A DNA stretch of 64,000 bases from an uncultured bacterium (GTDB lineage Bacteria; Krumholzibacteriota; Krumholzibacteriia; JACNKJ01), in the NCBI GenBank assembly GCA_963695095.1, contig CAVOFT010000001.1, positions 2,336,001 to 2,400,000 of the forward strand, given 5' to 3'. Positions 1 to 64,000 of this stretch are shown one piece after another; the stretch's first letter is position 1, and each line of letters opens with the position of its first letter. Below the pieces are notes generated by a model. The model was not told where the DNA came from and made no database searches. It was given only the letters and a program-made list of their open reading frames with translations. The position numbers and the translations under genes are program-made.

Positions 1-681
1 GAAGGGCCACTCGGAGTTGGTGATGAGCAGCAGCTTCTTGCCCGCGCGCTTCTGGTCCAGCAGCGCCCAGGGGATCTCCGGATCGAGATCGACGAAGCGC
101 TCGGGGCGGGCGACGATCTCCGCCTTGAGGCGGCCCTCGAGGTGCGCCTCGTCGAGCACCCCTTTGACGAGGCGGTAGAGATCGCCGTAGCCCGAGGGGG
201 CGGGCGCCTGGCCGGCGTCGAGCAGATCGACGAGCTGCGCGTACATGCTCGCCTCGGAAAGCGAGAAGAGCGTGTTCAGGAAGACGAAGCGCGGCTCGGA
301 GAGGTCCACCACCGTCTCCGCATAGGCCTGGCGCAGGGTCTCGAAGTCGAGCATGCGGGTGCCGTGCGCGGCGCGCTTGACGTAGCCGAACTGATTGGCC
401 TTGAGGATGTTGCCTAGATCGAGGTCGATGATCAGGCCGCGCTGGAAGTCCTGCGGCGCGAAGCGCAGGCTCTCCACCGGCCAGCCCAGGCCGCGCAGCT
501 TGCCGCGCATGTGCGAAAACGAGCGGCTCTCCCACTTCTCCACGCGGTAGTGGATGAGCGTGTAGTCCATGTCGTAGCCGATGGCCTTGATGGAGCGCAG
601 GTTCAGCGTGCGGTTGCAGAAGATCCCACGCTCGGGCGGCGGCAAGGCGGGGGCGCCCGTGGGAAAGCTCGCGTGCGTCAT
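1..681 (-). CDS. HAD-IG family (cytosolic purine-type) 5'-nucleotidase, 3' end outside window
   Basis: Manual translation from ATG at 681: ...RGIFCNRTLNLRSIKAIGYDMDYTLIHY...KKLLLITNSEW; HAD motif I DMDYT and motif II LITNS. Absent from the ORF track because it runs off the edge. Confidence 0.9.
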   Translation of the reverse strand, partial: MTHASFPTGAPALPPPERGIFCNRTLNLRSIKAIGYDMDYTLIHYRVEKWESRSFSHMRGKLRGLGWPVESLRFAPQDFQRGLIIDLDLGNILKANQFGYVKRAAHGTRMLDFETLRQAYAETVVDLSEPRFVFLNTLFSLSEASMYAQLVDLLDAGQAPAPSGYGDLYRLVKGVLDEAHLEGRLKAEIVARPERFVDLDPEIPWALLDQKRAGKKLLLITNSEWPF

Positions 682-706
682 CGCCCAGCCTCGCTCGGGG
701 CTTCGC

Positions 707-982
707 TCATCGGTCGCCGATGAAGATGAGGGCCATGCCGAGGCCGACGGCGATGAGAATCCCCAGCACCGCTGCCAGGATTAACGCCCGCCGGCGGCGC
801 AGGGGCGCTTCGCCACCGGCCTGCAGCTCGGCCACGACGAGACGCAGGGCGGCCAGTTGCTCGAGCTGATTCAGCTTGCCATTGCGGGCCTGATACTCAC
901 TCACCAGCCGCAGGATGGCGGTGGCGAGCTCGCGCACCCGCGGACCGGGCGGTGGCGGCATGAAGACGACCTGGCTGAGCAT
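707..982 (-). CDS. Small hypothetical protein with C-terminal transmembrane helix
   Basis: GAGGAGG RBS before ATG at 982; ends RRRRALILAAVLGILIAVGLGMALIFIGDR; upstream of the nucleotidase on the same strand. Confidence 0.6.
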   Translation of the reverse strand: MLSQVVFMPPPPGPRVRELATAILRLVSEYQARNGKLNQLEQLAALRLVVAELQAGGEAPLRRRRALILAAVLGILIAVGLGMALIFIGDR

Positions 983-1244
983 GACCCCCTCCTCGGTGGG
1001 TGATGCAGGCGGATCCACTGTCGACTGGGCAGCTAGCGGCGCGGGACGAAGCAGGCCGCCAGGGCGCGGCCAAGGACGATGCTCCGGGCAGTGCTGTGCA
1101 TGTCGCCTCCGCTCCTAATCCGCGGGCAAGCCTAGCGCAGGCGCCCGGTGAACGCCACGCCTTCCTTGCCATGGAGGCTGGATTTCGCTGGCCAAGATAC
1201 CCGGTGACGCTAGACTTGCGGGCCCGCCCCCAACGGAGGTAGCA

Positions 1245-2024
1245 ATGTCCATCCTCACGCCGATAGCCGCCCGGAGCCGGCGCCTGCTCCCAGTCCTGCT
1301 CGCTCCGCTCGCCTTCCTCGCTCTCGCCTCCACCCCGGGTTGGGCCGCGGCCTGGCTGCTCGACCTGGAGGGGGCCCGCGTCTGGAGCGGTTACAATGAC
1401 GTGCGCATCCCGGGTGATGGCGGCACGCGCTTCTCCCTGACCGAGGATCTGCGTAGCGAGGCGGGTTTCTGCGGGCGCCTGCGATTGGGAATCGTGCTCG
1501 CCGAACGGCATCACCTGAGCGCCTTCGCCGCGCCGCTTCGCCTCGATGCCGCGGGCCAAGCGCCAGCAACCCTGCTGTTCGCCGGCACGGAGTTTCCCGC
1601 CGCCAGCCGCCTGTCGGCAAGCTATCGCTTCGATTCCTATCGCCTGACCTATCGCTACCGCCTGCGCGCGACTTCCCGCTTCACCGGCTGGCTCGGCTTC
1701 ACCGCGAAACTACGGGACGCCGAGATCGCCGTGGCCGGCGCGGGACTGCGCGCCAAGAAGACGAACACCGGCTTCGTGCCCCTGCTCGCCTTCCGCGGCG
1801 ATTGGCGTCTCGACGAGCGCTTCGGAATCAGCTGCGAGGGCGACGCGCTGGCTGGCGGTCCAGGCCGGGCGGAGGACGTCTTCCTGGGCCTGACCTACCG
1901 CCGGAACTCCCGCCTGACGCTGCGGGGTGGCTATCGGCTCATCGAAGGCGGCGCCGACGTGGCCGAGGTCTACTCCTTCGCTCGCCTCGACTTCGCGAGC
2001 CTGGGCCTGGAACTCTCCTTCTAG
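1245..2024 (+). CDS. Putative outer-membrane beta-barrel protein
   Basis: GGAGG RBS, signal peptide, alternating amphipathic strands, C-terminal LGLELSF beta-signal. Confidence 0.7.
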   Translation: MSILTPIAARSRRLLPVLLAPLAFLALASTPGWAAAWLLDLEGARVWSGYNDVRIPGDGGTRFSLTEDLRSEAGFCGRLRLGIVLAERHHLSAFAAPLRLDAAGQAPATLLFAGTEFPAASRLSASYRFDSYRLTYRYRLRATSRFTGWLGFTAKLRDAEIAVAGAGLRAKKTNTGFVPLLAFRGDWRLDERFGISCEGDALAGGPGRAEDVFLGLTYRRNSRLTLRGGYRLIEGGADVAEVYSFARLDFASLGLELSF

Positions 2025-2053
2025 CCAGCGCTGCCGGTCGACGAGGACGAAAT

Positions 2054-2093
2054 GAAAAGCGGGGCCCGCCTGCAGCGGGCCCCGTTCTTCTTC
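2054..2093. terminator. Probable bidirectional intrinsic terminator
   Basis: gaaaa-GCGGGGCCCGC-ctgca-GCGGGCCCCGT-tcttctt between convergent genes. Confidence 0.7.
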
Positions 2094-2144
2094 AGCGCCG
2101 GTCGCTCCTCAGGGCGCGACCGGGTGTGGGTCCTGGGGCGCCGA

Positions 2145-2456
2145 CTAGCGCCAGTTCCCCCCACCGCCACCGCGGCCACCGCCGCCGCCGCCGCCGCGGC
2201 CGCCGCCGCCGCCTTCGCGGCGCTCCTCGGCCTCATTGACGCGCAGGGTGCGGCCGCCGAACTCGAAGCCATCCAGCGCGCTCAGCGCCGCGGTCGGGTC
2301 CTCCATCTCCACGAAACCGAAGCCGCGGGGGCGACCGGTCTCGCGATCGTTGATCAGGTTGACGGACGTGACGACACCGTGCTTCTCGAAGAGAGCGCGG
2401 ATCTCGTCCACCGTGGCGCTAAAGGGCAGGTTGCCCACGTACAGTTTCTTGGCCAT
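2145..2456 (-). CDS. RRM-domain RNA-binding protein with Gly/Arg-rich tail (copy 1)
   Basis: MAKKLYVGNLPF (RNP2) ... RPRGFGFVEM (RNP1) ... GRTLRVNEA, poly-Gly tail. Confidence 0.95.
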   Translation of the reverse strand: MAKKLYVGNLPFSATVDEIRALFEKHGVVTSVNLINDRETGRPRGFGFVEMEDPTAALSALDGFEFGGRTLRVNEAEERREGGGGGRGGGGGGGRGGGGGNWR

Positions 2457-2655
2457 TTCTACTCCGAATCGCCCCATTACCGTGAATTAGCGGGAAGGCG
2501 TCGCGAGCCGCTCGCGGGCCTCGACTCCCAAGCTTCTCTCGGATTGGCGCTGAAGAATCGCGGGCGCGACGAGCGCGGACGGCATTCTGGCAACGGCCAT
2601 CGATTGGGCGGGGGCAACGGCCCATCGATCCTGAGGCGGCTTCTTCAAGGGGATG

Positions 2656-2684
2656 AATATAGCTCAAATGGCCCCACTTGTCAC
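2656..2684 (-). promoter_or_regulatory. Sigma70-type promoter of RRM copy 1
   Basis: GTGACA-17 bp-TATATT on the minus strand, about 190 nt upstream of the ATG. Confidence 0.65.
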
Positions 2685-2724
2685 CGAATAAAGCAGGGCG
2701 AGCCTGGAATCGACGGCGGCAATC

Positions 2725-3738
2725 TCAGGCGGACGCCCCTGCCGACCTCAGCGCGGCGAAGCCGACGAGCCGGTTGGAGGTCTCGTCCCAGAGCCGGTAC
2801 TGCAAACTGCGGACACTGGCGCGCAGGGTGAGGGGGGGCACGCCGCGGAAGAGCGGACTGGAGCGGTGGCAGCGCTCGAGGAAGTAATTCGGGATCCGCG
2901 GGCTCAAATGGTGGATGTGATGGTAGCCGATATTGCCCGTGAACCACTGGAGAACCCGCGGCAGCTTGTAAAAGGAGGAGCCCCCCAGGGCCTGCTGGAG
3001 GTAGTCCCAGCGCCCGCCGCGGGCCCAGTAGGTGCCGTCGAAGGTATGCTGCACGTAGAAGAGCCAGATGCCCACGGTGCCCGCGATCAGGATCACAGGC
3101 AGCTGCAGGGCCAGGTAGGCCTTGAAGCCGATCGTCAGGCCCATCACCAGGGCGACGGCCGCCAGGCCGAGATTCGTCCACACCTTGCTCCAGCGCGCAC
3201 GGGCGCTCTCGCCGCGGTGCCAGAAGCGGTAGTTGAGGAGGAAGACATAGAACGGGCCCAGACCCAGCATCACGAGGGGGTGGCGATAGAGCCGGTAGGC
3301 CAGCCGCCGGTGGCGCGGCAGCGCCAGGTACTCGGCAATGGTGAGCGTCCAGATATCGCCGCTGCCCCGTCGGTCCAGATCCCCGGAGGTGGCGTGGTGG
3401 CGGGCGTGCTCCTGACTCCAGCCGGTCGAGGGCAGGAAGGTCATGAGGCCCGTGAAGTAGCCCACGAAACGGTTGGCCCAGCGCTCCCGGAAGAAGGAGC
3501 CGTGGCCGCAGTCGTGGCAGATGATGAAGCTGCGCACGAGGAAGCCCGCCGCCGGCAAGACGAGGGCCAGCGCCAGCCAGTAGGAAACACGCAGGCACAG
3601 GAGCATGGCGGCCCAGAGCAGCAGGTAGGGCAGCACGGAGGTCGCGATCTGCAGCAGGCTACGGGAGAGGCTGGGCCGCTCGAATGGAGCAACCGCGGCG
3701 CGCCAGTCGGCCTGGACGGCCTTCTTCGCCAAGCTCAT
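2725..3738 (-). CDS. Membrane fatty acid desaturase (Des/DesA-like)
   Basis: Three His boxes HDCGH, HARHH, HHIHH plus YVQH; transmembrane segments; start MSLAKKA at 3738. Confidence 0.92.
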   Translation of the reverse strand: MSLAKKAVQADWRAAVAPFERPSLSRSLLQIATSVLPYLLLWAAMLLCLRVSYWLALALVLPAAGFLVRSFIICHDCGHGSFFRERWANRFVGYFTGLMTFLPSTGWSQEHARHHATSGDLDRRGSGDIWTLTIAEYLALPRHRRLAYRLYRHPLVMLGLGPFYVFLLNYRFWHRGESARARWSKVWTNLGLAAVALVMGLTIGFKAYLALQLPVILIAGTVGIWLFYVQHTFDGTYWARGGRWDYLQQALGGSSFYKLPRVLQWFTGNIGYHHIHHLSPRIPNYFLERCHRSSPLFRGVPPLTLRASVRSLQYRLWDETSNRLVGFAALRSAGASA

Positions 3739-3811
3739 GGAACCGCCTAGGCTGAAAGTTGAGCCCTGGCGGCCAGGAGGCCGCCAGGGACAGTCGACTC
3801 GGATAAGTCGG

Positions 3812-4162
3812 CTACCAGCGGCCCCCGCCGCCGCCGCCGCTGCGGCCACCGCCGCCGCCGCCACGCGGGCCGCCACCGCCGCCGCGCATGCCGCCGCCGC
3901 CACCGCCGCCACCGGTGCGCTCACGGCGCTCCTCGGCCTCGTTCACACGCAGGGCGCGGCCGCCCATCTCGTAGCCATCGAGGGCGGTGATCGCCGCCTG
4001 GTGATTCTCCATCTCGACGAAACCGAAGCCGCGGGGACGGCCCGTATCGCGGTCGGTGATCAGGGTGATGGAGTGCACCGTGCCGTGCTTGCTGAACAGC
4101 TCGCGCAGCTCGTCCTCGGTGGCCGTGAAAGGAAGGTTGCCCACGTAGAGCTTCTTGGTCAT
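3812..4162 (-). CDS. RRM-domain RNA-binding protein with Gly/Arg-rich tail (copy 2)
   Basis: MTKKLYVGNLPF...RPRGFGFVEM...GRALRVNEA; paralog of 2145-2456. Confidence 0.95.
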   Translation of the reverse strand: MTKKLYVGNLPFTATEDELRELFSKHGTVHSITLITDRDTGRPRGFGFVEMENHQAAITALDGYEMGGRALRVNEAEERRERTGGGGGGGGMRGGGGGPRGGGGGGRSGGGGGGRW

Positions 4163-4350
4163 CAGGATCTCCGGATCGCCCCAGGTTCATCGACGGAGCA
4201 CTGGCGCGCACATTGGCGGCGAGTCGGCGCTCATAGCTTCTCGGGATTGCCTACCATGACCAGCGAATTCGCCGGCCACCGGGGCAGCGGATCGTGATTC
4301 GACGGGGGCGAAGCGGCGGATCCATCCTCGAGGAGTCGTCTGTAGCCCGC

Positions 4351-4379
4351 AATGTAGCCTACGGGAAGGGCCCTGTCAT
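4351..4379 (-). promoter_or_regulatory. Sigma70-type promoter of RRM copy 2 and the desaturase
   Basis: ATGACA-17 bp-TACATT on the minus strand, about 180 nt upstream of the ATG; same layout as the copy 1 promoter. Confidence 0.65.
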
Positions 4380-4427
4380 CGGAAAAAACTCAATTCAGGC
4401 GGGATCGGCCCTGAATTGCGCTCCGGC

Positions 4428-6273
4428 TCAGGGCGAGCGGTAGTCCAGGCTGAGCTCCCGGGCCACCCAGGCGCTGTCTCCCGCGAAGGGCGCTAGCTGG
4501 GCGGTGGCGAAGTCGGCGTCGGCGGGCGAGAGATCCCGGTACCAGTAGATGGGCACTCCCCGCGCGACCAGGGCCTCCTGCAGGGCCTGGACCGCGAGCG
4601 GATCGCCGTGGACGCTCTGCGGCAGCCCACCGGTCGCCAGGCAGTGGGCCGCGAGGCTACCGGCGGCCTCGCCGAGCGTCCACTCCACGGCATGCGTCCT
4701 CGTGGCCGCGCTGGCCAGCCGGGTAGCGCCCGCGCTCTTGCCCGCCGGGATCAGGTTCGTGGGTGCTTCGAGGACGAGCGCTCCCAGGGGAATCTGGAAG
4801 GGCAGCACGGCAATCGCGAGCGGCAGCTCCTCGCAGGGGCCCGGGTGGATGTCGATCGGATAGTCCCCCACCCCGATCGCGTCGGCGACGAAGGGCCCCC
4901 GCAGCCGGCCCGGGTTGGCCGCGGCGCTGAGATCCTGCTCCCGCAGGCGCTGACGCGTTCGTGCCCGCCGCGCTTCCCGCACATAGGGAAAGCGCGCCAG
5001 GCCGTCCTCGGTGCCCAGCGCATCCCGGTTCAAGGCCAACTCGGGATGCCCCACCCCATCGGCGTGCGGCGCCTCGGTCTGCAACCAGTAGAGGAAGCCC
5101 AGGCTGAGCTCCCGCGCCGCCAGCAGGTGCGCGAGCGAGGCGGAGGGGTCGTCCTCGAGGAGGCTGCCGCCGCGGTAGTCGATCGCCGGCCAGTTGATCA
5201 GGGCCAGATCGGAGGTCCTGGCTGCCGGCGCGGAAGAGCTTGCGATCGATGAGGCGGCGATAGGTCCAGAAGGAGCCGGGCAGATTCGGCGTCCGCGCGA
5301 AGACCCGGAACAGGGCGTAGCGCTGGCCGAAGCGCGCGTCGGGAAGCACGACGCGAGGGCCGAAGGGCTGCTGCTTGCGATTGGCGGCGTAGTTGCCCGG
5401 CTCCGGGATGAGCTGCAGTTCCCCTGGCCGCTGCTCGAGGACGAAGGGGTAGGTGAAGGCCTGCACGCAGTCCGGCCGTGCGCGGAGGGGCGCACTGGGC
5501 TCGCCGGCGTCCGTCTGGGCTTCCGCCCCGCTGGCGAAGGCGGCGCCGCTCAGCGGCAGGAGGTCCCCCAGCTCGCTGGCATCCAGGAAGAAGGCGGCTT
5601 CCACCCGGCAGAGACCGGCGCTGCCGAGGTCCACGAGATCGAGCCAGCGCAGGCGCTCAGCGACCCGGACAGCGCGCAGCGGCCGATGCCGCAGCAGGAT
5701 GGTGAGCCGGCCGGCGGCCACATGCGGCGCGAGCAGTGACTCGATCGCGCGCAGGGCAACGCGAGGCTCGCAGGCGAGGCTGCCCACCCAGCAGTTGCCG
5801 GGGTTGAGACGCGGGTCGGCCGCAGCGGCCGGCAGCAGGCGCGGGTCGCGGCGGTAGGCCTCGCGAATGGCCGCCCGCAGGGCCTGATAGCTGCGCGTGC
5901 CGCCGCAGCGCTCGACGAGCGGGCTCTCGTCGAAGGCGGCAATGCCCTGGACCGTCATCTGCCCGCCCAGCCAGTCCGTCTCCTCGCTCAGCACCACCCG
6001 GTAACCCGCCTCGCAGACTGCCAGGGCCGCCGCCACCCCGGCGAGACCGCCGCCGCAAATGGCGACATCGCCCTCGAAGCTGAGGGCCGGCACCCGCTGG
6101 TAGGGGACGCTCAGCACGCGGAGACCCTGGACGTCGAGGAGGGCTAGATCCGGCGACTTGGCCGCCGCGGCGAGCAGGTCCGTGGGCGCGATCAAGCCGG
6201 CGAGCCACAGAAGCGTCCAGCCTCCGGCCCGGGCGCGGCGGCGCGGACGCAGGACGGGACGCGGTCGCGACAT
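4428..6273 (-). CDS. FAD-dependent oxidoreductase (FAD_oxidored-like), one frameshift near 5220
   Basis: N-part DVAICGGGLAGVAAA, EETDWLGGQMT, DASELGDLL; C-part in another frame LINWPAIDY, PYVREARR, DIH, PFQIPLGALV, RTHAVEWTLGEAAG. Confidence 0.8.
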
Positions 6274-6312
6274 GGCGGCCTCGCGTTCCGGAATGGTGGC
6301 GGAACTATGGTA

Positions 6313-7824
6313 TCATGGTTGGGTGCGCCTGTCACCGCCGAAGGCGACCGTGGCCAGCTCGCGCAGGGCCATCTGCCCCTGGCGACTGTAGTCGATGGCC
6401 TCGGCCAGGATGCGGGCGGCCTCCTGCGGCGCGTGGAAGCCCATCGAGTTCTCGGCGTTGATGAAGTCGACGCGCCACTGGGCCTTGCGCTGGAACTCGA
6501 GCACCCCCTGCAGGCGCTCCTCGGCGACGCCGGCCAGCTTGGCCGCCGCCAGGTCGGCGATCAGCTGGACGATGGCGTCCTCGGCGCGACTCATCAGGGC
6601 GAAATTGCGCGCCTGGATCGTCTCCACGCGCTCCTTGAGCTCCGCCTCGGGGAAGCGGTGGCAGGTCTGGCAGGCGCGGGCGATGTTGAGCAGCGGACTG
6701 CGCACGTGGTGGTCGCTGATCTTGATCGCCCCTTCGCGCTGGTAGGGCATGTGGCAGTCCGCGCAGGCCACGCCCGAGCGGGCGTGGATGCCCTGGCTCC
6801 AGAGTTCGAACTCGGGGTGCTGGGCCTTCAGCGCCGGAGCGCCGGTCGCCGCGTGCTTCCAGTCGGAGAAGCGGCTGCCGTCGGGGAAGCGGTGCGCATC
6901 GTAGGTGGCTTCGATCTGCTCCACCTTCAGGCCCTGGTCCCAGGGGAAGAAGAGCGTCTCCTTGGGCCCGCAGTAGTACTCCACGTGGCACTGCCCGCAG
7001 ACCATCGAGCGCATCTCCTGGCGCGAGGCCTCGCGGTTGGCGTCGTAGGGCACGCGGCGGTCGCCGGCCCGCCACTTCTCGATCGAGGGCAGGTGCGGCA
7101 GCGGATCCGCGCTGGCGGCCAGGGCCGCGATGCCGCGGATGAAGCCCGGCTTGGTGACGCGCAGCTGCATGCTCTGGGGATCGTGGCAGTCGATGCAAGC
7201 GACGGGGTGCTCGACGAGCACTGTGGCTTCGCTGTAGGGCATCGCGCAGACGGCCTCGAAGCCCGCCATCAGCTGGGCCTGGGCGCTCTCGCTCAGGAAG
7301 GGATCGGCGAGGCTGCCCGGCGCCCCCTGCTTGAGGCCCTGCTCGCGGAAGGCGACCGTGTTGGAGGCATGACAGTGCAGACAGGCGCCCGGCTGCTTGC
7401 GCTCGGTGACGCGCTTGGTCGTCCGCTGGTCGTCGAGCATGTAGGCATGGCCGCGCCGCTCGCGGAAGTCGATGGCGAAGGCGTAGCCTGCGAACATCGT
7501 GACGAGGCGGGGATCCGCCTCGATGCGGCTGTCGGGCAGCGTCTCGCTACCCCAGCCGCCGAAGCGGGTGCCCGTGCGCTCGGCCGTGCGCAAGTAGGCG
7601 TCGTACTGGCGCGGGAAGTTCTTGCCCCAGACAGCGGGATCCACCGTCGTTTCATCCAGCTCGACGAGCTGCACGAAGGTCTGCTTCGCCTCCTGCTTGC
7701 GCGTCGAGATGTTCGCGTAGAGCAGGAGCAGCAGCACCGTGGCCAGGGCAGCGCCGAGGGCGACGAGGCCCAGCTTCATCACGATCGCGCCCGAGGCGCG
7801 CTTGTCTGCGGTCATGTCGGCCAT
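6313..7824 (-). CDS. nrfA: Pentaheme cytochrome c nitrite reductase catalytic subunit, CxxCH-type
   Basis: Five heme motifs (CLHCH, CIDCH, CGQCH, CADCH, CQTCH), KAQHPEFE between hemes 3 and 4, AENSMGFHAP, WGKNFPRQY. Confidence 0.95.
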   Translation of the reverse strand: MADMTADKRASGAIVMKLGLVALGAALATVLLLLLYANISTRKQEAKQTFVQLVELDETTVDPAVWGKNFPRQYDAYLRTAERTGTRFGGWGSETLPDSRIEADPRLVTMFAGYAFAIDFRERRGHAYMLDDQRTTKRVTERKQPGACLHCHASNTVAFREQGLKQGAPGSLADPFLSESAQAQLMAGFEAVCAMPYSEATVLVEHPVACIDCHDPQSMQLRVTKPGFIRGIAALAASADPLPHLPSIEKWRAGDRRVPYDANREASRQEMRSMVCGQCHVEYYCGPKETLFFPWDQGLKVEQIEATYDAHRFPDGSRFSDWKHAATGAPALKAQHPEFELWSQGIHARSGVACADCHMPYQREGAIKISDHHVRSPLLNIARACQTCHRFPEAELKERVETIQARNFALMSRAEDAIVQLIADLAAAKLAGVAEERLQGVLEFQRKAQWRVDFINAENSMGFHAPQEAARILAEAIDYSRQGQMALRELATVAFGGDRRTQP

Positions 7825-7854
7825 CCTCCGCTGAGGGAATAGTGGTAGCAGAAG

Positions 7855-8352
7855 CTAGCGGCGCGGCCCATGGCCCACCTCCTGGTGGCACTGGACGCAG
7901 CCGTAGAGGTCGGCCCCACGCGTGGGGTCGCTGGGCACGCCCAGGGTGCCGTGGGCGCTGATCTCCGCGGTGAAGGCGCCGTGGCAACGGATGCAATTGG
8001 CCTCCAAGACGCCGGCGTTGGCGGGCTTGATGGCAATGGGCTCGTGGAAATCCTGCAGCGTGAAGGCCCGCGAGTGGTGGTAGCCATTCGCGGCCTTGAC
8101 GGCGAACTTGCCGGCCAGGCTCTCATGCGGCAGATGGCAGTCGTTGCAGACGGCCACCGCATGGTGGGAGCTGTGCTGCCAGCCGTCGAACTGCTCGCGC
8201 ATGATGTGGCAGTTGACGCAGGCCGCAGGGTCGTCGGAGAGATAGGAGCCGCCGTTGGCGGCGACGAAGGTGAAGCCCCCCACACCGGCGGCGGCGCCGA
8301 TGCCGAGGCTGGCCAGGACGGCGACGATGGCGAGCAGGCGGTTCGTCCTCAC
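7855..8352 (-). CDS. nrfH: Tetraheme cytochrome c nitrite reductase small subunit
   Basis: GTG start after AAGGAG; N-terminal TM; CVNCHIM (CxxCHxM), CNDCH, CIRCH, CVQCH, terminal VGH; directly upstream of nrfA. Confidence 0.95.
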   Translation of the reverse strand: MRTNRLLAIVAVLASLGIGAAAGVGGFTFVAANGGSYLSDDPAACVNCHIMREQFDGWQHSSHHAVAVCNDCHLPHESLAGKFAVKAANGYHHSRAFTLQDFHEPIAIKPANAGVLEANCIRCHGAFTAEISAHGTLGVPSDPTRGADLYGCVQCHQEVGHGPRR

Positions 8353-8378
8353 GCGGGGGCTCCTTCGGGACCGAGCAT

Positions 8379-8420
8379 AGGATAGGAAGGGCCCGCCGGC
8401 CAAGCCTTGACTTGAGTCAA
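8379..8420 (-). promoter_or_regulatory. FNR/CRP-family box and -10 element upstream of nrfHA
   Basis: Palindrome TTGAC-N4-GTCAA at 8407-8420; TATCCT at 8384-8379. Confidence 0.7.
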
Positions 8421-8458
8421 GCCGGCGCCGCGGCGTGCGCTCAAGCGGCTGGCCGATA

Positions 8459-11197
8459 TCAGCGCAGAAGCAGGAGTCTCTGGACGCGAGTCTCGCCCTG
8501 CGCGGCGAGGCGCGCGAGGTAGAGGCCCGAGGCGAGCGGACGGCCGTCGTCATCGCGGCCGTCCCAGTGCCGCGTCTGGGCCCCCGCGGGCTGCATGGCC
8601 GCAAGCAGGGTGCGCACGCGCCTGCCGCTGACGTCGAGAATGCTGAGTTCGGCGGCACCCGGCGCCGGGAGCGTGAAGCTCAGCGTCGTGCTCGGATTGA
8701 AAGGGTTGGGATAGGCCGGCGCCAGGCCGAGCGCAGCGGGCGACGGGGCGGAACCCACGGGCGTCGCCACCCAGGGCTCAGCGCAGAAGTGCTCGAGCAG
8801 GAAGGCGCAGTTGCTGCGCAAGGCGCTGTGTTCCAGGCGGTAGGGCCGCGCGGCCAGGTAGATGAAATGGGCCCCTTCGGGTCGCTGCGCACCCCCACCC
8901 GGCGCCTGCGCGTGAACACCGAGGCCGCGCGGCGCGGCAAAGCCCGCATCGTCCACGAGCAGCAGATCGCTGTCCGGACCGACCGCCGGCCAGAAGACGT
9001 CGACGTTGTTCTGCAGACTCGTGAAGGGGAGATCCACCAAGGCCGGGTAGACCGCGCTGCAGGCGGCGAGGGTGGCATCGGTCTCCGCCCAGTCGATGCC
9101 GGCGTAGGCGGCGAACTCATCCCCGAGCCACTGCGCGCCACGGCGGCCGATGACGATCAGGTTCCCGCCGGCGACGAGGTAGTCGTAGAGCGGCGTCTCC
9201 TGCCAGTAGTGGCGGTCGCCGTACTCGTCGTCGGCGATCCAGATCACGGTCGAGTAGCGCGCAAGCACTTCGCCCGGCACGGCGCCGTGGCCGAGGGCCG
9301 GCGGCAGGTTGGCGGGCAGGGCGACGCCCGGCCAGGCATCGAAGCAGTCCCAGAAGCTGATCGGCAGGTCGCCCCAGAAGGCGCGGTCTGCATAGGCCGT
9401 CACGATCTCCTGCTTGCGCAGGCCCCAGTGCACGGCGTTGACGAGCAGGATGCCGCGGTCGAAGCTGGGCAGCGTGAGCGGACTGCGCGTGTGGCAGAGC
9501 AGCCAGCTCTCGGGGTCGAGCTGCACGAAGCTGGGCTCGCCGCCGGCCGGCAGCAGGTAGCTCTCGGTGGCCTGGCTGTTCTGCACGGTGAAGTCCTGCG
9601 TGTTGCCGGCCGCGTTCGTCACGCGGACATCGATGGGCAGGCTGAAGAGGCCGGCATCGCTTTGCACCTGATCGATCGTGAGCTCGATCCCCCCGGCCTG
9701 CGGCGTCCAGTGGTAGCGGTAGTCGGGCATCCCGCCGCCGTAGATCCATTCGGCGAAGAAGGCCTCCAGGTCGCGGCCGGAGGCCGCCTCGAGCGCGGCG
9801 CGGAACTGCTCGGTGGTCGCCGTGCCGAAAGCCTGGGCGGCGAGATAGGCGCGCAGGCCGGCGAAGAAGGCGCCGTCCCCCACGATGTGGCGCAGCATGT
9901 GGACGACCCAGGACGCCTTGTTGTAGGAGAGGTCGTGATCGAAGATGGGCTCGTTCTGCGGATCCTCGACGAAGATCGTGCCCTCGCCGTAGTAGGCAGC
10001 CAGCTCCATGTAGAGCTGGTACATCTCGAAGTGGCGGCTGTGCTCCATCCAGAAGGCCTCGGCCCAGGTGGCCAGCCCCTCGTTCAGCCAGATGTGCCCG
10101 AAATCCGCGCAGGTCACGAAATCGCCGAACCACTGGTGGGCCAGCTCGTGCGAGACGCCGTCTTCCCACCAGCCCCTGATGCTGGTCAGGGTCTGGTGCT
10201 CCATGCCGCCGCCCCAGAGGAAGTGCGCATGGCCGTACTTCTCCGCGACGAAGGGATACTCGCCGAAGGCGGGCGCGAAGAGGTTCAGCATGGGCACGGT
10301 CTTGGCGAAGATCGGCTGGCTGTCCGCCCACCAATCGGCGAAGACATAGTGCGTCACCGGCATCGGCGCGCCGCCGGCCTGGGGCGTGTAGGCCTCGGCG
10401 TGGACTTCGTAGGGATGGGCCGCGAGCGAGACCAGATAGGTGCAGATCGGGTAGTCGGAGTGCCAGTGGTAGGTCCGCGTGAGCCCGTTGTCCGTGAGGT
10501 TCCGCAGCAGACCGTTGCTGGCCACGATCAGAGCCGCCGGCACCGTCACATGCAGATCGAGCGAATCCGCCTTGTCCGTGGGGACATCCTTGCAGGGCCA
10601 CCAGGTGGGCGCGCCGAAGGGCTCGCTCTTGGTCCAGATCATCGGCTGCCCGGCGTGGCTGTCCCAGCCGAAGTAGCCGGTCTCGGGGCCGGCGGTGGGA
10701 TCCCCCCCATAGTCCACTGCCACGCTCATCAGCTCGCCGGGCTGGTAGACGCGATCGAGGGTCACGCTGAGCAGCGCCTCAGCGTGGCTGAAGCCCACGA
10801 CCTGGCCGCCGGACCGGGTTGCACTGACCGTCAGCTGGTCCGCCAGGTCGAGAATGAGCTCGGCCAGGGGGGAGCTGCCGACGCTGGCCAGCAGCGTGAG
10901 CGTGCCGCTGAGCTGCTGGGTGGCCGGGACGAGAGTGAGCGCGAGATCGTAATGGTGAACGTCGTAGGCGGCGTCATCGCGGGCGGCGCGTCCGGTGCCG
11001 AGCAGCCAGCCGCGGGCGAGCGGCTCCTTGGCCGCGGCCTCGGCCCGGCGCGCCTCGAGCAGGCCTGGCGCCAGCTCCGCGCCCTCCCCCGTCTGCGCCT
11101 GCGCCGGGCCGCCGAGCAGTAAGGCACAGGCAAGCAGCGCCGGTCTGAACTGCCGCCAGCGCCACTCTTGCCGCGGGGAACCGAGCCTATCGGGCAT
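8459..11197 (-). CDS. Secreted M1-family aminopeptidase with FlgD/T9SS-like CTD
   Basis: YDVHHYDL, WWPCKD, GGMEH, HELAHQWFG-x-NEG; C-terminal YPNPFNP...WDGRDDDG...SGLY. Confidence 0.92.
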   Translation of the reverse strand: MPDRLGSPRQEWRWRQFRPALLACALLLGGPAQAQTGEGAELAPGLLEARRAEAAAKEPLARGWLLGTGRAARDDAAYDVHHYDLALTLVPATQQLSGTLTLLASVGSSPLAELILDLADQLTVSATRSGGQVVGFSHAEALLSVTLDRVYQPGELMSVAVDYGGDPTAGPETGYFGWDSHAGQPMIWTKSEPFGAPTWWPCKDVPTDKADSLDLHVTVPAALIVASNGLLRNLTDNGLTRTYHWHSDYPICTYLVSLAAHPYEVHAEAYTPQAGGAPMPVTHYVFADWWADSQPIFAKTVPMLNLFAPAFGEYPFVAEKYGHAHFLWGGGMEHQTLTSIRGWWEDGVSHELAHQWFGDFVTCADFGHIWLNEGLATWAEAFWMEHSRHFEMYQLYMELAAYYGEGTIFVEDPQNEPIFDHDLSYNKASWVVHMLRHIVGDGAFFAGLRAYLAAQAFGTATTEQFRAALEAASGRDLEAFFAEWIYGGGMPDYRYHWTPQAGGIELTIDQVQSDAGLFSLPIDVRVTNAAGNTQDFTVQNSQATESYLLPAGGEPSFVQLDPESWLLCHTRSPLTLPSFDRGILLVNAVHWGLRKQEIVTAYADRAFWGDLPISFWDCFDAWPGVALPANLPPALGHGAVPGEVLARYSTVIWIADDEYGDRHYWQETPLYDYLVAGGNLIVIGRRGAQWLGDEFAAYAGIDWAETDATLAACSAVYPALVDLPFTSLQNNVDVFWPAVGPDSDLLLVDDAGFAAPRGLGVHAQAPGGGAQRPEGAHFIYLAARPYRLEHSALRSNCAFLLEHFCAEPWVATPVGSAPSPAALGLAPAYPNPFNPSTTLSFTLPAPGAAELSILDVSGRRVRTLLAAMQPAGAQTRHWDGRDDDGRPLASGLYLARLAAQGETRVQRLLLLR

Positions 11198-11308
11198 GCC
11201 GTCTCCTGTCGGTCGGTCCAGGCCCCCACCTCCCACCAGCGCTGCTCCCCATTATAGCCGGAATCCGGCGGTGCCGGGGCCGCGAACTCGGCGCTGCTGC
11301 TGGCGGGC

Positions 11309-11343
11309 AAAGAGAAGGGAGGCGACCCCCAGGGCCGCCTCCC
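11309..11343 (-). terminator. Intrinsic terminator downstream of the M12B protease
   Basis: Minus strand GGGAGGCGGCCC-loop-GGGTCGCCTCCC followed by TTCTCTTT. Confidence 0.7.
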
Positions 11344-11383
11344 GATTCACCGCAGCGCGCCAGGCAGCGCCAATCGCGCGTGC

Positions 11384-13651
11384 CTAGCGGAGAATGGTCA
11401 TTTGCCCCGTGAGCGACTCGCCCAGGGTGTCGAGCCGATAGAAGTAGACGCCGGCGCTGAGCGGTCGTCCCGCCGCGTCTGTGCCGTCCCAGGTCACCTG
11501 GTTGTTGCCGGAGCCCACCTCGCCCGTCACCAGCGTGCGCACGCGGCGGCCGGAGAGGTCGTAGACGCTGAGTTCGGCCCGGCCGCTCGCCGGCATCACG
11601 AAGCTGAGCGTGGTCTCGCCGCCGAAGGGATTCGGGCGGTTGGCCAGAAGCTGCGGGCGTAGCCCGAAGGGCGCGTCCGCGACGCCCGTGGCGTCGTCGA
11701 TCATGAAGTTCGCGTTCGATACGTCGAAGAAGATGTTGTTCGCCGCCTCCACCTTCACCCGCGCCAGGTTGGTGGCAACATTCGGCGCGACGACCAGCTC
11801 CGAGCCGTCGTTGGCCGTGCCGCTGGCCAACAGGTAGGGCCAGGTGTAGCCGCCGTCGACGGAGAGCCGGATGTTCACCGTGCTGCAGCTGACCGGCGCC
11901 GCCGTGGTGCCGGCCACGTCCCAGGTGACGGTGTACTGGCTACCGCCGTTCCAGGTCAGGACGGTGTTGGGCGAGGTGACAAGGAAGGGACCCGAGGCGG
12001 CCACACTGAAGGAGATCCCATCGTTGATCACGCCCACGCCCCCCGCCTGCACGTCGCGCACGACGCACTTGAAGGTGAGCGAGCGCGCATAGGTCGGCAG
12101 CAACTCGCCGATCGTGTGCGTGTTGCTGAGCAGGTTGAACAACTTGGGGAAGGTGCGCGTGGGATCGGCCACCGGATCGAAGGAACGGAAGATGGGCGCG
12201 TTGCCCACGGGCGTGTCGGGGTGGCCGGCGGCACCCAGATCCGATTCCTCCCAGCAGTAGGTGGCGGCGCCCGTGGTCGTCGCGGTGGCGGTGAGCGCGA
12301 AAGGCGTGTTCAGCGGGATCGAGAAACCGCTGGTGCCGGCGTCCACGATCGGCTCGACGACGCCGGTGGGCGTAGTTGCCGGGCAGCCGTTGCCGAAGCT
12401 CGAGGTCGTGTAGGTGACGATCTCCTGGATATTGATCCAGTGGAAGTAGTCATCGCTGTGGGCCTGCAGGTTCTGCGGCGAGCAGATCCCGGCGTAGGCC
12501 ATGATCGTCGAGCCGCTGCCCGGCTCGTAGGCGGTGGCCGCGTTGCGGTTGCCGCCCGCGCAAGAGCCGGCGCTGCCGTTGAAGCTATGGTTGCCGCCGT
12601 ACTGATGGCCGATCTCGTGGGCAACGTAGTCGATGTCGAAGTTGTCGCCGATCGGCGCATTGAGACCCGTGACGCCCCGGGCCTTCAGGCCGGCCCGGCA
12701 GACGACGCCGAGCCCGGCGATGCCGCCGCCGCCCGTGGAGAAGACGTGGCCGATGTCGTAGTTGGCGGTGCCGATCACGGCGTCGAGATTGGCCTGATTC
12801 TGGCCGAGCATCGTGCCGCCGTTGTTGTTGGTGTAGGGATCCGTGGCCCCGTTCGTGTAGATGATCACGTTGTTGTTGGCGATCAGCTGCATGCGCACCG
12901 AGACTTCCTTCTCGTAGACGCCGGTGACGCGGTTCATGCTCGTCGTGACGGCGGCCAGGCCGGACGCCACCGTGCCGCCGTGGTAGGCCGTGTACTCGCC
13001 GGTCGCCGCCACGGCCGCGCGGTAGGTGCGCAGCTGCGTGCCGGAGCGGTCGCCGGCGCCCTCGCCGACCAGGCGACGCAGCTCCTCGCCCATGCCGTCC
13101 TCGTCGATCACCGTGCAGCCGGCCGGATCCCGCCGCGTGAGCACGTTGTCGCGCTTGTAGTAGCTCTGGTAGTGGCGATCATCACCGCGCTGGAAGGGAT
13201 CGATGTAGACGGTGCCGCGCGACGACAGGATGAAGCCATGGAAGCCGACGGGCGTGATGTCCAGGCGCACCGTGGCGTAGGGATCGTCCAGGCCACGGCC
13301 GGTGAAGGTGCGGATCTCGGGGTACTGCTCGCCGAGCTCGGGGGCGAGCAGGTCGGTGACCAGGATCGCAAAGCGCTCGAAGCTGCCGTCGGGCAGGGGC
13401 AGCTCGATGATCGCGGCCTGATCGGCCTCCACCACGTTCTCGTGGGGCACCGTGGCCAGCTGCGCGCGCAGCGCGTCGAGATCGGCGCTCAGGGCCCGGT
13501 ACTGCGCGGGCGTCGTCGGCCGGTCGTAGGTAGGCGCGATCGCCTCGGGAGCGACGTCGGTCCAGATGGAGGCGGCGAAGGCGAAGCTGCTGCTCGCCAG
13601 GAGCAGGAGCAACGCCGCGGCGAGCCGCAGCGGCGAGAGCGGTCTGAACAT
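11384..13651 (-). CDS. Secreted reprolysin-like (M12B) zinc metalloprotease with FlgD/T9SS-like CTD
   Basis: Signal peptide, propeptide, HEIGHQYGGNH, Met-turn STIMAY; C-terminal NRPNPF...WDGTDAAG...AGVYFYRL. Confidence 0.92.
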   Translation of the reverse strand: MFRPLSPLRLAAALLLLLASSSFAFAASIWTDVAPEAIAPTYDRPTTPAQYRALSADLDALRAQLATVPHENVVEADQAAIIELPLPDGSFERFAILVTDLLAPELGEQYPEIRTFTGRGLDDPYATVRLDITPVGFHGFILSSRGTVYIDPFQRGDDRHYQSYYKRDNVLTRRDPAGCTVIDEDGMGEELRRLVGEGAGDRSGTQLRTYRAAVAATGEYTAYHGGTVASGLAAVTTSMNRVTGVYEKEVSVRMQLIANNNVIIYTNGATDPYTNNNGGTMLGQNQANLDAVIGTANYDIGHVFSTGGGGIAGLGVVCRAGLKARGVTGLNAPIGDNFDIDYVAHEIGHQYGGNHSFNGSAGSCAGGNRNAATAYEPGSGSTIMAYAGICSPQNLQAHSDDYFHWINIQEIVTYTTSSFGNGCPATTPTGVVEPIVDAGTSGFSIPLNTPFALTATATTTGAATYCWEESDLGAAGHPDTPVGNAPIFRSFDPVADPTRTFPKLFNLLSNTHTIGELLPTYARSLTFKCVVRDVQAGGVGVINDGISFSVAASGPFLVTSPNTVLTWNGGSQYTVTWDVAGTTAAPVSCSTVNIRLSVDGGYTWPYLLASGTANDGSELVVAPNVATNLARVKVEAANNIFFDVSNANFMIDDATGVADAPFGLRPQLLANRPNPFGGETTLSFVMPASGRAELSVYDLSGRRVRTLVTGEVGSGNNQVTWDGTDAAGRPLSAGVYFYRLDTLGESLTGQMTILR

Positions 13652-13848
13652 GTGGTTCCTCCGGGGGATGATAGCGAAGAGCCAGCGGTGCGCGGCGCGC
13701 CCGAGCTTGTGCTTAGGGACTAGATGGTAGCATGAAAAGCTCCGAAATCCCATCTGAAATGAGAGATCTCGGATTTCAGGGTCGCGGATCGCGCTGGGTC
13801 CCATCGGGACCAGCGGATCGGCTCACCGGGCGGCCCCGGGCCGAGCGC

Positions 13849-14070
13849 TCAGTGGAGCGCCTTCACCGCCGAGAAGCTCAGAGGAGCCGTCGGCGTCGGT
13901 GTAGAAGAAGGCGATGCGGTCACCGTGCTGAGATCGCGCTCGCCATTCGTGAAGTAGAGCCAGCGCCAGCTCAGCGTCAGGGCCGTGATGATCAGATCCT
14001 GAGGGCACTGGGCGAGGAGGCCCCCATGGCCGAGCTCGGCGCTGATATAGAGCTGCTGCCTTGGCTGAAT
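13849..14070 (-). pseudogene. Probable orphan 3' fragment of a secreted protein gene
   Basis: Frame reads ...LYISAELGHGGLLAQCPQDLIITALTLSWRWLYFTNGERDLSTVTASPSSTPTPTAPLSFSAVKALH*; no convincing start; hairpin at about 13787-13820 follows the stop. Confidence 0.4.
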
Positions 14071-14106
14071 TCGTTGTACATTGTGGGCAGCCTTGGAGGT
14101 ACCCCG

Positions 14107-14373
14107 ATGCAAGCGATACGCAACTTGACGAGCGCTCCCCTCAGGATCTCGCTTCCCGGCGGCAAGGTCCTGCACCTGGGCCCCGGCAAGACCGCCCAGA
14201 TCGAGGACAGGGCCACCGAACACGCCGGGGTGAAGCGCCTCGTGGAGGCGGGCTCGATCGAGATCCTGGGCGAGGGGACGCGGGCAGAGGGATTCGCCGG
14301 CCCGGGGACCGGCACGGAGCAGACCCAGGGCCGGTCCAAGTCGCCCTTTCGCCGGCGCCAGGGCGAGCGCTAG
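14107..14373 (+). CDS. Small hypothetical protein (88 aa)
   Basis: GGAGG RBS before ATG; MQAIRNLTSAPLRISLPGGKVLHLGPGKTAQI... has protein-like composition. Confidence 0.7.
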   Translation: MQAIRNLTSAPLRISLPGGKVLHLGPGKTAQIEDRATEHAGVKRLVEAGSIEILGEGTRAEGFAGPGTGTEQTQGRSKSPFRRRQGER

Positions 14374-14442
14374 CGGGAGCGCAGCTGCTCCCCCCGCCGG
14401 CGGCGCACGCAGCCCAGAAACAAAGACTGGCATGATTCACGC

Positions 14443-14629
14443 TAACGGAGTAGCTTGAGCACTCCGAGCGGGCTCCCGCCCGCCAGCGGCGAACAACAGG
14501 ACCTCCGATCCCCATCCGAGGTCACGCCGCGCGAACACCCCTCTTGCCCTTCACTGTTGTTTGGGTTGGAACTCTCGACCGCAGCCCGCGGGCTCTGCCT
14601 GCACGCTGACGGCGGAAACCAAGGACTGT
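14443..14629 (+). ncRNA. Putative structured 5' leader RNA of the DEAD-box helicase
   Basis: Nested complementary pairs: CGGAGT/ACTCCG, CCGCCAGCG/CGCTG-ac-GGCGG, AACAACAG/CTGTTGTT, GACCTC/GAGGTC. Confidence 0.45.
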
Positions 14630-15869
14630 ATGCCTGACTCAGCTACGCTCGCCCGAACCGGCTTCGACCGCTTCGGGCTCCACGCCTCCCTCCTGCGCGG
14701 CATCCGCGATGCCGGCTTCACCAAGCCCTGGCCGATCCAGGACGAGACCATTCCCGCCGGCCTCGCGGGCCGCGACGTCCTGGGCCTGGCCCATGACCGG
14801 CACCGGCAAGACGGCCGCCTTCGCGCTGCCCCTGCTCGATCGGCTGCTCGCGGGACGCGGCCGGGGCCCGCGCGCCCTCGTGCTCGCCCCCACCCGCGAG
14901 CTCGCCACGCAGATCGCGGCCGAGATCCGCCTCCTCGCCGCGCACAGCTCCATCAAGGCCGTCACCATCTTCGGCGGCGTCCCGGCGGCCCGCCAGATCC
15001 GCCAGCTGCAGCAGCGCCCGGAGATCGTGGTCGGCTGTCCCGGCCGCATCCTCGACCTGCTCCAGCAGGGCGAGCTTCGCCTCGATCAGGTCGAGACCCT
15101 CGTCATCGACGAAGCCGATCACATGTTCGACATGGGCTTCCTGCCGGACATTCGCCGGATCCTCGGCGCCCTGCCGGCACGCCGGCAGAACCTGCTCTTT
15201 TCGGCCACCATGCCGGCAGAGGTCCGCCGACTGGCGGACAACGTCCTCAGGGATCCCCAGGTGGTCGAGCTGGCCGACAGCGCACCGGCCAGCACCGTCG
15301 CTCATGCGCTGGTGCTGGTGCCGGAGCAGTCCAAGCGCGACTTGCTCGAACACCTGCTGACCCATGACGACTGCGATTCGGCCATCGTCTTCACGCGCAC
15401 GAAGCGGAGGGCCCGGCAGCTCGCCGAGCAGCTCAACCTGGCCGGGCACCGCGCCGTGGGACTCCAGGGCAATCTCTCCCAGCCCCAGCGCGATCGGGCC
15501 ATGGCCGGCTTCCGCTCGCGGCAGTTCAACATCCTCGTGGCGACGGACATCGTGGCGCGCGGCATCGACGTCAGCGGCGTCTCCCACGTGATCAACTTCG
15601 ACGTGCCGAACACGCCGGAGGCCTACACGCATCGCATCGGCCGCACGGGCCGCGCGATGCTCACGGGCGTGGCCTGCACCTTCGTCACCGGCGAGGATCA
15701 CGGCTGGGTGCGCGCGACCGAGCGGATGATCGGCGCTGCGATCCCGCGCCGACAGATCGAGGGCTTCCGGTCCGATGTCGCCGACGCCCGCCAGCAGCCC
15801 ATCAGCCCGCCGCCGAGCCGCCGCTTCGCGTCGCCGGCTAGCAGTCGCGGCAACCGGCGTTACCGCTAG
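14630..15869 (+). CDS. DEAD-box RNA helicase (RhlE-like), frameshift near 14790
   Basis: Q motif GFTKPWPIQ, TGTGKT, PTRELA, DEAD, SAT, HRIGRTGR; frame change between LGLA and TGTGKT. Confidence 0.9.
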
Positions 15870-15947
15870 TCGCTCACGCGGCCGGCTCCTCCCCCGAGGA
15901 GCCGGCCGCCTTGAGCGGTCGCTGCGCTTCCGGGCCGCGCCCGGGGA

Positions 15948-18900
15948 TCATTTCACCAGCAGCATCTTCCGGCAGAGCGACTCGCCGCCGGCCTGCAGGC
16001 GATAGAGGTAGACGCCGCTGGCAGCGGGCCGACCCTGCTCGTCGCGGCCGAGCCAGATCGCCTCGTGGCCGCCGGCCCCGAGCTGCTCGTCGACCAGGGT
16101 CGCCAGCTTGCGGCCGCTGATGTCGAAGACGGCCAAGGTGACCCGGCCGGCGGTCGGCAAGCTGAAGGCGATCCGCGTGCTCGGATTGAAGGGGTTGGGG
16201 TGGTTCGACGCCAGGGCCAGGCGCCCGGGCAGAGCCGCGGGCGGCGCGTCGGTGAGATCCGCGATGACGGCGGTGAGCAGGAAGTCGTCGACGCCGGCAT
16301 CCACGAGCGAAGCGCCGCCCTCGTCGGAGGCCACGAAGCGGACCTGCACGTGGTCGGTGAGGCTGATGTGCTGGGTCAATTCGAAGCTCATGAAGGTCCA
16401 CGCCGCCGCCGTGGTCAGCGTGTGCTCGAGGCTGACCCAGTTGAGACCGTCGTTCGTCACGTCGACGTCCCAGTAGTCGGAATCCGGGTTGTTGCCCCAG
16501 GAGTTGGTGTACCAGCGCCAGTAGCTGACGGTCGCCGAGGCCGCCTGCGAGAGGTCGAAGACGGGGCTCAGCAGGGTGGTCTTGCCGCCGTCGACGTCGT
16601 CGCCGCCCGCCGCGCCGCCGGGTACGCCGTTGCCGGTCACGAAGCAGAGCGTGCCGGGGGCGCTGGTGTGGTCGTCCTCGGGCTGGATCGGGTAGCCATT
16701 GTAGGACGTGCCGACGGGGTCCACGCGCACCCACTGGCCGAGGACCGCGTCGTCGTCCGGCGCGCCGATCGTCCAGCCGCGGTCGGCCTCGAGGTCGTCG
16801 AACCAACCGCCGATGGAAAGCTCGAGCGCCAGGTCGGCCGCGAAGCCGGCGAGGTCCGCGACCGCGAGGGCGAGGTCCACGTAGCCCGGCTCGGGACAGG
16901 ACGCGAGGATCTCCACGCCGAAGCCGGCGAGGGTGCCGGTGCCACCGGCCGGGATGGCAGCGCAGCCGCCGCCGGGCGCCGTGATCACCGCGTGCGGATC
17001 CACGCTCGCCAGCAGGCCCGTGAGCTCGCCAGAGTCCGAGTGCCCGACATTGGCGACCAGGATCGCGAGGCTGACGGTCTCGCCGGCCTCCGCCGTGCCG
17101 TCGCCGTCGCCGCCCGGGTAGACGTCGTTGATCGTCAAGCCGGCCAGCGCGAGGACCGGCGCCTGCAGCGTCAGGCTGAACGCCGCGTCCCAGGATCCGC
17201 CATCGCCGTCGATGTGCACGCTGATCTGCGCGACGTGGCCGTCCGGCGCGTTGCCCGCCACCAGGACGGGGCAGGCCGTCGCACTCGCGGCCTCGCTGCC
17301 GGCGGGGATCGTCGGAAAGCTGAGCGGCGCGCCGTCGAGCGTCAGGTAGGGATCGTCGGTGGCGAGGGTCGCCGTCAGGCCCGTCGCCGCGTCCGCGCCG
17401 ACGTTCTGCAGCGAGAGCAGGAGCCCCGCCGCCTCGGCGTAGTCCAGCTCGCCATCGTCATCGCCGGCGGGATCGACGACCGTCACGGCGTCGAAGACCA
17501 GGTAGGGGCCGGCCGCCGGAATGATCGGCACCGCCTGGCGGTAGCGCAGGTTGTTCTGCCGCGTCACGGTCACGATCAGGTCCTGGCCCGGCAGCTGCGG
17601 CGCGATGGGGATCGTCCGCGGCAATCCGGTGCCCACGCCCGTGCCGATCAGCTCGCCGTCGACCGTCAGGCCGATCAGGGCACCCAGATCGGCGGTCATC
17701 GTGAACGCGTCGACGCCGGCGATCAGTTCTGTGGCGTGGGCGACGTTCAGCGGCTGCGGCGGATCGGAGTACACGGTCATGAAGGCGTCGCCGTGATGGT
17801 GGAACAGGTGGTCGGTATGGACCTTGTTCTGCGTGTTGTAGGGCCAGCTGGAGGCCTCCAGGAAGTACTTGCCCGCGACGTTGCCGAAGGCGGGCTGCAG
17901 GTCGTGCCGGCCGGGCAGGGCCGTAGCCCGGGTCGAAGTCCGGCCACATGCAGTCGTACATGCCGAAGATGTAGGCATCGTTGACGAAGGAGTAGGAGAT
18001 CTCCGAGGCGGCGATCAGGCCGAGGGCGCCCTGCCCATGGCGGTGGAAGACCTCGGTGAAGCAGTCGCTGCTGTAGTTGTACTTGCCGGTCAGGCAGTTG
18101 ATCGAGAAGACGAAGGTACAGGTCCTCGTTGTGCAGGCCCGAGAGGTCGCGTGCTGACGTAGTAGGGCTCGCCCCAGCCGTTCTCGGCGCCGTGGTCGCG
18201 GTGCAGCAGGATGAAGGCGCCGGCGTTGATGTCGTTGTTGATGCGCGTCGCGTTGCCGCCCCAGTCGGTCAGATGGGCGGCGGTGCCCGGGATGTAGCCG
18301 AGCCCGTTCGGGACCGAAGTAGTTGACCACCATGGTGGTGTTGGTCGCCGACGACCAGCTGCTGCCCGGCGTGCCCTCGTAGATCGCGTACTCGCGCACC
18401 GGCGTCTTGCCCAGGACGTTGGCCAGGTAGCCGTAGACGATCTCGGAGCAGAGGATGAACCAGCGCTCGGTCTGCCAGCCGCCGGCGATGATCGGGTTCT
18501 CGTAGAAGCCGGGGTTGGTGGGCGGCTGGCGCTCGTAGTCGAGCATCTTGCCGATCATCGTCGCGAGCTCGGCGCCGTTGCGCGCCGTGATGCGCGCGTG
18601 GACCATGTCGGGCAGGTCGTCGCCGTCGACGTCGGCGTAGATGTTGTCCGAGACGCAGTAGCTGTTCCAGATCGGCGAGACGATGGTCGGTCGCGGTCGA
18701 GCCGTAGTCGCCCAGCAGCAGGAAGGCCGCGGGCGGCGTGTCCCAGGTGTTGTAGGCGTTGTTGAGGAAGCTCTCGATCGCCGTCGTCGTGTTGCCGCCG
18801 ATCTCGGTCGTGGTGAAGACGTCGGTACGGATGCCCTGCTCGCGTGCGCCAGGTGCTTCAGCGTGTCGGCCCAGGCCATGAAGGCGGGGTCGTTCGGCGT

Positions 18901-19644
18901 GATGATCACGTACTCGAAGCCCGCCTCGCGCGATTGCCCCGGGGGGCTCGCCGGCAGCTCGGGCAGCCGATCGGCGTTGAGGAGCGCGTTGCGGACCAGG
19001 GGATCCCAGTAGCGGCTGCGCAGGCGATCGTCGCCGAAGACGCCGCGGCCGCCCGCGAACTCGACCTCGACGCGCAGGTCGCGGTAGATGCGCAGCTCGC
19101 GCGTCACCGGGTTGTACTGGAAGGGGGTGATCGCGACGAGCACGGCGTCCACGCCGCGCAGCTGGCGCACCGCGGAGACCTCGGCGATCTCGGCCGGGTA
19201 GAAGGCATCCGTGCCGTAGATCGCGGCGTCGCGCTCGTAGCTCAGGCCGGACTCGGTTTCCAGGGGAATGCGCGGCGCCGGCGCGATCTCGACACCCGCG
19301 AGCGTCTCCACCCGCGAGGCCAGGATCCGCAGCCGCGGCAGGGCGCCCTCGGGCAGGGCCAGGAAGCGGCTCACTCCGGGCAGGTTCGGTGCGCCCGCGG
19401 CGTTGGGCAGGAAGGTGCCGGGCATGCTGGGCAGCAGCTGAGCGCGGCCCTCGACCTCGACGCTCTCCAGCGACCAGGCCTGGAGCGAGAAGACGATCTC
19501 GGCCCCATCGTCCCCCGAGCGGGCGAGCGTGAGCCCGGCCGCGCCCCAGGCGTCGTCGTAGTGGAATTCCTGCGCAGACAGTGGAGCGGCTGCACCAAGC
19601 AGTGCAGCCACCGCCAGAAGCTGGATCCTCAGCAGTGACCTCAT
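15948..19644 (-). CDS. Secreted C25 (gingipain-like) cysteine peptidase with propeptide, Ig-like domains and FlgD/T9SS-like CTD; several frameshifts (about 17920-18850)
   Basis: Propeptide PFQYNPVTRELR, SDNIYAD, catalytic HRDHG and INCLTG across frames; C-terminal NHPNPFNP...ASGVYLYRL...KMLLVK. Confidence 0.85.
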
Positions 19645-19796
19645 CGTATCCTCCCTCGGTTGCGCTCTATTCTCCCCTACCGCCGGGGCCTTGTCGTCCA
19701 GCAGTCTAGCATTATCGGATGAATGTATCCAGATCTACTGCCAAGGGTACCGGGGGCCGGCCAGGCCGGAGCTAGGGATCGAGCGACCTGCTCCCT

Positions 19797-19878
19797 GCAA
19801 CGACGAAGGGCCTACCGCAGGGCAGGCCCTCCTCAGCCCTCGGACTCAGGCTCGCCGCAGGAGGATCTCTACCCTAAC
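19797..19878 (-). repeat. Degenerate copy of the tRNA-Arg 3' end plus terminator (att-like remnant)
   Basis: gcaacgacgaagggcctaccgcagggcaggccct-15 nt-tcaggctcgccgcaggagg versus gcaacacgaagggcctgccagctggcaggccct-17 nt-tcaggtacgcccaggagg at 22418-22485. Confidence 0.6.
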
Positions 19879-19960
19879 GGGCTCGATCCGTTGGGGGCTA
19901 GGGCCAAGACGCGGGATCTGGCAGCGAGGAGCCGTGTCGATCGCCGCAGCAGCAGGACCG

Positions 19961-22111
19961 CTACTTCAGTAGCGTCGTCTTGCCTACTGCTGAACGCCCA
20001 CCTGCGGTGACTTCGCAGAGGTACACCCCGCTTGGCAGCAGCTGGCCCGAGTCAGCGCGGCCGTCCCAAGCTAGGCGAACCACACCCGCAGGCCTGGCGG
20101 CATCGTCAAGAAGCGTCCGCACATGCCGGCCAGCGAAGTCGAAGATCCGCAGCGTCGCTTTCGAGGCGGCCGGCAAGGTGAAGGAGATCTCGGTTGAGGG
20201 ATTGAAGGGGTTGGGATGAGCGTGCAGGCGCAGCGTAGCGGCTGCCCCAGGCGCATCCAGAACAGCGGTCGGCGCACATTGCACGGGAAGCACCAGCAAT
20301 CCGAGATCGGCATCCACCATAAAGGCGAATTCGCTCGTAGCGAAGACATCCCTCGCGAAGGAGGGAGCATCGAAGTCTCCAAGCAGCTGCGGATCGTGCG
20401 GATCAGCGATACTAACCACCTGAAGCCCGTTCTCGTTGTTCGTCGCGTACAGAGTGCTGTTCTGCACGAACACGTCCCCAGTGGAGCCCGGCGCATGCAC
20501 ACAGCCGATGATCTCCGGCTGAGCTGGATTGGCGATGTCGAGGATCTGAACCCCAGCTTCGCTGTCCGCCACATACAGGTAGCTTCCTGCGACTGCAAGC
20601 TCGACCGCGGTACCCGGCGTATGGACAATTGCCACGGCCTGCGGGCTGGCGGGGACGCTGATATCGACAACCATCACGCCCAACAGCATGGCAACATACG
20701 CATGCCCGCCGGAAACCGCGACACCGAAGGCCCAATCGGGCGTGCCGATCGCGCCAATAATCTGCGGACTAGCGGGCAGAGACACATCAATGATCTGTAG
20801 TCCCGCGGACTTGTCCGCGACGAAGGCAAGGCAGCCTTCAACCGCCACATCGATCGCGTAATGCGGCGTATTGACGCTGCCAACGACAAACGGCGCACTA
20901 GGATCGGACACGTCTACTACCTTGAGCCCGGCGATGCCATCTGCGAGGCAGACATACCCCTGCAGAAGGTCGATGGAACAGGCAGTACCGGATGTGTCGA
21001 GACTGCCGAGGAGTTGCGGCACATAGGGATCGCCGACGCTGACGACGTGCAATCCGGCAGATCCATCCGCGATGAAGGCGACGGTGCCCGTGACCATCAC
21101 TCCCTGTGCGAGGCCGGGCGTATCCACATTGCTCAGGACCTGCGGACTGGAGGAATGTGTCGCATCGGCGATGAACATCCCTCCCACTCCATCGGCAACG
21201 TGAACGAACTCCCCTGCCACTGCGACGGCATGAGCATCCGCAGAGTCAATGCTACCTACCAGCTGTGGATTGAGGGGGTCCGTGACATCAGCTACAAGCA
21301 GACCCGCGAATTCGCAGGCAAGATAGGCAAAGTCGCCTCGAATCGTGACATCATAGGCGAAGCGGGGTGTGTCGACGAACCCGACTCCTCGAGGACTGGC
21401 TGGATCGAGAACGTCGACAATCCAGAGTCCGGAATAGCCATCGGCAACGAACGCGTATCGCCCAACCACGTCGATCCCCATGTTCCGACTTGGAGCAGCG
21501 ATACTGCCAATCAACTGAGGAGTCGATGGATCCGAAATGTCGATGACAAAGAGGCCAGCCGTATCCGCAACGTACGCAAGGGTGCCGATGACGGCCACGT
21601 CATTGGCGTACAAGGGCGAATCGTAGCTTCCGGCGATCTGCGGTTCTGCGGGATTCGATAGGTCGACGATCTGGAGCCCCGAATGCCCGTCCGCGACGTA
21701 GGCGAAGGACCCCGCGACTGCGATTCGCTGAGCAGTACCGGGGGTGTCCAGGCTCCCGATCACCTTGGGGGCGAGAGGATCGCCAATGTCGACGAGCAGC
21801 AGGCCTGCGGGGCCATCCGCGATCACCGCAAGGCCGGAGTGGATCGTCACGCCATACGCGGTGCCGGGTGTTGCAAAGGAACCTAGGATCTCTGGCGCGG
21901 ATGGATCTGAGACATCCACCAAGACCAAGCCAGCTTCAGTATCCGCGAGGCAAGCGAGTCCGTCGGAGATCGCGATGCCGTACACCTCTCCAATGGCCTC
22001 GCAGGCACCCCTCCATTGCAGGTAGTCACTGTAGTCGATGCATTCCGCTCTCGCCATCGGAACGAGGGCGAGAGCCGCAATTGCGAACGCCAGGAAGCGC
22101 TTAGGTATCAT
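19961..22111 (-). CDS. Secreted LVIVD-repeat beta-propeller protein with FlgD/T9SS-like CTD
   Basis: Repeats of AYVADG..GLQIVDxSxP..P..IGS.DTPG; signal peptide; HPNPFNP...WDGRADSG...SGVY; codon usage visibly less GC-rich than the flanks. Confidence 0.9.
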   Translation of the reverse strand: MIPKRFLAFAIAALALVPMARAECIDYSDYLQWRGACEAIGEVYGIAISDGLACLADTEAGLVLVDVSDPSAPEILGSFATPGTAYGVTIHSGLAVIADGPAGLLLVDIGDPLAPKVIGSLDTPGTAQRIAVAGSFAYVADGHSGLQIVDLSNPAEPQIAGSYDSPLYANDVAVIGTLAYVADTAGLFVIDISDPSTPQLIGSIAAPSRNMGIDVVGRYAFVADGYSGLWIVDVLDPASPRGVGFVDTPRFAYDVTIRGDFAYLACEFAGLLVADVTDPLNPQLVGSIDSADAHAVAVAGEFVHVADGVGGMFIADATHSSSPQVLSNVDTPGLAQGVMVTGTVAFIADGSAGLHVVSVGDPYVPQLLGSLDTSGTACSIDLLQGYVCLADGIAGLKVVDVSDPSAPFVVGSVNTPHYAIDVAVEGCLAFVADKSAGLQIIDVSLPASPQIIGAIGTPDWAFGVAVSGGHAYVAMLLGVMVVDISVPASPQAVAIVHTPGTAVELAVAGSYLYVADSEAGVQILDIANPAQPEIIGCVHAPGSTGDVFVQNSTLYATNNENGLQVVSIADPHDPQLLGDFDAPSFARDVFATSEFAFMVDADLGLLVLPVQCAPTAVLDAPGAAATLRLHAHPNPFNPSTEISFTLPAASKATLRIFDFAGRHVRTLLDDAARPAGVVRLAWDGRADSGQLLPSGVYLCEVTAGGRSAVGKTTLLK

Positions 22112-22424
22112 CTCTGCCTCCCCACCAGTGTGCCGTCACCCACTCCTGGCGCTACCCCCGCAGAGGCCCAAGTCCCTGGACGCGCAAGCAGGTGGCAAAC
22201 GCGGCCGCCGAGCACCAATCCTCCCAGTCCTGGCGATTATAGCACTGGACTGCTGGGGCCGCTACCGCGTCCTGGGGGTAGCGCGTCGCACCGGATGGAT
22301 CCTGGCGAGGGGATGAGTGCATGGCGGCATGGCTGCCTCCTGCAGGAGATGGAGCGCTGCAACTGCGAGCCCCACTTCGGCCGGCCCTAGGATGAAATCG
22401 CACAGACGCTCTCAGCAGCAACAC

Positions 22425-22457
22425 GAAGGGCCTGCCAGCTGGCAGGCCCTTTTCTTT
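22425..22457. terminator. Terminator hairpin downstream of the tRNA cluster
   Basis: Palindrome AAGGGCCTGCCAGCTGGCAGGCCCTT with T-rich flank. Confidence 0.75.
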
Positions 22458-22472
22458 GTTCATCTGATCAGG

Positions 22473-22546
22473 TACGCCCAGGAGGGCTCGAACCTCCAAC
22501 CTTCTGATCCGTAGTCAGATACTCTATCCAATTGAGCTATGGGCGC
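22473..22546 (-). tRNA. tRNA-Arg(ACG)
   Basis: GCGCCCATAGCTCAATTGGATAGAG...CT-ACG-GA...GGTTCGAGCCC...TGGGCGTA cloverleaf. Confidence 0.95.
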
Positions 22547-22550
22547 AGGG

Positions 22551-22641
22551 CGGAGAGGCAGGGATTCGAACCCTGGGTGAGCCTTTAAAGCCCACACTCG
22601 CTTAGCAGGCGAGCACCTTCGGCCAACTCGGTCACCTCTCC
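22551..22641 (-). tRNA. tRNA-Ser(GCT)
   Basis: GGAGAGG...CT-GCT-AA, long variable arm, GGTTCGAATCC...CCTCTCCG. Confidence 0.95.
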
Positions 22642-22651
22642 CAGCGACAGG

Positions 22652-22733
22652 CGGAGGACGAGGGACTCGAACCCCCAAGGGCAAGCTCCGGCGGTTTTCA
22701 AGACCGCTGCCTTACCAGTTAGGCTAGTCCTCC
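22652..22733 (-). tRNA. tRNA-Ser(TGA)
   Basis: GGAGGAC...GCGGT-CT-TGA-AA-ACCGC, variable arm, GGTTCGAGTCC...GTCCTCCG. Confidence 0.93.
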
Positions 22734-22751
22734 CTGCGCTCGCGCGCACGC

Positions 22752-22780
22752 AGGATAGCCCTTCCAGAGCCGGGGCGCAA
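22752..22780 (-). promoter_or_regulatory. Promoter of the tRNA cluster
   Basis: TTGCGC-17 bp-TATCCT followed by a GC-rich discriminator. Confidence 0.6.
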
Positions 22781-22784
22781 TATA

Positions 22785-23735
22785 TCAGCGGCGGCGGAAC
22801 CTGTCAATCCACCCCCGGTTAAGCCACTCGTTCTGCTCCAGTTCCCCCGCCGGCACCGCCGGCGCCCCCTCCTCGGGTTCGCCCCGGCGCCCACCCCGCA
22901 AGCGCCGCCAGGCGGCCGCCAGGAAGATCAGGGCCATCAGGAAGAAGAGCGGCGCGGTGCCGAAGAGCAGTCCCCAGCGCCGGAAGCCGGGCATGACGTC
23001 CCCGTCGAAGCGGGCGCTGAAGGCCGCCAGCGACTCGCCGCGGCTGCGCTGCAGCGACTCGGAAAACGGCACCCCTCCCTCGAGCAGCTCGAGGAGGTAT
23101 CCCCAGCTCGCGCTCTCGCGCGCCAGCACCTGCACGGCCGCCTGCGCCTGGGCGTAGGCCAGCTGCGCCCGCGCGCCGCCGGCCGGGAAGCCGTACTCCA
23201 GCTCGCGCAGGGGAATGGCGCTGCCCGTCCAGGCCGCGCGGCCCAGGCGCCAGAGCGCCTCCATGTCCCACTCGCCCGCCCGCAGCTGTGCGTAGCCCTC
23301 GTGGAACCAGCGCGGCACGGCGCCCTGCCCCACCCGCCGATCCAGCAGCACGTGGGCCAGCTCGTGGCGCAGCAGGGCGGCCGCCTGGCCGAGGTCGCGC
23401 ATGTAGGTCTTGTCGAGGAGGATGGTCCGCCCCGGCTCGAGGATGAGACCCGCCGCCCACTCGGGGCTGCGCCCGCCCGCCAGTTCGGCGAAGCGCGCGC
23501 CGTCCGGCGCGAGCACGATGCGGATCGGCGAGGCATCGGCCGGCCGCTCGGCCGCCGGCAGCGCGGCCAGGAAGGCCTCCGTCAGCCGCTGGATCTCCGC
23601 GGCGAGCGCCGCGTCCGCGGCCTCGCTCTCCATTTCCACGGCCGGCAGCGGTGGCAGGGCCGCGGCCAGCGGGCGCGCCGCCAGTCCGCACAGGGCGAGC
23701 AGAACCAGGGTAACCGGGATCCACACCGGCTTCAT
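22785..23735 (-). CDS. Peptidase MA-like (gluzincin) protein with signal peptide and C-terminal TM
   Basis: LRHELAHV...VPRWFHEGYA; start MKPVWIP at 23735. Confidence 0.75.
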   Translation of the reverse strand: MKPVWIPVTLVLLALCGLAARPLAAALPPLPAVEMESEAADAALAAEIQRLTEAFLAALPAAERPADASPIRIVLAPDGARFAELAGGRSPEWAAGLILEPGRTILLDKTYMRDLGQAAALLRHELAHVLLDRRVGQGAVPRWFHEGYAQLRAGEWDMEALWRLGRAAWTGSAIPLRELEYGFPAGGARAQLAYAQAQAAVQVLARESASWGYLLELLEGGVPFSESLQRSRGESLAAFSARFDGDVMPGFRRWGLLFGTAPLFFLMALIFLAAAWRRLRGGRRGEPEEGAPAVPAGELEQNEWLNRGWIDRFRRR

Positions 23736-23843
23736 GGAATCCTCACAAGGCACTGCCTCCAGGCGAGATGGCGCTACGGCCTCGCCGCGCGCTCGTGCTA
23801 CAATGAAGGTCGAGCCGCCCCCCGGCGAAAGGAAAATCCTCCC

Positions 23844-25073
23844 ATGCGACGCACCCTCGCGGCGGCTCTGGCCGTCTTTGCCCTGCTCGGCCCCGCCGAG
23901 GCTGCCCTCGCCGGCCGTCTCCGCCTCATGAGCTACAACCTGCTCAACTACCCGGGCAGCACGGGCGCGACTCGCGCTCCCCACTTCCAGACCCTCGTGG
24001 CCGCGACCGCCCCGGACCTGCTCGTCGTCCAGGAAATGCTCGGCCAGGCCGGCGTGGATCAGTTCCTCACGCAGGTGCTCGAGCCGCTGGAGCCCGGCCT
24101 CTGGAGCGCGGCGCCCTTCCACGACGGCACCGACACCGATCGCGCCCTCTTCCTGCGCACGGCCTGCGCGGAGGTCATCGCCTACGGCTGGCTGGACACC
24201 GACCTGCGCGACATCGACTGGTGGGACCTGCGCCTCGCCGAGGCGGGTGACACCCTGCGCCTCTACAGCCTCCACCTCAAGGCCAGCCAGGGCAGCACCG
24301 AGGAGCAGCGCCGCTACGCGGAGTGCCTCGTGCTGCGCGCGGATCTCGATGCGCTGCCCCCCGGCCGCGCGGCGCTCGTCTGCGGCGACTTCAATCTCTA
24401 CACCGCGAGCGAGCCGGCCTGGCAGCTCCTGCGCAGCGAAGGCGCGGGCCAGCTCTTCGATCCCCTCGGCGAGGAGGGGCCCTGGCACGACAGCCCCAGC
24501 TTCGCTCCCGTGCACAGCCAGAGCACGCGCACCACGAGCTTCGGCGGCGGCGCCACGGGCGGCCTCGACGACCGCTTCGACTTCGTCCTGCCCGGTGCCG
24601 CCCTCCTGGACGGACTCGGCCTGGAGCTGGATCCCGCCAGCTACTTCGCCCTGGGCAACGACGGCGCCCACCTGAACGTGTCCATCGTCACCGGCGCGAA
24701 CAGCGCGGTCAGCCCCGAGGTCGCCGAGGCCCTGCACCAGGCCAGCGACCACCTGCCCCTGCTCGTCGAGCTGGCCTGGATGGACGACACCGCGGTCGCC
24801 ACGCTGCCGGCGGCGCCCCGGCTCGACGCCTGGCCCAATCCCTTCAATCCGGCCACGCGCCTCGCCTTCAGCCTGCCCACTGCCGGCCGCGCGCGCCTGG
24901 AGGTCTTCGACACCCGCGGCCGCCGCGTCGCCCGCCTGCTGGACGAGGACGCGCCGGCCGGGCCGCTCGCCCTCGACTGGCGCCCGACCCAGCTGCCGGC
25001 CGGTCTCTACCTGGCGGCCCTGCGCCTGGACGGCGCCCTCCTCGCCCGCACGAAGCTGGTCTTGCTGAAGTAG
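23844..25073 (+). CDS. Secreted endonuclease/exonuclease/phosphatase (DNase I-like) with T9SS-like CTD
   Basis: MSYNLLNY, DLLVVQE, HLKA, GDFN, DRFDF, SDHLP; WPNPFNP...AGLYLA...KLVLLK. Confidence 0.88.
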   Translation: MRRTLAAALAVFALLGPAEAALAGRLRLMSYNLLNYPGSTGATRAPHFQTLVAATAPDLLVVQEMLGQAGVDQFLTQVLEPLEPGLWSAAPFHDGTDTDRALFLRTACAEVIAYGWLDTDLRDIDWWDLRLAEAGDTLRLYSLHLKASQGSTEEQRRYAECLVLRADLDALPPGRAALVCGDFNLYTASEPAWQLLRSEGAGQLFDPLGEEGPWHDSPSFAPVHSQSTRTTSFGGGATGGLDDRFDFVLPGAALLDGLGLELDPASYFALGNDGAHLNVSIVTGANSAVSPEVAEALHQASDHLPLLVELAWMDDTAVATLPAAPRLDAWPNPFNPATRLAFSLPTAGRARLEVFDTRGRRVARLLDEDAPAGPLALDWRPTQLPAGLYLAALRLDGALLARTKLVLLK

Positions 25074-25107
25074 GCTCGCCGCCGGGCGCTGCGGCCGCGG
25101 CGAGGGC

Positions 25108-26202
25108 TCAGTCCGCCCGGGCGATCACCCCGTGGCCGACCACGCGCTGGCCGGAATAGAGCACGAGGCTCTGGCCCGGCGCCGCCGCCCGCGCCGCCTC
25201 GGCCAGGTCGACGCGGAGCGCGCCGGCCTCCCAGCCCCAGCTCGCAACGGCCTGCGCCGGCCCCCGGTAGCGGATGCGCGCCGTGAGCGCGGGCGGCCCC
25301 GGCGCCGCGCCCGCTTCACCGAGCGCAGGGTGCACCCAGGCCTCGCTGCAGAGGAGCCGCGTGGCGGCCAGCGCCTCGGCGTCGCCCACCACCACCTCGC
25401 CCGTGGCCGCGTCCACGCGCGTCACGTAGACGGGCCTCCCTGCAGCCAAGCCCAGACCATGTCGCTGGCCCACGGTGTAGAGGGCCGCGCCCGCGTGCTC
25501 GCCGAGCAGCTTTCCCGCCTCATCCCGCAGGGGGCCGGGCCGGAGCAGCTCCCGCTCGCCGAGGTAGTCGCGCAGCTTGCGGCCGCCGAGAAAGCAGATG
25601 TCCTGGCTCTCGCGCTTCTCGGCCACGTGCAGGCCATGGCGCCGCGCAGCGGCGCGCGTCTCGGCCTTCGTCAGGTCCCCCAGCGGAAAGAGCAGCCAGG
25701 GGTAGAGGGCCGGATCCATGGCCGCGAGGAAGTAGCTCTGGTCCTTCTCGGCATCGGCGGCGCGCGCCAGGAAGCGCTGGCCGCCGGCCGCCTCCAGGCG
25801 GGCGTAGTGGCCCGTGGCCACCGCGTCGAAGCCGCTCGCAGCCGCCTCCTCGACGAAGCGCGGAAAGCGCACCTGCGAGTTGCAGCGCAGGCAGGGATTC
25901 GGCGTGCGCCCGGCCACGTAGTCGCTCTCGAAGCGCTCGATGACCTCGCTGCGAAAGCGCGCGGTCTCGTCGACCACGCGGTGGCCGATGCCGAGCTTGT
26001 CGCAGACGGCGCGCGCGTCGGCCACGGCGTCCACCGAGCAGCAGGAGCGGCCCGGCAGCTCGTCCGTCTCGGCGAAGCAGAAGTTCTTGGTGGTGGCCCC
26101 TTCGACGAGGGCGCCCTGCTCGATGAGCAGGGCGGCGGCTGCCGAGGAGTCGACGCCGCCGCTCATCGCCACGAGCACGCGGCGGCCGGCCAGGGGCATC
26201 AT
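25108..26202 (-). CDS. mnmA: tRNA-specific 2-thiouridylase
   Basis: AMSGGVDS, TPNPCLRCN, ATGHYA, KDQSYFL, ESQDICF, YTVGQRHGLG, PGQ. Confidence 0.95.
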   Translation of the reverse strand: MMPLAGRRVLVAMSGGVDSSAAAALLIEQGALVEGATTKNFCFAETDELPGRSCCSVDAVADARAVCDKLGIGHRVVDETARFRSEVIERFESDYVAGRTPNPCLRCNSQVRFPRFVEEAAASGFDAVATGHYARLEAAGGQRFLARAADAEKDQSYFLAAMDPALYPWLLFPLGDLTKAETRAAARRHGLHVAEKRESQDICFLGGRKLRDYLGERELLRPGPLRDEAGKLLGEHAGAALYTVGQRHGLGLAAGRPVYVTRVDAATGEVVVGDAEALAATRLLCSEAWVHPALGEAGAAPGPPALTARIRYRGPAQAVASWGWEAGALRVDLAEAARAAAPGQSLVLYSGQRVVGHGVIARAD

Positions 26203-26483
26203 CGGATCACGTAGCCGCGCGCGCGGGCCAACTCCTCCTTGGCCTTCTCGAGCAGCGTCTCCCACTCGTTGCTGCCGTGCTCGATCTTGCGCGAGTAGCT
26301 CTCCAGGCGCGCGACAGCCGCCTCGTTGATCTCTTCCTCGATCTCGAGGTCCTGCGTGATCCAGATCTCCAGCTGGTCGAGGAAGGCCCGCTCGGTGAGG
26401 GTGATGTCCACCAGCTCCTCGTCGAGCAGGCGGTCGGCCAGGCGGCCGGCGATCACCTCGATGCGCTCCTCGCTCAGCCTCAC
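26199..26483 (-). CDS. DUF507-family protein
   Basis: VRLSEERIEVIA...EEEINEAA...KEELARARGYVIR; GTGA overlap with upstream paralog. Confidence 0.75.
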   Translation of the reverse strand: MRLSEERIEVIAGRLADRLLDEELVDITLTERAFLDQLEIWITQDLEIEEEINEAAVARLESYSRKIEHGSNEWETLLEKAKEELARARGYVIR

Positions 26484-26761
26484 AGCGTGTACCCCCGCTT
26501 GCGGGCCAGCTCTTGCTTCAGCTTGCGGCGGAGCAGCATCTGGTCCAGGTCCTGATGGGCGATCTGCCGCTCGTACTGGTCGAGCAGGGTGCTCACCTCG
26601 TCGTCGATCTCGTCCTCGATGCGCAACTCCTCGGTGATCTCCCAGGCGATGATGCGCTCCAGCTCGTCGGGCTCGATGTTGAAGGCCACGCCCTCGTGCT
26701 CGCGCATCAGGCGGAGCAGCTTCTCGGCCAGGTAGTCGATCTTGTGCGGGCTCAGGCGCAT
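26480..26761 (-). CDS. DUF507-family protein
   Basis: MRLSPHKIDYLA...EDEIDDEV...KLKQELARKRGYTL. Confidence 0.8.
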   Translation of the reverse strand: MRLSPHKIDYLAEKLLRLMREHEGVAFNIEPDELERIIAWEITEELRIEDEIDDEVSTLLDQYERQIAHQDLDQMLLRRKLKQELARKRGYTL

Positions 26762-26895
26762 GGGTCTCCTCGGATAGACCGGAATCTAGACGAGCTTGCC
26801 GCCGCTGTAAAGCCCTGCCGGCCGGCGGCCCCCTGTGCCCGCTTCTTGCAATCTCTCCAGGCGCGGGCCCCGGCCGGGGAGCCCCGGGAGGTCGC

Positions 26896-28581
26896 ATGCG
26901 CAAGCGGGAGGAGCCGGCGGGCACGAACGGGCAGTTCGCGCGCTGGTGCCAGCTCCAGCGGGAGATGCAGGCCGCGCTCGAGGCGCGGCTTGCCGCCCTG
27001 CTCGAGCCGCTGCCGCCCTACCTGACCAGCTACCGCGAACACTTCGAACAGAGCTTCCCGGCCTGGACGGGCCGCGAGCTCGCCCCCGGCGAGCTGGACG
27101 CCCGCCTGGCCGCGGCCGATCTCATCCTCGTCGGCGACTTCCACAGCCTCGCCCAGTCGCAGCGCTCGGCCCTGCGCCTCGCGCGCCGCATGCAGCGCCG
27201 CGGCCTCGCCCCGGCGCTCGCGCTGGAGATGCTGCCCGCCGAGCGCCAGGACCTGCTCGACGCTTTCCTCGCCGGCCGCCTCTCGCGCGCCCGCTTCGCC
27301 CGCGAGGTCGAGCGGGAGCGGCTCTGGGACTTCCCCTGGCATCCGGTGCAGACCCTGCTCGACTTCGCTCGCTATCATCGCCTGCCCGTCATCGCGCTCA
27401 ACACGCGCCCGCGCCGCGCCGAGCGCGCGCTGCCGGAACGGGATCGCCAGGCCGCCGACCTGCTCGCCGCCCAGCGCCGCCGCGAACCGGCGCGACCCCT
27501 GCTCGCGCTCATCGGGGATTACCATCTCGCCGGCGACCACCTGCCCGCGGCCGCTGCCCGCGCCTGGACCCGGGCGGGGCTCGCGCCGGCCCGCGTCCTG
27601 CGCGTCTTCCAGAATCACGAGCCGCTCTTCTGGCAGAGCCTGGGCCCGCGCGGGCGCGCGGCGGAGATCCTCGCCCTGGCCGGGGGCGATCTCTGCATCC
27701 AGAGCGCGACGCCGCTGATGAAGCTGCAGTCCTACGTGCACTGGCTCAGCTTCCACGCGGGCGAGCGCGAGGACTGGAGCCTGCCCGACCCCGCCGAACT
27801 CAGCGAGGACCTCGGCCTGGAAGTGGATGCCCTGCTCCGGCGCATGGCCCGCTTCCTGCGCATCCCCCTGCTCGAGCAGGCGCCGCCGCAGGTGTTCTGG
27901 ATCGCCGAGCCGGACTTCGCGCGCCGCATCGCCGGCAGCGCCGGCTGGCGGGAAGAGGAGCTGGCGCTCGTGCTGGCCTCGCTGCGGGCGGGCGAGGACT
28001 GCTACCTGCGCGAGCGCGACCTGGCGGTGATCGCGGACCCGAGCGCCAATCGCCTCGCCGAGCTGGCGGCGCGCATCCTGCACAGCCGCACGAGCCGCCT
28101 CGTCCTGCGCCCGCGCGGCCTCGCCGACGACTTCTACCTGCGCGTCGTCCTGTCCACCCTGCACTTCCTCGGCTCCCTGCTCATCAATCCCCTGCGCAAG
28201 AGCCAGGACAAGCCGGCCCTGCTGCGCTACCTGCGCGAGGACGAGAGCGGCGACTGGAGCGGCCGCGCCGAGTTGCTGCTCGCCTATCTCGAGGCGGAGG
28301 ACCGCTTCCAGCGCGACGGCGAGCTGAGCGGCTTCGCGATGCGCTTCTTCAACCTGGAGGCGCCCCTGCACCGCGCGCTGACGCGCGCCGTGGGCCGCAG
28401 CCTGGCCAGTCGCCTGCACGCCGCCCTGCTCGCGGATGCCCTGGACCCGATCTGGCTGCGCGAGCTCTGGTGCGAGCCCTTCCGCCTGGAGGGCAGTCCG
28501 CTCAGGCGCTACATCGAGATGCTCGAGCAACTCGGCGGCGAGCGCGCCCGGCTGCTGCGCCTGGAGTCCGAGCGGCTCTAG
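26896..28581 (+). CDS. ChaN/Tiki-superfamily N-terminal domain plus unknown C-terminal domain
   Basis: LILVGDFH, LALEM, RDRQAA, LIGDYHL motifs; GGAGG RBS; no signal peptide. Confidence 0.65.
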   Translation: MRKREEPAGTNGQFARWCQLQREMQAALEARLAALLEPLPPYLTSYREHFEQSFPAWTGRELAPGELDARLAAADLILVGDFHSLAQSQRSALRLARRMQRRGLAPALALEMLPAERQDLLDAFLAGRLSRARFAREVERERLWDFPWHPVQTLLDFARYHRLPVIALNTRPRRAERALPERDRQAADLLAAQRRREPARPLLALIGDYHLAGDHLPAAAARAWTRAGLAPARVLRVFQNHEPLFWQSLGPRGRAAEILALAGGDLCIQSATPLMKLQSYVHWLSFHAGEREDWSLPDPAELSEDLGLEVDALLRRMARFLRIPLLEQAPPQVFWIAEPDFARRIAGSAGWREEELALVLASLRAGEDCYLRERDLAVIADPSANRLAELAARILHSRTSRLVLRPRGLADDFYLRVVLSTLHFLGSLLINPLRKSQDKPALLRYLREDESGDWSGRAELLLAYLEAEDRFQRDGELSGFAMRFFNLEAPLHRALTRAVGRSLASRLHAALLADALDPIWLRELWCEPFRLEGSPLRRYIEMLEQLGGERARLLRLESERL

Positions 28582-28994
28582 CCCCTGCGCGCGGCGATGG
28601 CGGGCAGGCGGGCGAGCAGGCGGGCGTCGGCGGCCGGAAAGGCGTAGCGGCCCAGGGCCTCCGGCTCCACCCAGGCCAGGGCCTGGCCGGCCAGGCCGCG
28701 GGGCTCGCCCGCGAAGCGCGGGCACAGGTGCACGATCAGGGTGAGGCGGAGGTGCGGGTAGTCGTGGTCGATGCGCTCGATCTCCGCGCCCACCTCGACC
28801 GCGATGCCGAGCTCCTCGGCCAACTCGCGGGCCAGGGCAAGGGCAGGCGTCTCGCCCAACTCGATCTTGCCGCCCGGAAACTCCCAGACCTCGCCCAGGG
28901 GATCGCCCGCCGGCCGGCGGGCGATGAGCACGCGCCCCTCGCGGAAGAGGAGACCGGCCACCACCCGGATGCGCTCGCCGCCCGCGGCCACCAT
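28578..28994 (-). CDS. mutT: Nudix hydrolase, MutT-like
   Basis: WEFPGGKIELGETPALALARELAEELG Nudix box; HDY; FPAAD. Confidence 0.85.
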   Translation of the reverse strand: MVAAGGERIRVVAGLLFREGRVLIARRPAGDPLGEVWEFPGGKIELGETPALALARELAEELGIAVEVGAEIERIDHDYPHLRLTLIVHLCPRFAGEPRGLAGQALAWVEPEALGRYAFPAADARLLARLPAIAARRG

Positions 28995-28999
28995 CGCGC

Positions 29000-29305
29000 T
29001 CAGCGCTCGAGGCGGCGGCCCAGCCGGGCCTCGAGCGCAGCCGTCTTGCTCTGCAGGCCGCCCGTCACGCCCGCCCGGTCGTCGATCTTGATCAGGGTGG
29101 ACACCCGGCCGGCCCGCGCGCGCATCAAGGCGTGGCAGCGCTTGACGAGATCCATCACCGGATCCCAGTCCCCTTCGATCGTCGTGCCCATGGGGCCGAC
29201 CTGGTAGGGCAGGCCGCTCTTGTCGATGAGATCCAGGACGGCGGCGACGTCCTCGCTCAGGCTCTCGCCCTTGCCGAAGGGAGCGATGGTGAGAAAGACG
29301 AGCAT
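29000..29305 (-). CDS. MTH1187/thiamine-binding family protein
   Basis: SLSEDVA...SGLPYQVGPMGTTIEGDWD...RVSTLIKIDDR. Confidence 0.88.
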   Translation of the reverse strand: MLVFLTIAPFGKGESLSEDVAAVLDLIDKSGLPYQVGPMGTTIEGDWDPVMDLVKRCHALMRARAGRVSTLIKIDDRAGVTGGLQSKTAALEARLGRRLER

Positions 29306-29307
29306 GA

Positions 29308-30006
29308 TCAGTCTCGCGATCCGCGCAGGATGAGCAGGCGCACGAGATGCATGACGCTGACCGCGGCGGCGGCGACATAGGTGAGCGCAGCGGCATCGAG
29401 CACCTTCTTGGCGCCGGCCGCCTCGTCCACCTCGAGATAGCGGCCGTCCTTGAGGAGAGCCAGCGCCCGCCGGCTGGCGTCGAACTCCACGGGCAGCGTG
29501 ACCATGTGGAAGAGCACGGCCCCGGCGAAGAAGATGATGCCCACGTCCATCAGCACGCGCACGCTGCTGAAGATGAAGCCGATGAAGAAGAGCGGGAAGG
29601 CCAGCGTGCTGGCGAAGCCGACCGTGGGCGCCATGGCGCTGCGCAGGGCAAGCGGCGCCCAGCTCTGGCCATGCTGCAGCGCGTGACCGGTCTCGTGGGC
29701 GGCGATGGCGAGGGAAGCCAGGCTGGCGCCGTCGTGCACGGCCGGGCTCAGGTTCACCGTGCGGTTGCGGGGGTCGTAGTGATCGTCGAGCTGGCCCTGC
29801 GTGGAGCGCACGCTGACGCGCGCCAGCCCCTGCTCGCGCAGCAGGCGCTCGGCCACCTCGCGGCCGCTGATGCCGCGGCGGGAGGCGACCTGGAGCCCGG
29901 CCTGATAGGCGCTCTTGACGCGCATCTGGGCCCAGAGGCCGAAGAGCATGGCCGGAATGAGGAGGATGAAGGTGGGGTCCCAGAAGAGGAATGCAAAGAC
30001 GGGCAT
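29308..30006 (-). CDS. Membrane zinc metallopeptidase (YugP-like)
   Basis: LDDHYDP, AAHETGHALQH, TLPVEFDASRRA, AAALTYVAA. Confidence 0.92.
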   Translation of the reverse strand: MPVFAFLFWDPTFILLIPAMLFGLWAQMRVKSAYQAGLQVASRRGISGREVAERLLREQGLARVSVRSTQGQLDDHYDPRNRTVNLSPAVHDGASLASLAIAAHETGHALQHGQSWAPLALRSAMAPTVGFASTLAFPLFFIGFIFSSVRVLMDVGIIFFAGAVLFHMVTLPVEFDASRRALALLKDGRYLEVDEAAGAKKVLDAAALTYVAAAAVSVMHLVRLLILRGSRD

Positions 30007-30024
30007 GGTCGCCTCCGGGCGCTG

Positions 30025-30312
30025 TCAGTCCTGTCCAGGGTCCTCGTCGGCGGCGGCCGCGTCCGCGGCCCCGCTCCGGAAGTCGGCGAGCACCTCGCGA
30101 GCCTGCTCCAGATCGCGGCGATAGACCCTGAGTTCCGCATGGCCGCGCTGGCTCTCGAAGATGCCGTCGTAGGGAGTCGAGTGCCAGGTCACGAGCTGGT
30201 TGGCGATGCCCCGATCGGCCAGCAGGCCCTCCAGGACCTGGGCCTCGATGGGCGTCTCCACCGTGCAGAGCGCGACGAGCTCCAGATCGCCCTCGCTGGT
30301 GTCCTTGTTCAT
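30025..30312 (-). CDS. DUF2007-like small protein
   Basis: EAQVLEGLLADRGI...LRVYRRDLEQAREVL pattern. Confidence 0.65.
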   Translation of the reverse strand: MNKDTSEGDLELVALCTVETPIEAQVLEGLLADRGIANQLVTWHSTPYDGIFESQRGHAELRVYRRDLEQAREVLADFRSGAADAAAADEDPGQD

Positions 30313-30428
30313 GGCAGCTCCTCCCTGGCAACAGACCCAATATAGTCCCCCGGGCCCGCCACTTCACGCCCTTTGCGCCGGGCCGGCGCCATTGCCTTGC
30401 CACTGCCGCAGTTCCGGCATCTGCAGCA

Positions 30429-30457
30429 TTGACAAGCGCCCCGGCATCCCCTAGTTT
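30429..30457 (+). promoter_or_regulatory. Sigma70 promoter
   Basis: TTGACA-17 bp-TAGTTT. Confidence 0.6.
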
Positions 30458-30505
30458 TCTCGGGACTCCCCAGAGCCCCAAGGATACCGGAGGTCAGCGG
30501 AAGCC

Positions 30506-31390
30506 ATGTTCAAGCGGCCCGCGATGCTCATCGCCTTGACCGCGACCCTCGTCGCCGCCCTGCCGCCGTCGCCCGCCCAGGCCATCCTGCTGGGCAACCA
30601 CCAGATCACGCTCGACTTGCTCGGCACGACGCAGTACTTCGACTTCGCCGAGTTCAAGGAGCACGAGTTCCCCGTGCAGGGGCTGGACTGGGGCTTCAGG
30701 CTGCAGGATCTCTACGACGTCGACTTCCGGGATCCGGAGATCCCCTTCGACTCGCCGCTGCAGAACCGGAACGCCCTCAAGCTCGGGCTGGTGGGGAACC
30801 TGGATGTCGGCCTGCGCATCCGCACGGCCATCCGGCCGCGCTGGGGCATCGAAGGCTACTTCAAGTACACGCCCGTGGATCTCATCATCGAATACAATGG
30901 TCAGAACCTCTCCGAGGCCAGCTTCACGCGCTACTCGGGGGTCACCAATCCCGAGAACGCGGACACCGAGGACTTGCTCAACTGGGTGGTCGGGGACTAC
31001 CCCACCTACCACGTCGTGCGCTTCGGCGCCAATCTGGACTACGTCTTCTACCGGGGCCATAGCAACGCGCTGAACTTCTACGGCGCGGTCGGCGGCGGCG
31101 TCGTGAGCTACCGCATGTCGGGCAAGCTCTACGTCCCCACCGACTACCCCGATGACCAGGACGTGCCCAGCGCGCCCGAGGACCTCAGCTACCTCATGCC
31201 CAACGATACCTTCCTGTCCGGCAATCTGGGCCTGGGCGGCATCTTCTTCGTCCACCGGCTCTTCGGCATCAACGTGGATCTGCGCGCCTCCTATACGCCC
31301 TTCGAGCTGAAGCGCGTGGAGAGCTTCGACACCAGCAAGCAGCACTGGATCATGAGCGCGAGCATCGGCTACACCTTCCGGCTCGGCTAG
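30506..31390 (+). CDS. Putative outer-membrane beta-barrel protein
   Basis: Signal peptide; strands such as FYGAVGGG, GNLGLGG, GINVDLR, SASIGYTF; GGAGG RBS. Confidence 0.7.
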   Translation: MFKRPAMLIALTATLVAALPPSPAQAILLGNHQITLDLLGTTQYFDFAEFKEHEFPVQGLDWGFRLQDLYDVDFRDPEIPFDSPLQNRNALKLGLVGNLDVGLRIRTAIRPRWGIEGYFKYTPVDLIIEYNGQNLSEASFTRYSGVTNPENADTEDLLNWVVGDYPTYHVVRFGANLDYVFYRGHSNALNFYGAVGGGVVSYRMSGKLYVPTDYPDDQDVPSAPEDLSYLMPNDTFLSGNLGLGGIFFVHRLFGINVDLRASYTPFELKRVESFDTSKQHWIMSASIGYTFRLG

Positions 31391-31425
31391 GCTCGGCGTC
31401 GCCGGGCTCGATCCCCCTGGCAGGC

Positions 31426-31455
31426 ACGCCTCCGATCGCAGATCGGAGGCGTTTC
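31426..31455. terminator. Hairpin terminator between convergent genes
   Basis: ACGCCTCCGATC-gca-GATCGGAGGCGT-ttc. Confidence 0.7.
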
Positions 31456-31458
31456 GCT

Positions 31459-31707
31459 TCAGGCCTGGGCCGTCGGATCCTCGTGCATGCGCAGGGGCGG
31501 GATCTTGTACTTGCGGTCGATCATGCGGATCTCGTCGAAGGCCTCCCGGATCCGAACCTGGAGTTCCGCCAGGCGCTCCTGCTCGGCCGGCGCCAGCGGC
31601 TGGCCGTCCTTGCGCCGCCAGTGGCTGCGGTACTTCTCCCGTAGCAGCGCGTGCAGACGGGTCTCCAGTTCGGCGAAACGGGCCTGGTCGCCAGTGGCAT
31701 CGCTCAT
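31459..31707 (-). CDS. Small hypothetical helical protein
   Basis: 82-aa ORF with plausible RBS; ends at the terminator. Confidence 0.6.
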   Translation of the reverse strand: MSDATGDQARFAELETRLHALLREKYRSHWRRKDGQPLAPAEQERLAELQVRIREAFDEIRMIDRKYKIPPLRMHEDPTAQA

Positions 31708-31784
31708 CAGTCACCTTCCCCGTTGATCGACGGCTAGGGCCAATATAGCATGCGCAGGAGCGCCTGCCACCTTATCCGCATCCG

Positions 31785-32282
31785 GTGACCGCCATCGCCA
31801 TCGCCATCATCGCCGACACCCATGGCCAGTTGCCGGCCGCCCTCTGGCAGCGCCTGGCGGGCGTGGAGCGCATCCTCCACCTGGGCGACCTGGGACCGCC
31901 GGCCCTCCTGGTCGAACTCGGCAGCATCGCCCCCGTGAGCGCCGTCATGGGCAATGTGGACGCGCCGGGGCAGGCCGCCCTGCCCGCCCGGCGGCGCCTG
32001 GAAGTGGCCGGCCTGCCGATCCTGCTCAGGCACGAGCCCTGGACGACGGCCGAGCTGGCCCTCGCCCCCGCCGCGCTCTTCCTCCACGGACACAGCCACC
32101 GCCAGCGCCTGGAGCGCATCGGCCGGGCCTGGGTCTGCTGTCCGGGCGCCATCGAACGGCCCCGCGGCGGCGAGCCGGCCAGCTACGGGCTGCTCGAGGT
32201 GGAGCCGGCGATCCTGCGCATCGCCATCTGCGCCCTGGCGGACGGGCGCCTCCTGCGCCGCGAGGCCTGGCCCCGGGCCTGA
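31785..32282 (+). CDS. YfcE-like metallophosphoesterase
   Basis: ADTHG, HLGD, GNVD, HGHSH motifs. Confidence 0.88.
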   Translation: MTAIAIAIIADTHGQLPAALWQRLAGVERILHLGDLGPPALLVELGSIAPVSAVMGNVDAPGQAALPARRRLEVAGLPILLRHEPWTTAELALAPAALFLHGHSHRQRLERIGRAWVCCPGAIERPRGGEPASYGLLEVEPAILRIAICALADGRLLRREAWPRA

Positions 32283-32464
32283 ACTTCCTTGCCGAGGGCC
32301 GGGATTGCCTGGCGCCCTCGGCGCCGGAGCCGCGCTGGGGTAGTCCGGGGCACGATCGGGAAGCGGAGCGCGGCCCGGTCCTTGCTGCGCCCTTCCCGGA
32401 TGGAATCGGGCCCGGGCGCACAGGAATGACCCTCCCGCGCCCCGGCTCCCCGAGGAGGCCGAGC

Positions 32465-32896
32465 ATGAGCCAGCACGCCACCGTTCGCCAGCGCGGCAGC
32501 GCCCAGGCAAGGGAGCTCCGCGACGCCTTGCTCGCCCTGCGCCGTGAGCAGGGGCTCCTGGTCACCGAATTGGTCTGGAACGAGATGCGCGCCCGGGAGA
32601 TCCGCGAACAGCTCACGAGGCAGACGCCATCGCCCGCCGAGCGGCGGGCCCTGGAGCGGGATCTCCACCGCCGCCTCGAGTTGGTACGCGCCCTCGCGCG
32701 CTGGGAGCAGGCGGCCGACCGCAGCTACGGTCGCCAGTGGGAGCTCCTGGCGAAGCTCCGCGCCGAGGACCCGGGCCTGACGGCCGCGCTGCCCGCTGTC
32801 GACGAAGCGCTGGCCCAGCGGAGTCTGGAGGCGATCGCCCGCGCGGCGGCGCGGGAACTCGGCCTGTCCCTCGACGGCGGCGTCGATGGCTGCTGA
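32465..32896 (+). CDS. Hypothetical protein
   Basis: GAGGAGG RBS before ATG 32465; helical composition. Confidence 0.55.
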   Translation: MSQHATVRQRGSAQARELRDALLALRREQGLLVTELVWNEMRAREIREQLTRQTPSPAERRALERDLHRRLELVRALARWEQAADRSYGRQWELLAKLRAEDPGLTAALPAVDEALAQRSLEAIARAAARELGLSLDGGVDGC

Positions 32897-32928
32897 GCGA
32901 GCCGCCGGCCGACCCGCCTGGAAACGCG

Positions 32929-32958
32929 AAACCTCCGCGGCCGCAGGCCGGGAGGTTT
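32929..32958. terminator. Terminator downstream of tRNA-Leu
   Basis: AAACCTCC-g-CGGCC-gca-GGCCG-GGAGGTTT. Confidence 0.65.
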
Positions 32959-32963
32959 GGCGG

Positions 32964-33047
32964 TGCCCGGGGCGAGACTTGAACTCGCACGAACTTTCGT
33001 TCACTGCCCCCTCAAGACAGCGTGTCTACCAATTCCACCACCCGGGC
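32964..33047 (-). tRNA. tRNA-Leu(GAG)
   Basis: GCCCGGGTGGTGGAATTGGTAGAC...TT-GAG-GG, variable arm, GTTCAAGTC...CCCGGGCA; the common secG-tRNA-Leu arrangement. Confidence 0.95.
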
Positions 33048-33052
33048 TTCTG

Positions 33053-33484
33053 CTAGTTGCCCGCCGGCGCCGGGGTCGCCTCGCTCCCAGCGGGAGCCGC
33101 GCCCTCCGTCGCCTGCCCATCGGCCGCGGTCGCGGGGGCCGGTTCCGTCTGAATCTGTTCCTGGAGGGAAGGCCCCTCCTCCACGTTGTAGACGTCCAGC
33201 GCGCCCGACTGCTGGCGCTTGGCGATGACGCTCCCCTCGCCCTCCGGCGTGCGGGAGCGCGACGAGAGCACCGCCAGCAGGAGCGCCAGGGCCATGAACG
33301 AAGCGGCCAGCCAGACGGTCAGCTTCCCCAGGAAGGTGGCTGCGCTGCGCCCGCCCATGACGGAGCTGTCACTGCCGCCGCCGAAGGCGCCGGCCAGGCC
33401 GCCGCCCTTGCTCGACTGGAGCAGGACCACCACGATGAGGATCAGGCAGACCAGGATGAAAAGGGTCAGGAAAACGGCGTACAT
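33053..33484 (-). CDS. secG: Preprotein translocase subunit SecG
   Basis: VVLLQSSKGGGLAGAFGGG...FLGKLT; two TMs. Confidence 0.93.
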   Translation of the reverse strand: MYAVFLTLFILVCLILIVVVLLQSSKGGGLAGAFGGGSDSSVMGGRSAATFLGKLTVWLAASFMALALLLAVLSSRSRTPEGEGSVIAKRQQSGALDVYNVEEGPSLQEQIQTEPAPATAADGQATEGAAPAGSEATPAPAGN

Positions 33485-33558
33485 GGGCCCTCACCTCAAG
33501 GGGAGTCGCTCGACGATACAGCAGGGAAGCCCCAAATTATCAAGAAGCTAGGGCGCTG

Positions 33559-34329
33559 TCAAGGTGCGGCGAAGGGCGGCACGAGGGCCAGGAAGGAGGC
33601 CGCCTGGAGGCTGGCGCCGCCGACCAGCACCCCGTCCACGTCGGGCAGGGCCAGCAGCTCCCGGACATTGTCGGGCTTGACGCTGCCGCCATAGAGGATG
33701 CGCAGGCCCGCCGCCAGAGCCTCGCCGTGGCCGGCCCGCAGGTGCGCTCGGATGGCCCCGTGCACCGCCTGGGCCTGCGCTGCCGTTGCCACCCGCCCGG
33801 TGCCGATGGCCCAGACCGGTTCGTAGGCCAGGGTGACCAGGGCGATCGCGGCGGCGTCCAGGCCGGCCAAGGACCCGTCCAGCTGGCCCAGGACCACGTC
33901 TTCCGTGCGGCCGGCCTCGCGCTCGGCCAGGGTCTCCCCCACGCAGACGATGGGCAGCAGGCCCGCCGCCAGGGCCGCCTTCGCCTTGGCGGCCACCCCG
34001 GCGTCGGTCTCCCCGAAGAGCTGACGCCGCTCGGAGTGGCCGAGGATCACCCAGCCGGCGCCGGCGGCACGCAGCATCGGACCGCTGATCTCGCCGGTGA
34101 AGGCGCCGGCCGGCTCGGCGTGGAGATTCTGGCCGGCCACTCCGATCGGCGCATCGCCGAGGGCGGCCACCACGGCCGGCAGGGCCAGGGCCGTCGGCGC
34201 GAGCACCAGATCCGCCGCCGGCTCCCGCGCGGCCATCCCGGCGGCCACCGCGTGGGCCAGGGCCGCCGCCTCAGGCGGCGCCAGGTTCATCTTCCAGTTG
34301 CCCGCGATCAGCGGGCGGCGATCGCTCAT
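33559..34329 (-). CDS. tpiA: Triosephosphate isomerase
   Basis: IAGNWKMN, GAFTGE, GHSERR, AYEPVWAIGTG, YGGSV, LVGGAS. Confidence 0.97.
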   Translation of the reverse strand: MSDRRPLIAGNWKMNLAPPEAAALAHAVAAGMAAREPAADLVLAPTALALPAVVAALGDAPIGVAGQNLHAEPAGAFTGEISGPMLRAAGAGWVILGHSERRQLFGETDAGVAAKAKAALAAGLLPIVCVGETLAEREAGRTEDVVLGQLDGSLAGLDAAAIALVTLAYEPVWAIGTGRVATAAQAQAVHGAIRAHLRAGHGEALAAGLRILYGGSVKPDNVRELLALPDVDGVLVGGASLQAASFLALVPPFAAP

Positions 34330-35540
34330 ACCATCGCTTCCTTGGCGTCGCTGAGGGCCTCCACGCCGGGCAGGGCCTTGCCCTCCATGAACTCGAGGCT
34401 GGCGCCGCCGCCGGTGGACACATGGGTGAAGCGCTTGGCGAGCTTGAGCTGGGTGACGGCCGCCACGGAATCGCCCCCGCCTACCACGGTGATCGCACCC
34501 TGGCTCGTGGCCTCGGCCAGCGCCTTGGCCAGGCTGAGGGTGCCGCGCGAGAACTTGGGCACCTCGAAGACGCCCATCGGTCCGTTCCAGAAGATGGACT
34601 TGGAGGCCTGCACGACCTGCGTGTAGAGGTCCACCGTCTTGGGTCCGATGTCCAGACCCATCCAACCCTCGGGGATGTCCGTGGGCAGCACGATCTGGGT
34701 ATCGGCGTCGTCGCTGATCTCGCGCGCGACGACGATGTCGACGGGCAGCAGGATCTCGCGCTTGCTCTCCTTGGCGCTGCGGATGGTCTTCAGGGCGGTC
34801 TCCAGCATGCTCGCATCGACGAGGCTCTTGCCCACCCCCAGGCCCAGGGCCTTGAAGAAGGTGAAGGCCATGCCGCCGCCGATCATCAGCGTGTCCAGAT
34901 GCTCCAGCAGATTGCGGATGACCGGGATCTTCGTGCCCAGCTTGGCGCCGCCCAGGAGCGCCGAGGCCGGCCGCTCGGGCTCGCTGAGCAGCTGGCCCAG
35001 GTAGCTCAACTCCCGTTCCATCAGCAGGCCGGCGGCCCGGAACTCGAAGTGGCGCGTCATGCCCTCCGTGGAGGCATGGGCGCGATGCGCCGTGCCGAAG
35101 GCGTCGTTGACGTAGAGGTCGGCCAGGGCCGCCAGCTCGGCGGCGAACTCCGCGCTGTTGGCTTCCTCGCCGGGGTGGAAGCGCAGGTTCTCGAGCATGA
35201 GCACGCTGCCCTTGCGCATCTGGGCAACGGTCTCCTGCACTTCGCGACCGACGCAGTCGCGCGCGAAGCGGACGGGCGCGTCGATCAGCTCGGCCAGTCG
35301 ATCGGCCACGGGCGAGAGGCTGTAGACAGGCGCTACCTTGCCATCCGGCCGGCCCAGGTGGCTGCCGAGGACGAGAATGGCTCCGCGCTCGAGCAGGAGG
35401 CGCAGCGTGTCCAAAGACGCGCGAATTCGCGTGTCGTCGGCAACTTCCTGGCGGTCGTTGAGGGGGACATTGAAGTCCACCCGCACGAACACCTTCTTCC
35501 CGGCTACATCCAGGTCGCGAACGGACAGCTTTGAGAGCAT
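34326..35540 (-). CDS. pgk: Phosphoglycerate kinase
   Basis: RVDFNVP, SHLGRP, LENLRF, DAFGTAHRAHAS, WNGPMGVFE, GGGDS, STGGGAS. Confidence 0.97.
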   Translation of the reverse strand: MLSKLSVRDLDVAGKKVFVRVDFNVPLNDRQEVADDTRIRASLDTLRLLLERGAILVLGSHLGRPDGKVAPVYSLSPVADRLAELIDAPVRFARDCVGREVQETVAQMRKGSVLMLENLRFHPGEEANSAEFAAELAALADLYVNDAFGTAHRAHASTEGMTRHFEFRAAGLLMERELSYLGQLLSEPERPASALLGGAKLGTKIPVIRNLLEHLDTLMIGGGMAFTFFKALGLGVGKSLVDASMLETALKTIRSAKESKREILLPVDIVVAREISDDADTQIVLPTDIPEGWMGLDIGPKTVDLYTQVVQASKSIFWNGPMGVFEVPKFSRGTLSLAKALAEATSQGAITVVGGGDSVAAVTQLKLAKRFTHVSTGGGASLEFMEGKALPGVEALSDAKEAMV

Positions 35541-35673
35541 GGGGCGCTTTCCTTCGCTGTGGACTGCGCCGCTCTGCCCAGGCGGGACGGCGGGCGCACT
35601 CCCGGTGCAGGATCGGGGCGCATCTCCGCACGGCGCGGCCGGGCCGCGCAGTGCGCAAGTGCGGACAAGGTAC

Positions 35674-36363
35674 TCAGGGCGGATTCGGCCTGTCAAGGGA
35701 GACCCCCGGCGCGAGAATCCTGGTCAATGCCATCGCGAGCAGTCGCCCCTGCGCGGTCTCGCCGAGCGCGGCCTGACAGGCGCAGAGCGTGGCGCCGGTC
35801 GTGGCCAGGTCATCGATGAGGATGAGACTGCCCGCGGCGGGCGGCTTGCCGCGGGTCCGAAATTCCGCCCCTGCGCGCGCCAGGCGCTCGCGCCGGCTCC
35901 GCCCCGCTTGCCGACCGGCGAAGGCGCGCCGGCCGAGCAGCCCGAGCACGCGCCCCTCGCCGAGCTGCCGCCTGAGCGCCACGGCGAGCAGTTCGCTCTG
36001 ATTGAAGCCGCGGCCCAGGCGCCGCGGCAGCGGCAGCGGCACCGGCAGGAAGGTCCAGGGCCGCGGCGGCGGGTCGAGGGCCAGTCGCCAGGCGAGGGCA
36101 TCGGCGAGCAGGGGCAGCGCGCCGTCGCGGCCGCCGTACTTGAGCCCCTTGATCAAACGGCGCACCACGAGATCCGGCGCCAGGGGCCAGAGCAAGGGCA
36201 GCGTCTCGTCGAGCAGGGTCCGCCCGCGCTCCCGCCGCAGGCCGGCCGCGCAGGCTCGGCACAGGGGCGCGAAGCGCCGCCAGTCGCCCGGCAGTTCGAC
36301 GGGTTCGCCGCAGGCCTGACAGAGGCTGGACAAGCAGGCGGCCAGCAGCGCCTTCCAGTGCAT
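35674..36363 (-). CDS. comF: ComF-family phosphoribosyltransferase-like protein
   Basis: CQAC...CRAC zinc motif, PVP, RGFNQSE, LIDDLATTGAT. Confidence 0.85.
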   Translation of the reverse strand: MHWKALLAACLSSLCQACGEPVELPGDWRRFAPLCRACAAGLRRERGRTLLDETLPLLWPLAPDLVVRRLIKGLKYGGRDGALPLLADALAWRLALDPPPRPWTFLPVPLPLPRRLGRGFNQSELLAVALRRQLGEGRVLGLLGRRAFAGRQAGRSRRERLARAGAEFRTRGKPPAAGSLILIDDLATTGATLCACQAALGETAQGRLLAMALTRILAPGVSLDRPNPP

Positions 36364-36398
36364 CGGGGACAGCTCCCGAATCGGGGAGGCAGGAGGAA

Positions 36399-37238
36399 TC
36401 AGGGGGATTCGGCCGCGTCGTTGAAGAGCGCGCTGCGCATGGCCGCCAGCGGCGCCGGCCGGCCCGTCCAGATCGCGAAGGAGGCCGCACCCTGGGCCAG
36501 GAGCATCTCGCGCCCGTCCGCGCCCCGCGCACCGGCCGCGCGACAGCGGGCGAGCCAGGGACTGGGGGTCGTGAGGAGATCCAGCACCGCGGGACGCTCG
36601 CCCTGCGCAGGCAAGGGCGGCAGGGGATCTGCCGGCGCGAGCCCCAGCGATGTGGCCTGGATGACGAGATCGTAGCCCGGCGGACAGCGGCCGTCGACGA
36701 GCGACGCCGCCTGCGCGCGCGGATCCGCGGGCGCCAGCTCCGCCAGCAGCCGGGCGCGGCGGGCCTCGTCCCGGTTCCAGATGCCCACGGTGGCCGCGCC
36801 CGCGGCCAGGCAGGCGGCCAGCGCGGCGCGGGCGGCTCCCCCCGCGCCGAGCAGGAAGACGCGAGCACCCGCCAGGCCGCCCGGCATGAGGGCCGCGGCG
36901 GCCTGCTGGCAGCCCGTGAAATCCGTGTTGTGGAGAGACCAGCCCCCGCCGGGCTCCCTGCGCAGGGTGTTCACCGCCCGCAGGGCGCGGGCCTCGGCGC
37001 TCGTCGCGGCGGCGCCGGCGGCCAGGAGCTGCCAAGCCACTTCCTTGAGCGGCAGCGTCAGGTTGAGTCCTCGGTAGCCGGCGGCGCCCAGCTGCGCCAG
37101 GCGCTCGCCCAGCGCCACGGCCGGACAGCGGATCGCCTCGTAGCTGCCCGCCAGGCCCAGCGCTGCCAGGGCCGCGTTCTGGAAGCGCGGCGAGAGCGAA
37201 TGGGCCACCGGATCGCCGAGGACGGCCAGTCGCAGCAT
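36399..37238 (-). CDS. aroE: Shikimate dehydrogenase
   Basis: GDPVAHSLSP, NLTLPLK, AVNT, NTD, GAGGAARA, GREMLLAQG. Confidence 0.93.
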   Translation of the reverse strand: MLRLAVLGDPVAHSLSPRFQNAALAALGLAGSYEAIRCPAVALGERLAQLGAAGYRGLNLTLPLKEVAWQLLAAGAAATSAEARALRAVNTLRREPGGGWSLHNTDFTGCQQAAAALMPGGLAGARVFLLGAGGAARAALAACLAAGAATVGIWNRDEARRARLLAELAPADPRAQAASLVDGRCPPGYDLVIQATSLGLAPADPLPPLPAQGERPAVLDLLTTPSPWLARCRAAGARGADGREMLLAQGAASFAIWTGRPAPLAAMRSALFNDAAESP

Positions 37239-38035
37239 CAGTGCGCTCGCCGCCGCCGGCTGAGATGGAGCCAGAGCGCCGTCGCCACCAGTCCGATGCT
37301 GAGCCACTGGTTCACGCTGAGATTGGCGACCGTCATGGCATCCTCGTAGTAGCGGAACTGGTCCACGGTGAAGCGCTTGATCCCGTAGAGCAGCAGGAAG
37401 GCGGCGAAGGTGGCGCCCTCGTAGGGCCGCCGACGATCGAAGAGGAGGAGCAGGACGAGAATGACGAGGCCGCCGAAGGCCGAGTAGAGCTGGGCCGGGT
37501 GGATGGGCACGCAATCGCCGGCATGGACGTGGCCCGCGGCCAGCGACAGCGCCATGTGGGCCGCTTCGCTGTCGGCCGGGAAGCAGACGCCGAAGGGACC
37601 TGTCGTGGGCAGGCCGAAGCAGCAGCCGTTGAGGAAGCAGCCCAGGCGCGTGATCAGGAGGCCGAGGCCGAGGCTGGGCGCCATGACGTCGGCCATGCGC
37701 AGAAAGGGAACCCTGCGCTTGCGCAGGAAGAGCCCCGCGCTGAGGAAGCACAGCAGCAGGCCGCCGTAGAGGGTCAGACCGCCCTCCCACAGCGCGAAGA
37801 TGTGCCACCAGCGGCCGGCGTAGGCGTCCAGGTGGAAGATGACGAAGAAGAAGCGGGCGCCGACGATGGCGCTGATGATGAGCACCTGGAACAGGTCGAT
37901 CAGGTCGCGCTCGGCCACCCCGCGGGAGGCCGCACGCGCCCGGGCCAGGAGCAGGCCGAGGAAGAAGCTCAGGGCGAGCAGCGTGCCGTAGGCGTGCAGG
38001 GTTACCGGCCCCAGCTTGATCAGATCAGGATGCAC
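37238..38035 (-). CDS. lgt: Prolipoprotein diacylglyceryl transferase
   Basis: VGAR, WEGGLTLYGG, RLGCFLNGCCFG, HPAQLY. Confidence 0.93.
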   Translation of the reverse strand: MHPDLIKLGPVTLHAYGTLLALSFFLGLLLARARAASRGVAERDLIDLFQVLIISAIVGARFFFVIFHLDAYAGRWWHIFALWEGGLTLYGGLLLCFLSAGLFLRKRRVPFLRMADVMAPSLGLGLLITRLGCFLNGCCFGLPTTGPFGVCFPADSEAAHMALSLAAGHVHAGDCVPIHPAQLYSAFGGLVILVLLLLFDRRRPYEGATFAAFLLLYGIKRFTVDQFRYYEDAMTVANLSVNQWLSIGLVATALWLHLSRRRRAH

Positions 38036-38101
38036 TTGACCTCCTCGCAGCGGAACTAGGCGCCAGCCTATCGCCGCGGCCGCGATGCCGCAAGCCCCGC
38101 T

Positions 38102-39403
38102 TCAATAGCGGTTCCAATTGCGGGCGATGTTCATCTGCAAGCCGAGCAGGAAGCTCGTCGACACGAGGACGCTGCCGCCGAAGCTCATGCCCGGCAAGGG
38201 AATGCCCGTCACGGGCGCGATGCCGATCGTCATCGCCACGTTGACGAAGACGTGGAAGAGCAGGTAGGCGCTCACCCCCACCGTGAGCAGTTGCGCAAAG
38301 GGACTGTGCGCCTTGCCGGCAAGGCGAAAGCCGCGCAGGATGATCCAGGCATAGAGGGACAGCAGCACCAGCGCGCCCAGGAAGCCGAACTCCTCGCCCA
38401 CGACCGAGAAGATGAAATCCGTGTGTCGAGCGGGCAGAAAGGCCAAGCCCTTCTGCGTGCCCTGGAGATAGCCCCTGCCGAGCAGCCCCCCCGAGCCGAT
38501 CGCCACCTTCGATTGGTAGATCTGGTAGCCGGCTCCCAGCGGATCCAGCTCCGTATCGAAGTAGACGAGGATGCGCTTCTGCTGGTAGGGCAGCAGGCCG
38601 TTCCAAACCTGGGGCACTGCCAGCCCGACCACGATGGCGGCAATGAGAAAGCCGCTGCGCTCGAGCAGGGACACCCGCGGCGACAGCAGCATCAACGCGA
38701 AGAGTCCAAGCATGAACAGCGCCCACAGCAGATGGACGAGCCCGAAGCCGTCGTGGCCCTGCGTCTCGCCGTAGAGCACGATGGCGCCGCTGATCATGGG
38801 TGCGGCCATGATGATCAGCCGGCGCAGGGACAGGCCTCGCCACAGGAGCATCGGAATCATCAGCCAGAGGAAGGTGATGGCCGTGCCCAGGTCAGGCTGC
38901 TTGAGCACGAGCAGGGTCGGCGGTAGCACGAGGGCAAGGACGATCAGTACCTGCGAGAGCCGGTCCGGATCGCCGCGGCGCCCCGCCAGGAAGGAGGCCA
39001 GCATCAGGATCATGCTCGCCTTGCAGAACTCCGAAGGCTGCACGCTGATCGGCCCCAGCACCAGCCAGCGCTGAGTGGCGCCCCGCATCGGCGGCAGCAC
39101 GAGCAAGAGCAGCAGCACCAGGATGCTGGCGCCGTAGAGCATCCAGCTGAAGTAGTCCTTGTAGACGCGGAAGGGCACCATGGCGCTGGCCAGCATGACC
39201 AGGCTGCCGAGCAGGGCCCAGAAGAACTGCCGCACGAAGAAGGCGCGGCTGATGCTGGCGGCGGGGCGCCCCGCGCCGAACTCGAAATCCCCACCTGGCG
39301 GCGAACTGACCGAGAAGAGCATGATCAGGCCGCAGCCCAGGATGAGCAGCCAGGGAATGAGGATGCTCGGTTCGATGCTCTGGCTGCTCAGCTTCAATCT
39401 CAT
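38102..39403 (-). CDS. rodA: Rod shape-determining protein RodA
   Basis: GATQRW, QPSEF, QPDLGT, GYQIYQSKVAIGSGG, HTDFIF, TGIPLP; follows PBP2. Confidence 0.93.
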   Translation of the reverse strand: MRLKLSSQSIEPSILIPWLLILGCGLIMLFSVSSPPGGDFEFGAGRPAASISRAFFVRQFFWALLGSLVMLASAMVPFRVYKDYFSWMLYGASILVLLLLLVLPPMRGATQRWLVLGPISVQPSEFCKASMILMLASFLAGRRGDPDRLSQVLIVLALVLPPTLLVLKQPDLGTAITFLWLMIPMLLWRGLSLRRLIIMAAPMISGAIVLYGETQGHDGFGLVHLLWALFMLGLFALMLLSPRVSLLERSGFLIAAIVVGLAVPQVWNGLLPYQQKRILVYFDTELDPLGAGYQIYQSKVAIGSGGLLGRGYLQGTQKGLAFLPARHTDFIFSVVGEEFGFLGALVLLSLYAWIILRGFRLAGKAHSPFAQLLTVGVSAYLLFHVFVNVAMTIGIAPVTGIPLPGMSFGGSVLVSTSFLLGLQMNIARNWNRY

Positions 39404-41231
39404 GGCCGGGCCTCCACGGGCGCGCCTGGCCTGGTCCGGCGCAGCGGCGCCACATCGAGATGGAAGTGCGTCACGACCAGTTGCCTGAAGATGGGTGCGA
39501 TGCTGCTGCCGTGCTCACCGTGCTCGACGATCAGGGCGACGGCGATCTCCGGCTTGTCCGCCGGGGCATAGCCGCAGAAGAAGGCATGCTCCTTGCCGTG
39601 AGGGTTCTGGACCGTGCCCGTCTTGCCCGCGGTGGGGAAGTCGCGCAGGGCGCTGCCGGCGGCGGTGCCGCCGCCGCTGAGCACGTTCTCCATGCCTTGG
39701 CGCACGGTCGCCAGCGCCGCGAGGTCCAGGTGCAGGCGCTCGCCGCGGGCCGGCGAAAAGGGGATCACCGTGTTGCCGGCGACGTCTTCCACGTGGTGGC
39801 GCAGCCGGGGCACGGGCAGGAAGCCGCCGTTGGCCAGGGCGGCGTAGAGCCGCGCCATCTGGACGATGTTGACCAGGACCTCCCCCTGGCCAATGGCGAC
39901 ATTCCAGGAGGCCCCCGTCGACCAGCCGCGCTTGCCGTAGCGCTTGTCGTAGTAGGCCCGATCGGGGACGAGACCGCGAGCCTCGAGATCGAGATCCAGG
40001 CCGCTGGCCTGGCCCAGCCCGAAGCGGCGCGCCTCGTCGGCGATGCGATCCACCCCGAGGCGCTCGCCGAGCTGGTAGAAGTAGACATCGCAGCTGCGGG
40101 CGAGGGCCTCGACGGCGGCCAGGCTCCCGTGTCCGCGCTCCTCCCAGCAGCGGAAGACGCGGTTGCCCAGGCGCAGCCCCCCTGTGCAGCTGCGGAAGCG
40201 CGTCTCGCGGTCGATGATGCCCCGCTCCAGCCCGGCCAGGGTAACCAGGGGCTTGAAGGTGCTGCCCGGCGCGTAGGTGGCCTGCACCAGCCGATTGAAG
40301 AGCGGCTTGCCGGGGTCCTCGCTGAGTTCCCGCCAGAGGGCGGTGGGAATGCCTTCCACCAGTGCGTTCGGATCGTAGGCCGGCCGACTCGCGGCCGCCA
40401 GGATTTCGCCCGTGTGGACGTCCATGACGACGCCGGCGCCGGCGCCCCAGTAGGCCAGCGCGCTGTCCAGCTCGGCGCAGAGCGCGGCATCGAGGGTGAG
40501 CACCAGGGTCTGGCCCGGTTCCGGCGACAGGGACTGCACCGTCTCCAGCTCGGTGCCGCGGGCATCGACGAGGATCATCTCCTTGCCGTCGGTGCCACGC
40601 AGGAAGGGCTCGTAGATCTTCTCGAGGCCGGCGCGGCCGATCAGGTCGCCGGGGCGATAGGCACGGGCAGTGCGATCGTCCGGGATCAGCTCCTGCTCGC
40701 GCACCTCGCCGACGTAGCCCAGGATGTGAGCCAAGCCCGCCCCGGCCGGGTAGTAGCGGCACTGCCAATCGCGGAGAGCGAGGCCCGGCAGCTGCGGCAG
40801 CTCTTCCTCGAGACGGTGGATGGCCGCGCGGTCCAGGCTGGTCTCCAGCACCACCCGCGGCTGCTGGGTCGCCCCGGCCCAGCTCCACCGCGGCGGCGAG
40901 CTCGGCCTCGTCCCGGCCCATCAGCGCCGCCAGGCGGGTCAGCAGTCCCGGGTTGCGCTCCGGGCTGCGCGTCGCCACGCTGGCCTCGCAGGCGGCCTGA
41001 TTCCGGGCCAGGATGCGCGCCGTTGCGGTCGCGGATCAGGCCCCGCGGGGCGAGGATGCGCAGCTCGCGGAACTGGTTGTCCAGCGAGAGGCGCAGGTAG
41101 CCGCCCGCCGAGATGACCTGGATCTGGAAGAGGCGCAGCACGAGGATCGCGAACAGGATCGCCGCCAGCAGCATGATGCGCCGGGCGCGGTCCTGCTCGC
41201 GACCGTCGCTATACCCGCTGCGGCGGTTCAT
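39400..41231 (-). CDS. mrdA: Penicillin-binding protein 2, frameshifted near 40860-41020
   Basis: N-part RLFQIQV...APRGLIRDRNG; C-part HILGYVGE, PGSTFK, SCDVYFY, AGKTGT. Confidence 0.9.
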
Positions 41232-41718
41232 GGAGCAGGCGGGTTCCCTCCCGCAGCAGGTGGACGAGGAGGAGGAGGCCGGCATAGACAAGCGCCGTCA
41301 GCAGCGCGCCGAGCAGGGTGTAGCGACACCAGGCCCAGAAGGCGGCCGCAAGCGACCAGTCGCTGCGCGGCAGGAGGAAGATGGCCTGCCCACCGAGCAC
41401 GGCCACGGCCAGCAGGATGAGCCGCGTGCCCAGATCGTCGCGATTGACCTTCTCCCGCAGGTCGCCGACGGCATAGCCGACCACGGTGTAGGCGAGAGCG
41501 CTGCCACCGAGCACCGAGTAGTTGCCGAGATCCCGCAGGAGGCCGATCAGGAAGCCGTAGAGTGCGCCAGGGCTGCGCCCGCGGCGCAGCGCGATCCAGA
41601 ATACGACCAGGAAAGGGTAATCGACGCTGAGACCCCAGGGACGCAGCCAGCGCTCGGTGATCGGGTGGAAGAGGGCGAGCAGGATGAGGATCAGGAACTG
41701 GAAGCGGCTCTCGTTCAT
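41209..41718 (-). CDS. mreD: Rod shape-determining protein MreD
   Basis: Polytopic membrane protein, GALYGFLIGLLRD; between mreC and mrdA. Confidence 0.85.
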   Translation of the reverse strand: MNESRFQFLILILLALFHPITERWLRPWGLSVDYPFLVVFWIALRRGRSPGALYGFLIGLLRDLGNYSVLGGSALAYTVVGYAVGDLREKVNRDDLGTRLILLAVAVLGGQAIFLLPRSDWSLAAAFWAWCRYTLLGALLTALVYAGLLLLVHLLREGTRLLHEPPQRV

Positions 41719-42629
41719 GGCCGGCCCACCCGCCTGCCCGGCGCCGCCGCCTTGGCCAGGCTATCGGCGCGCGCGAGGCTGTCGGCCAGCGCCGTGCTGT
41801 CGACCGGCTCGACGAAAGGCACCGGGAAGCCCGGCGCATCGTAACTCACCGCCGTGACCACGAACACGTCCTCCAGCCGCTGCAGCGGCGCCGCCGGCGC
41901 GAGGCGGACGTCCTGGTGCAGGAGGCCCGGCGGGCTGCTCACGGCCGTGACGGTGCCCAGCAGGAAGCCTTCGTTGAAGCGGCTGCCCAGGCCGCTGGTC
42001 ATGAACAGGTCGCCGGCCTGGACGTCCTCGTTCAGCTCCACGCGGTCCACGGTGAAGCCGTGGCGGGGATCCCACTTGAGCACCCCGAGCACGCGGCTGC
42101 GGCGGTCGCGGCAACTCACCGCGCAGTCGGAACTGGCCAGCATCTGCACTTCCGCCGTGCCCTCGTGGACCGCGAAGACCGAGCCGATCAAGCCGGCCGG
42201 GCTGACCACCGGCATGCCCTCGCGCACGCCGTCGCGGCGGCCGCGGTCGATGCGCAGCAGGTTGCGCTCCCGGAAGTCCACCGGATAGCTCAGCAGCTCC
42301 GCCGGCAGGAAGCGGTAGGTCTGCTGCTCGCGGAACTCGAGCAGGCGGCGCAGGCGCACCGCTTCGCGGCGGTACTCCTCGCCGCGGCGCCACTCGTCGG
42401 CCAAGGTCATCAGGCGCTCGCGCAGGGCCTCGTTTTCGCCCTGCAGGCGGCGCAGGTGGTCGCCCAGCCAGAGGGCGCCGTTGGCCGGAGCGTAGATCAC
42501 TGCGCCCAGGCTGCGGGCGAGGGTGTGACGAAAGGCGCTGGGGAGTCCGAGCAACGCGACCGCGGCCACCACGCAGGCGGCGAACACCGCCCGATCTCGG
42601 TGCCGCGCCAGGATGCCGGGCAGGGCCAT
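41715..42629 (-). CDS. mreC: Rod shape-determining protein MreC
   Basis: ENEALR, RLRRLL, IDRGRRDGV, TSGLG, VFV. Confidence 0.92.
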   Translation of the reverse strand: MALPGILARHRDRAVFAACVVAAVALLGLPSAFRHTLARSLGAVIYAPANGALWLGDHLRRLQGENEALRERLMTLADEWRRGEEYRREAVRLRRLLEFREQQTYRFLPAELLSYPVDFRERNLLRIDRGRRDGVREGMPVVSPAGLIGSVFAVHEGTAEVQMLASSDCAVSCRDRRSRVLGVLKWDPRHGFTVDRVELNEDVQAGDLFMTSGLGSRFNEGFLLGTVTAVSSPPGLLHQDVRLAPAAPLQRLEDVFVVTAVSYDAPGFPVPFVEPVDSTALADSLARADSLAKAAAPGRRVGRP

Positions 42630-42630
42630 C

Positions 42631-43665
<1,035 letters not shown>

Positions 43666-43684
43666 GGCTTCTCCCCCGTTCCGT

Positions 43685-44342
43685 CTAGGGCAAGAGCCCC
43701 CGCTCCCGGAGGCTGACATGGGCCGCAGCGCCCAGGATCACGTGATCGAGCAACTCGATCCCCATCAGGCGACAGGCCTCCGCGAAGCGAGTCGTGAGGC
43801 GCAGATCCTCTTCGCTCGGCTCCGGATCGCCCGACGGGTGATTATGCGCCATCACCATGGCCGCCGCCGCACTCAGGATCGCCGGCCGCAGAACCTCCCG
43901 CGGATGCACCACCGCTGCGTTGAGCCCGCCCATCGCCACCAGTACGTCGCGCTCCACGCGATGCTTGCTGTCCAGGAGCAGTACGCGGAACTGCTCCTGG
44001 CAGAGGCCGCCCATGCGCGGGCCGAGCAAAGCGACCACGTCCTCGGGGGCGTGGATCGCCGGGCGCTCGCCCAGCCCTGCCCGGACCGCCTGTCTGCCCA
44101 ACTCGAAGCAGGCCAGCAGGCGCAGGGTCGCTGCCGGTCCGAGTTCACCCCAGGCGAGCAGTTCCTGCGGCGCCGCCGCGCCCAGGGCCCGCAGCCCGCC
44201 GAAGCGGCGCAGCAAGCGCGCACTGATGCCGGTCGGTCGCGCTACGCCCCCCGGCGCCAGCAGCGCCGCCAGCAGCGCAGCTGGAGGCAGGTGCTCCGCC
44301 GACCCCGCCAGCAAGCGCGCGCTGGGCAGCGGCTGCGCTCAC
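43685..44342 (-). CDS. radC: RadC/JAB-domain protein; start uncertain, probable indel near the 5' end
   Basis: VHPREV, AHNHPSGDPEPSEED, LLDHVI. Confidence 0.88.
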
Positions 44343-44396
44343 CGCGACGCCGCCAACGGTGTTGACGGGCAGCCCCGGATGGCGACAACCGGCGGC

Positions 44397-44425
44397 AATT
44401 TACCAGCGAATAAAGGAGTTAGCAA
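44397..44425 (-). promoter_or_regulatory. Promoter of the radC-mre operon
   Basis: TTGCTA-17 bp-TAAATT in an AT-rich patch. Confidence 0.55.
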
Positions 44426-44529
44426 CAAGTTTCGCAGTTCCCTGGGCTTGCGCCGTTTCCGGTCGGCCAGGCTGGCGGCCGGCGCTCGCGCCCTATCAAG
44501 GCTCGTGCCGCCGCCGCCGGCGGCGCCGC

Positions 44530-45758
44530 TCAAGCGCGGCCGAGCCCCTGCAGGGCCTTGCGGGCCAGGTTGCCGTAGGGCGAATCCGGGAAGCGGGCAA
44601 GCTGCTTCATCGTAGAGCTCCCGGGCGCGGTCGGGATCCGCGACCTCCTCCAGACGGGCCGCACGCAACAGCACGACGGGCAGGCGGGCGGAGCCGGCGT
44701 AGAGCCGGTGGAAGAGCTCGAGCGCGTGCAGTGCCGCCCGGGGCTGGCCCAGGCGATCCAGGGCGAGGGCGAGCCGGTAGAGCTGGGCCTCGGGGAAGGC
44801 GAGGTCGGGGAAGACGCGCAGGGCTTCCGCGTAGACTGCCGCCGCGCCCGCTTCATCCTCCAGGGCCAGGCTCGCGGCCACCGCGCGGCGATAGAGCCTG
44901 CGGCTCTCGCCGAACAGGGCGAGCAGGCGGCAGGCCCTGGCCGCCAGGCAGTAGTCTTCGGGTTCGCGCTGCCCGCTCTTGCCGTCCGGGTCGATCAGGG
45001 GATGGATGGCCTCGTAGGCGCCCATCCAGTCGCCGGCGGCCATGCGCCGCTCGGCGCGATGCCGGACGCTGAAGGCCCAGCCGTCCCGCGGCAGATGCAG
45101 GCCGAGCCCGAGCAGGAGACCCATCAGGAGGCCGCCGAAGTGGGCACCGTAGGCGGTGGCGTCGCGGCTGCCCAGGGCGGTGGCGCCCACCTGAACCAGC
45201 TGGAGCAGGACCCAGGCCCCGATGGCCAGCCCGGTCGGGATCGCCGCCACGCCGCTGCGCAGCTGCCCGTAGAGGGGGCTGAAGACCACCCAGGCTGTGC
45301 GGATGCGCGCATGGGGGAAGCGCAGGAGGAAGAGGCCAAGCAGCCCCGACAGCGCGCCCGAGGCGCCTACCACGCCAAAGCCCGCGCAGATGCCCCTGCC
45401 AGAGGTTGCCCGCGATCCCCTGGCAGAGATTCGAGGCGACGCCCAGGAAGAGGAAGTGCAGCAGAAAGCGCCAGCTGCCCAGAGCGCGCTCGAGGCTGGG
45501 AGCGAAGGTCCAGAGGTAGAAGAGATTGCCGGCCAGGTGCAGCCAGCCGGCGTGATTGAACACGCTGAGCAGGAGGCCGGGCCGCAGGGGCTCCCGGGGG
45601 AAGAAGACCCACCATTCCCAGTTGAGCAGGGCCGCGAGGGGGTGCAGGCGGAACCACAGGAAGACCGCCGTCATCACCGCGATCAGGGCCCAGCTTGCCC
45701 AGGGCCGCCCCTCCGGGTCGCGCTCGACGCCCAGCGGATAGTAGAAGAAGAAGTACAC
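44530..45758 (-). CDS. Rhomboid intramembrane serine protease with TPR-like C-terminus, frameshifts near 45375 and 44610
   Basis: HAGWLHLAGNL, VGASGA, AHFGG across frames. Confidence 0.85.
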
Positions 45759-45854
45759 GCGCTCCCCGTTGTTGCCGATAGGGCAGCCCCAGCCTCAGGC
45801 CGAAGCCGCTGCCGCGGCGGCACGCAAGAAGCGGGCGCAGCCCTGGGGGGACAA

Positions 45855-45885
45855 GAAAAAACCCCGCCCTGAGGGGCGGGGTTTC
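45855..45885 (-). terminator. Intrinsic terminator
   Basis: Minus strand AAACCCCGCCC-ctca-GGGCGGGGTTTTTT. Confidence 0.85.
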
Positions 45886-45905
45886 GGAGTGCGCTGCGAA
45901 GGAAA

Positions 45906-47066
45906 CTAGAACCAGAGCTTGGCCTCGATCTGCGCAACCGGGGGCTGGCCGGAATCGTAGCCGTGGAACCAGTAGCCGGCGCTGTAGAGCCACTGCTGGT
46001 TGAGGGCCAGATCGATCACCCAGTCGCCCATGGCGATGCCCATGCCGAAGCTGAACTCCCAGGGATAGTCCTTGTACTCGTTCGTCGTCACATCGGTGCC
46101 GTCGTCCACTTCGCTCTTGGAATTCCACCAGTTCTTGCTGGCGCCCATGCGCATCGTGAACATGTCGGTCAGCTCGTGCTCCACCGCGACCCCGATGCCC
46201 GGCATGGCCGTATCGGTGTAGGTATCGGTCGTCGAGCCGTCACCCTCGCCGTAGGTGTACTCCCTCTTGTTCTGCTGGAAGTTGGCGAAGAGATAGAGGT
46301 CGTTGTCCTCGTTGATGGTGTAGTCGAAGCCGAGGCCGCCGGCGAACGCCGTGCCCTTCTCCTCGTAGTAGCTGGCGTCCACGCCTTCCTTGTCCGTGTA
46401 GCTGTTGAACATGAAGACGGGGATGATCGTCAGATCCTCGCGCATGGCCTTGAAGGCGCGAGCGCCGACGCCGAAGCCCGAGGTCTCCCAGTCGCCATCG
46501 GTATCGGGATCGCCATCGTCGATGCTGCCCGTCATGAACATGAACATACCGTCGATGACGGTCTCGTCGTCCATGTCATAGGTGATGCCGCCGCCGATGG
46601 TGTTGTAGGACTCGCTGGGCTCGGCGCGGGTCTCCGGATCCTCGAGATTCGCGCTGATACCCTGGCGGTTGTAGATGAGGCCAAGGTCGAAGCTGCCGAA
46701 GGGATAGCCGTAGCCCAGCGTGAAGTGGTTGTACTCTCCGCCGAACTGCCGATCGTAGTAGTCGTAGCCATCCTGGAGGTGCAGCATGTAGGCGCCGTAG
46801 CCCTCTTCGCTCTTGATGAAGCCGAGGCCCTGGGCCGAACTCTCGGGCCACCACGTCACGCGCACATGATCGGCGTTGCGGTAGATGCGGCCGAACCAGC
46901 TGTAGGCGTCATTGCTGTCCGTGATGAAGTTGTTGTTGAAGCTGTCATTGCCGGAAAGGGTCTGCACCCGCACCGGATTGGGAAAGAACTCATAAGCCAT
47001 CGCCGCGCTGCTGATGAGCATCAGCAGGGCACCAGCGGTGAGCAGGACACGATTCATGCGAGACAC
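45906..47066 (-). CDS. Putative outer-membrane porin-like beta-barrel
   Basis: GGAGG RBS, signal peptide, many Gly/aromatic strands with acidic loops, ends EAKLWF; own promoter and terminator. Confidence 0.75.
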   Translation of the reverse strand: MSRMNRVLLTAGALLMLISSAAMAYEFFPNPVRVQTLSGNDSFNNNFITDSNDAYSWFGRIYRNADHVRVTWWPESSAQGLGFIKSEEGYGAYMLHLQDGYDYYDRQFGGEYNHFTLGYGYPFGSFDLGLIYNRQGISANLEDPETRAEPSESYNTIGGGITYDMDDETVIDGMFMFMTGSIDDGDPDTDGDWETSGFGVGARAFKAMREDLTIIPVFMFNSYTDKEGVDASYYEEKGTAFAGGLGFDYTINEDNDLYLFANFQQNKREYTYGEGDGSTTDTYTDTAMPGIGVAVEHELTDMFTMRMGASKNWWNSKSEVDDGTDVTTNEYKDYPWEFSFGMGIAMGDWVIDLALNQQWLYSAGYWFHGYDSGQPPVAQIEAKLWF

Positions 47067-47260
47067 GAGCAACCTCCTGATGGGGTTTGGCAGCCGAATC
47101 CCAAATGGACTCTCAGCCGGAACGAAAACAGCATTCCTTCGCAGTGTGTCTTGGCGCCTCCCGTTGCATCACGCGCCAGGGACCTGACGAACGATGGCGA
47201 GTGAGGTCGGGATCGCCCCGACTCCGCGTGCCACTGGCCCCTACTCTGAAAACCGGACGC

Positions 47261-47289
47261 AAGGTATCCCCGGTCCCCAGGTCTGTCAA
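47261..47289 (-). promoter_or_regulatory. Sigma70 promoter of the porin-like gene
   Basis: T-tract then TTGACA-17 bp-TACCTT. Confidence 0.7.
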
Positions 47290-47414
47290 TAAAAAACGCG
47301 CCCAACTTTGAGATATGCCGGAATTCCACCACCCCATTCCCCGACCCGCGACGCCCTCCGCCCTCGCCGCGAATTGCGCAACCCCGCATGGGGATTGGGC
47401 TGGAGCCATTGCAC

Positions 47415-48423
47415 CTAGAATGGGTTGCGCAGAGCCTGCGGCGCTCGCCCTCCGAGAAGACCGCCCGGCGCCAGCGTTTCCAGGCGTACTTCAGCGCTCG
47501 CATGCAGCAGCTTCCCGCTTGGCGCCAGGATCCCCACATGGTCGATCCGGGGCTCGCCGTAGAAGAGCAGATCCCCGGGTCGCCAGTCGGCGGGGGCGGC
47601 CAGCGGCCGCGGGCGGCCCCAGACAGCCTGCAAGTCCGCATCGCGGGGCGCGAGGCGACCCAGACTGCCCGAGCAGCACTTGCACCAGCCCGCTACAATC
47701 GAGGCCGGCGCTGCTCGCGCCCCCCCACTCGTAGGGCAGCCCGCAGAGGGCCAGGCCGCGCTCGAGGAGCGCGGCGCGGGCTGCGGTCTCCCCGCGCCGA
47801 TCCGGCCAGGGCGCCAGGTCGGCGACCGGTGTCCAGGCAGGGCGCCCGTCCGGTAGGCGCCAGGGCAGGTAGCCGGCGCGGGCGCGGCCCGACGGGGCCA
47901 GGCGGGTGCCGAAGGACAGATCCAGGAGCGTGTCGGCGCCGGGCGCCGGGGCCGACAGCGCGCGACTGCTCCGCGTGCGCACGACGCGCTGCGGCGGGGG
48001 CCCCTCGCCCAGCACCAGATGCCAGGCGCGGAGCCAGCCCGGATAGCCGTCCTCGCCCGCGCCCAGACACCAGGTCCGCTCCTCGTTCCAGTGCCAGACG
48101 AGGAAGGGATCTCCGAGGCGCAGCTGGGAGATCTGCTCGGCCGCGTGGGCGGGATGGCGGCGCAGCGAGCTGCGGCTGGCGGCGATCCGCCCCGTCGCTC
48201 CCCCGCGCAGGGCCAGCAGTTCCAGCGCGCCGGGCTCGGCGGCCGCCAGGCGCTGGGCGGCGACCAGCGCGCGGCCCGGGCGCAGGAGGAGCCGGCCCTG
48301 GGCGTCCCAGCACCAGGGATGGCGGCGCGGATCGAGGCCCTCCGCCTGGGCGAGGGCCTCCCAGCGGCGTCTCCCCGCAGCGCTCGTGCCTGGGGCTCCG
48401 GGCCCGCGCCTCTGCGCGCTCAT
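47415..48423 (-). CDS. NlpC/P60 (C40) peptidase with SH3-like N-part (YkfC-like), frameshift near 47650
   Basis: SQLRLG..., GYPGW, PYEWGG...DCSGLV; C-part PGDLLFY...DHVGI...HAS. Confidence 0.8.
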
Positions 48424-49286
48424 GGCTTCACCTCCACGGTCTCGAGGACCGGTCGCCCGGCGGCCGCCGGATCCAGCAGATCGCGCAGGGCGTCGCCCAG
48501 CAGGTTGAAGCCGAGCACCGCCAGGGCCATGCACAGGCCCGGGATCAGGGTCAACCAGGGAGCGCGTGCGCAGGTAGCCGAAGCCGTCGCGGATCAGGGT
48601 GCCCCAGCTCGGCTGCGGCGGCTGGGCGCCCAGGCCGAGGAAGCTCAGACTGCCCTCGGCGATGATCGCGCCCGCCATCCCCATGCTGAAGAGCACCCAG
48701 AGCGTGGAGCTGCAGGCCGGCAGCACGTGGACGAGGAGGATGCGCCGGCGCCGGCAGCCCAGCGCACGCGCGGCGTCGATGTAGTCCAGCCGGCGCAGGC
48801 TGAGCACCTGGCTGCGCAGGACCCGCGCGACCGGCGCCCAGCCCAGCACCCCCAGGGCCAGGAAGAGGGTGAGCAGACTGGGCCCGAAGGCGGCGACGAC
48901 GGCGATGAGCAGCAGCAGCGCCGGGAAGGCGAGCGTCATGTCGGCCAGGCGCATGATGAGGCCATCAAGACGGCCGCCGAAGTAGCCGGCCACCAGGCCC
49001 GCCGCCGGTGCCGAGCGCAAGGGCGACGAGGCGCGAAAGCAGCCCGACGAGCAGGCTGAGCCGTGCCCCGGCGACCACCCGCGCGGCGAGGTCGCGGCCC
49101 ACGGCGATCGGTGCCGAAAGGATGCACCGCTGACGGCGGCAGCAGGGCCCGGGAGGGCGCCGTCGCCAGGGGATCGCCCAGGCCCAGCCACTGGCCGCCG
49201 GCGGCTACGGCCACGAAGGCCAGCACCAGCGCGCTCCCGACCAGGAAGCCGCCATGCCGCCAGCCTTCGCGCAGACCCCCGCCCAC
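48420..49286 (-). CDS. Peptide ABC transporter permease (DppC/OppC-like), several frameshifts
   Basis: HPFGTD, AGYFGG, DYIDAARALG, SLSFLGLG, WG, FNLLGDALRDLLDP. Confidence 0.85.
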
Positions 49287-50220
49287 TCAGGCCCCCTCTC
49301 GCCGCGTGCGCGGATCGATCCAGGCATAGCTGAGGTCGACGAGCAGGTTGACGAGCACGAAGGCCAGCGCCATCACGAGGATAGCGCCCTGGATGGCCGG
49401 CAGGTCGCGCTTGGCTACGGCATCGAGCGTGTAGCGGCCCAGGCCCGGCCAGGCGAAGATGCGTTCGGTGAGCACCGAGCCGCTGAGATAGCTGCCGAAG
49501 TCGTTGCCCACGACCGTCACCACGGGCAGCAGCGCATTGCGCAGCCCATGCACCAGGAGCACGCGGGCCGGGTGCAGGCCCTTGGCGCGCGCGGTGCGGA
49601 TGTAGTCCTGGCCCATCACGTCGAGCAGGGAGGCGCGGGTCATGCGGGCGATCAGGGCGGCCGAGGCGGTCCCCAGCGTCAGCGCGGGCAGGATCAGATG
49701 GCGCAGGCTGCCCTCGCCGTAGCCCGAGGGCGGCAGCCAGCGCAGCTGGAGCGAGAAGGCGATAGATGAGCACCATGCCCAGCCAGAAGACCGGCACCGA
49801 GATGCCCGCCGAGGCCAGCACCATGGCGCCGCGATCGAGGAGGGAGCCGGGCCGCAGCGCCGCCGCGACGCCCAGGCCCACGCCCAGCACGGTGGCGATC
49901 AGCATCGCCGCCAGGGCCAGGCGCAGGGTGTGGGGAAAGGTGGTCGCGATCGCCTCGCGCACCGGCTCGCGGGAGACATAGGAGACGCCCAGGTCGCCGC
50001 GGACGAGATCGGCCAGAAAGCGACCGTAGCGCAGGGGCAGCGGGTCGTCCAGGTGCAGCTCGGCCCGCAGCTCGTCGAGCACGGCCTCGTCGTAGCGCTC
50101 GCCGGCGACGGCCTGCACGGGGTCGCCGGGCACCACGTAGAGCAGCAGGAAGCTGAGGAAGGTCACCCCCAGCAGCACGGGCACCAGGGCCAGCAGTCTA
50201 CGAATCAGGAAGCGCCGCAT
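49287..50220 (-). CDS. Peptide ABC transporter permease (DppB/OppB-like), frameshift near 49765
   Basis: PGDP, GDLGVS, PVFW, DYIRTARAKG, ERIFAWPGLG, NLLVDLSYAWIDPR. Confidence 0.9.
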
Positions 50221-51781
50221 CGCGTCGCAGCTCCAGGTAGTCCTGACCGTTGAAAATGAGGGGCGGCTGGTAGCCGGACAGGCCCGGCCCGAGCACCTCG
50301 AGCGAGACGGGGTGCCAGAGCCAGATCCAAGGCGCTTCGCGGTAGATCGTCTCGTTGAGGCGGTTCACCAGGCGCGCCCGCCCGGGGCCGGGCGGACTGG
50401 TCTGCAGCTCGTCGAGCAGAAGGTCCACGAAGGGCTCGGCGAAGGCGGCCCGGTTGCCGCCGCCGCCCAGGTTGCGCGAATGAAAGAGCGGCACCAGGAA
50501 GTTCTCCGCATCGGGATAGTCGGCCAGCCAATCGAGGAAGAAGGCATCGGCGCTGCCCTGGTTCACGGCGTCCTTGAAGGCGCCCCAGTCGCGCACGACG
50601 ATGCGCGCGGTGATGCCGACCTCGGCCAGGTAGGCCTGCACCGCTTCCAGCAGGCGGCTCACTTCCGGATTCTCCTTCTGCCAGATCTCCATGCTGAAGC
50701 CCTCCGCGTAGCCGGCTGCCGCCAGCAGCTCGCGGGCGCGCTCCGGCCGGTAGCGGAACTGCTCACCGGGATCCTCGCTGCGCAGCGCCGGCGGCACCGG
50801 CCCCAGGGAGCGCTGGGCGGCCTGGGCGCGCAGCGTGCGGATCAGCGCCTCGACATCGATCGCGTGATTGAGGGCCTGGCGCACGCGCAGATCGTCGAAA
50901 GGCGGCCGGCGCTGGTTGAGGCCGATGTAGGAGACGACCAGCTCCTCCTGCCGCAGCACCCGACCGCGCCGCTCGCCCGTCAGCCAGTAGTCGGCTTCGG
51001 CCAGGGGCACGCGGAGCAGGTCGAGATTGCCCACCTCGAATTCGGCAACCGCGGTGAAAGGCTGGGGGATGATGCGCAGCTCGAGCCGCTGCATGCTCCC
51101 GGGCGGCGCGGGCTCCCGGCGCTCGAGCAGGAAGCGATCGCCCTGATCCCAGCGCAGGAGCCGCCAGGGTCCGCCGGCGACCGGCAGCCCCCCCACGCGC
51201 AGGGGCCGGCCCGCCTCATCCTGCGGGTAGACACGCGTGGCCGGCATGGCCAGCAGGCCGAGGAAGGGACTGAAAGGGGCGGCCAGCTCGAGCACGAGCG
51301 TGCTGTCGTCGGGCGCCGTGAGGCCGGCCACATCGGTGGACAGGCCGTCGCGGAAGGCCCCCGCCCCGCGCAATCGCTCCAGCACCCAGCGCCGCGGCGA
51401 GGGCGACGCGGGATCGAGCAGGCGGCGGAAGCAGCCCCGCACGCGCCCGGCCGTGATCGGCGTGCCGTCGTCGAAGTGGCGGCCGGTCACGAGATGCAGG
51501 CGGTAGCGGCGGCCACCGGATTCCAGCTCCCAGCGCGCGACGAGGTCGGGCTGGGGCTGGCCCGCCGGATCGAAGCGGAAGAGCCCCGGATAGATGAGGG
51601 AAACCAGGGTGCCTGCGGTCTGATCGACGGCGAAGGCGGGATCCAGGCTCTGCGGCTCCTCCCCGAGATAGGCGCGGAAGCAGGCCGGGTCCGGCGGCTC
51701 GCCGCGGCCGCAACCGGCCGGTCCCGCGGCAAGCAGGGCGAGGAACACGGTGGCGGCGAGCGGCCGGGCGCGGCGTGGCAT
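50198..51781 (-). CDS. Peptide ABC transporter substrate-binding lipoprotein (SBP family 5)
   Basis: Lipobox PAGC; SLDPA, DGTPITA, GPW, RVRQALNHAID, WLADYPD. Confidence 0.9.
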   Translation of the reverse strand: MPRRARPLAATVFLALLAAGPAGCGRGEPPDPACFRAYLGEEPQSLDPAFAVDQTAGTLVSLIYPGLFRFDPAGQPQPDLVARWELESGGRRYRLHLVTGRHFDDGTPITAGRVRGCFRRLLDPASPSPRRWVLERLRGAGAFRDGLSTDVAGLTAPDDSTLVLELAAPFSPFLGLLAMPATRVYPQDEAGRPLRVGGLPVAGGPWRLLRWDQGDRFLLERREPAPPGSMQRLELRIIPQPFTAVAEFEVGNLDLLRVPLAEADYWLTGERRGRVLRQEELVVSYIGLNQRRPPFDDLRVRQALNHAIDVEALIRTLRAQAAQRSLGPVPPALRSEDPGEQFRYRPERARELLAAAGYAEGFSMEIWQKENPEVSRLLEAVQAYLAEVGITARIVVRDWGAFKDAVNQGSADAFFLDWLADYPDAENFLVPLFHSRNLGGGGNRAAFAEPFVDLLLDELQTSPPGPGRARLVNRLNETIYREAPWIWLWHPVSLEVLGPGLSGYQPPLIFNGQDYLELRRDAALPDS

Positions 51782-53049
51782 CAGCCGTTCATCACGCGCA
51801 GGAGGACGAAATCGCCAGCGCCGTGGCGGTCCTCGAAGACGTAGACCAGCCCGGCGCCCAGGTAGTACCAGTACTCGAGCTGGCGGAAGTTGCGGTCGTC
51901 CTCCACGAGCTCCGTGCGATCCGGAGCGCCGCGCTCCAGGTAGACCTGGCCCCGATCGCTGAGGTAGCCGTCGCGCTGGCCGGCCTCGAAGCGGGCGTTC
52001 GCCTCGCTCACGCGCTCGCAGAAATCTGCCAGGGCGCTGTTCTCGCCCCGGTCGCCGGCCGCCAGTCCTCGCCGGTCCCAGAAGGCCTGCCAGCGAGCCG
52101 CGCGTTCGGCGGCAGGGGCGGCCGCCAGCTCATCGCGCTCATCGGCGCTGGCCAGGGGCCGCAGGAGGCCCAGCGTGCGCTCCCACTCGCGGCCGAAGGC
52201 AGCCGGCGTCAGCCCCACGTCCAAGCGTCCGCGCAACTGGCGGCGCTCCTCGCCGGTCACCAGCTCGCAGTCGAGGCGGTAGACGCCCATCGCAAGTCTG
52301 GCCTGCGGGAGTTCCCAGGCCAGGCTGTGTCGGCCCGGCGGCAGCAGCAGCTCGCGCCGCGCATAGTAGAGCAGCTCGCCCCGCCGGTCCTCGAGGCTGA
52401 GCAGGAGTTCGCCCCGCAGTTCGCCCTCGCCCCAGTTGTGCACGTCGCAGGCGAGACCGATGGTCGCCGCGTCGCCGTCGGTGAAGCAGCTCACGGCGGC
52501 GGGGAGCCGCCAGGGGTCGTGAAAGAAAAAGGGCGGCGTCCGCTGCCCGCTGCCGCGGCCCGGAGCCCAGCGCGGGCCCTGGAGGAAGAGCGCACTGCTC
52601 GCCAGATCGGGCACCTCGAGCTCGAAGCGCTCGCGCCAGGGCTTGGCCTCGCCGCGGCTGTAGATGAGCGCCTCCACCCGCCACGCGCCGGGCCCCAGCG
52701 CCAGGCCGAAGCTGCGCCTGTAGTGCTCCTCGCGCCGGCGGCTGGCCGCGAAGTCGGGCACCGTGACCTCATCGTGCAGGAGCAGGTTGGCCTCCTCGCG
52801 GTCGCTGCGGCGCTCGGCGCGGCAGGCGATGCGCAGCCGGGCCGCGAAGCCCGCCCCGCTGCGCTCGAAGACGAGCTGCTCGTACGGAATCCGCAGCTCG
52901 AAGTCGAGGCGGGCGCCCCCGGAGTCGGGCAGGGAGAGGCTGTGATCGAGGCGGACGTCGCGTGGCAATTCCTCGCGCGCCCCGGCGAGCGCGAGCCCGG
53001 ACGAGACGACCAGCAGCATCAGGCCGGTGAGCGCGGTGCGCGATTGCAT
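51781..53049 (-). CDS. GWxTD-domain protein (copy 1)
   Basis: Signal peptide; FWDRR...RVSEANARF...GYLSDRGQVYLERGAPD...EYWYY...FED..G.GDF. Confidence 0.8.
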   Translation of the reverse strand: MQSRTALTGLMLLVVSSGLALAGAREELPRDVRLDHSLSLPDSGGARLDFELRIPYEQLVFERSGAGFAARLRIACRAERRSDREEANLLLHDEVTVPDFAASRRREEHYRRSFGLALGPGAWRVEALIYSRGEAKPWRERFELEVPDLASSALFLQGPRWAPGRGSGQRTPPFFFHDPWRLPAAVSCFTDGDAATIGLACDVHNWGEGELRGELLLSLEDRRGELLYYARRELLLPPGRHSLAWELPQARLAMGVYRLDCELVTGEERRQLRGRLDVGLTPAAFGREWERTLGLLRPLASADERDELAAAPAAERAARWQAFWDRRGLAAGDRGENSALADFCERVSEANARFEAGQRDGYLSDRGQVYLERGAPDRTELVEDDRNFRQLEYWYYLGAGLVYVFEDRHGAGDFVLLRVMNG

Positions 53050-53159
53050 GCCCTGTCCATGGCGGCTGGAGCCGGCGGCACGCCGGCCCCGCTGTGAACA
53101 TTCAGCAAAGGGCGGCGGCTGTCCAGGGCAAAGTGGCGGTGCGCCTCGGCGCCGCTGGC

Positions 53160-53834
53160 CTAGCGGCGCTCGTCGCTCTCGATGCGGCCGTCGCGCAGGC
53201 GCAGGGAGCGGTGGGCATGAGCGGCGATCTCCGCCTCGTGCGTGACGAGGATCACCGTCTGTCCGCTCGCGTGCAGATGATCGAAGATGGACATGATCTC
53301 GTCACCCGTGCGCGTGTCGAGATTGCCCGTCGGCTCGTCGGCGAGCAGGATGGCCGGCTCGTTGACCAAGGCCCGCGCAATGGCAACGCGCTGGCGCTGG
53401 CCGCCGGACAGCTCGTTGGGCTTGTGGTGGGCGCGATCCTGCAGGGAGACCGCTGCGACGGCGGCCTCGACGCGGCGCCGCCGCTCGCCGGCGGGCAGGC
53501 CGGCGTAGACGAGCGGCAGCTCCACATTGTGATAGACGTCCGCCCGCGGCAGGAGATTGAAGGTCTGGAAAACGAAGCCGATCTGCCGATTGCGGATGCG
53601 CGCCAGCTCGTCGTCGCCCATTGCCGACACCCGCTCGCCGTCCAGCAGGTAGCTGCCGCTGCTCGGAGAGTCGAGGCAGCCGATGATGTTCATCAGCGTC
53701 GACTTGCCGGAGCCGGAGGGACCCATGATCGCCATGTACTCGTTGCGGGCGATGTCGAGGTCCACGCCGTCCAGGGCCCGCACTTCGCTCTGTCCGACGC
53801 GGTAGACCTTGGCCAGGGCGCGGATTTCGATCAT
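53160..53834 (-). CDS. ABC ATPase, MacB/LolD family
   Basis: [44 protein letters not shown]. Confidence 0.93.
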
Positions 53835-53845
53835 GGCGCAGCCCC

Positions 53846-55210
53846 CTAGTGCGCCAGGGTCCAGCCGGTGCTGCGCTCCAGCTCGGCCAGGGCCGTCAGG
53901 TAGCCGGCCACGCCTTCGATCTCGCTGGCGCGGCCCTGGACCAGGGATACCTCGGCTTCCGTCACCTCGAGCAGGGTCGCCGCGCCGACGCGGTAGCGCT
54001 CGCGCGCCAGGCGGAGGTCCTCCTCGGCAAGCGTAATCGTCGCTCTGGCGAGTTCGATGCGCTTGCGATTGTTCTCGAGGGTGACGAGGGTATTCTCGAG
54101 GCCCTGCGCAACGCCGCGCGCCTGCTGATCGATCGCGTACTCCCGCTGCCGGTAGCTGGCGCGCGCCTGTTGCACGCTGCGCTTGGTCTGGAAGCGGTCG
54201 AAGAGATCCCAGCTCAGCCCGACCGAGAGCGCGTAGCTGTAATCCTCGCTGAAGACGTCAAAGGCCCGATCCGGCGGGCTGAGATCGTACCAGCTGAAGC
54301 GGTAGCTGGCCCCCACGCTTGGCCAGAGGCCCGCTTGCGCCACGCGCAGGTTCTGGCCGGCTGCGGCGCTGCGCAGGCCGGCGGCGCGCAGGGTCGGGTC
54401 GTTGGCCAGGGCGGCCGCGAGCGCGGCATCGCGATCGACGGCGGCGAAGCTGGCGATCAGCGGGCCCTGGACACTGAGCGGCCCCTGCGTCTCCCGGCCG
54501 ATGAGAGTGGCCAGGGCGACCCGAGCCAGCGCCCAGCCGTTCTCCGCCTCGAGCAGTCCCAGGCGCGCTTCCGCCAGGCGCACGCCTGAGCGCAGCGTAT
54601 CGGAGCGTGCCACCGCGCCCATGGCGAAGGAGCGCCGGGTCTGCTCGTGCTGCTCGCTGCTCGCCTGCAGGCTGCTCTGCTTGAGCTCTACCAGCAGTTG
54701 CGCCTTGGCCAGCTCGTAATAGGCCCGGATGACCGCCGTCTCCACCTCATTGCGGGTGCGATCGAGATCGGCGGTGTCGGCGGCCAGCGAGTAGCGCTGC
54801 CCCCGCAGGGAGGCCCAGCGCGAAAAGCCGGCGAAGAGCGTGAGGTCGCCCGAGAGACTGAAGTTGTAGGTCTCGTAGTCGCGGCTCTGGATCGGATCCT
54901 GAACGAAGAACTGCTGTGTGATGGTGTTGTACTGCTGGCTGGCCGGCTTCGGACCGACGAACTGATGGCTGTAGGACAGGGAGGTCGCCAGGCTGGGCAG
55001 GAAACTGCCGTAGGCGCCGAGCAGGCCCGCGCGCGTGGAAATGAGCTGCTGCCGGGCCGTGGCCAGCTCCGGCGAATGGCGATAGGCCAGCTCCAGGCAC
55101 TGCTCCAGGTCCAATGTCTGCGCCGTGGCTCCCGGCGGCGCGAGCAAACAGGCAAGCAGCAAGACGAGGCAGCAGCACTGGCGCGCAAGGCGGCGAGACA
55201 TAGAGGGCAC
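53846..55210 (-). CDS. TolC-family outer membrane efflux protein
   Basis: Signal peptide; two OEP repeats, [18 protein letters not shown]. Confidence 0.9.
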
Positions 55211-55306
55211 TCTCCCTTGGCTGGCGACCCCGGGCCTACGCGACAGCCCCTGCCGGGTTTCCCGGGGCCAGTCCCATCATGACACCCGAGCGGCGAGCCC
55301 GCGACG

Positions 55307-55335
55307 AAAAAAACGGGGGGCCGGGCGGCCCCCCG
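55307..55335 (-). terminator. Intrinsic terminator after tonB
   Basis: Minus strand CGGGGGGCCG-cc-CGGCCCCCCG-TTTTTTT. Confidence 0.8.
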
Positions 55336-55352
55336 CGCGGTCCTGGGTCCGC

Positions 55353-55982
55353 CTAGCGGCCACGGACCCGGAATTCGAAGGGGACGCTGATGGTGGTCTT
55401 CACGGGGACGTTCCGCTGCTTGCCCGGCTTGAATCGCCATTTCCAGGCCGCAGCGATGGCCTCGTCGACCAGGATCTGCGGCACGGAGCTGCTGAGCATC
55501 TGCACGTTGAAGACGTTGCCGCGCTCGTCGACGAAGATGAGCACCAGCACCACGCCCTCCATCTCGGCTTCGCGCGCCATTTCGGGATAGCGGGGCGCCT
55601 GGCGGTAAGTGGGCGCCGGCGCTTCATCGAAGGCATAGAACTGCTTGGGACCGCCGCCAAAAGCGGCCGAAACAGGCGGCGGGATGGCATCGATGTCCTC
55701 GAAGCTGGTGTCCTCGATCGTCTCCTCGTCGGATACCTCATCCGAGATCTCGATCTGCACCGGCACCTTCGGCATCTCGACTTCCTGCGGCGGCGGCGGG
55801 ATTTCGATGTCCGCGGGGATCTCGATGACTTCCAGGATCTCCTCTTCCAGCCTGTAGGGACTGCTCACGTACTGTGGCCAGAAAAGGAACATGGCCACCA
55901 CGAGGGCGAAGGTGGCCACGAGCGCATAGCGCACCTGCTTGGCGTAGCCCTGCTTGATGAACTGCTGAACGGTGATGACCAT
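55353..55982 (-). CDS. tonB: Energy transducer TonB
   Basis: N-terminal TM, Pro/Glu linker, PRYPEMAREAEMEGVV...WRFKPG. Confidence 0.9.
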   Translation of the reverse strand: MVITVQQFIKQGYAKQVRYALVATFALVVAMFLFWPQYVSSPYRLEEEILEVIEIPADIEIPPPPQEVEMPKVPVQIEISDEVSDEETIEDTSFEDIDAIPPPVSAAFGGGPKQFYAFDEAPAPTYRQAPRYPEMAREAEMEGVVLVLIFVDERGNVFNVQMLSSSVPQILVDEAIAAAWKWRFKPGKQRNVPVKTTISVPFEFRVRGR

Positions 55983-55997
55983 GGCCGTTCTCCTGGG

Positions 55998-56411
55998 CTA
56001 CCGGGTTGCCGATTCGACGTCGCTGGAGAAGACGACGCGCACCGCATTGATGGCCTTCAGCTCTTCCATGATCGAGTTCATGACCTCGTAGCGAACGCGG
56101 CTATCCGCCTTGAAGGCCACCACGAGCAAGGGGTTCGACTCCATGCGGCGCTTCATCACCGCCTGGATATCCGGTAGATAAACCAGCTTGTCGTTGATGG
56201 ACACCCGCCCCTTCTGGTCCACCCAGATGTTGGCCAGCTGCTCGCTGCTCTGCTTCTTCGAAGCCTCGGCGCGGGGCAGCGTGACATCGAGGCCGTTCTC
56301 CTGCTTGAAGATGGTGGTTGCCATGAAGAAGATGAGCAGCAGGAAGACGATATCCCCCATCGTTGCGGTGGGGATACCCGGCGCCCGCTTCTTGGCCTTT
56401 TCGATGTTCAC
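55998..56411 (-). CDS. exbD: ExbD/TolR family protein
   Basis: MGDIVFLLLIFFM; KADSRVRY. Confidence 0.9.
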   Translation of the reverse strand: MNIEKAKKRAPGIPTATMGDIVFLLLIFFMATTIFKQENGLDVTLPRAEASKKQSSEQLANIWVDQKGRVSINDKLVYLPDIQAVMKRRMESNPLLVVAFKADSRVRYEVMNSIMEELKAINAVRVVFSSDVESATR

Positions 56412-56419
56412 GGATCCCC

Positions 56420-56833
56420 CTAGCTGTCCGTCATCTTGATCGAGATCTTCTTGATCTGGGCCAACTTCAGCTCATCGAGGATGTCGATCATCACGCCGTA
56501 CTGGGCCTGGGGCGCGGTCTGGATGACGACGATGAGCTTGGGGTTGATGTCCTGGGCTTCCCTCGCGATGCGGCGCACTTCGCCGATCTTGGTCGGCAGC
56601 CCCTTCACCGTGATCGAGTTGTCCGCGTTCGCTTTGATCTCGAGGATGTTCTTGCGGCTGACCTGAGCCGCCTGGCCCGACTCGCCGCTGGGCAGCACCA
56701 GCGGCAGGCCCATGTCCTCGTTGAAGACCGTGCTCACGATGAAGAAGATCAGGAGCAGGAAGGAGATGTCGGCGACGGTCGCGTTGCCGATCTCGGGAGT
56801 CCCGCGCTTCTTCTTCCTGGCCAGCATGCCCAT
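56420..56833 (-). CDS. exbD: ExbD/TolR family protein
   Basis: VADISFLLLIFFIV; YGVMIDILDELK. Confidence 0.9.
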   Translation of the reverse strand: MGMLARKKKRGTPEIGNATVADISFLLLIFFIVSTVFNEDMGLPLVLPSGESGQAAQVSRKNILEIKANADNSITVKGLPTKIGEVRRIAREAQDINPKLIVVIQTAPQAQYGVMIDILDELKLAQIKKISIKMTDS

Positions 56834-56857
56834 GGGGTCAACCTCCGCCTCGCTGGC

Positions 56858-57706
56858 CTAGAGCCCCAGCTCGGTCAGCTCGTTGATCAGCTCCGCACTG
56901 GTCTCTTCCATCTCCACGACGAAGCGGTCCACCTGAGCAGTGAAGTACGAGTGAAAGAGACTTGTGGGGATGGCGATGATCAGGCCGGCGGCCGTGGTGA
57001 TCAGCGCCTCGGCGATGCCCGAGGCCACGAGCTTGGCGCTGACCTGGTCAGCGGAGGCGATGGCCTCGAAAGCGTGGATCATGCCCGACACCGTGCCGAG
57101 GAAGCCGAGCATCGGCGCCACGACGACGACGGCCGCGATCGCCGCCAGGCCCCGCTCGAGGAAGGCCATCTCGATGGCACCTGCCGTGTCGATGGCCTTC
57201 TCCACGGCCTGCGGGCCGCGGGCCGTCTTGAGCAGGCCGGCGTGCAGGATGGCCGCGATGGGTCCTCGCGTGCGCTCGCAGGTGCGGATGGCCGCGTCCA
57301 CCCCCTCGCTGCGCAGGGACTTCTGGATGCCGTACATCAGCTTGCGCGTGTTGACGCGGGCGCGCGAGAGCGTCCACAGCCGCTCGAGCACGAAGACGAG
57401 CCCGACGATCAGGGAGATGAGCAAGGGCCACATGAAGGCGCCACCGTCGATGAACATCTGCCCCGAGCCCGAGCGGCCCAGGCGCGTGCCTCTGAACCAG
57501 GCCTCGAAGCCGCCTTCGGAGTAGTAGGCGGCGAAGGCCTCGGCAAGCCCGGTGGTGTCCGAGTCGGCCACGGCACCCGGGGCGATGCGATAAGCGGCCC
57601 CACTCGCTGCTGCACCGCTCTCCTGAGCCAGTGCCGGCAGGGCGATCAGCAGGGTGAGCATGCCGACGGCCAGGAGAGCCCACGAGAGACGCTTCCAGAT
57701 GTTCAT
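56858..57706 (-). CDS. exbB: MotA/TolQ/ExbB proton channel protein with N-terminal extension
   Basis: APMLGFLGTVSGMI, GIAEALITTAAGLIIAIP; signal-like N-terminus. Confidence 0.92.
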   Translation of the reverse strand: MNIWKRLSWALLAVGMLTLLIALPALAQESGAAASGAAYRIAPGAVADSDTTGLAEAFAAYYSEGGFEAWFRGTRLGRSGSGQMFIDGGAFMWPLLISLIVGLVFVLERLWTLSRARVNTRKLMYGIQKSLRSEGVDAAIRTCERTRGPIAAILHAGLLKTARGPQAVEKAIDTAGAIEMAFLERGLAAIAAVVVVAPMLGFLGTVSGMIHAFEAIASADQVSAKLVASGIAEALITTAAGLIIAIPTSLFHSYFTAQVDRFVVEMEETSAELINELTELGL

Positions 57707-57837
57707 CGATCCCTACTCCTTAATCAGCGTGAATGCCGTCCGGACCGAACCCGACCTGCGGGCAACCGTGGTACGGACTCCCTCATCGACTGCAAGTGCT
57801 TTGGCATGGCGGGTTTCAACGGACTCAAGGGCGTTTC

Positions 57838-57867
57838 ACTATAGTGACCGCCTCCAGGGCCTGTCAA
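57838..57867 (-). promoter_or_regulatory. Promoter of exbB-exbD-exbD-tonB
   Basis: TTGACA-18 bp-TATAGT. Confidence 0.65.
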
Positions 57868-57900
57868 CCCGAAAAGCGCCCGGCCAATGGCACCAACTCC

Positions 57901-59415
57901 TTAGAAATCAAAGTCCTCCGAGCGGTAACCGAGCGTGTAGTCGCCCGTGCCGCTGCGGTCCACAAAGATCAATTGCAGGCTCGGCCGGCGCAGATGCAGC
58001 CGCTGCTCAGGCAGCAGTGGACTGCCGCCGAACTCGTAGGTCCACACCTCGTAGGGCTCGCTGTCGTCGCCGAAGTTGATGGCGCTGCCCGTACCGATGG
58101 TGCCCAGGTCCCTGCCCAGCTCACTGCTGCGCTCGACGCCGGCATCCTGGGTGAAGTCCACGCCATAGGGTGAGATGCCCGGCTCGATCGCCGCTTCCCC
58201 GTGCAGGCCGCGCACGGCGTCGCTCAAGCCCGTGCGATTGAGCGGCATCGCCTCGCCCTCGATGCTGACCGGTTCCCCCAGCCGGATCAAGATGCGGCCG
58301 CGATCGCTGAGCGCTCCCGGGCGAAAGCCCGCGTAGCGCACCTGGGCCGCCACGAAGCGCTTCAGGAATTCGTCGTACACGGCGTTCTCCTCGGTGGCGG
58401 GATCCGGATCATGGCGCTTCCAGAAGGCCGCCATGACGGCCTCGCGCTCGGGCGCCGGCAGCCCCTGCCAGCGCTGGAACTCGTCACCCTTGAGGAAAAG
58501 CTGTGCTGCAATCGCCTGCTGCGCAAGCGCGGAAGGCGCTTCGGTCGACTCGCCAAGGATGCGCAGGCTGCAGTCGACACCGGTGCTGTCGATCTCGGGA
58601 CCGCGGGCCTCCAAATGCAGACGGTAGCCGCCGGGCGGCAGCTCGGTCAGCGGTAGGCGATAGCGCAGCGGCAAGGGCGCGCCGGCCTCGTACTTCCAGC
58701 CGCCCTGCTTCTCGAGGCGCAGAACGCCGCCGGCGTCGTGCAGGGTCAGCCGCAGGCCGATGTAAGCGCCTTGGGCCGAGTCCGGCGGCAGGAAGGCCGT
58801 CTCCAGCTCCATCGCCGGGGTGCCGCCGGCGAAGACGCCGCTGGGACTCAGGGCGCCGCGCTCGCCGGCGATCGGAGCCCAATAGAGGAGTGGGTCGCCC
58901 AGGCCGCCCGCGCTGAAGTCCCGAGCGGTGAGGGTCGTGCTGAGAGCGGCCTCCGGCTGGCGTCCGAAGAGACCGGCGACGCCGCCGATCCGGCGCCCCG
59001 CGTCGCGGCACTCCAGCTCGAGCCGGTACTCGCCGGGCGGCACCGCCACCGATCGCAGGTAGAGCATGGTGGTCAGGGGAGTCCGCACGTCGCGCGAGAA
59101 GTCCAGACGCTCCTCCACGGCCGCCGCTTGGTGGCCCAGCGCATGCAGCGACCAGCGGCAGGCCAGGTGGGCCACGAGGCTATCGCCCTGCTGGCTCCAG
59201 GCCAGCTCCGCGGCGGGGAATTCCACGACGAGCAGGAGCCGGGTCAGGCCGGCCGGTGCAGGCTCGCTGTAGCTCTGGGCGGAGAACTCGAAATCCCCGC
59301 GCCCCGGGGGCAGCGGCCGCCCCAGCGCCGGCATCACCGATGCAAGCAGCAGGGCCGCCAGCAAAGCCGACCGCCGGCTCTCCCTTCCTCTCGCTGCCCT
59401 GGGCGCTCCGCTCAC
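57901..59415 (-). CDS. GWxTD-domain protein (copy 2)
   Basis: FWKRHDPDPATEEN...EFLKRF...GALSDRGRILIRLGEP...YEVWTY...FVDRSGTGDY. Confidence 0.82.
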   Translation of the reverse strand: MSGAPRAARGRESRRSALLAALLLASVMPALGRPLPPGRGDFEFSAQSYSEPAPAGLTRLLLVVEFPAAELAWSQQGDSLVAHLACRWSLHALGHQAAAVEERLDFSRDVRTPLTTMLYLRSVAVPPGEYRLELECRDAGRRIGGVAGLFGRQPEAALSTTLTARDFSAGGLGDPLLYWAPIAGERGALSPSGVFAGGTPAMELETAFLPPDSAQGAYIGLRLTLHDAGGVLRLEKQGGWKYEAGAPLPLRYRLPLTELPPGGYRLHLEARGPEIDSTGVDCSLRILGESTEAPSALAQQAIAAQLFLKGDEFQRWQGLPAPEREAVMAAFWKRHDPDPATEENAVYDEFLKRFVAAQVRYAGFRPGALSDRGRILIRLGEPVSIEGEAMPLNRTGLSDAVRGLHGEAAIEPGISPYGVDFTQDAGVERSSELGRDLGTIGTGSAINFGDDSEPYEVWTYEFGGSPLLPEQRLHLRRPSLQLIFVDRSGTGDYTLGYRSEDFDF

Positions 59416-59473
59416 CGGTCACTCCCTCGCGGGTCCGCCGCGCCTGCACAGCGGCTGCTCAGGACCGCCCCGC

Positions 59474-60406
59474 CTAGTAGGCGAAGCTCACGCTGAAACG
59501 GTGCGCCCCGCCAAGGTAGGACAGGTCCTCGAAGGCATAATCGACGAAGAGCCGCGAGCGCTCGCTCGTGCTCACCGCGACGCCGAAGCCGGCGGCGACG
59601 CCGCTGGCGTCATAGCCGGCGTTGTAGCCGCCACGCAGGAAGAGGAAGCGGTTGAAGCTGTACTCGGCACCGAGATTCGCCCGCTCCTTGTTGTCCGGCG
59701 GATGGCTGAACTCCACGCTGCTGATCATGTGATGCGGCCCGCTGTCGAAGGCATCCGCAGACAGCCCCACCTTGAACATGATCGGCATCTTGGCGCCCTG
59801 CGAGTCGAAGTCCACCTCGCCACCGGCATTCTGCACCACCATGCCCAGACGCATCCCCTGGATGCCGATCCGGTAGACGAGACCGAAATCGAAGGCCGAT
59901 GTGTTGACGGCCTTGTCGGCCAGCCCCATGTGGATGAAGTGCACGGTCACGCCGGTGGAGAAGCGCTCGGTGAAGTACTGCGCATAGGTCAGGCCGAAGC
60001 TCATGTCCCCCGCGTCGAACTCGCGGCCCGTGCCGTCGGGCAGGTAGATCGTGCGCTCGACCTGGGGGTCCATCGTCAGCGCGCGGGCGGTGATGCCGAG
60101 CACGCCGGGCAGATAGGGCGTCCGGAAGGCATAGGAGACGAAGTCGAGCTTGATGTCCGCCGGCCATTCGACGTGGTTCAGGTGCAAGGCCGTGCGCGGC
60201 ACATCGACCAGCCCTCCCGGATTCCAGTAGGTGGCGCTGGCGTCATCGGCGACGGCGACGAAACCGTTGCCCATGCCCGCCGCGCGAGCGGTGGGCCCGA
60301 TCTTGAGGAACTGAGCGCTGAAGGTGCCGACCTTTTCGAAGATCTGCGCCTGCGCGACCCCAGCGATCAGGATGAGGGCCATGGTCAGCAGCGCTGTGCG
60401 TTTCAC
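59474..60406 (-). CDS. PorV/PorQ-family outer-membrane beta-barrel
   Basis: AQFLKIGPTARAAGMG...DDASATYWNPGGL N-terminal signature; ends HRFSVSFAY. Confidence 0.88.
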   Translation of the reverse strand: MKRTALLTMALILIAGVAQAQIFEKVGTFSAQFLKIGPTARAAGMGNGFVAVADDASATYWNPGGLVDVPRTALHLNHVEWPADIKLDFVSYAFRTPYLPGVLGITARALTMDPQVERTIYLPDGTGREFDAGDMSFGLTYAQYFTERFSTGVTVHFIHMGLADKAVNTSAFDFGLVYRIGIQGMRLGMVVQNAGGEVDFDSQGAKMPIMFKVGLSADAFDSGPHHMISSVEFSHPPDNKERANLGAEYSFNRFLFLRGGYNAGYDASGVAAGFGVAVSTSERSRLFVDYAFEDLSYLGGAHRFSVSFAY

Positions 60407-60457
60407 GTTCTACCTCCCGCAAGATCCCTTGCTCGAGTCCGGCTCCGTCGGGGCCGA

Positions 60458-62983
60458 CTAGCGAATGACGATGAACTTGCCGACCTTCCGGTCGAAACCG
60501 TCGGCCTCCACGGAGAAGATGTACACGCCGCTGGCCACGTCCTGGCCGTTGCGGCTCACCAGATCCCAGGCGGCGGTGCCCGTCGATGCGTAGTTGCCCG
60601 TGGCGATGGCCGCCACATTGTCGTGGACGATCTCCTTCACCAGATCGCCCGCCAGCGTGTAGATGCGGATCTTGCAGCGGGCCGCCGGCAAATGGCGGAA
60701 TTCGACCTTGAGCCCCGTCGGATCGTCGTTGTTCGGATTCAGCGCCCAGGGCGCCATCGAGGTCGGCGTCGCCGGATTCGGCACCACGTAGACCTCGTCC
60801 GCATTGTAGGACCAGACCGGCTGGCTCTCGCTCTGCGGCACCGTGTAGACGAAGCCGCTGGATGGGTCCCCCGACAAGCCCGTCGCGTAGCCGATGAGGA
60901 CGCCGTTCTGGAAGACCCGGATGTGGTCCATCGCCGTGACCGAATAGAAGTAGTGCATGCCCGTGTGGACGCGATCGTCCTCGTAGCGATAGTAGACCTT
61001 GCCGCCAGGCAGGCCGAGCTGGGTCTTGGCCAAGGCGATCGCCGTATCGCCTGCGGCCAGCGTGTAACCCGTGGGCGGCAGCAGCTCCCGCGCCGACTGG
61101 ATGCTCGGGTTCTCCATCAGCGCATCGGCATAGAAGGCGAGCAGCGAAGCGTCGACGTTGGGCTGGTAGCGCAGGCTCTCGAGGCCGGTGTCGGCGCCCA
61201 GCTCATTCTGGAGATCGAACTCGGCCAGCAGCATCCACAGGTCGGTGCTGGGCCCGTTGGCGATCGAGGAACCGAAGGGGCGGTCCCAGTTGTCGGCGCG
61301 CCAGACGCGATAGCCCTCGAAGTCGTAGATGAGCTCGCTGACATCGGGGATCGTCTCGCTGAAGTTGTCCCAGAAGAGCACGTTCTTGCCCTCGGTGGGC
61401 CAGATGCGCAGGTTGGGCGGTGGCGGCGGCGAGCCGTAAAGCCAGTTGATCTGCCGCTCCAGGCCGTCATTGCCCGTGCACCACCAGGCGTCGGTGCCGG
61501 GTACGGCGCCGGGCTGGCAGAGGGCATTGGCCTCGTTCTCGAAGATGCAGTCGTCGTTGACCCAGACGCGCGTGCCCTTGGTGACGAGGATGGGCGGCGA
61601 CAGCGTATCGCAGGGGCTCGCCCACTCGATGTCGTTGAAGGGATCGTAGAGCAGGGTCTCGGCGCAGTAGGCGGTGGGATCCGGCGTATTGATGTCCCCG
61701 TCGAGGTTGAACCAGTTGCCGTCGTAGGTGAGCTTGGCCTGGGCGGCGTTGTCGAGCAGTCCCTCCCGGCCGAGGCCGACGACAAAGGCCACCTGGAATT
61801 TCAGGCTGTCACCCGACTCGACGAGGAAGGGTCCCGCCGACAGCAGCATGCGGAAGTCGCGCGGCACGTTGGGCTTCTTGTCGCTGGTCTCGGCGCTCAT
61901 CAGGGCGTAGCGCTGCTCGTCATTGGTGGGATCGCCGCCGTCCTCGAAGGAGGCGCTGCCGCTGAAGGCCTGCCAGGAGCGCAGGGTGACGCGGGGCGGC
62001 GCCTTGACCCCGGCCGGGTCGATCGTGTGGCCCATGAACATGATGCCGATCTGGCCCAGGGCCGGCGAATCGCCGTCGAGATCGCCGTCCTGGTCGAAGG
62101 CGACGCCCATCGCGTACTTGACCGGGATCTCGAAGGCGCCCTTGGTGACGCAGGCCGTGGCGTCGACGACGTCGACCAGGTCGTCATCGAAGTTGTTGGG
62201 CCGGCTGCGCGCGCCGACGTCGGGATCGGCGAAGAAGCCCAGGTAGAAGTCCTCCAAGGTCGCCTCGCCGATGTTGTAGATGGTGAATTCGACACCGACG
62301 AAGTCGTCCACGCGGTCGTTCTCCCACTGGTAGCTCTCCTGGACGACGAAGAGGTTCAGGGGCTGGTGGTCCGCGGACTGGGCGTAGCTCTCGGGCAGGT
62401 CGTCCCGGTAGGTGCAGTGGAACATCTGGTTGGAGATGGCCGCGTAGTCCTCGTCGATCGCGCCATCGCCGTCGTCGTCGAAGCCGTTGAGGGGATCCTC
62501 GTCGATCTTGCCGTCGTTGTCGTCGTCAGCGGCCGGCGAGGGCAGCCGGTTGCCGTTGCGTGTCCCCTCGAAGCTGCGGTAGAGCGTGTAGATGGGCTCG
62601 ATGCCGGGACGGAACTCCCAGAGGCCCCAGTCGCTGGTGGAGACGCGCGGGATGCCCGAGACCCGAGCGCCGCACCACAGGCCCGCGCCCCAGAGGTACT
62701 CGACGCCGCTGCCGGCCGGCCACTGGGCAGAAGGCGACTCGGCCATCGCGAAGCCGGAGTTCGGATAGGAGCCGAAGACACCGAAGTTGGTGATGTTCAT
62801 CTGCAGCTCGCCCACGTTGTGGACGAAGGTGCCGTCGATCATGAGGGTACCGTTTCCATTCAGCGGGGCCTGCGCGGCTCCGGCTGGCAGCGCCTGGCGG
62901 GCGGCCGCAGGCAGCGCGAAGACGAGCAGGCAAAGGCCGGCCCCGAGCAAGCGCGCTGAGGTCCCCTTGATCAGTGCGGACAT
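60458..62983 (-). CDS. Large secreted hypothetical protein with a T9SS-like CTD variant
   Basis: Signal peptide; DxDxDG repeats; PPPPPNL and FEGYRVWR fibronectin-like segment; VYVVPNP...IRIYTLAGDLVK...WDLVSRNGQDVASGVY...GKFIVIR. Confidence 0.8.
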   Translation of the reverse strand: MSALIKGTSARLLGAGLCLLVFALPAAARQALPAGAAQAPLNGNGTLMIDGTFVHNVGELQMNITNFGVFGSYPNSGFAMAESPSAQWPAGSGVEYLWGAGLWCGARVSGIPRVSTSDWGLWEFRPGIEPIYTLYRSFEGTRNGNRLPSPAADDDNDGKIDEDPLNGFDDDGDGAIDEDYAAISNQMFHCTYRDDLPESYAQSADHQPLNLFVVQESYQWENDRVDDFVGVEFTIYNIGEATLEDFYLGFFADPDVGARSRPNNFDDDLVDVVDATACVTKGAFEIPVKYAMGVAFDQDGDLDGDSPALGQIGIMFMGHTIDPAGVKAPPRVTLRSWQAFSGSASFEDGGDPTNDEQRYALMSAETSDKKPNVPRDFRMLLSAGPFLVESGDSLKFQVAFVVGLGREGLLDNAAQAKLTYDGNWFNLDGDINTPDPTAYCAETLLYDPFNDIEWASPCDTLSPPILVTKGTRVWVNDDCIFENEANALCQPGAVPGTDAWWCTGNDGLERQINWLYGSPPPPPNLRIWPTEGKNVLFWDNFSETIPDVSELIYDFEGYRVWRADNWDRPFGSSIANGPSTDLWMLLAEFDLQNELGADTGLESLRYQPNVDASLLAFYADALMENPSIQSARELLPPTGYTLAAGDTAIALAKTQLGLPGGKVYYRYEDDRVHTGMHYFYSVTAMDHIRVFQNGVLIGYATGLSGDPSSGFVYTVPQSESQPVWSYNADEVYVVPNPATPTSMAPWALNPNNDDPTGLKVEFRHLPAARCKIRIYTLAGDLVKEIVHDNVAAIATGNYASTGTAAWDLVSRNGQDVASGVYIFSVEADGFDRKVGKFIVIR

Positions 62984-63016
62984 GATGCGTCCTTTCTCGC
63001 AGCCTGGCGCCGGGCG

Positions 63017-64000
63017 CTAGAACTCGAAGCCAAAGCCGATGCGGAAGATCCGCCGCGGTTCGAAGACCCGCGGGTCGTCCACCGGGTGGAATTCGTCCTC
63101 GCCGTCGCCATCGAGGTCGGTCAGATAGGCGCCGCCGTACTGGCCGGTCTCCGTCAGATAGTAGGTGTAGGCGTTCTGCGCGTAGCGGAGGCCGGGGAAG
63201 ATGCCTGGGTCGTGGGCGTTGATCTGATCCTGGTCCAGCAGGTTGCGGCCGTCGAAGAACAGCGTCAGATCCTGGCCCCAGACGTTGAAGTACTTCTCCG
63301 CCTGCAGCGAAAGGCTGTGCGTGGCCGGGTAGCGGCGGCTGTTCTCGAGCTCGGGATCCTGGCGCCGGATGTAGCGGAAGGCCGGCGTGTAGGGGAAGCC
63401 CGAGCCGAAGCTATAGATCACCGAGCCGCCCCAGCTGCCCGGATCGGCCAGCCGCAGCGTCGCCGAGAGCGAGTGGCGCTCGTCCCAGCCCAGGGGCAGT
63501 TCCTTGGTGGGCAGGTGGGTCAGGCCCGCGGCGCTCGTGGCGCCGAAGGTCGCATCGGAGGCGACGCCGTCGGCATAGCTCAGCGTGTAGGCGACCTGGC
63601 CGCCGTAGTTGTCGGCGAACTGCCGGCTCAGCGTGATCTCCACGCCGCGCGCCGAGGCGTAGGCCTTGTTGATGTAGCGGCCGAACTGGTTGCCGCTGAT
63701 GGTGTCGATGGCGGTCGCCGAGGAGATGAGGTCGAAGATGTCCTTGTAGAAGATGGCGAAGTCGCCCACCACGTGCTCCGTGAACTGGTGCTTGACGCCG
63801 GCCTGGTAGGAGATCGTGATCTCGGGATCGAGATCCGGGTTGCCGAGCAGGCCCACGCCCGCATTCGGGTCCTGGGTCTGGAAGAGGTAGTTGTTGGCCG
63901 GAGCCTGGATGAAGCGTCCGTAGTGGAAGTGGAACACGTCCCGGTCGGTGATCGGGAAGGCCAGGCCCAGGCGCGGGCTCAGCGACTGCTTGAAGCGCCG
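63017..64000 (-). CDS. TonB-dependent receptor, C-terminal part (5' end outside window)
   Basis: SPRLGLAFPIT, GNPDLDPEITISYQ, FYKDI, NLLD, ends PRRIFRIGFGFEF. Confidence 0.9.
   Translation of the reverse strand, partial: RRFKQSLSPRLGLAFPITDRDVFHFHYGRFIQAPANNYLFQTQDPNAGVGLLGNPDLDPEITISYQAGVKHQFTEHVVGDFAIFYKDIFDLISSATAIDTISGNQFGRYINKAYASARGVEITLSRQFADNYGGQVAYTLSYADGVASDATFGATSAAGLTHLPTKELPLGWDERHSLSATLRLADPGSWGGSVIYSFGSGFPYTPAFRYIRRQDPELENSRRYPATHSLSLQAEKYFNVWGQDLTLFFDGRNLLDQDQINAHDPGIFPGLRYAQNAYTYYLTETGQYGGAYLTDLDGDGEDEFHPVDDPRVFEPRRIFRIGFGFEF

Follow-up and report, generated by a model that had tools for sequence, protein, structure and literature searches.

A TonB-dependent receptor, a CTD-bearing protein and a PorV/PorQ-family barrel form a conserved gene trio that may serve SusD-independent uptake in an uncultured Krumholzibacteriota bacterium

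The core of a locus from an uncultured bacterium of the Krumholzibacteriota is a three-gene unit that encodes a TonB-dependent receptor (TBDR), an 841-aa secreted protein with a C-terminal domain (CTD) like those of type IX secretion systems (T9SS), hereafter CTD841, and a PorV/PorQ-family barrel. As the best explanation of this unit we favour, with moderate confidence, a SusD-less capture-and-import module, in which CTD841 would be anchored by the dedicated barrel beside the TonB-dependent transporter. The SusC/SusD and RagA/RagB pairs of Bacteroidota each join a TonB-dependent transporter to a lipoprotein that forms its lid at the surface, and complexes of the SusC/SusD type explain how these bacteria harvest polymers; by analogy, the trio probably does the job of the SusD lipoproteins of Bacteroides. 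An earlier note on this DNA had presented the system as a candidate undescribed one, in agreement with our literature searches, which found no described equivalent of the trio.

Results

The window, the whole stretch of 64,000 nt that was analysed (positions 2,336,001–2,400,000 of contig CAVOFT010000001.1), ends with eight genes on the minus strand, and translation and profile searches confirm all of them at the positions first read from the letters. The 3′ part of the TBDR gene (63017–64000, 327 codons; PF00593, 79 bits), the gene for CTD841 (60458–62983), the gene for the barrel (59474–60406, 310 aa with a signal peptide) and a gene for a GWxTD-domain protein (57901–59415, an ORF of 504 aa) are separated by gaps of 33, 51 and 58 nt. 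They are followed by the genes for ExbB (56858–57706, 282 aa with an N-terminal extension; PF01618, 110.6 bits), a first ExbD (56420–56833; PF02472, 74.4 bits), a second ExbD (55998–56411; PF02472, 78.6 bits) and TonB (55353–55982, 209 aa; PF03544, 74 bits; TIGR01352, 58.7 bits).

The 5′ end of the receptor gene lies outside the window, as the earlier note had held, and the remainder was recovered from the genome sequence: the complete gene spans contig positions 2399017–2402067 (L001 1017–4067) and encodes 1016 aa. The receptor comprises a signal peptide, a CarboxypepD_reg-like N-terminal domain (PF13715, CarbopepD_reg_2, residues 36–117), a Plug (PF07715, residues 135–212) and a barrel (PF00593, residues 472–943), and its C-terminus reads FGFEF. 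Against the SusC/RagA subfamily model TIGR04056 it scores 47.4 bits (cut-off 368.25) and matches model positions 2–118 only, which places it, as judged from this profile, outside the SusC/RagA subfamily. An Oar-type barrel (PF25183) was considered and rejected, the match being 18.3 bits on the C-terminal fragment (cut-off 30) and not listed for the full protein. No SusD gene lies beside the receptor, as had been remarked for the window: the two genes upstream encode DppD/DppF-type ABC ATPases, and the downstream neighbour is CTD841. Furthermore, SusD (PF07980) has no match in the whole genome (93.5% complete), in a search for which the Bacteroides thetaiotaomicron control was positive.

CTD841 starts with a signal peptide. 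A β-supersandwich (residues ~45–517), which carries an acidic insertion (DDDxDG), is followed by a stretch rich in cysteine, by a part that is FN3-like and helical, and by a CTD that forms a β-sandwich at the C-terminus (residues ~732–841). It matches no family in Pfam, and no catalytic family in Pfam or NCBIfam. Over its last ~115 residues it matches NF052228, the PorZ model, at the C-terminal end of that model only (33–37.5 bits, E 2.3e-8 to 1e-9; cut-off 260), and it scores 18.6 bits with the generic type-A CTD model TIGR04183, where 23 bits are required. Of six trios sampled, five have a CTD whose best match is this PorZ end. The T9SS-like CTD noted earlier for this protein is recovered as a PorZ-like end.

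The AlphaFold2 model of CTD841 has a pLDDT of 71.7. VIA-align matches it with the glycosidase N-domains found in GH15 glucoamylase and in glucodextranase (Z 19.5, rmsd 2.9, 236 residues aligned), while Foldseek with the whole model gave low TM-scores only (0.2). The modelled fold would be of a non-catalytic, ligand-binding type, and the supersandwich points to no particular ligand. The alignment of the family contains invariant Asp, Glu and His residues (e.g., H206, E442 and D686-H687) and four invariant cysteines. A search returned 709 homologues; among the 120 listed, all source names shown are "hypothetical protein", and seven carry PF13860 (FlgD_ig). The family comprises 626 clusters at 50% identity (E up to 1e-30), or 3512 with E up to 1e-10, and a Protein Atlas lookup returned unnamed clusters only. 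It is present in all 151 sampled genomes of the host phylum, with 1 to 12 matches per genome, and the taxa named on homologues include Krumholzibacteriota, Eisenbacteria, Latescibacterota and Fibrobacterota.

The barrel scores 185.6 bits with the PorV/PorQ family model NF033709 (cut-off 90). It stays below the equivalog cut-offs for PorV (NF033710, 63.9 bits against 250), PorQ (NF033711, 80.9 against 220) and PorV2 (NF052325, 80.5 against 325). The label "PorV-family barrel" given to it before therefore holds for the family but not for PorV itself. Its profile matches and phylogeny indicate a 14-strand-type paralogue dedicated to the trio and distinct from the PorV encoded next to PorU. In 40 longer PorV-family proteins, the fused parts are Reg_prop, OmpA, TPR or fn3 domains, and in no case a receptor or a member of the CTD841 family.

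The earlier suggestion of a dedicated PorV-like barrel that holds the CTD protein gains support from a predicted complex of barrel residues 21–310 with CTD841 residues 515–841, in which the CTD is placed on the barrel. The complex reaches an ipSAE of 0.93, compared with 0.00 for the best of three controls. Among solved complexes, 116 of 157 attained this mark, and among mismatched pairs, 2 of 215; close relatives of a true partner can attain it as well. The predicted interface on CTD841 is the CTD (residues 732–841); at least 99% of the contacts agree between runs, and CTD841 has a pLDDT of at least 80. Complexes of PorV with CTDs have already been solved, so the result may reflect likeness only.

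Conservation of the trio was counted over 31 CTD841-family genes from public loci that include no less than 1 kb on the upstream side and 0.5 kb on the downstream side. A TBDR gene upstream and a barrel gene downstream accompany 24 of them, neither accompanies the other seven, and in no case is one found alone. Automated scoring had given 23/7/1; the single exception was L008, where inspection of the neighbourhood revealed the barrel. The survey of relatives called for by the earlier note thus finds the triad conserved in an all-or-none manner, also at distant metagenome loci. Among the lone genes, the examined neighbours of L014, L022 and L030 contain no TBDR or PorV domains, and those of L040 match no family. 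Distant trio loci have a G+C content of 33–52%, as against 66–70% here, and the lineages together span 33–71%.

The same genome contains two further trios (L004 and L005), 25–35% identical, and the trio receptors make up three of its nine Plug-bearing receptors. In the barrel tree, a branch with moderate support (SH-aLRT 81) separates the 30 trio barrels from six non-trio paralogues, all from the host genome and including the PorU-adjacent PorV. Receptors, partners and barrels form corresponding subclades in their trees; the three families co-diversify. A receptor–partner fusion suggested by a 1980-aa ORF in L005 was discarded: GC3 periodicity shows two genes under one open frame, as does a proper C-terminus of the receptor, which is encoded in another frame and ends at L005 10548.

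The exbB-exbD-exbD-tonB genes encode an energiser, as judged from their MotA/ExbB channel, ExbD and TonB C-terminal domains. The promoter that had been assigned to exbB itself is seen again as a σ70-like match on the minus strand (57867–57838, TTGACA-18-TATAGT, consensus scan), which agrees with 11 of 12 positions of a consensus that may not be the promoter type of this phylum; two such sites occur in 14 kb, with 0.9 expected. Given this site, co-transcription with the trio is not implied. On the same strand, a hairpin 3′ of tonB (55313–55336), with a stem of 10 pairs, nine of them G-C, followed by a run of T, resembles an intrinsic terminator. Seven loci of one clade have exbB-exbD-exbD-tonB inside the trio, with the receptor gene on one side and the partner gene on the other. 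The focal ExbB scores 154–199 bits over its full length with ExbBs inside distant trios, versus at most 105 bits with the six other ExbB paralogues of its own genome. At a second locus, a PorV paralogue is joined to ExbB-ExbD-TonB without a receptor.

The first GWxTD protein scores 59.9 bits with TIGR04514 (cut-off 28); its entry in the collection has 477 aa, for which the start would be at 59334. Its model (pLDDT 79.4) shows two Ig-like β-sandwiches followed by an α/β GWxTD domain. Fold matches are confined to residues 8–265 and are generic sandwiches (Z up to 12.6), with nothing listed for the C-terminal GWxTD domain. A sequence search returned 18 homologues, and a literature search found no paper using the term GWxTD. 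The genome has three GWxTD genes, of which two are in the window, and the gene keeps its place after the barrel in relatives of the window type.

Further downstream, all on the minus strand, Pfam and NCBIfam matches identify a TolC-like channel (53846–55210), a LolD/MacB-like ABC ATPase (53160–53834), the second GWxTD protein (51781–53049; TIGR04514, 60.5 bits) and a family-5 solute-binding protein (50198–51781). This order is common to L008, L009, L011, L012, L013 and L017; L020 reaches only as far as the second GWxTD gene. In the region 47491–50220, Pfam matches and GC3 periodicity reveal dppB and dppC permeases and an SH3b and NlpC/P60 peptidase; a single long ORF spans all of them and the coding frame shifts several times, the frame changes being assembly indels or pseudogenes. 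For this stretch of DNA, eight public DNA sequencing sets are listed, each with at most 0.12 of its words, and no RNA set.

With DppD/F on one side, and the family-5 binding protein, DppB/C and SH3b-NlpC/P60 on the other, the focal trio appears to lie within a dipeptide/oligopeptide transporter cluster. Elsewhere, four trios of one clade adjoin a gene for Amidase_2 with a CTD, two or three of these also lie near GH18, DAP decarboxylase or FG-GAP genes, and NamZ together with LD- and DD-carboxypeptidases is found beside the L053 trio only. From these neighbouring genes alone, peptides or peptidoglycan-derived peptides are the most likely substrate of the focal locus, an assignment to which we give clearly less than an even chance.

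The translocon and attachment parts of a T9SS are encoded elsewhere in the host genome. Specifically, SprA (423.7 bits, cut-off 200) lies ~34 kb past the end of the window, from which sprA had rightly been reported missing, and PorU (438.4 bits, cut-off 420) adjoins the best PorV-family gene ~170 kb before the window start. Searches for GldL, GldM and GldN (TIGR03517, PF12081, TIGR03513 and TIGR03523) gave no match in the genome and no control genome over cut-off; with no match to these models, the export route is not fully accounted for. GldK-like matches are generic FGE-sulfatase proteins below cut-off, and two such loci were set aside on examination, having no GldL/M/N-like neighbours and candidate ORFs in the wrong frame.

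Discussion

In the mechanism that we propose, in which we infer the contact of partner with receptor, the direction of transport, the CTD anchoring and the substrate, CTD841 would be exported through the ordinary T9SS of the cell, with SprA, PorV and PorU encoded elsewhere. Its PorZ-like CTD would be left uncut and, like PorZ with PorQ and PorU with PorV, would dock on its cognate barrel, and the barrel would keep the β-supersandwich protein at the surface next to the transporter. There, CTD841 would capture the substrate for delivery to the transporter. The ExbB-ExbD-ExbD-TonB motor encoded nearby would open this transporter, and the flanking Dpp/Opp-type ABC importer would take peptides onward.

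Of the two interpretations offered at the outset, a CTD protein held by its barrel as a substitute for SusD and a Ton motor that drives CTD export, we favour the former, because the trio is all-or-none, occurs as paralogous trios and consists of families that co-diversify, and because the genome has no SusD, the predicted fold is of a ligand-binding type and the CTD is predicted to bind the barrel. A related reading would still make the trio one uptake unit, with CTD841 as a barrel-tethered surface enzyme acting on a polymer and the receptor importing the products. It accommodates the many invariant Asp, Glu and His residues, the four invariant cysteines and the secreted hydrolases beside some trios, and the supersandwich fold is common to galactose mutarotase and to domains that build GH active sites. 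We nevertheless regard it as unlikely, given that CTD841 matches no catalytic family, that its fold matches are limited to non-catalytic N-domains of glycosidases, and that some trios have separate CTD-bearing enzymes as neighbours, suggestive of a division of labour.

The idea of export or display, in which the receptor-like barrel and the Ton motor would move or mount the CTD protein outward, has a precedent in the Oar transporter, which reportedly exports PopC in Myxococcus. The seven loci with Ton genes embedded in the trio, the second locus described above and the lack of GldL/M/N matches, in searches without a positive control, could be read in its favour. The receptor, however, has an ordinary Plug and barrel, so that the motor has an obvious client; SprA and the PorU-PorV pair are present, and the neighbours of trios are of import type (ABC importers, recycling enzymes). 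We find Ton-driven export unsupported and give it little credence. PorV itself belongs to the FadL fold family, and the barrel has a weak Toluene_X match (E 0.0018, 17.3 bits, under cut-off), as would suit a FadL-type channel for a hydrophobic product, with the CTD protein anchored through the canonical PorV and PorU; this is very improbable in view of the NF033709 match well over cut-off, the docking predicted with clean controls and the strict co-occurrence with the CTD protein (both in 24 loci, one alone in none). It is hardly credible that these are neighbours without a shared job, namely a T9SS cargo gene of the usual kind and a surplus PorV paralogue that happen to adjoin a receptor and a Ton operon: exbB has its promoter-like site, tonB its terminator, and some CTD841-family genes are solitary, but all-or-none conservation across lineages of 33–71% G+C, three paralogous trios in one genome and congruent trees already disfavour it.

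The proposed capture-and-import module resembles SusC/SusD in its large transporter with a CarboxypepD_reg-type N-terminal domain, in the position of the receptor gene beside that of a surface partner, and in the several diverged copies per genome, with substrate-specific loci that include secreted enzymes, regulators and inner-membrane importers. It differs in that the genome has no SusD/RagB homologue, the receptor scores far under the SusC/RagA cut-off, and the barrel is obligatory as a third gene of the trio; unlike SusD, CTD841 is neither a lipoprotein nor TPR-like helical, but combines a β-supersandwich with a T9SS C-terminal domain. Like PorZ-PorQ and PorU-PorV of Porphyromonas gingivalis, the trio pairs a CTD-bearing protein with a cognate PorV-family barrel, and the CTD of CTD841 is most similar to that of PorZ, while the barrel scores higher with PorQ than with PorV. 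CTD841, however, has no β-propellers (its model is a supersandwich) and no C25 peptidase domain, and the pair is tied to a TBDR, not to cargo attachment, for which the genome has a separate PorU-PorV. According to a review, PorU and PorZ retain their CTDs, which stay on PorV and PorQ, and the same text suggests a protection of CTDs by cognate PorV-like barrels (PMC10202324).

TbpA-TbpB pairs a receptor with a dedicated surface capture protein. So does BtuB-BtuG, as described in an excerpt of a published account (PMC10404256). The trio receptor may be likened to both, although their partners are lipoproteins of other folds and have no barrel anchor. In the BAM complex of Bacteroidota, as excerpts of two papers describe it, a larger barrel is joined at its side by a 14-strand barrel of the FadL family, whose extracellular loops hold a surface-exposed protein (PMC12578637, PMC12611786). 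The architecture proposed for receptor, barrel and partner would be like that of BamA-BamG-BamH, an architectural likeness only: BamH is a lipoprotein, BamG is outside the PorV/PorQ family, and BamA takes the place of the transporter as the large barrel.

More broadly, and in our judgement with somewhat less than an even chance, the trio may represent a widespread SusD-independent class of TonB uptake in candidate phyla around Bacteroidota, in which the T9SS and import are physically joined. The barrel would dock laterally on the transporter, much like BamG on BamA, with the CTD-retaining protein over the pore, and the units would be duplicated and specialised in the manner of PULs, for substrates including peptides and peptidoglycan debris. 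If so, the module would answer, from different parts, how uncultured relatives of Bacteroidota harvest without SusD; PorV-family paralogues would gain a role beyond secretion, as structural anchors of a nutrient transporter; and the recent duplicates of the partner that stand alone would act as exchangeable heads on a single base of barrel and transporter. Since the CTD841 family is large and unnamed, naming it would annotate thousands of "hypothetical proteins". In one clade, the peptidoglycan-salvage context of the trios suggests a route of necromass recycling in sediments and soils.

Organisation of the locus

The genome holding the window comprises 3.64 Mb in two contigs (completeness rating 93.5%), and the final 20 kb of the window has a G+C content of 61–75%. 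ORF listing together with Pfam and NCBIfam scans recovered, all on the minus strand, every gene named in the earlier note: a TonB-dependent receptor (3′ portion only, 63017–64000), the 841-aa protein CTD841 (60458–62983), a PorV/PorQ-family barrel (59474–60406), a GWxTD protein (57901–59415), and ExbB, two ExbDs and TonB (55353–57706). As the note had stated, the receptor's 5′ end lies beyond the window; the genome sequence gives a whole protein of 1016 aa with a signal peptide, a CarboxypepD_reg-like domain, a Plug and a barrel. Scored against the SusC/RagA subfamily model, the receptor falls outside that subfamily. Directly upstream of it are two DppD/DppF-type ATPase genes and no SusD gene. 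A strong promoter-like site lies 5′ of exbB, in agreement with the promoter that the note had ascribed to this gene, and a terminator-like hairpin lies 3′ of tonB, so the motor genes from exbB to tonB are probably a separate transcription unit.

The model of the GWxTD protein contains two Ig-like sandwiches and an alpha/beta GWxTD domain, for which fold searches listed nothing. The interval 51781–55210 encodes a conserved set of TolC-like channel, LolD/MacB-like ABC ATPase and second GWxTD protein, with no permease or membrane-fusion gene between them. Further downstream on the minus strand, a few kb past the transporter cluster, come the cell-wall elongation genes mreB-mreC-mreD-PBP2-RodA (38102–43719).

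CTD841 and its predicted docking on the barrel

CTD841 has no family in Pfam, and its sole NCBIfam match is to the PorZ model, at that model's C-terminal end. When its last 130 residues are scanned alone, the top match is the PorZ end (37.5 bits); the generic type-A CTD model gives 18.6 bits, below its cut-off of 23. Of five other sampled trios of receptor, CTD841-family partner and barrel, four likewise have the PorZ end as their best CTD match. CTD841 is part of a large family that has no name: 709 proteins reached E ≤ 0.001 out of 7999 candidates scored, and an exhaustive profile search yielded 8566 representatives at E ≤ 1e-3, 3512 at ≤ 1e-10 and 626 at ≤ 1e-30. Among the 120 homologues listed of the 709, source names, where shown, are all 'hypothetical protein'. 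Krumholzibacteria, Latescibacterota and Chitinivibrionia are among their organism labels, and the nearest Protein Atlas clusters are unnamed, from Eiseniibacteriota and Krumholzibacteriota.

In the AlphaFold2 model of CTD841 (mean pLDDT 71.7; alignment of 37 rows), residues 45–517 form a beta-supersandwich resembling both the YidC P1 domain and the N-domains, themselves non-catalytic, of enzymes from families GH15, GH94 and GH65 (best match: Z 19.5, rmsd 2.9, 236 residues aligned), with an invariant, disordered acidic DDDxDG stretch inside it. FN3-like and helical parts follow, and then a C-terminal beta-sandwich.

The barrel, described in the earlier note as PorV-family and also simply as PorV, belongs to the PorV/PorQ family (185.6 bits, above the family cut-off) and passes none of the PorV, PorQ and PorV2 equivalog models. 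Complex prediction with barrel residues 21–310 and the C-terminal 327 residues of the partner gave an ipSAE of 0.93, compared with 0.00 for the best of three controls, supplying a predicted CTD–barrel interface of the kind the note had proposed to seek. In this predicted complex, at least 99% of contacts agree between runs, the partner has a pLDDT of at least 80, and the interface is the CTD (residues 732–841). In the calibration of the method, 116 of 157 solved complexes attain this ipSAE mark, as do 2 of 215 mismatched pairs. Solved structures of PorV–CTD complexes exist, and likeness to them may account for the pass; the prediction cannot establish specificity.

Conservation of the trio

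Across the 16 loci of the close-relative set, the order DppD-DppF-receptor-CTD841-barrel-GWxTD-ExbB-ExbD-ExbD-TonB-TolC-ABC ATPase-GWxTD-binding protein is conserved as far as each contig extends. It is kept through the second GWxTD gene in L020, a locus from a MAG labelled Fibrobacteraceae (41% identity); the contig of L023 (labelled Gemmatimonas) stops after the first. L020 and L023 are sister copies of the cluster in MAGs labelled as different phyla (barrel end branches 0.11 and 0.14), a pattern we read as either mislabelled bins or recent transfer.

A further 51 distant metagenome loci (G+C 33–52%) were scored with HMMs built from the close-relative set. Counting covered 46 family genes of at least 90 bits, 31 of them with at least 1 kb upstream and at least 0.5 kb downstream. 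By script, 23 of the 31 had both receptor and barrel, seven neither and one just one of the two; the last, L008, was a parsing miss whose barrel was seen on inspection, and the corrected count is 24 with both, seven with neither and none with one alone. Receptor and PorV domains were absent from the examined neighbours of the partner genes at L014, L022 and L030. Partner-family genes often occur in tandem pairs without receptor or barrel (for example L022 7775–15283 and G012:C77:101733–106915, in another genome), with 1 to 12 family matches per genome of the phylum.

Ton genes are present in 12 of the 24 trios, either after GWxTD, as in the window, or between the receptor and partner genes (7 loci); of the trios whose downstream sequence runs to 5 kb or more, six lack Ton genes nearby. 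The ExbBs inserted in trios match the window's ExbB over its full length at 154–199 bits, compared with 105 bits or less for the six other ExbBs of the genome. Outside the window, L026 (G000:C1:1816653–1830752) joins a PorV-family paralogue to a Ton-like set without a receptor, in the order 2336-aa protein with a FlgD_ig-type CTD, PorV paralogue, 998-aa TPR/YfiO-like protein, ExbB, ExbD and 446-aa TonB_C protein; with the trio-ExbB profile, the ExbB of L026 reaches 274 bits, above every other paralogue outside the window's cluster.

The genome holds two further, diverged trios, L004 (receptor, barrel, unassigned ORF, 760-aa partner homologue) and L005 (receptor, partner homologue, barrel), and trio receptors account for three of its nine Plug-bearing receptors. 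A branch with an SH-aLRT of 81 separates the 30 trio barrels from six non-trio paralogues, and the trees of receptor, partner and barrel have matching subclades. Three partner genes that stand alone, L010, L014 and P0031 (own genome), are placed by the tree as recent duplicates nested among trio copies.

Secretion genes and the search for SusD in the genome

The suggested HMM search detected SprA (423.7 bits). PorU, above its cut-off and with a C25 peptidase domain, directly adjoins the top-scoring PorV-family gene, and about 40 further stretches match the PorU model at its CTD end only, indicating plentiful CTD-bearing cargo. Despite SprA, PorU, PorV and many CTD proteins, the GldL, GldM and GldN models gave no match, in searches in which no control genome was positive; GldK-like matches were rejected as generic FGE-sulfatase proteins. 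A whole-genome profile search whose positive control was detected found no SusD.

Nine of about ten PorV-family genes come after a large-protein gene, with a CTD recognisable in five of the nine large proteins, an arrangement that fits one barrel per partner. In the PorV family at large, longer proteins (P0292–P0331) occur as fusions with OmpA, TPR, fn3 or Reg_prop repeats, the last of which we take to be the repeat type of PorZ propellers.

A candidate capture-and-import module

The window's set is flanked by DppD/F on one side and by a family-5 binding protein, DppB/C and an SH3b-NlpC/P60 peptidase on the other. Specifically, an SH3_16 match and a partial NlpC/P60 match lie just past dppC (about 47494–48200, minus strand) inside a 909-aa ORF. 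YkfC-type murein-peptide endopeptidases pair the same two domains, a hint that cell-wall peptides are handled by the Dpp system. Four trios of one distant clade (L053, L060, L065 and L075) adjoin a CTD-bearing N-acetylmuramoyl-L-alanine amidase, accompanied by GH18 and DAP decarboxylase at two of these loci and by NamZ, LD-carboxypeptidase and DD-carboxypeptidase at L053; judged by gene content, this company together is a peptidoglycan-salvage setting. A LacI-type regulator precedes the L005 trio. The trio neighbours point to import, and the logic of their contexts (regulator, importer and enzyme neighbours) resembles that of polysaccharide utilisation loci. On these neighbours, the trio is probably a SusD-less capture-and-import module, in which type IX secretion would mount the partner on its own barrel, the partner would capture substrate and the receptor would import it.

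The literature searched, supplements excluded, yielded no published description of the trio, which is an undescribed combination of known parts and principles. According to PMC10202324, the CTDs of PorU and PorZ are kept on PorV and PorQ, respectively, a precedent for a partner held by its barrel; a precedent for a separate piece of the trio comes from PMC12578637 and PMC12611786, in which a barrel of the FadL type keeps a surface protein against BamA.

The coding frame shifts inside dppB/dppC (window 47491–50220) and the L005 receptor (L005 7875–13817) while one long ORF stays open, which we interpret as assembly indels or pseudogenes. Such open ORFs produce false 'fusions' in ORF lists; an apparent 1980-aa receptor–partner fusion at L005 was an artefact, the receptor's true C-terminus lying in another frame.
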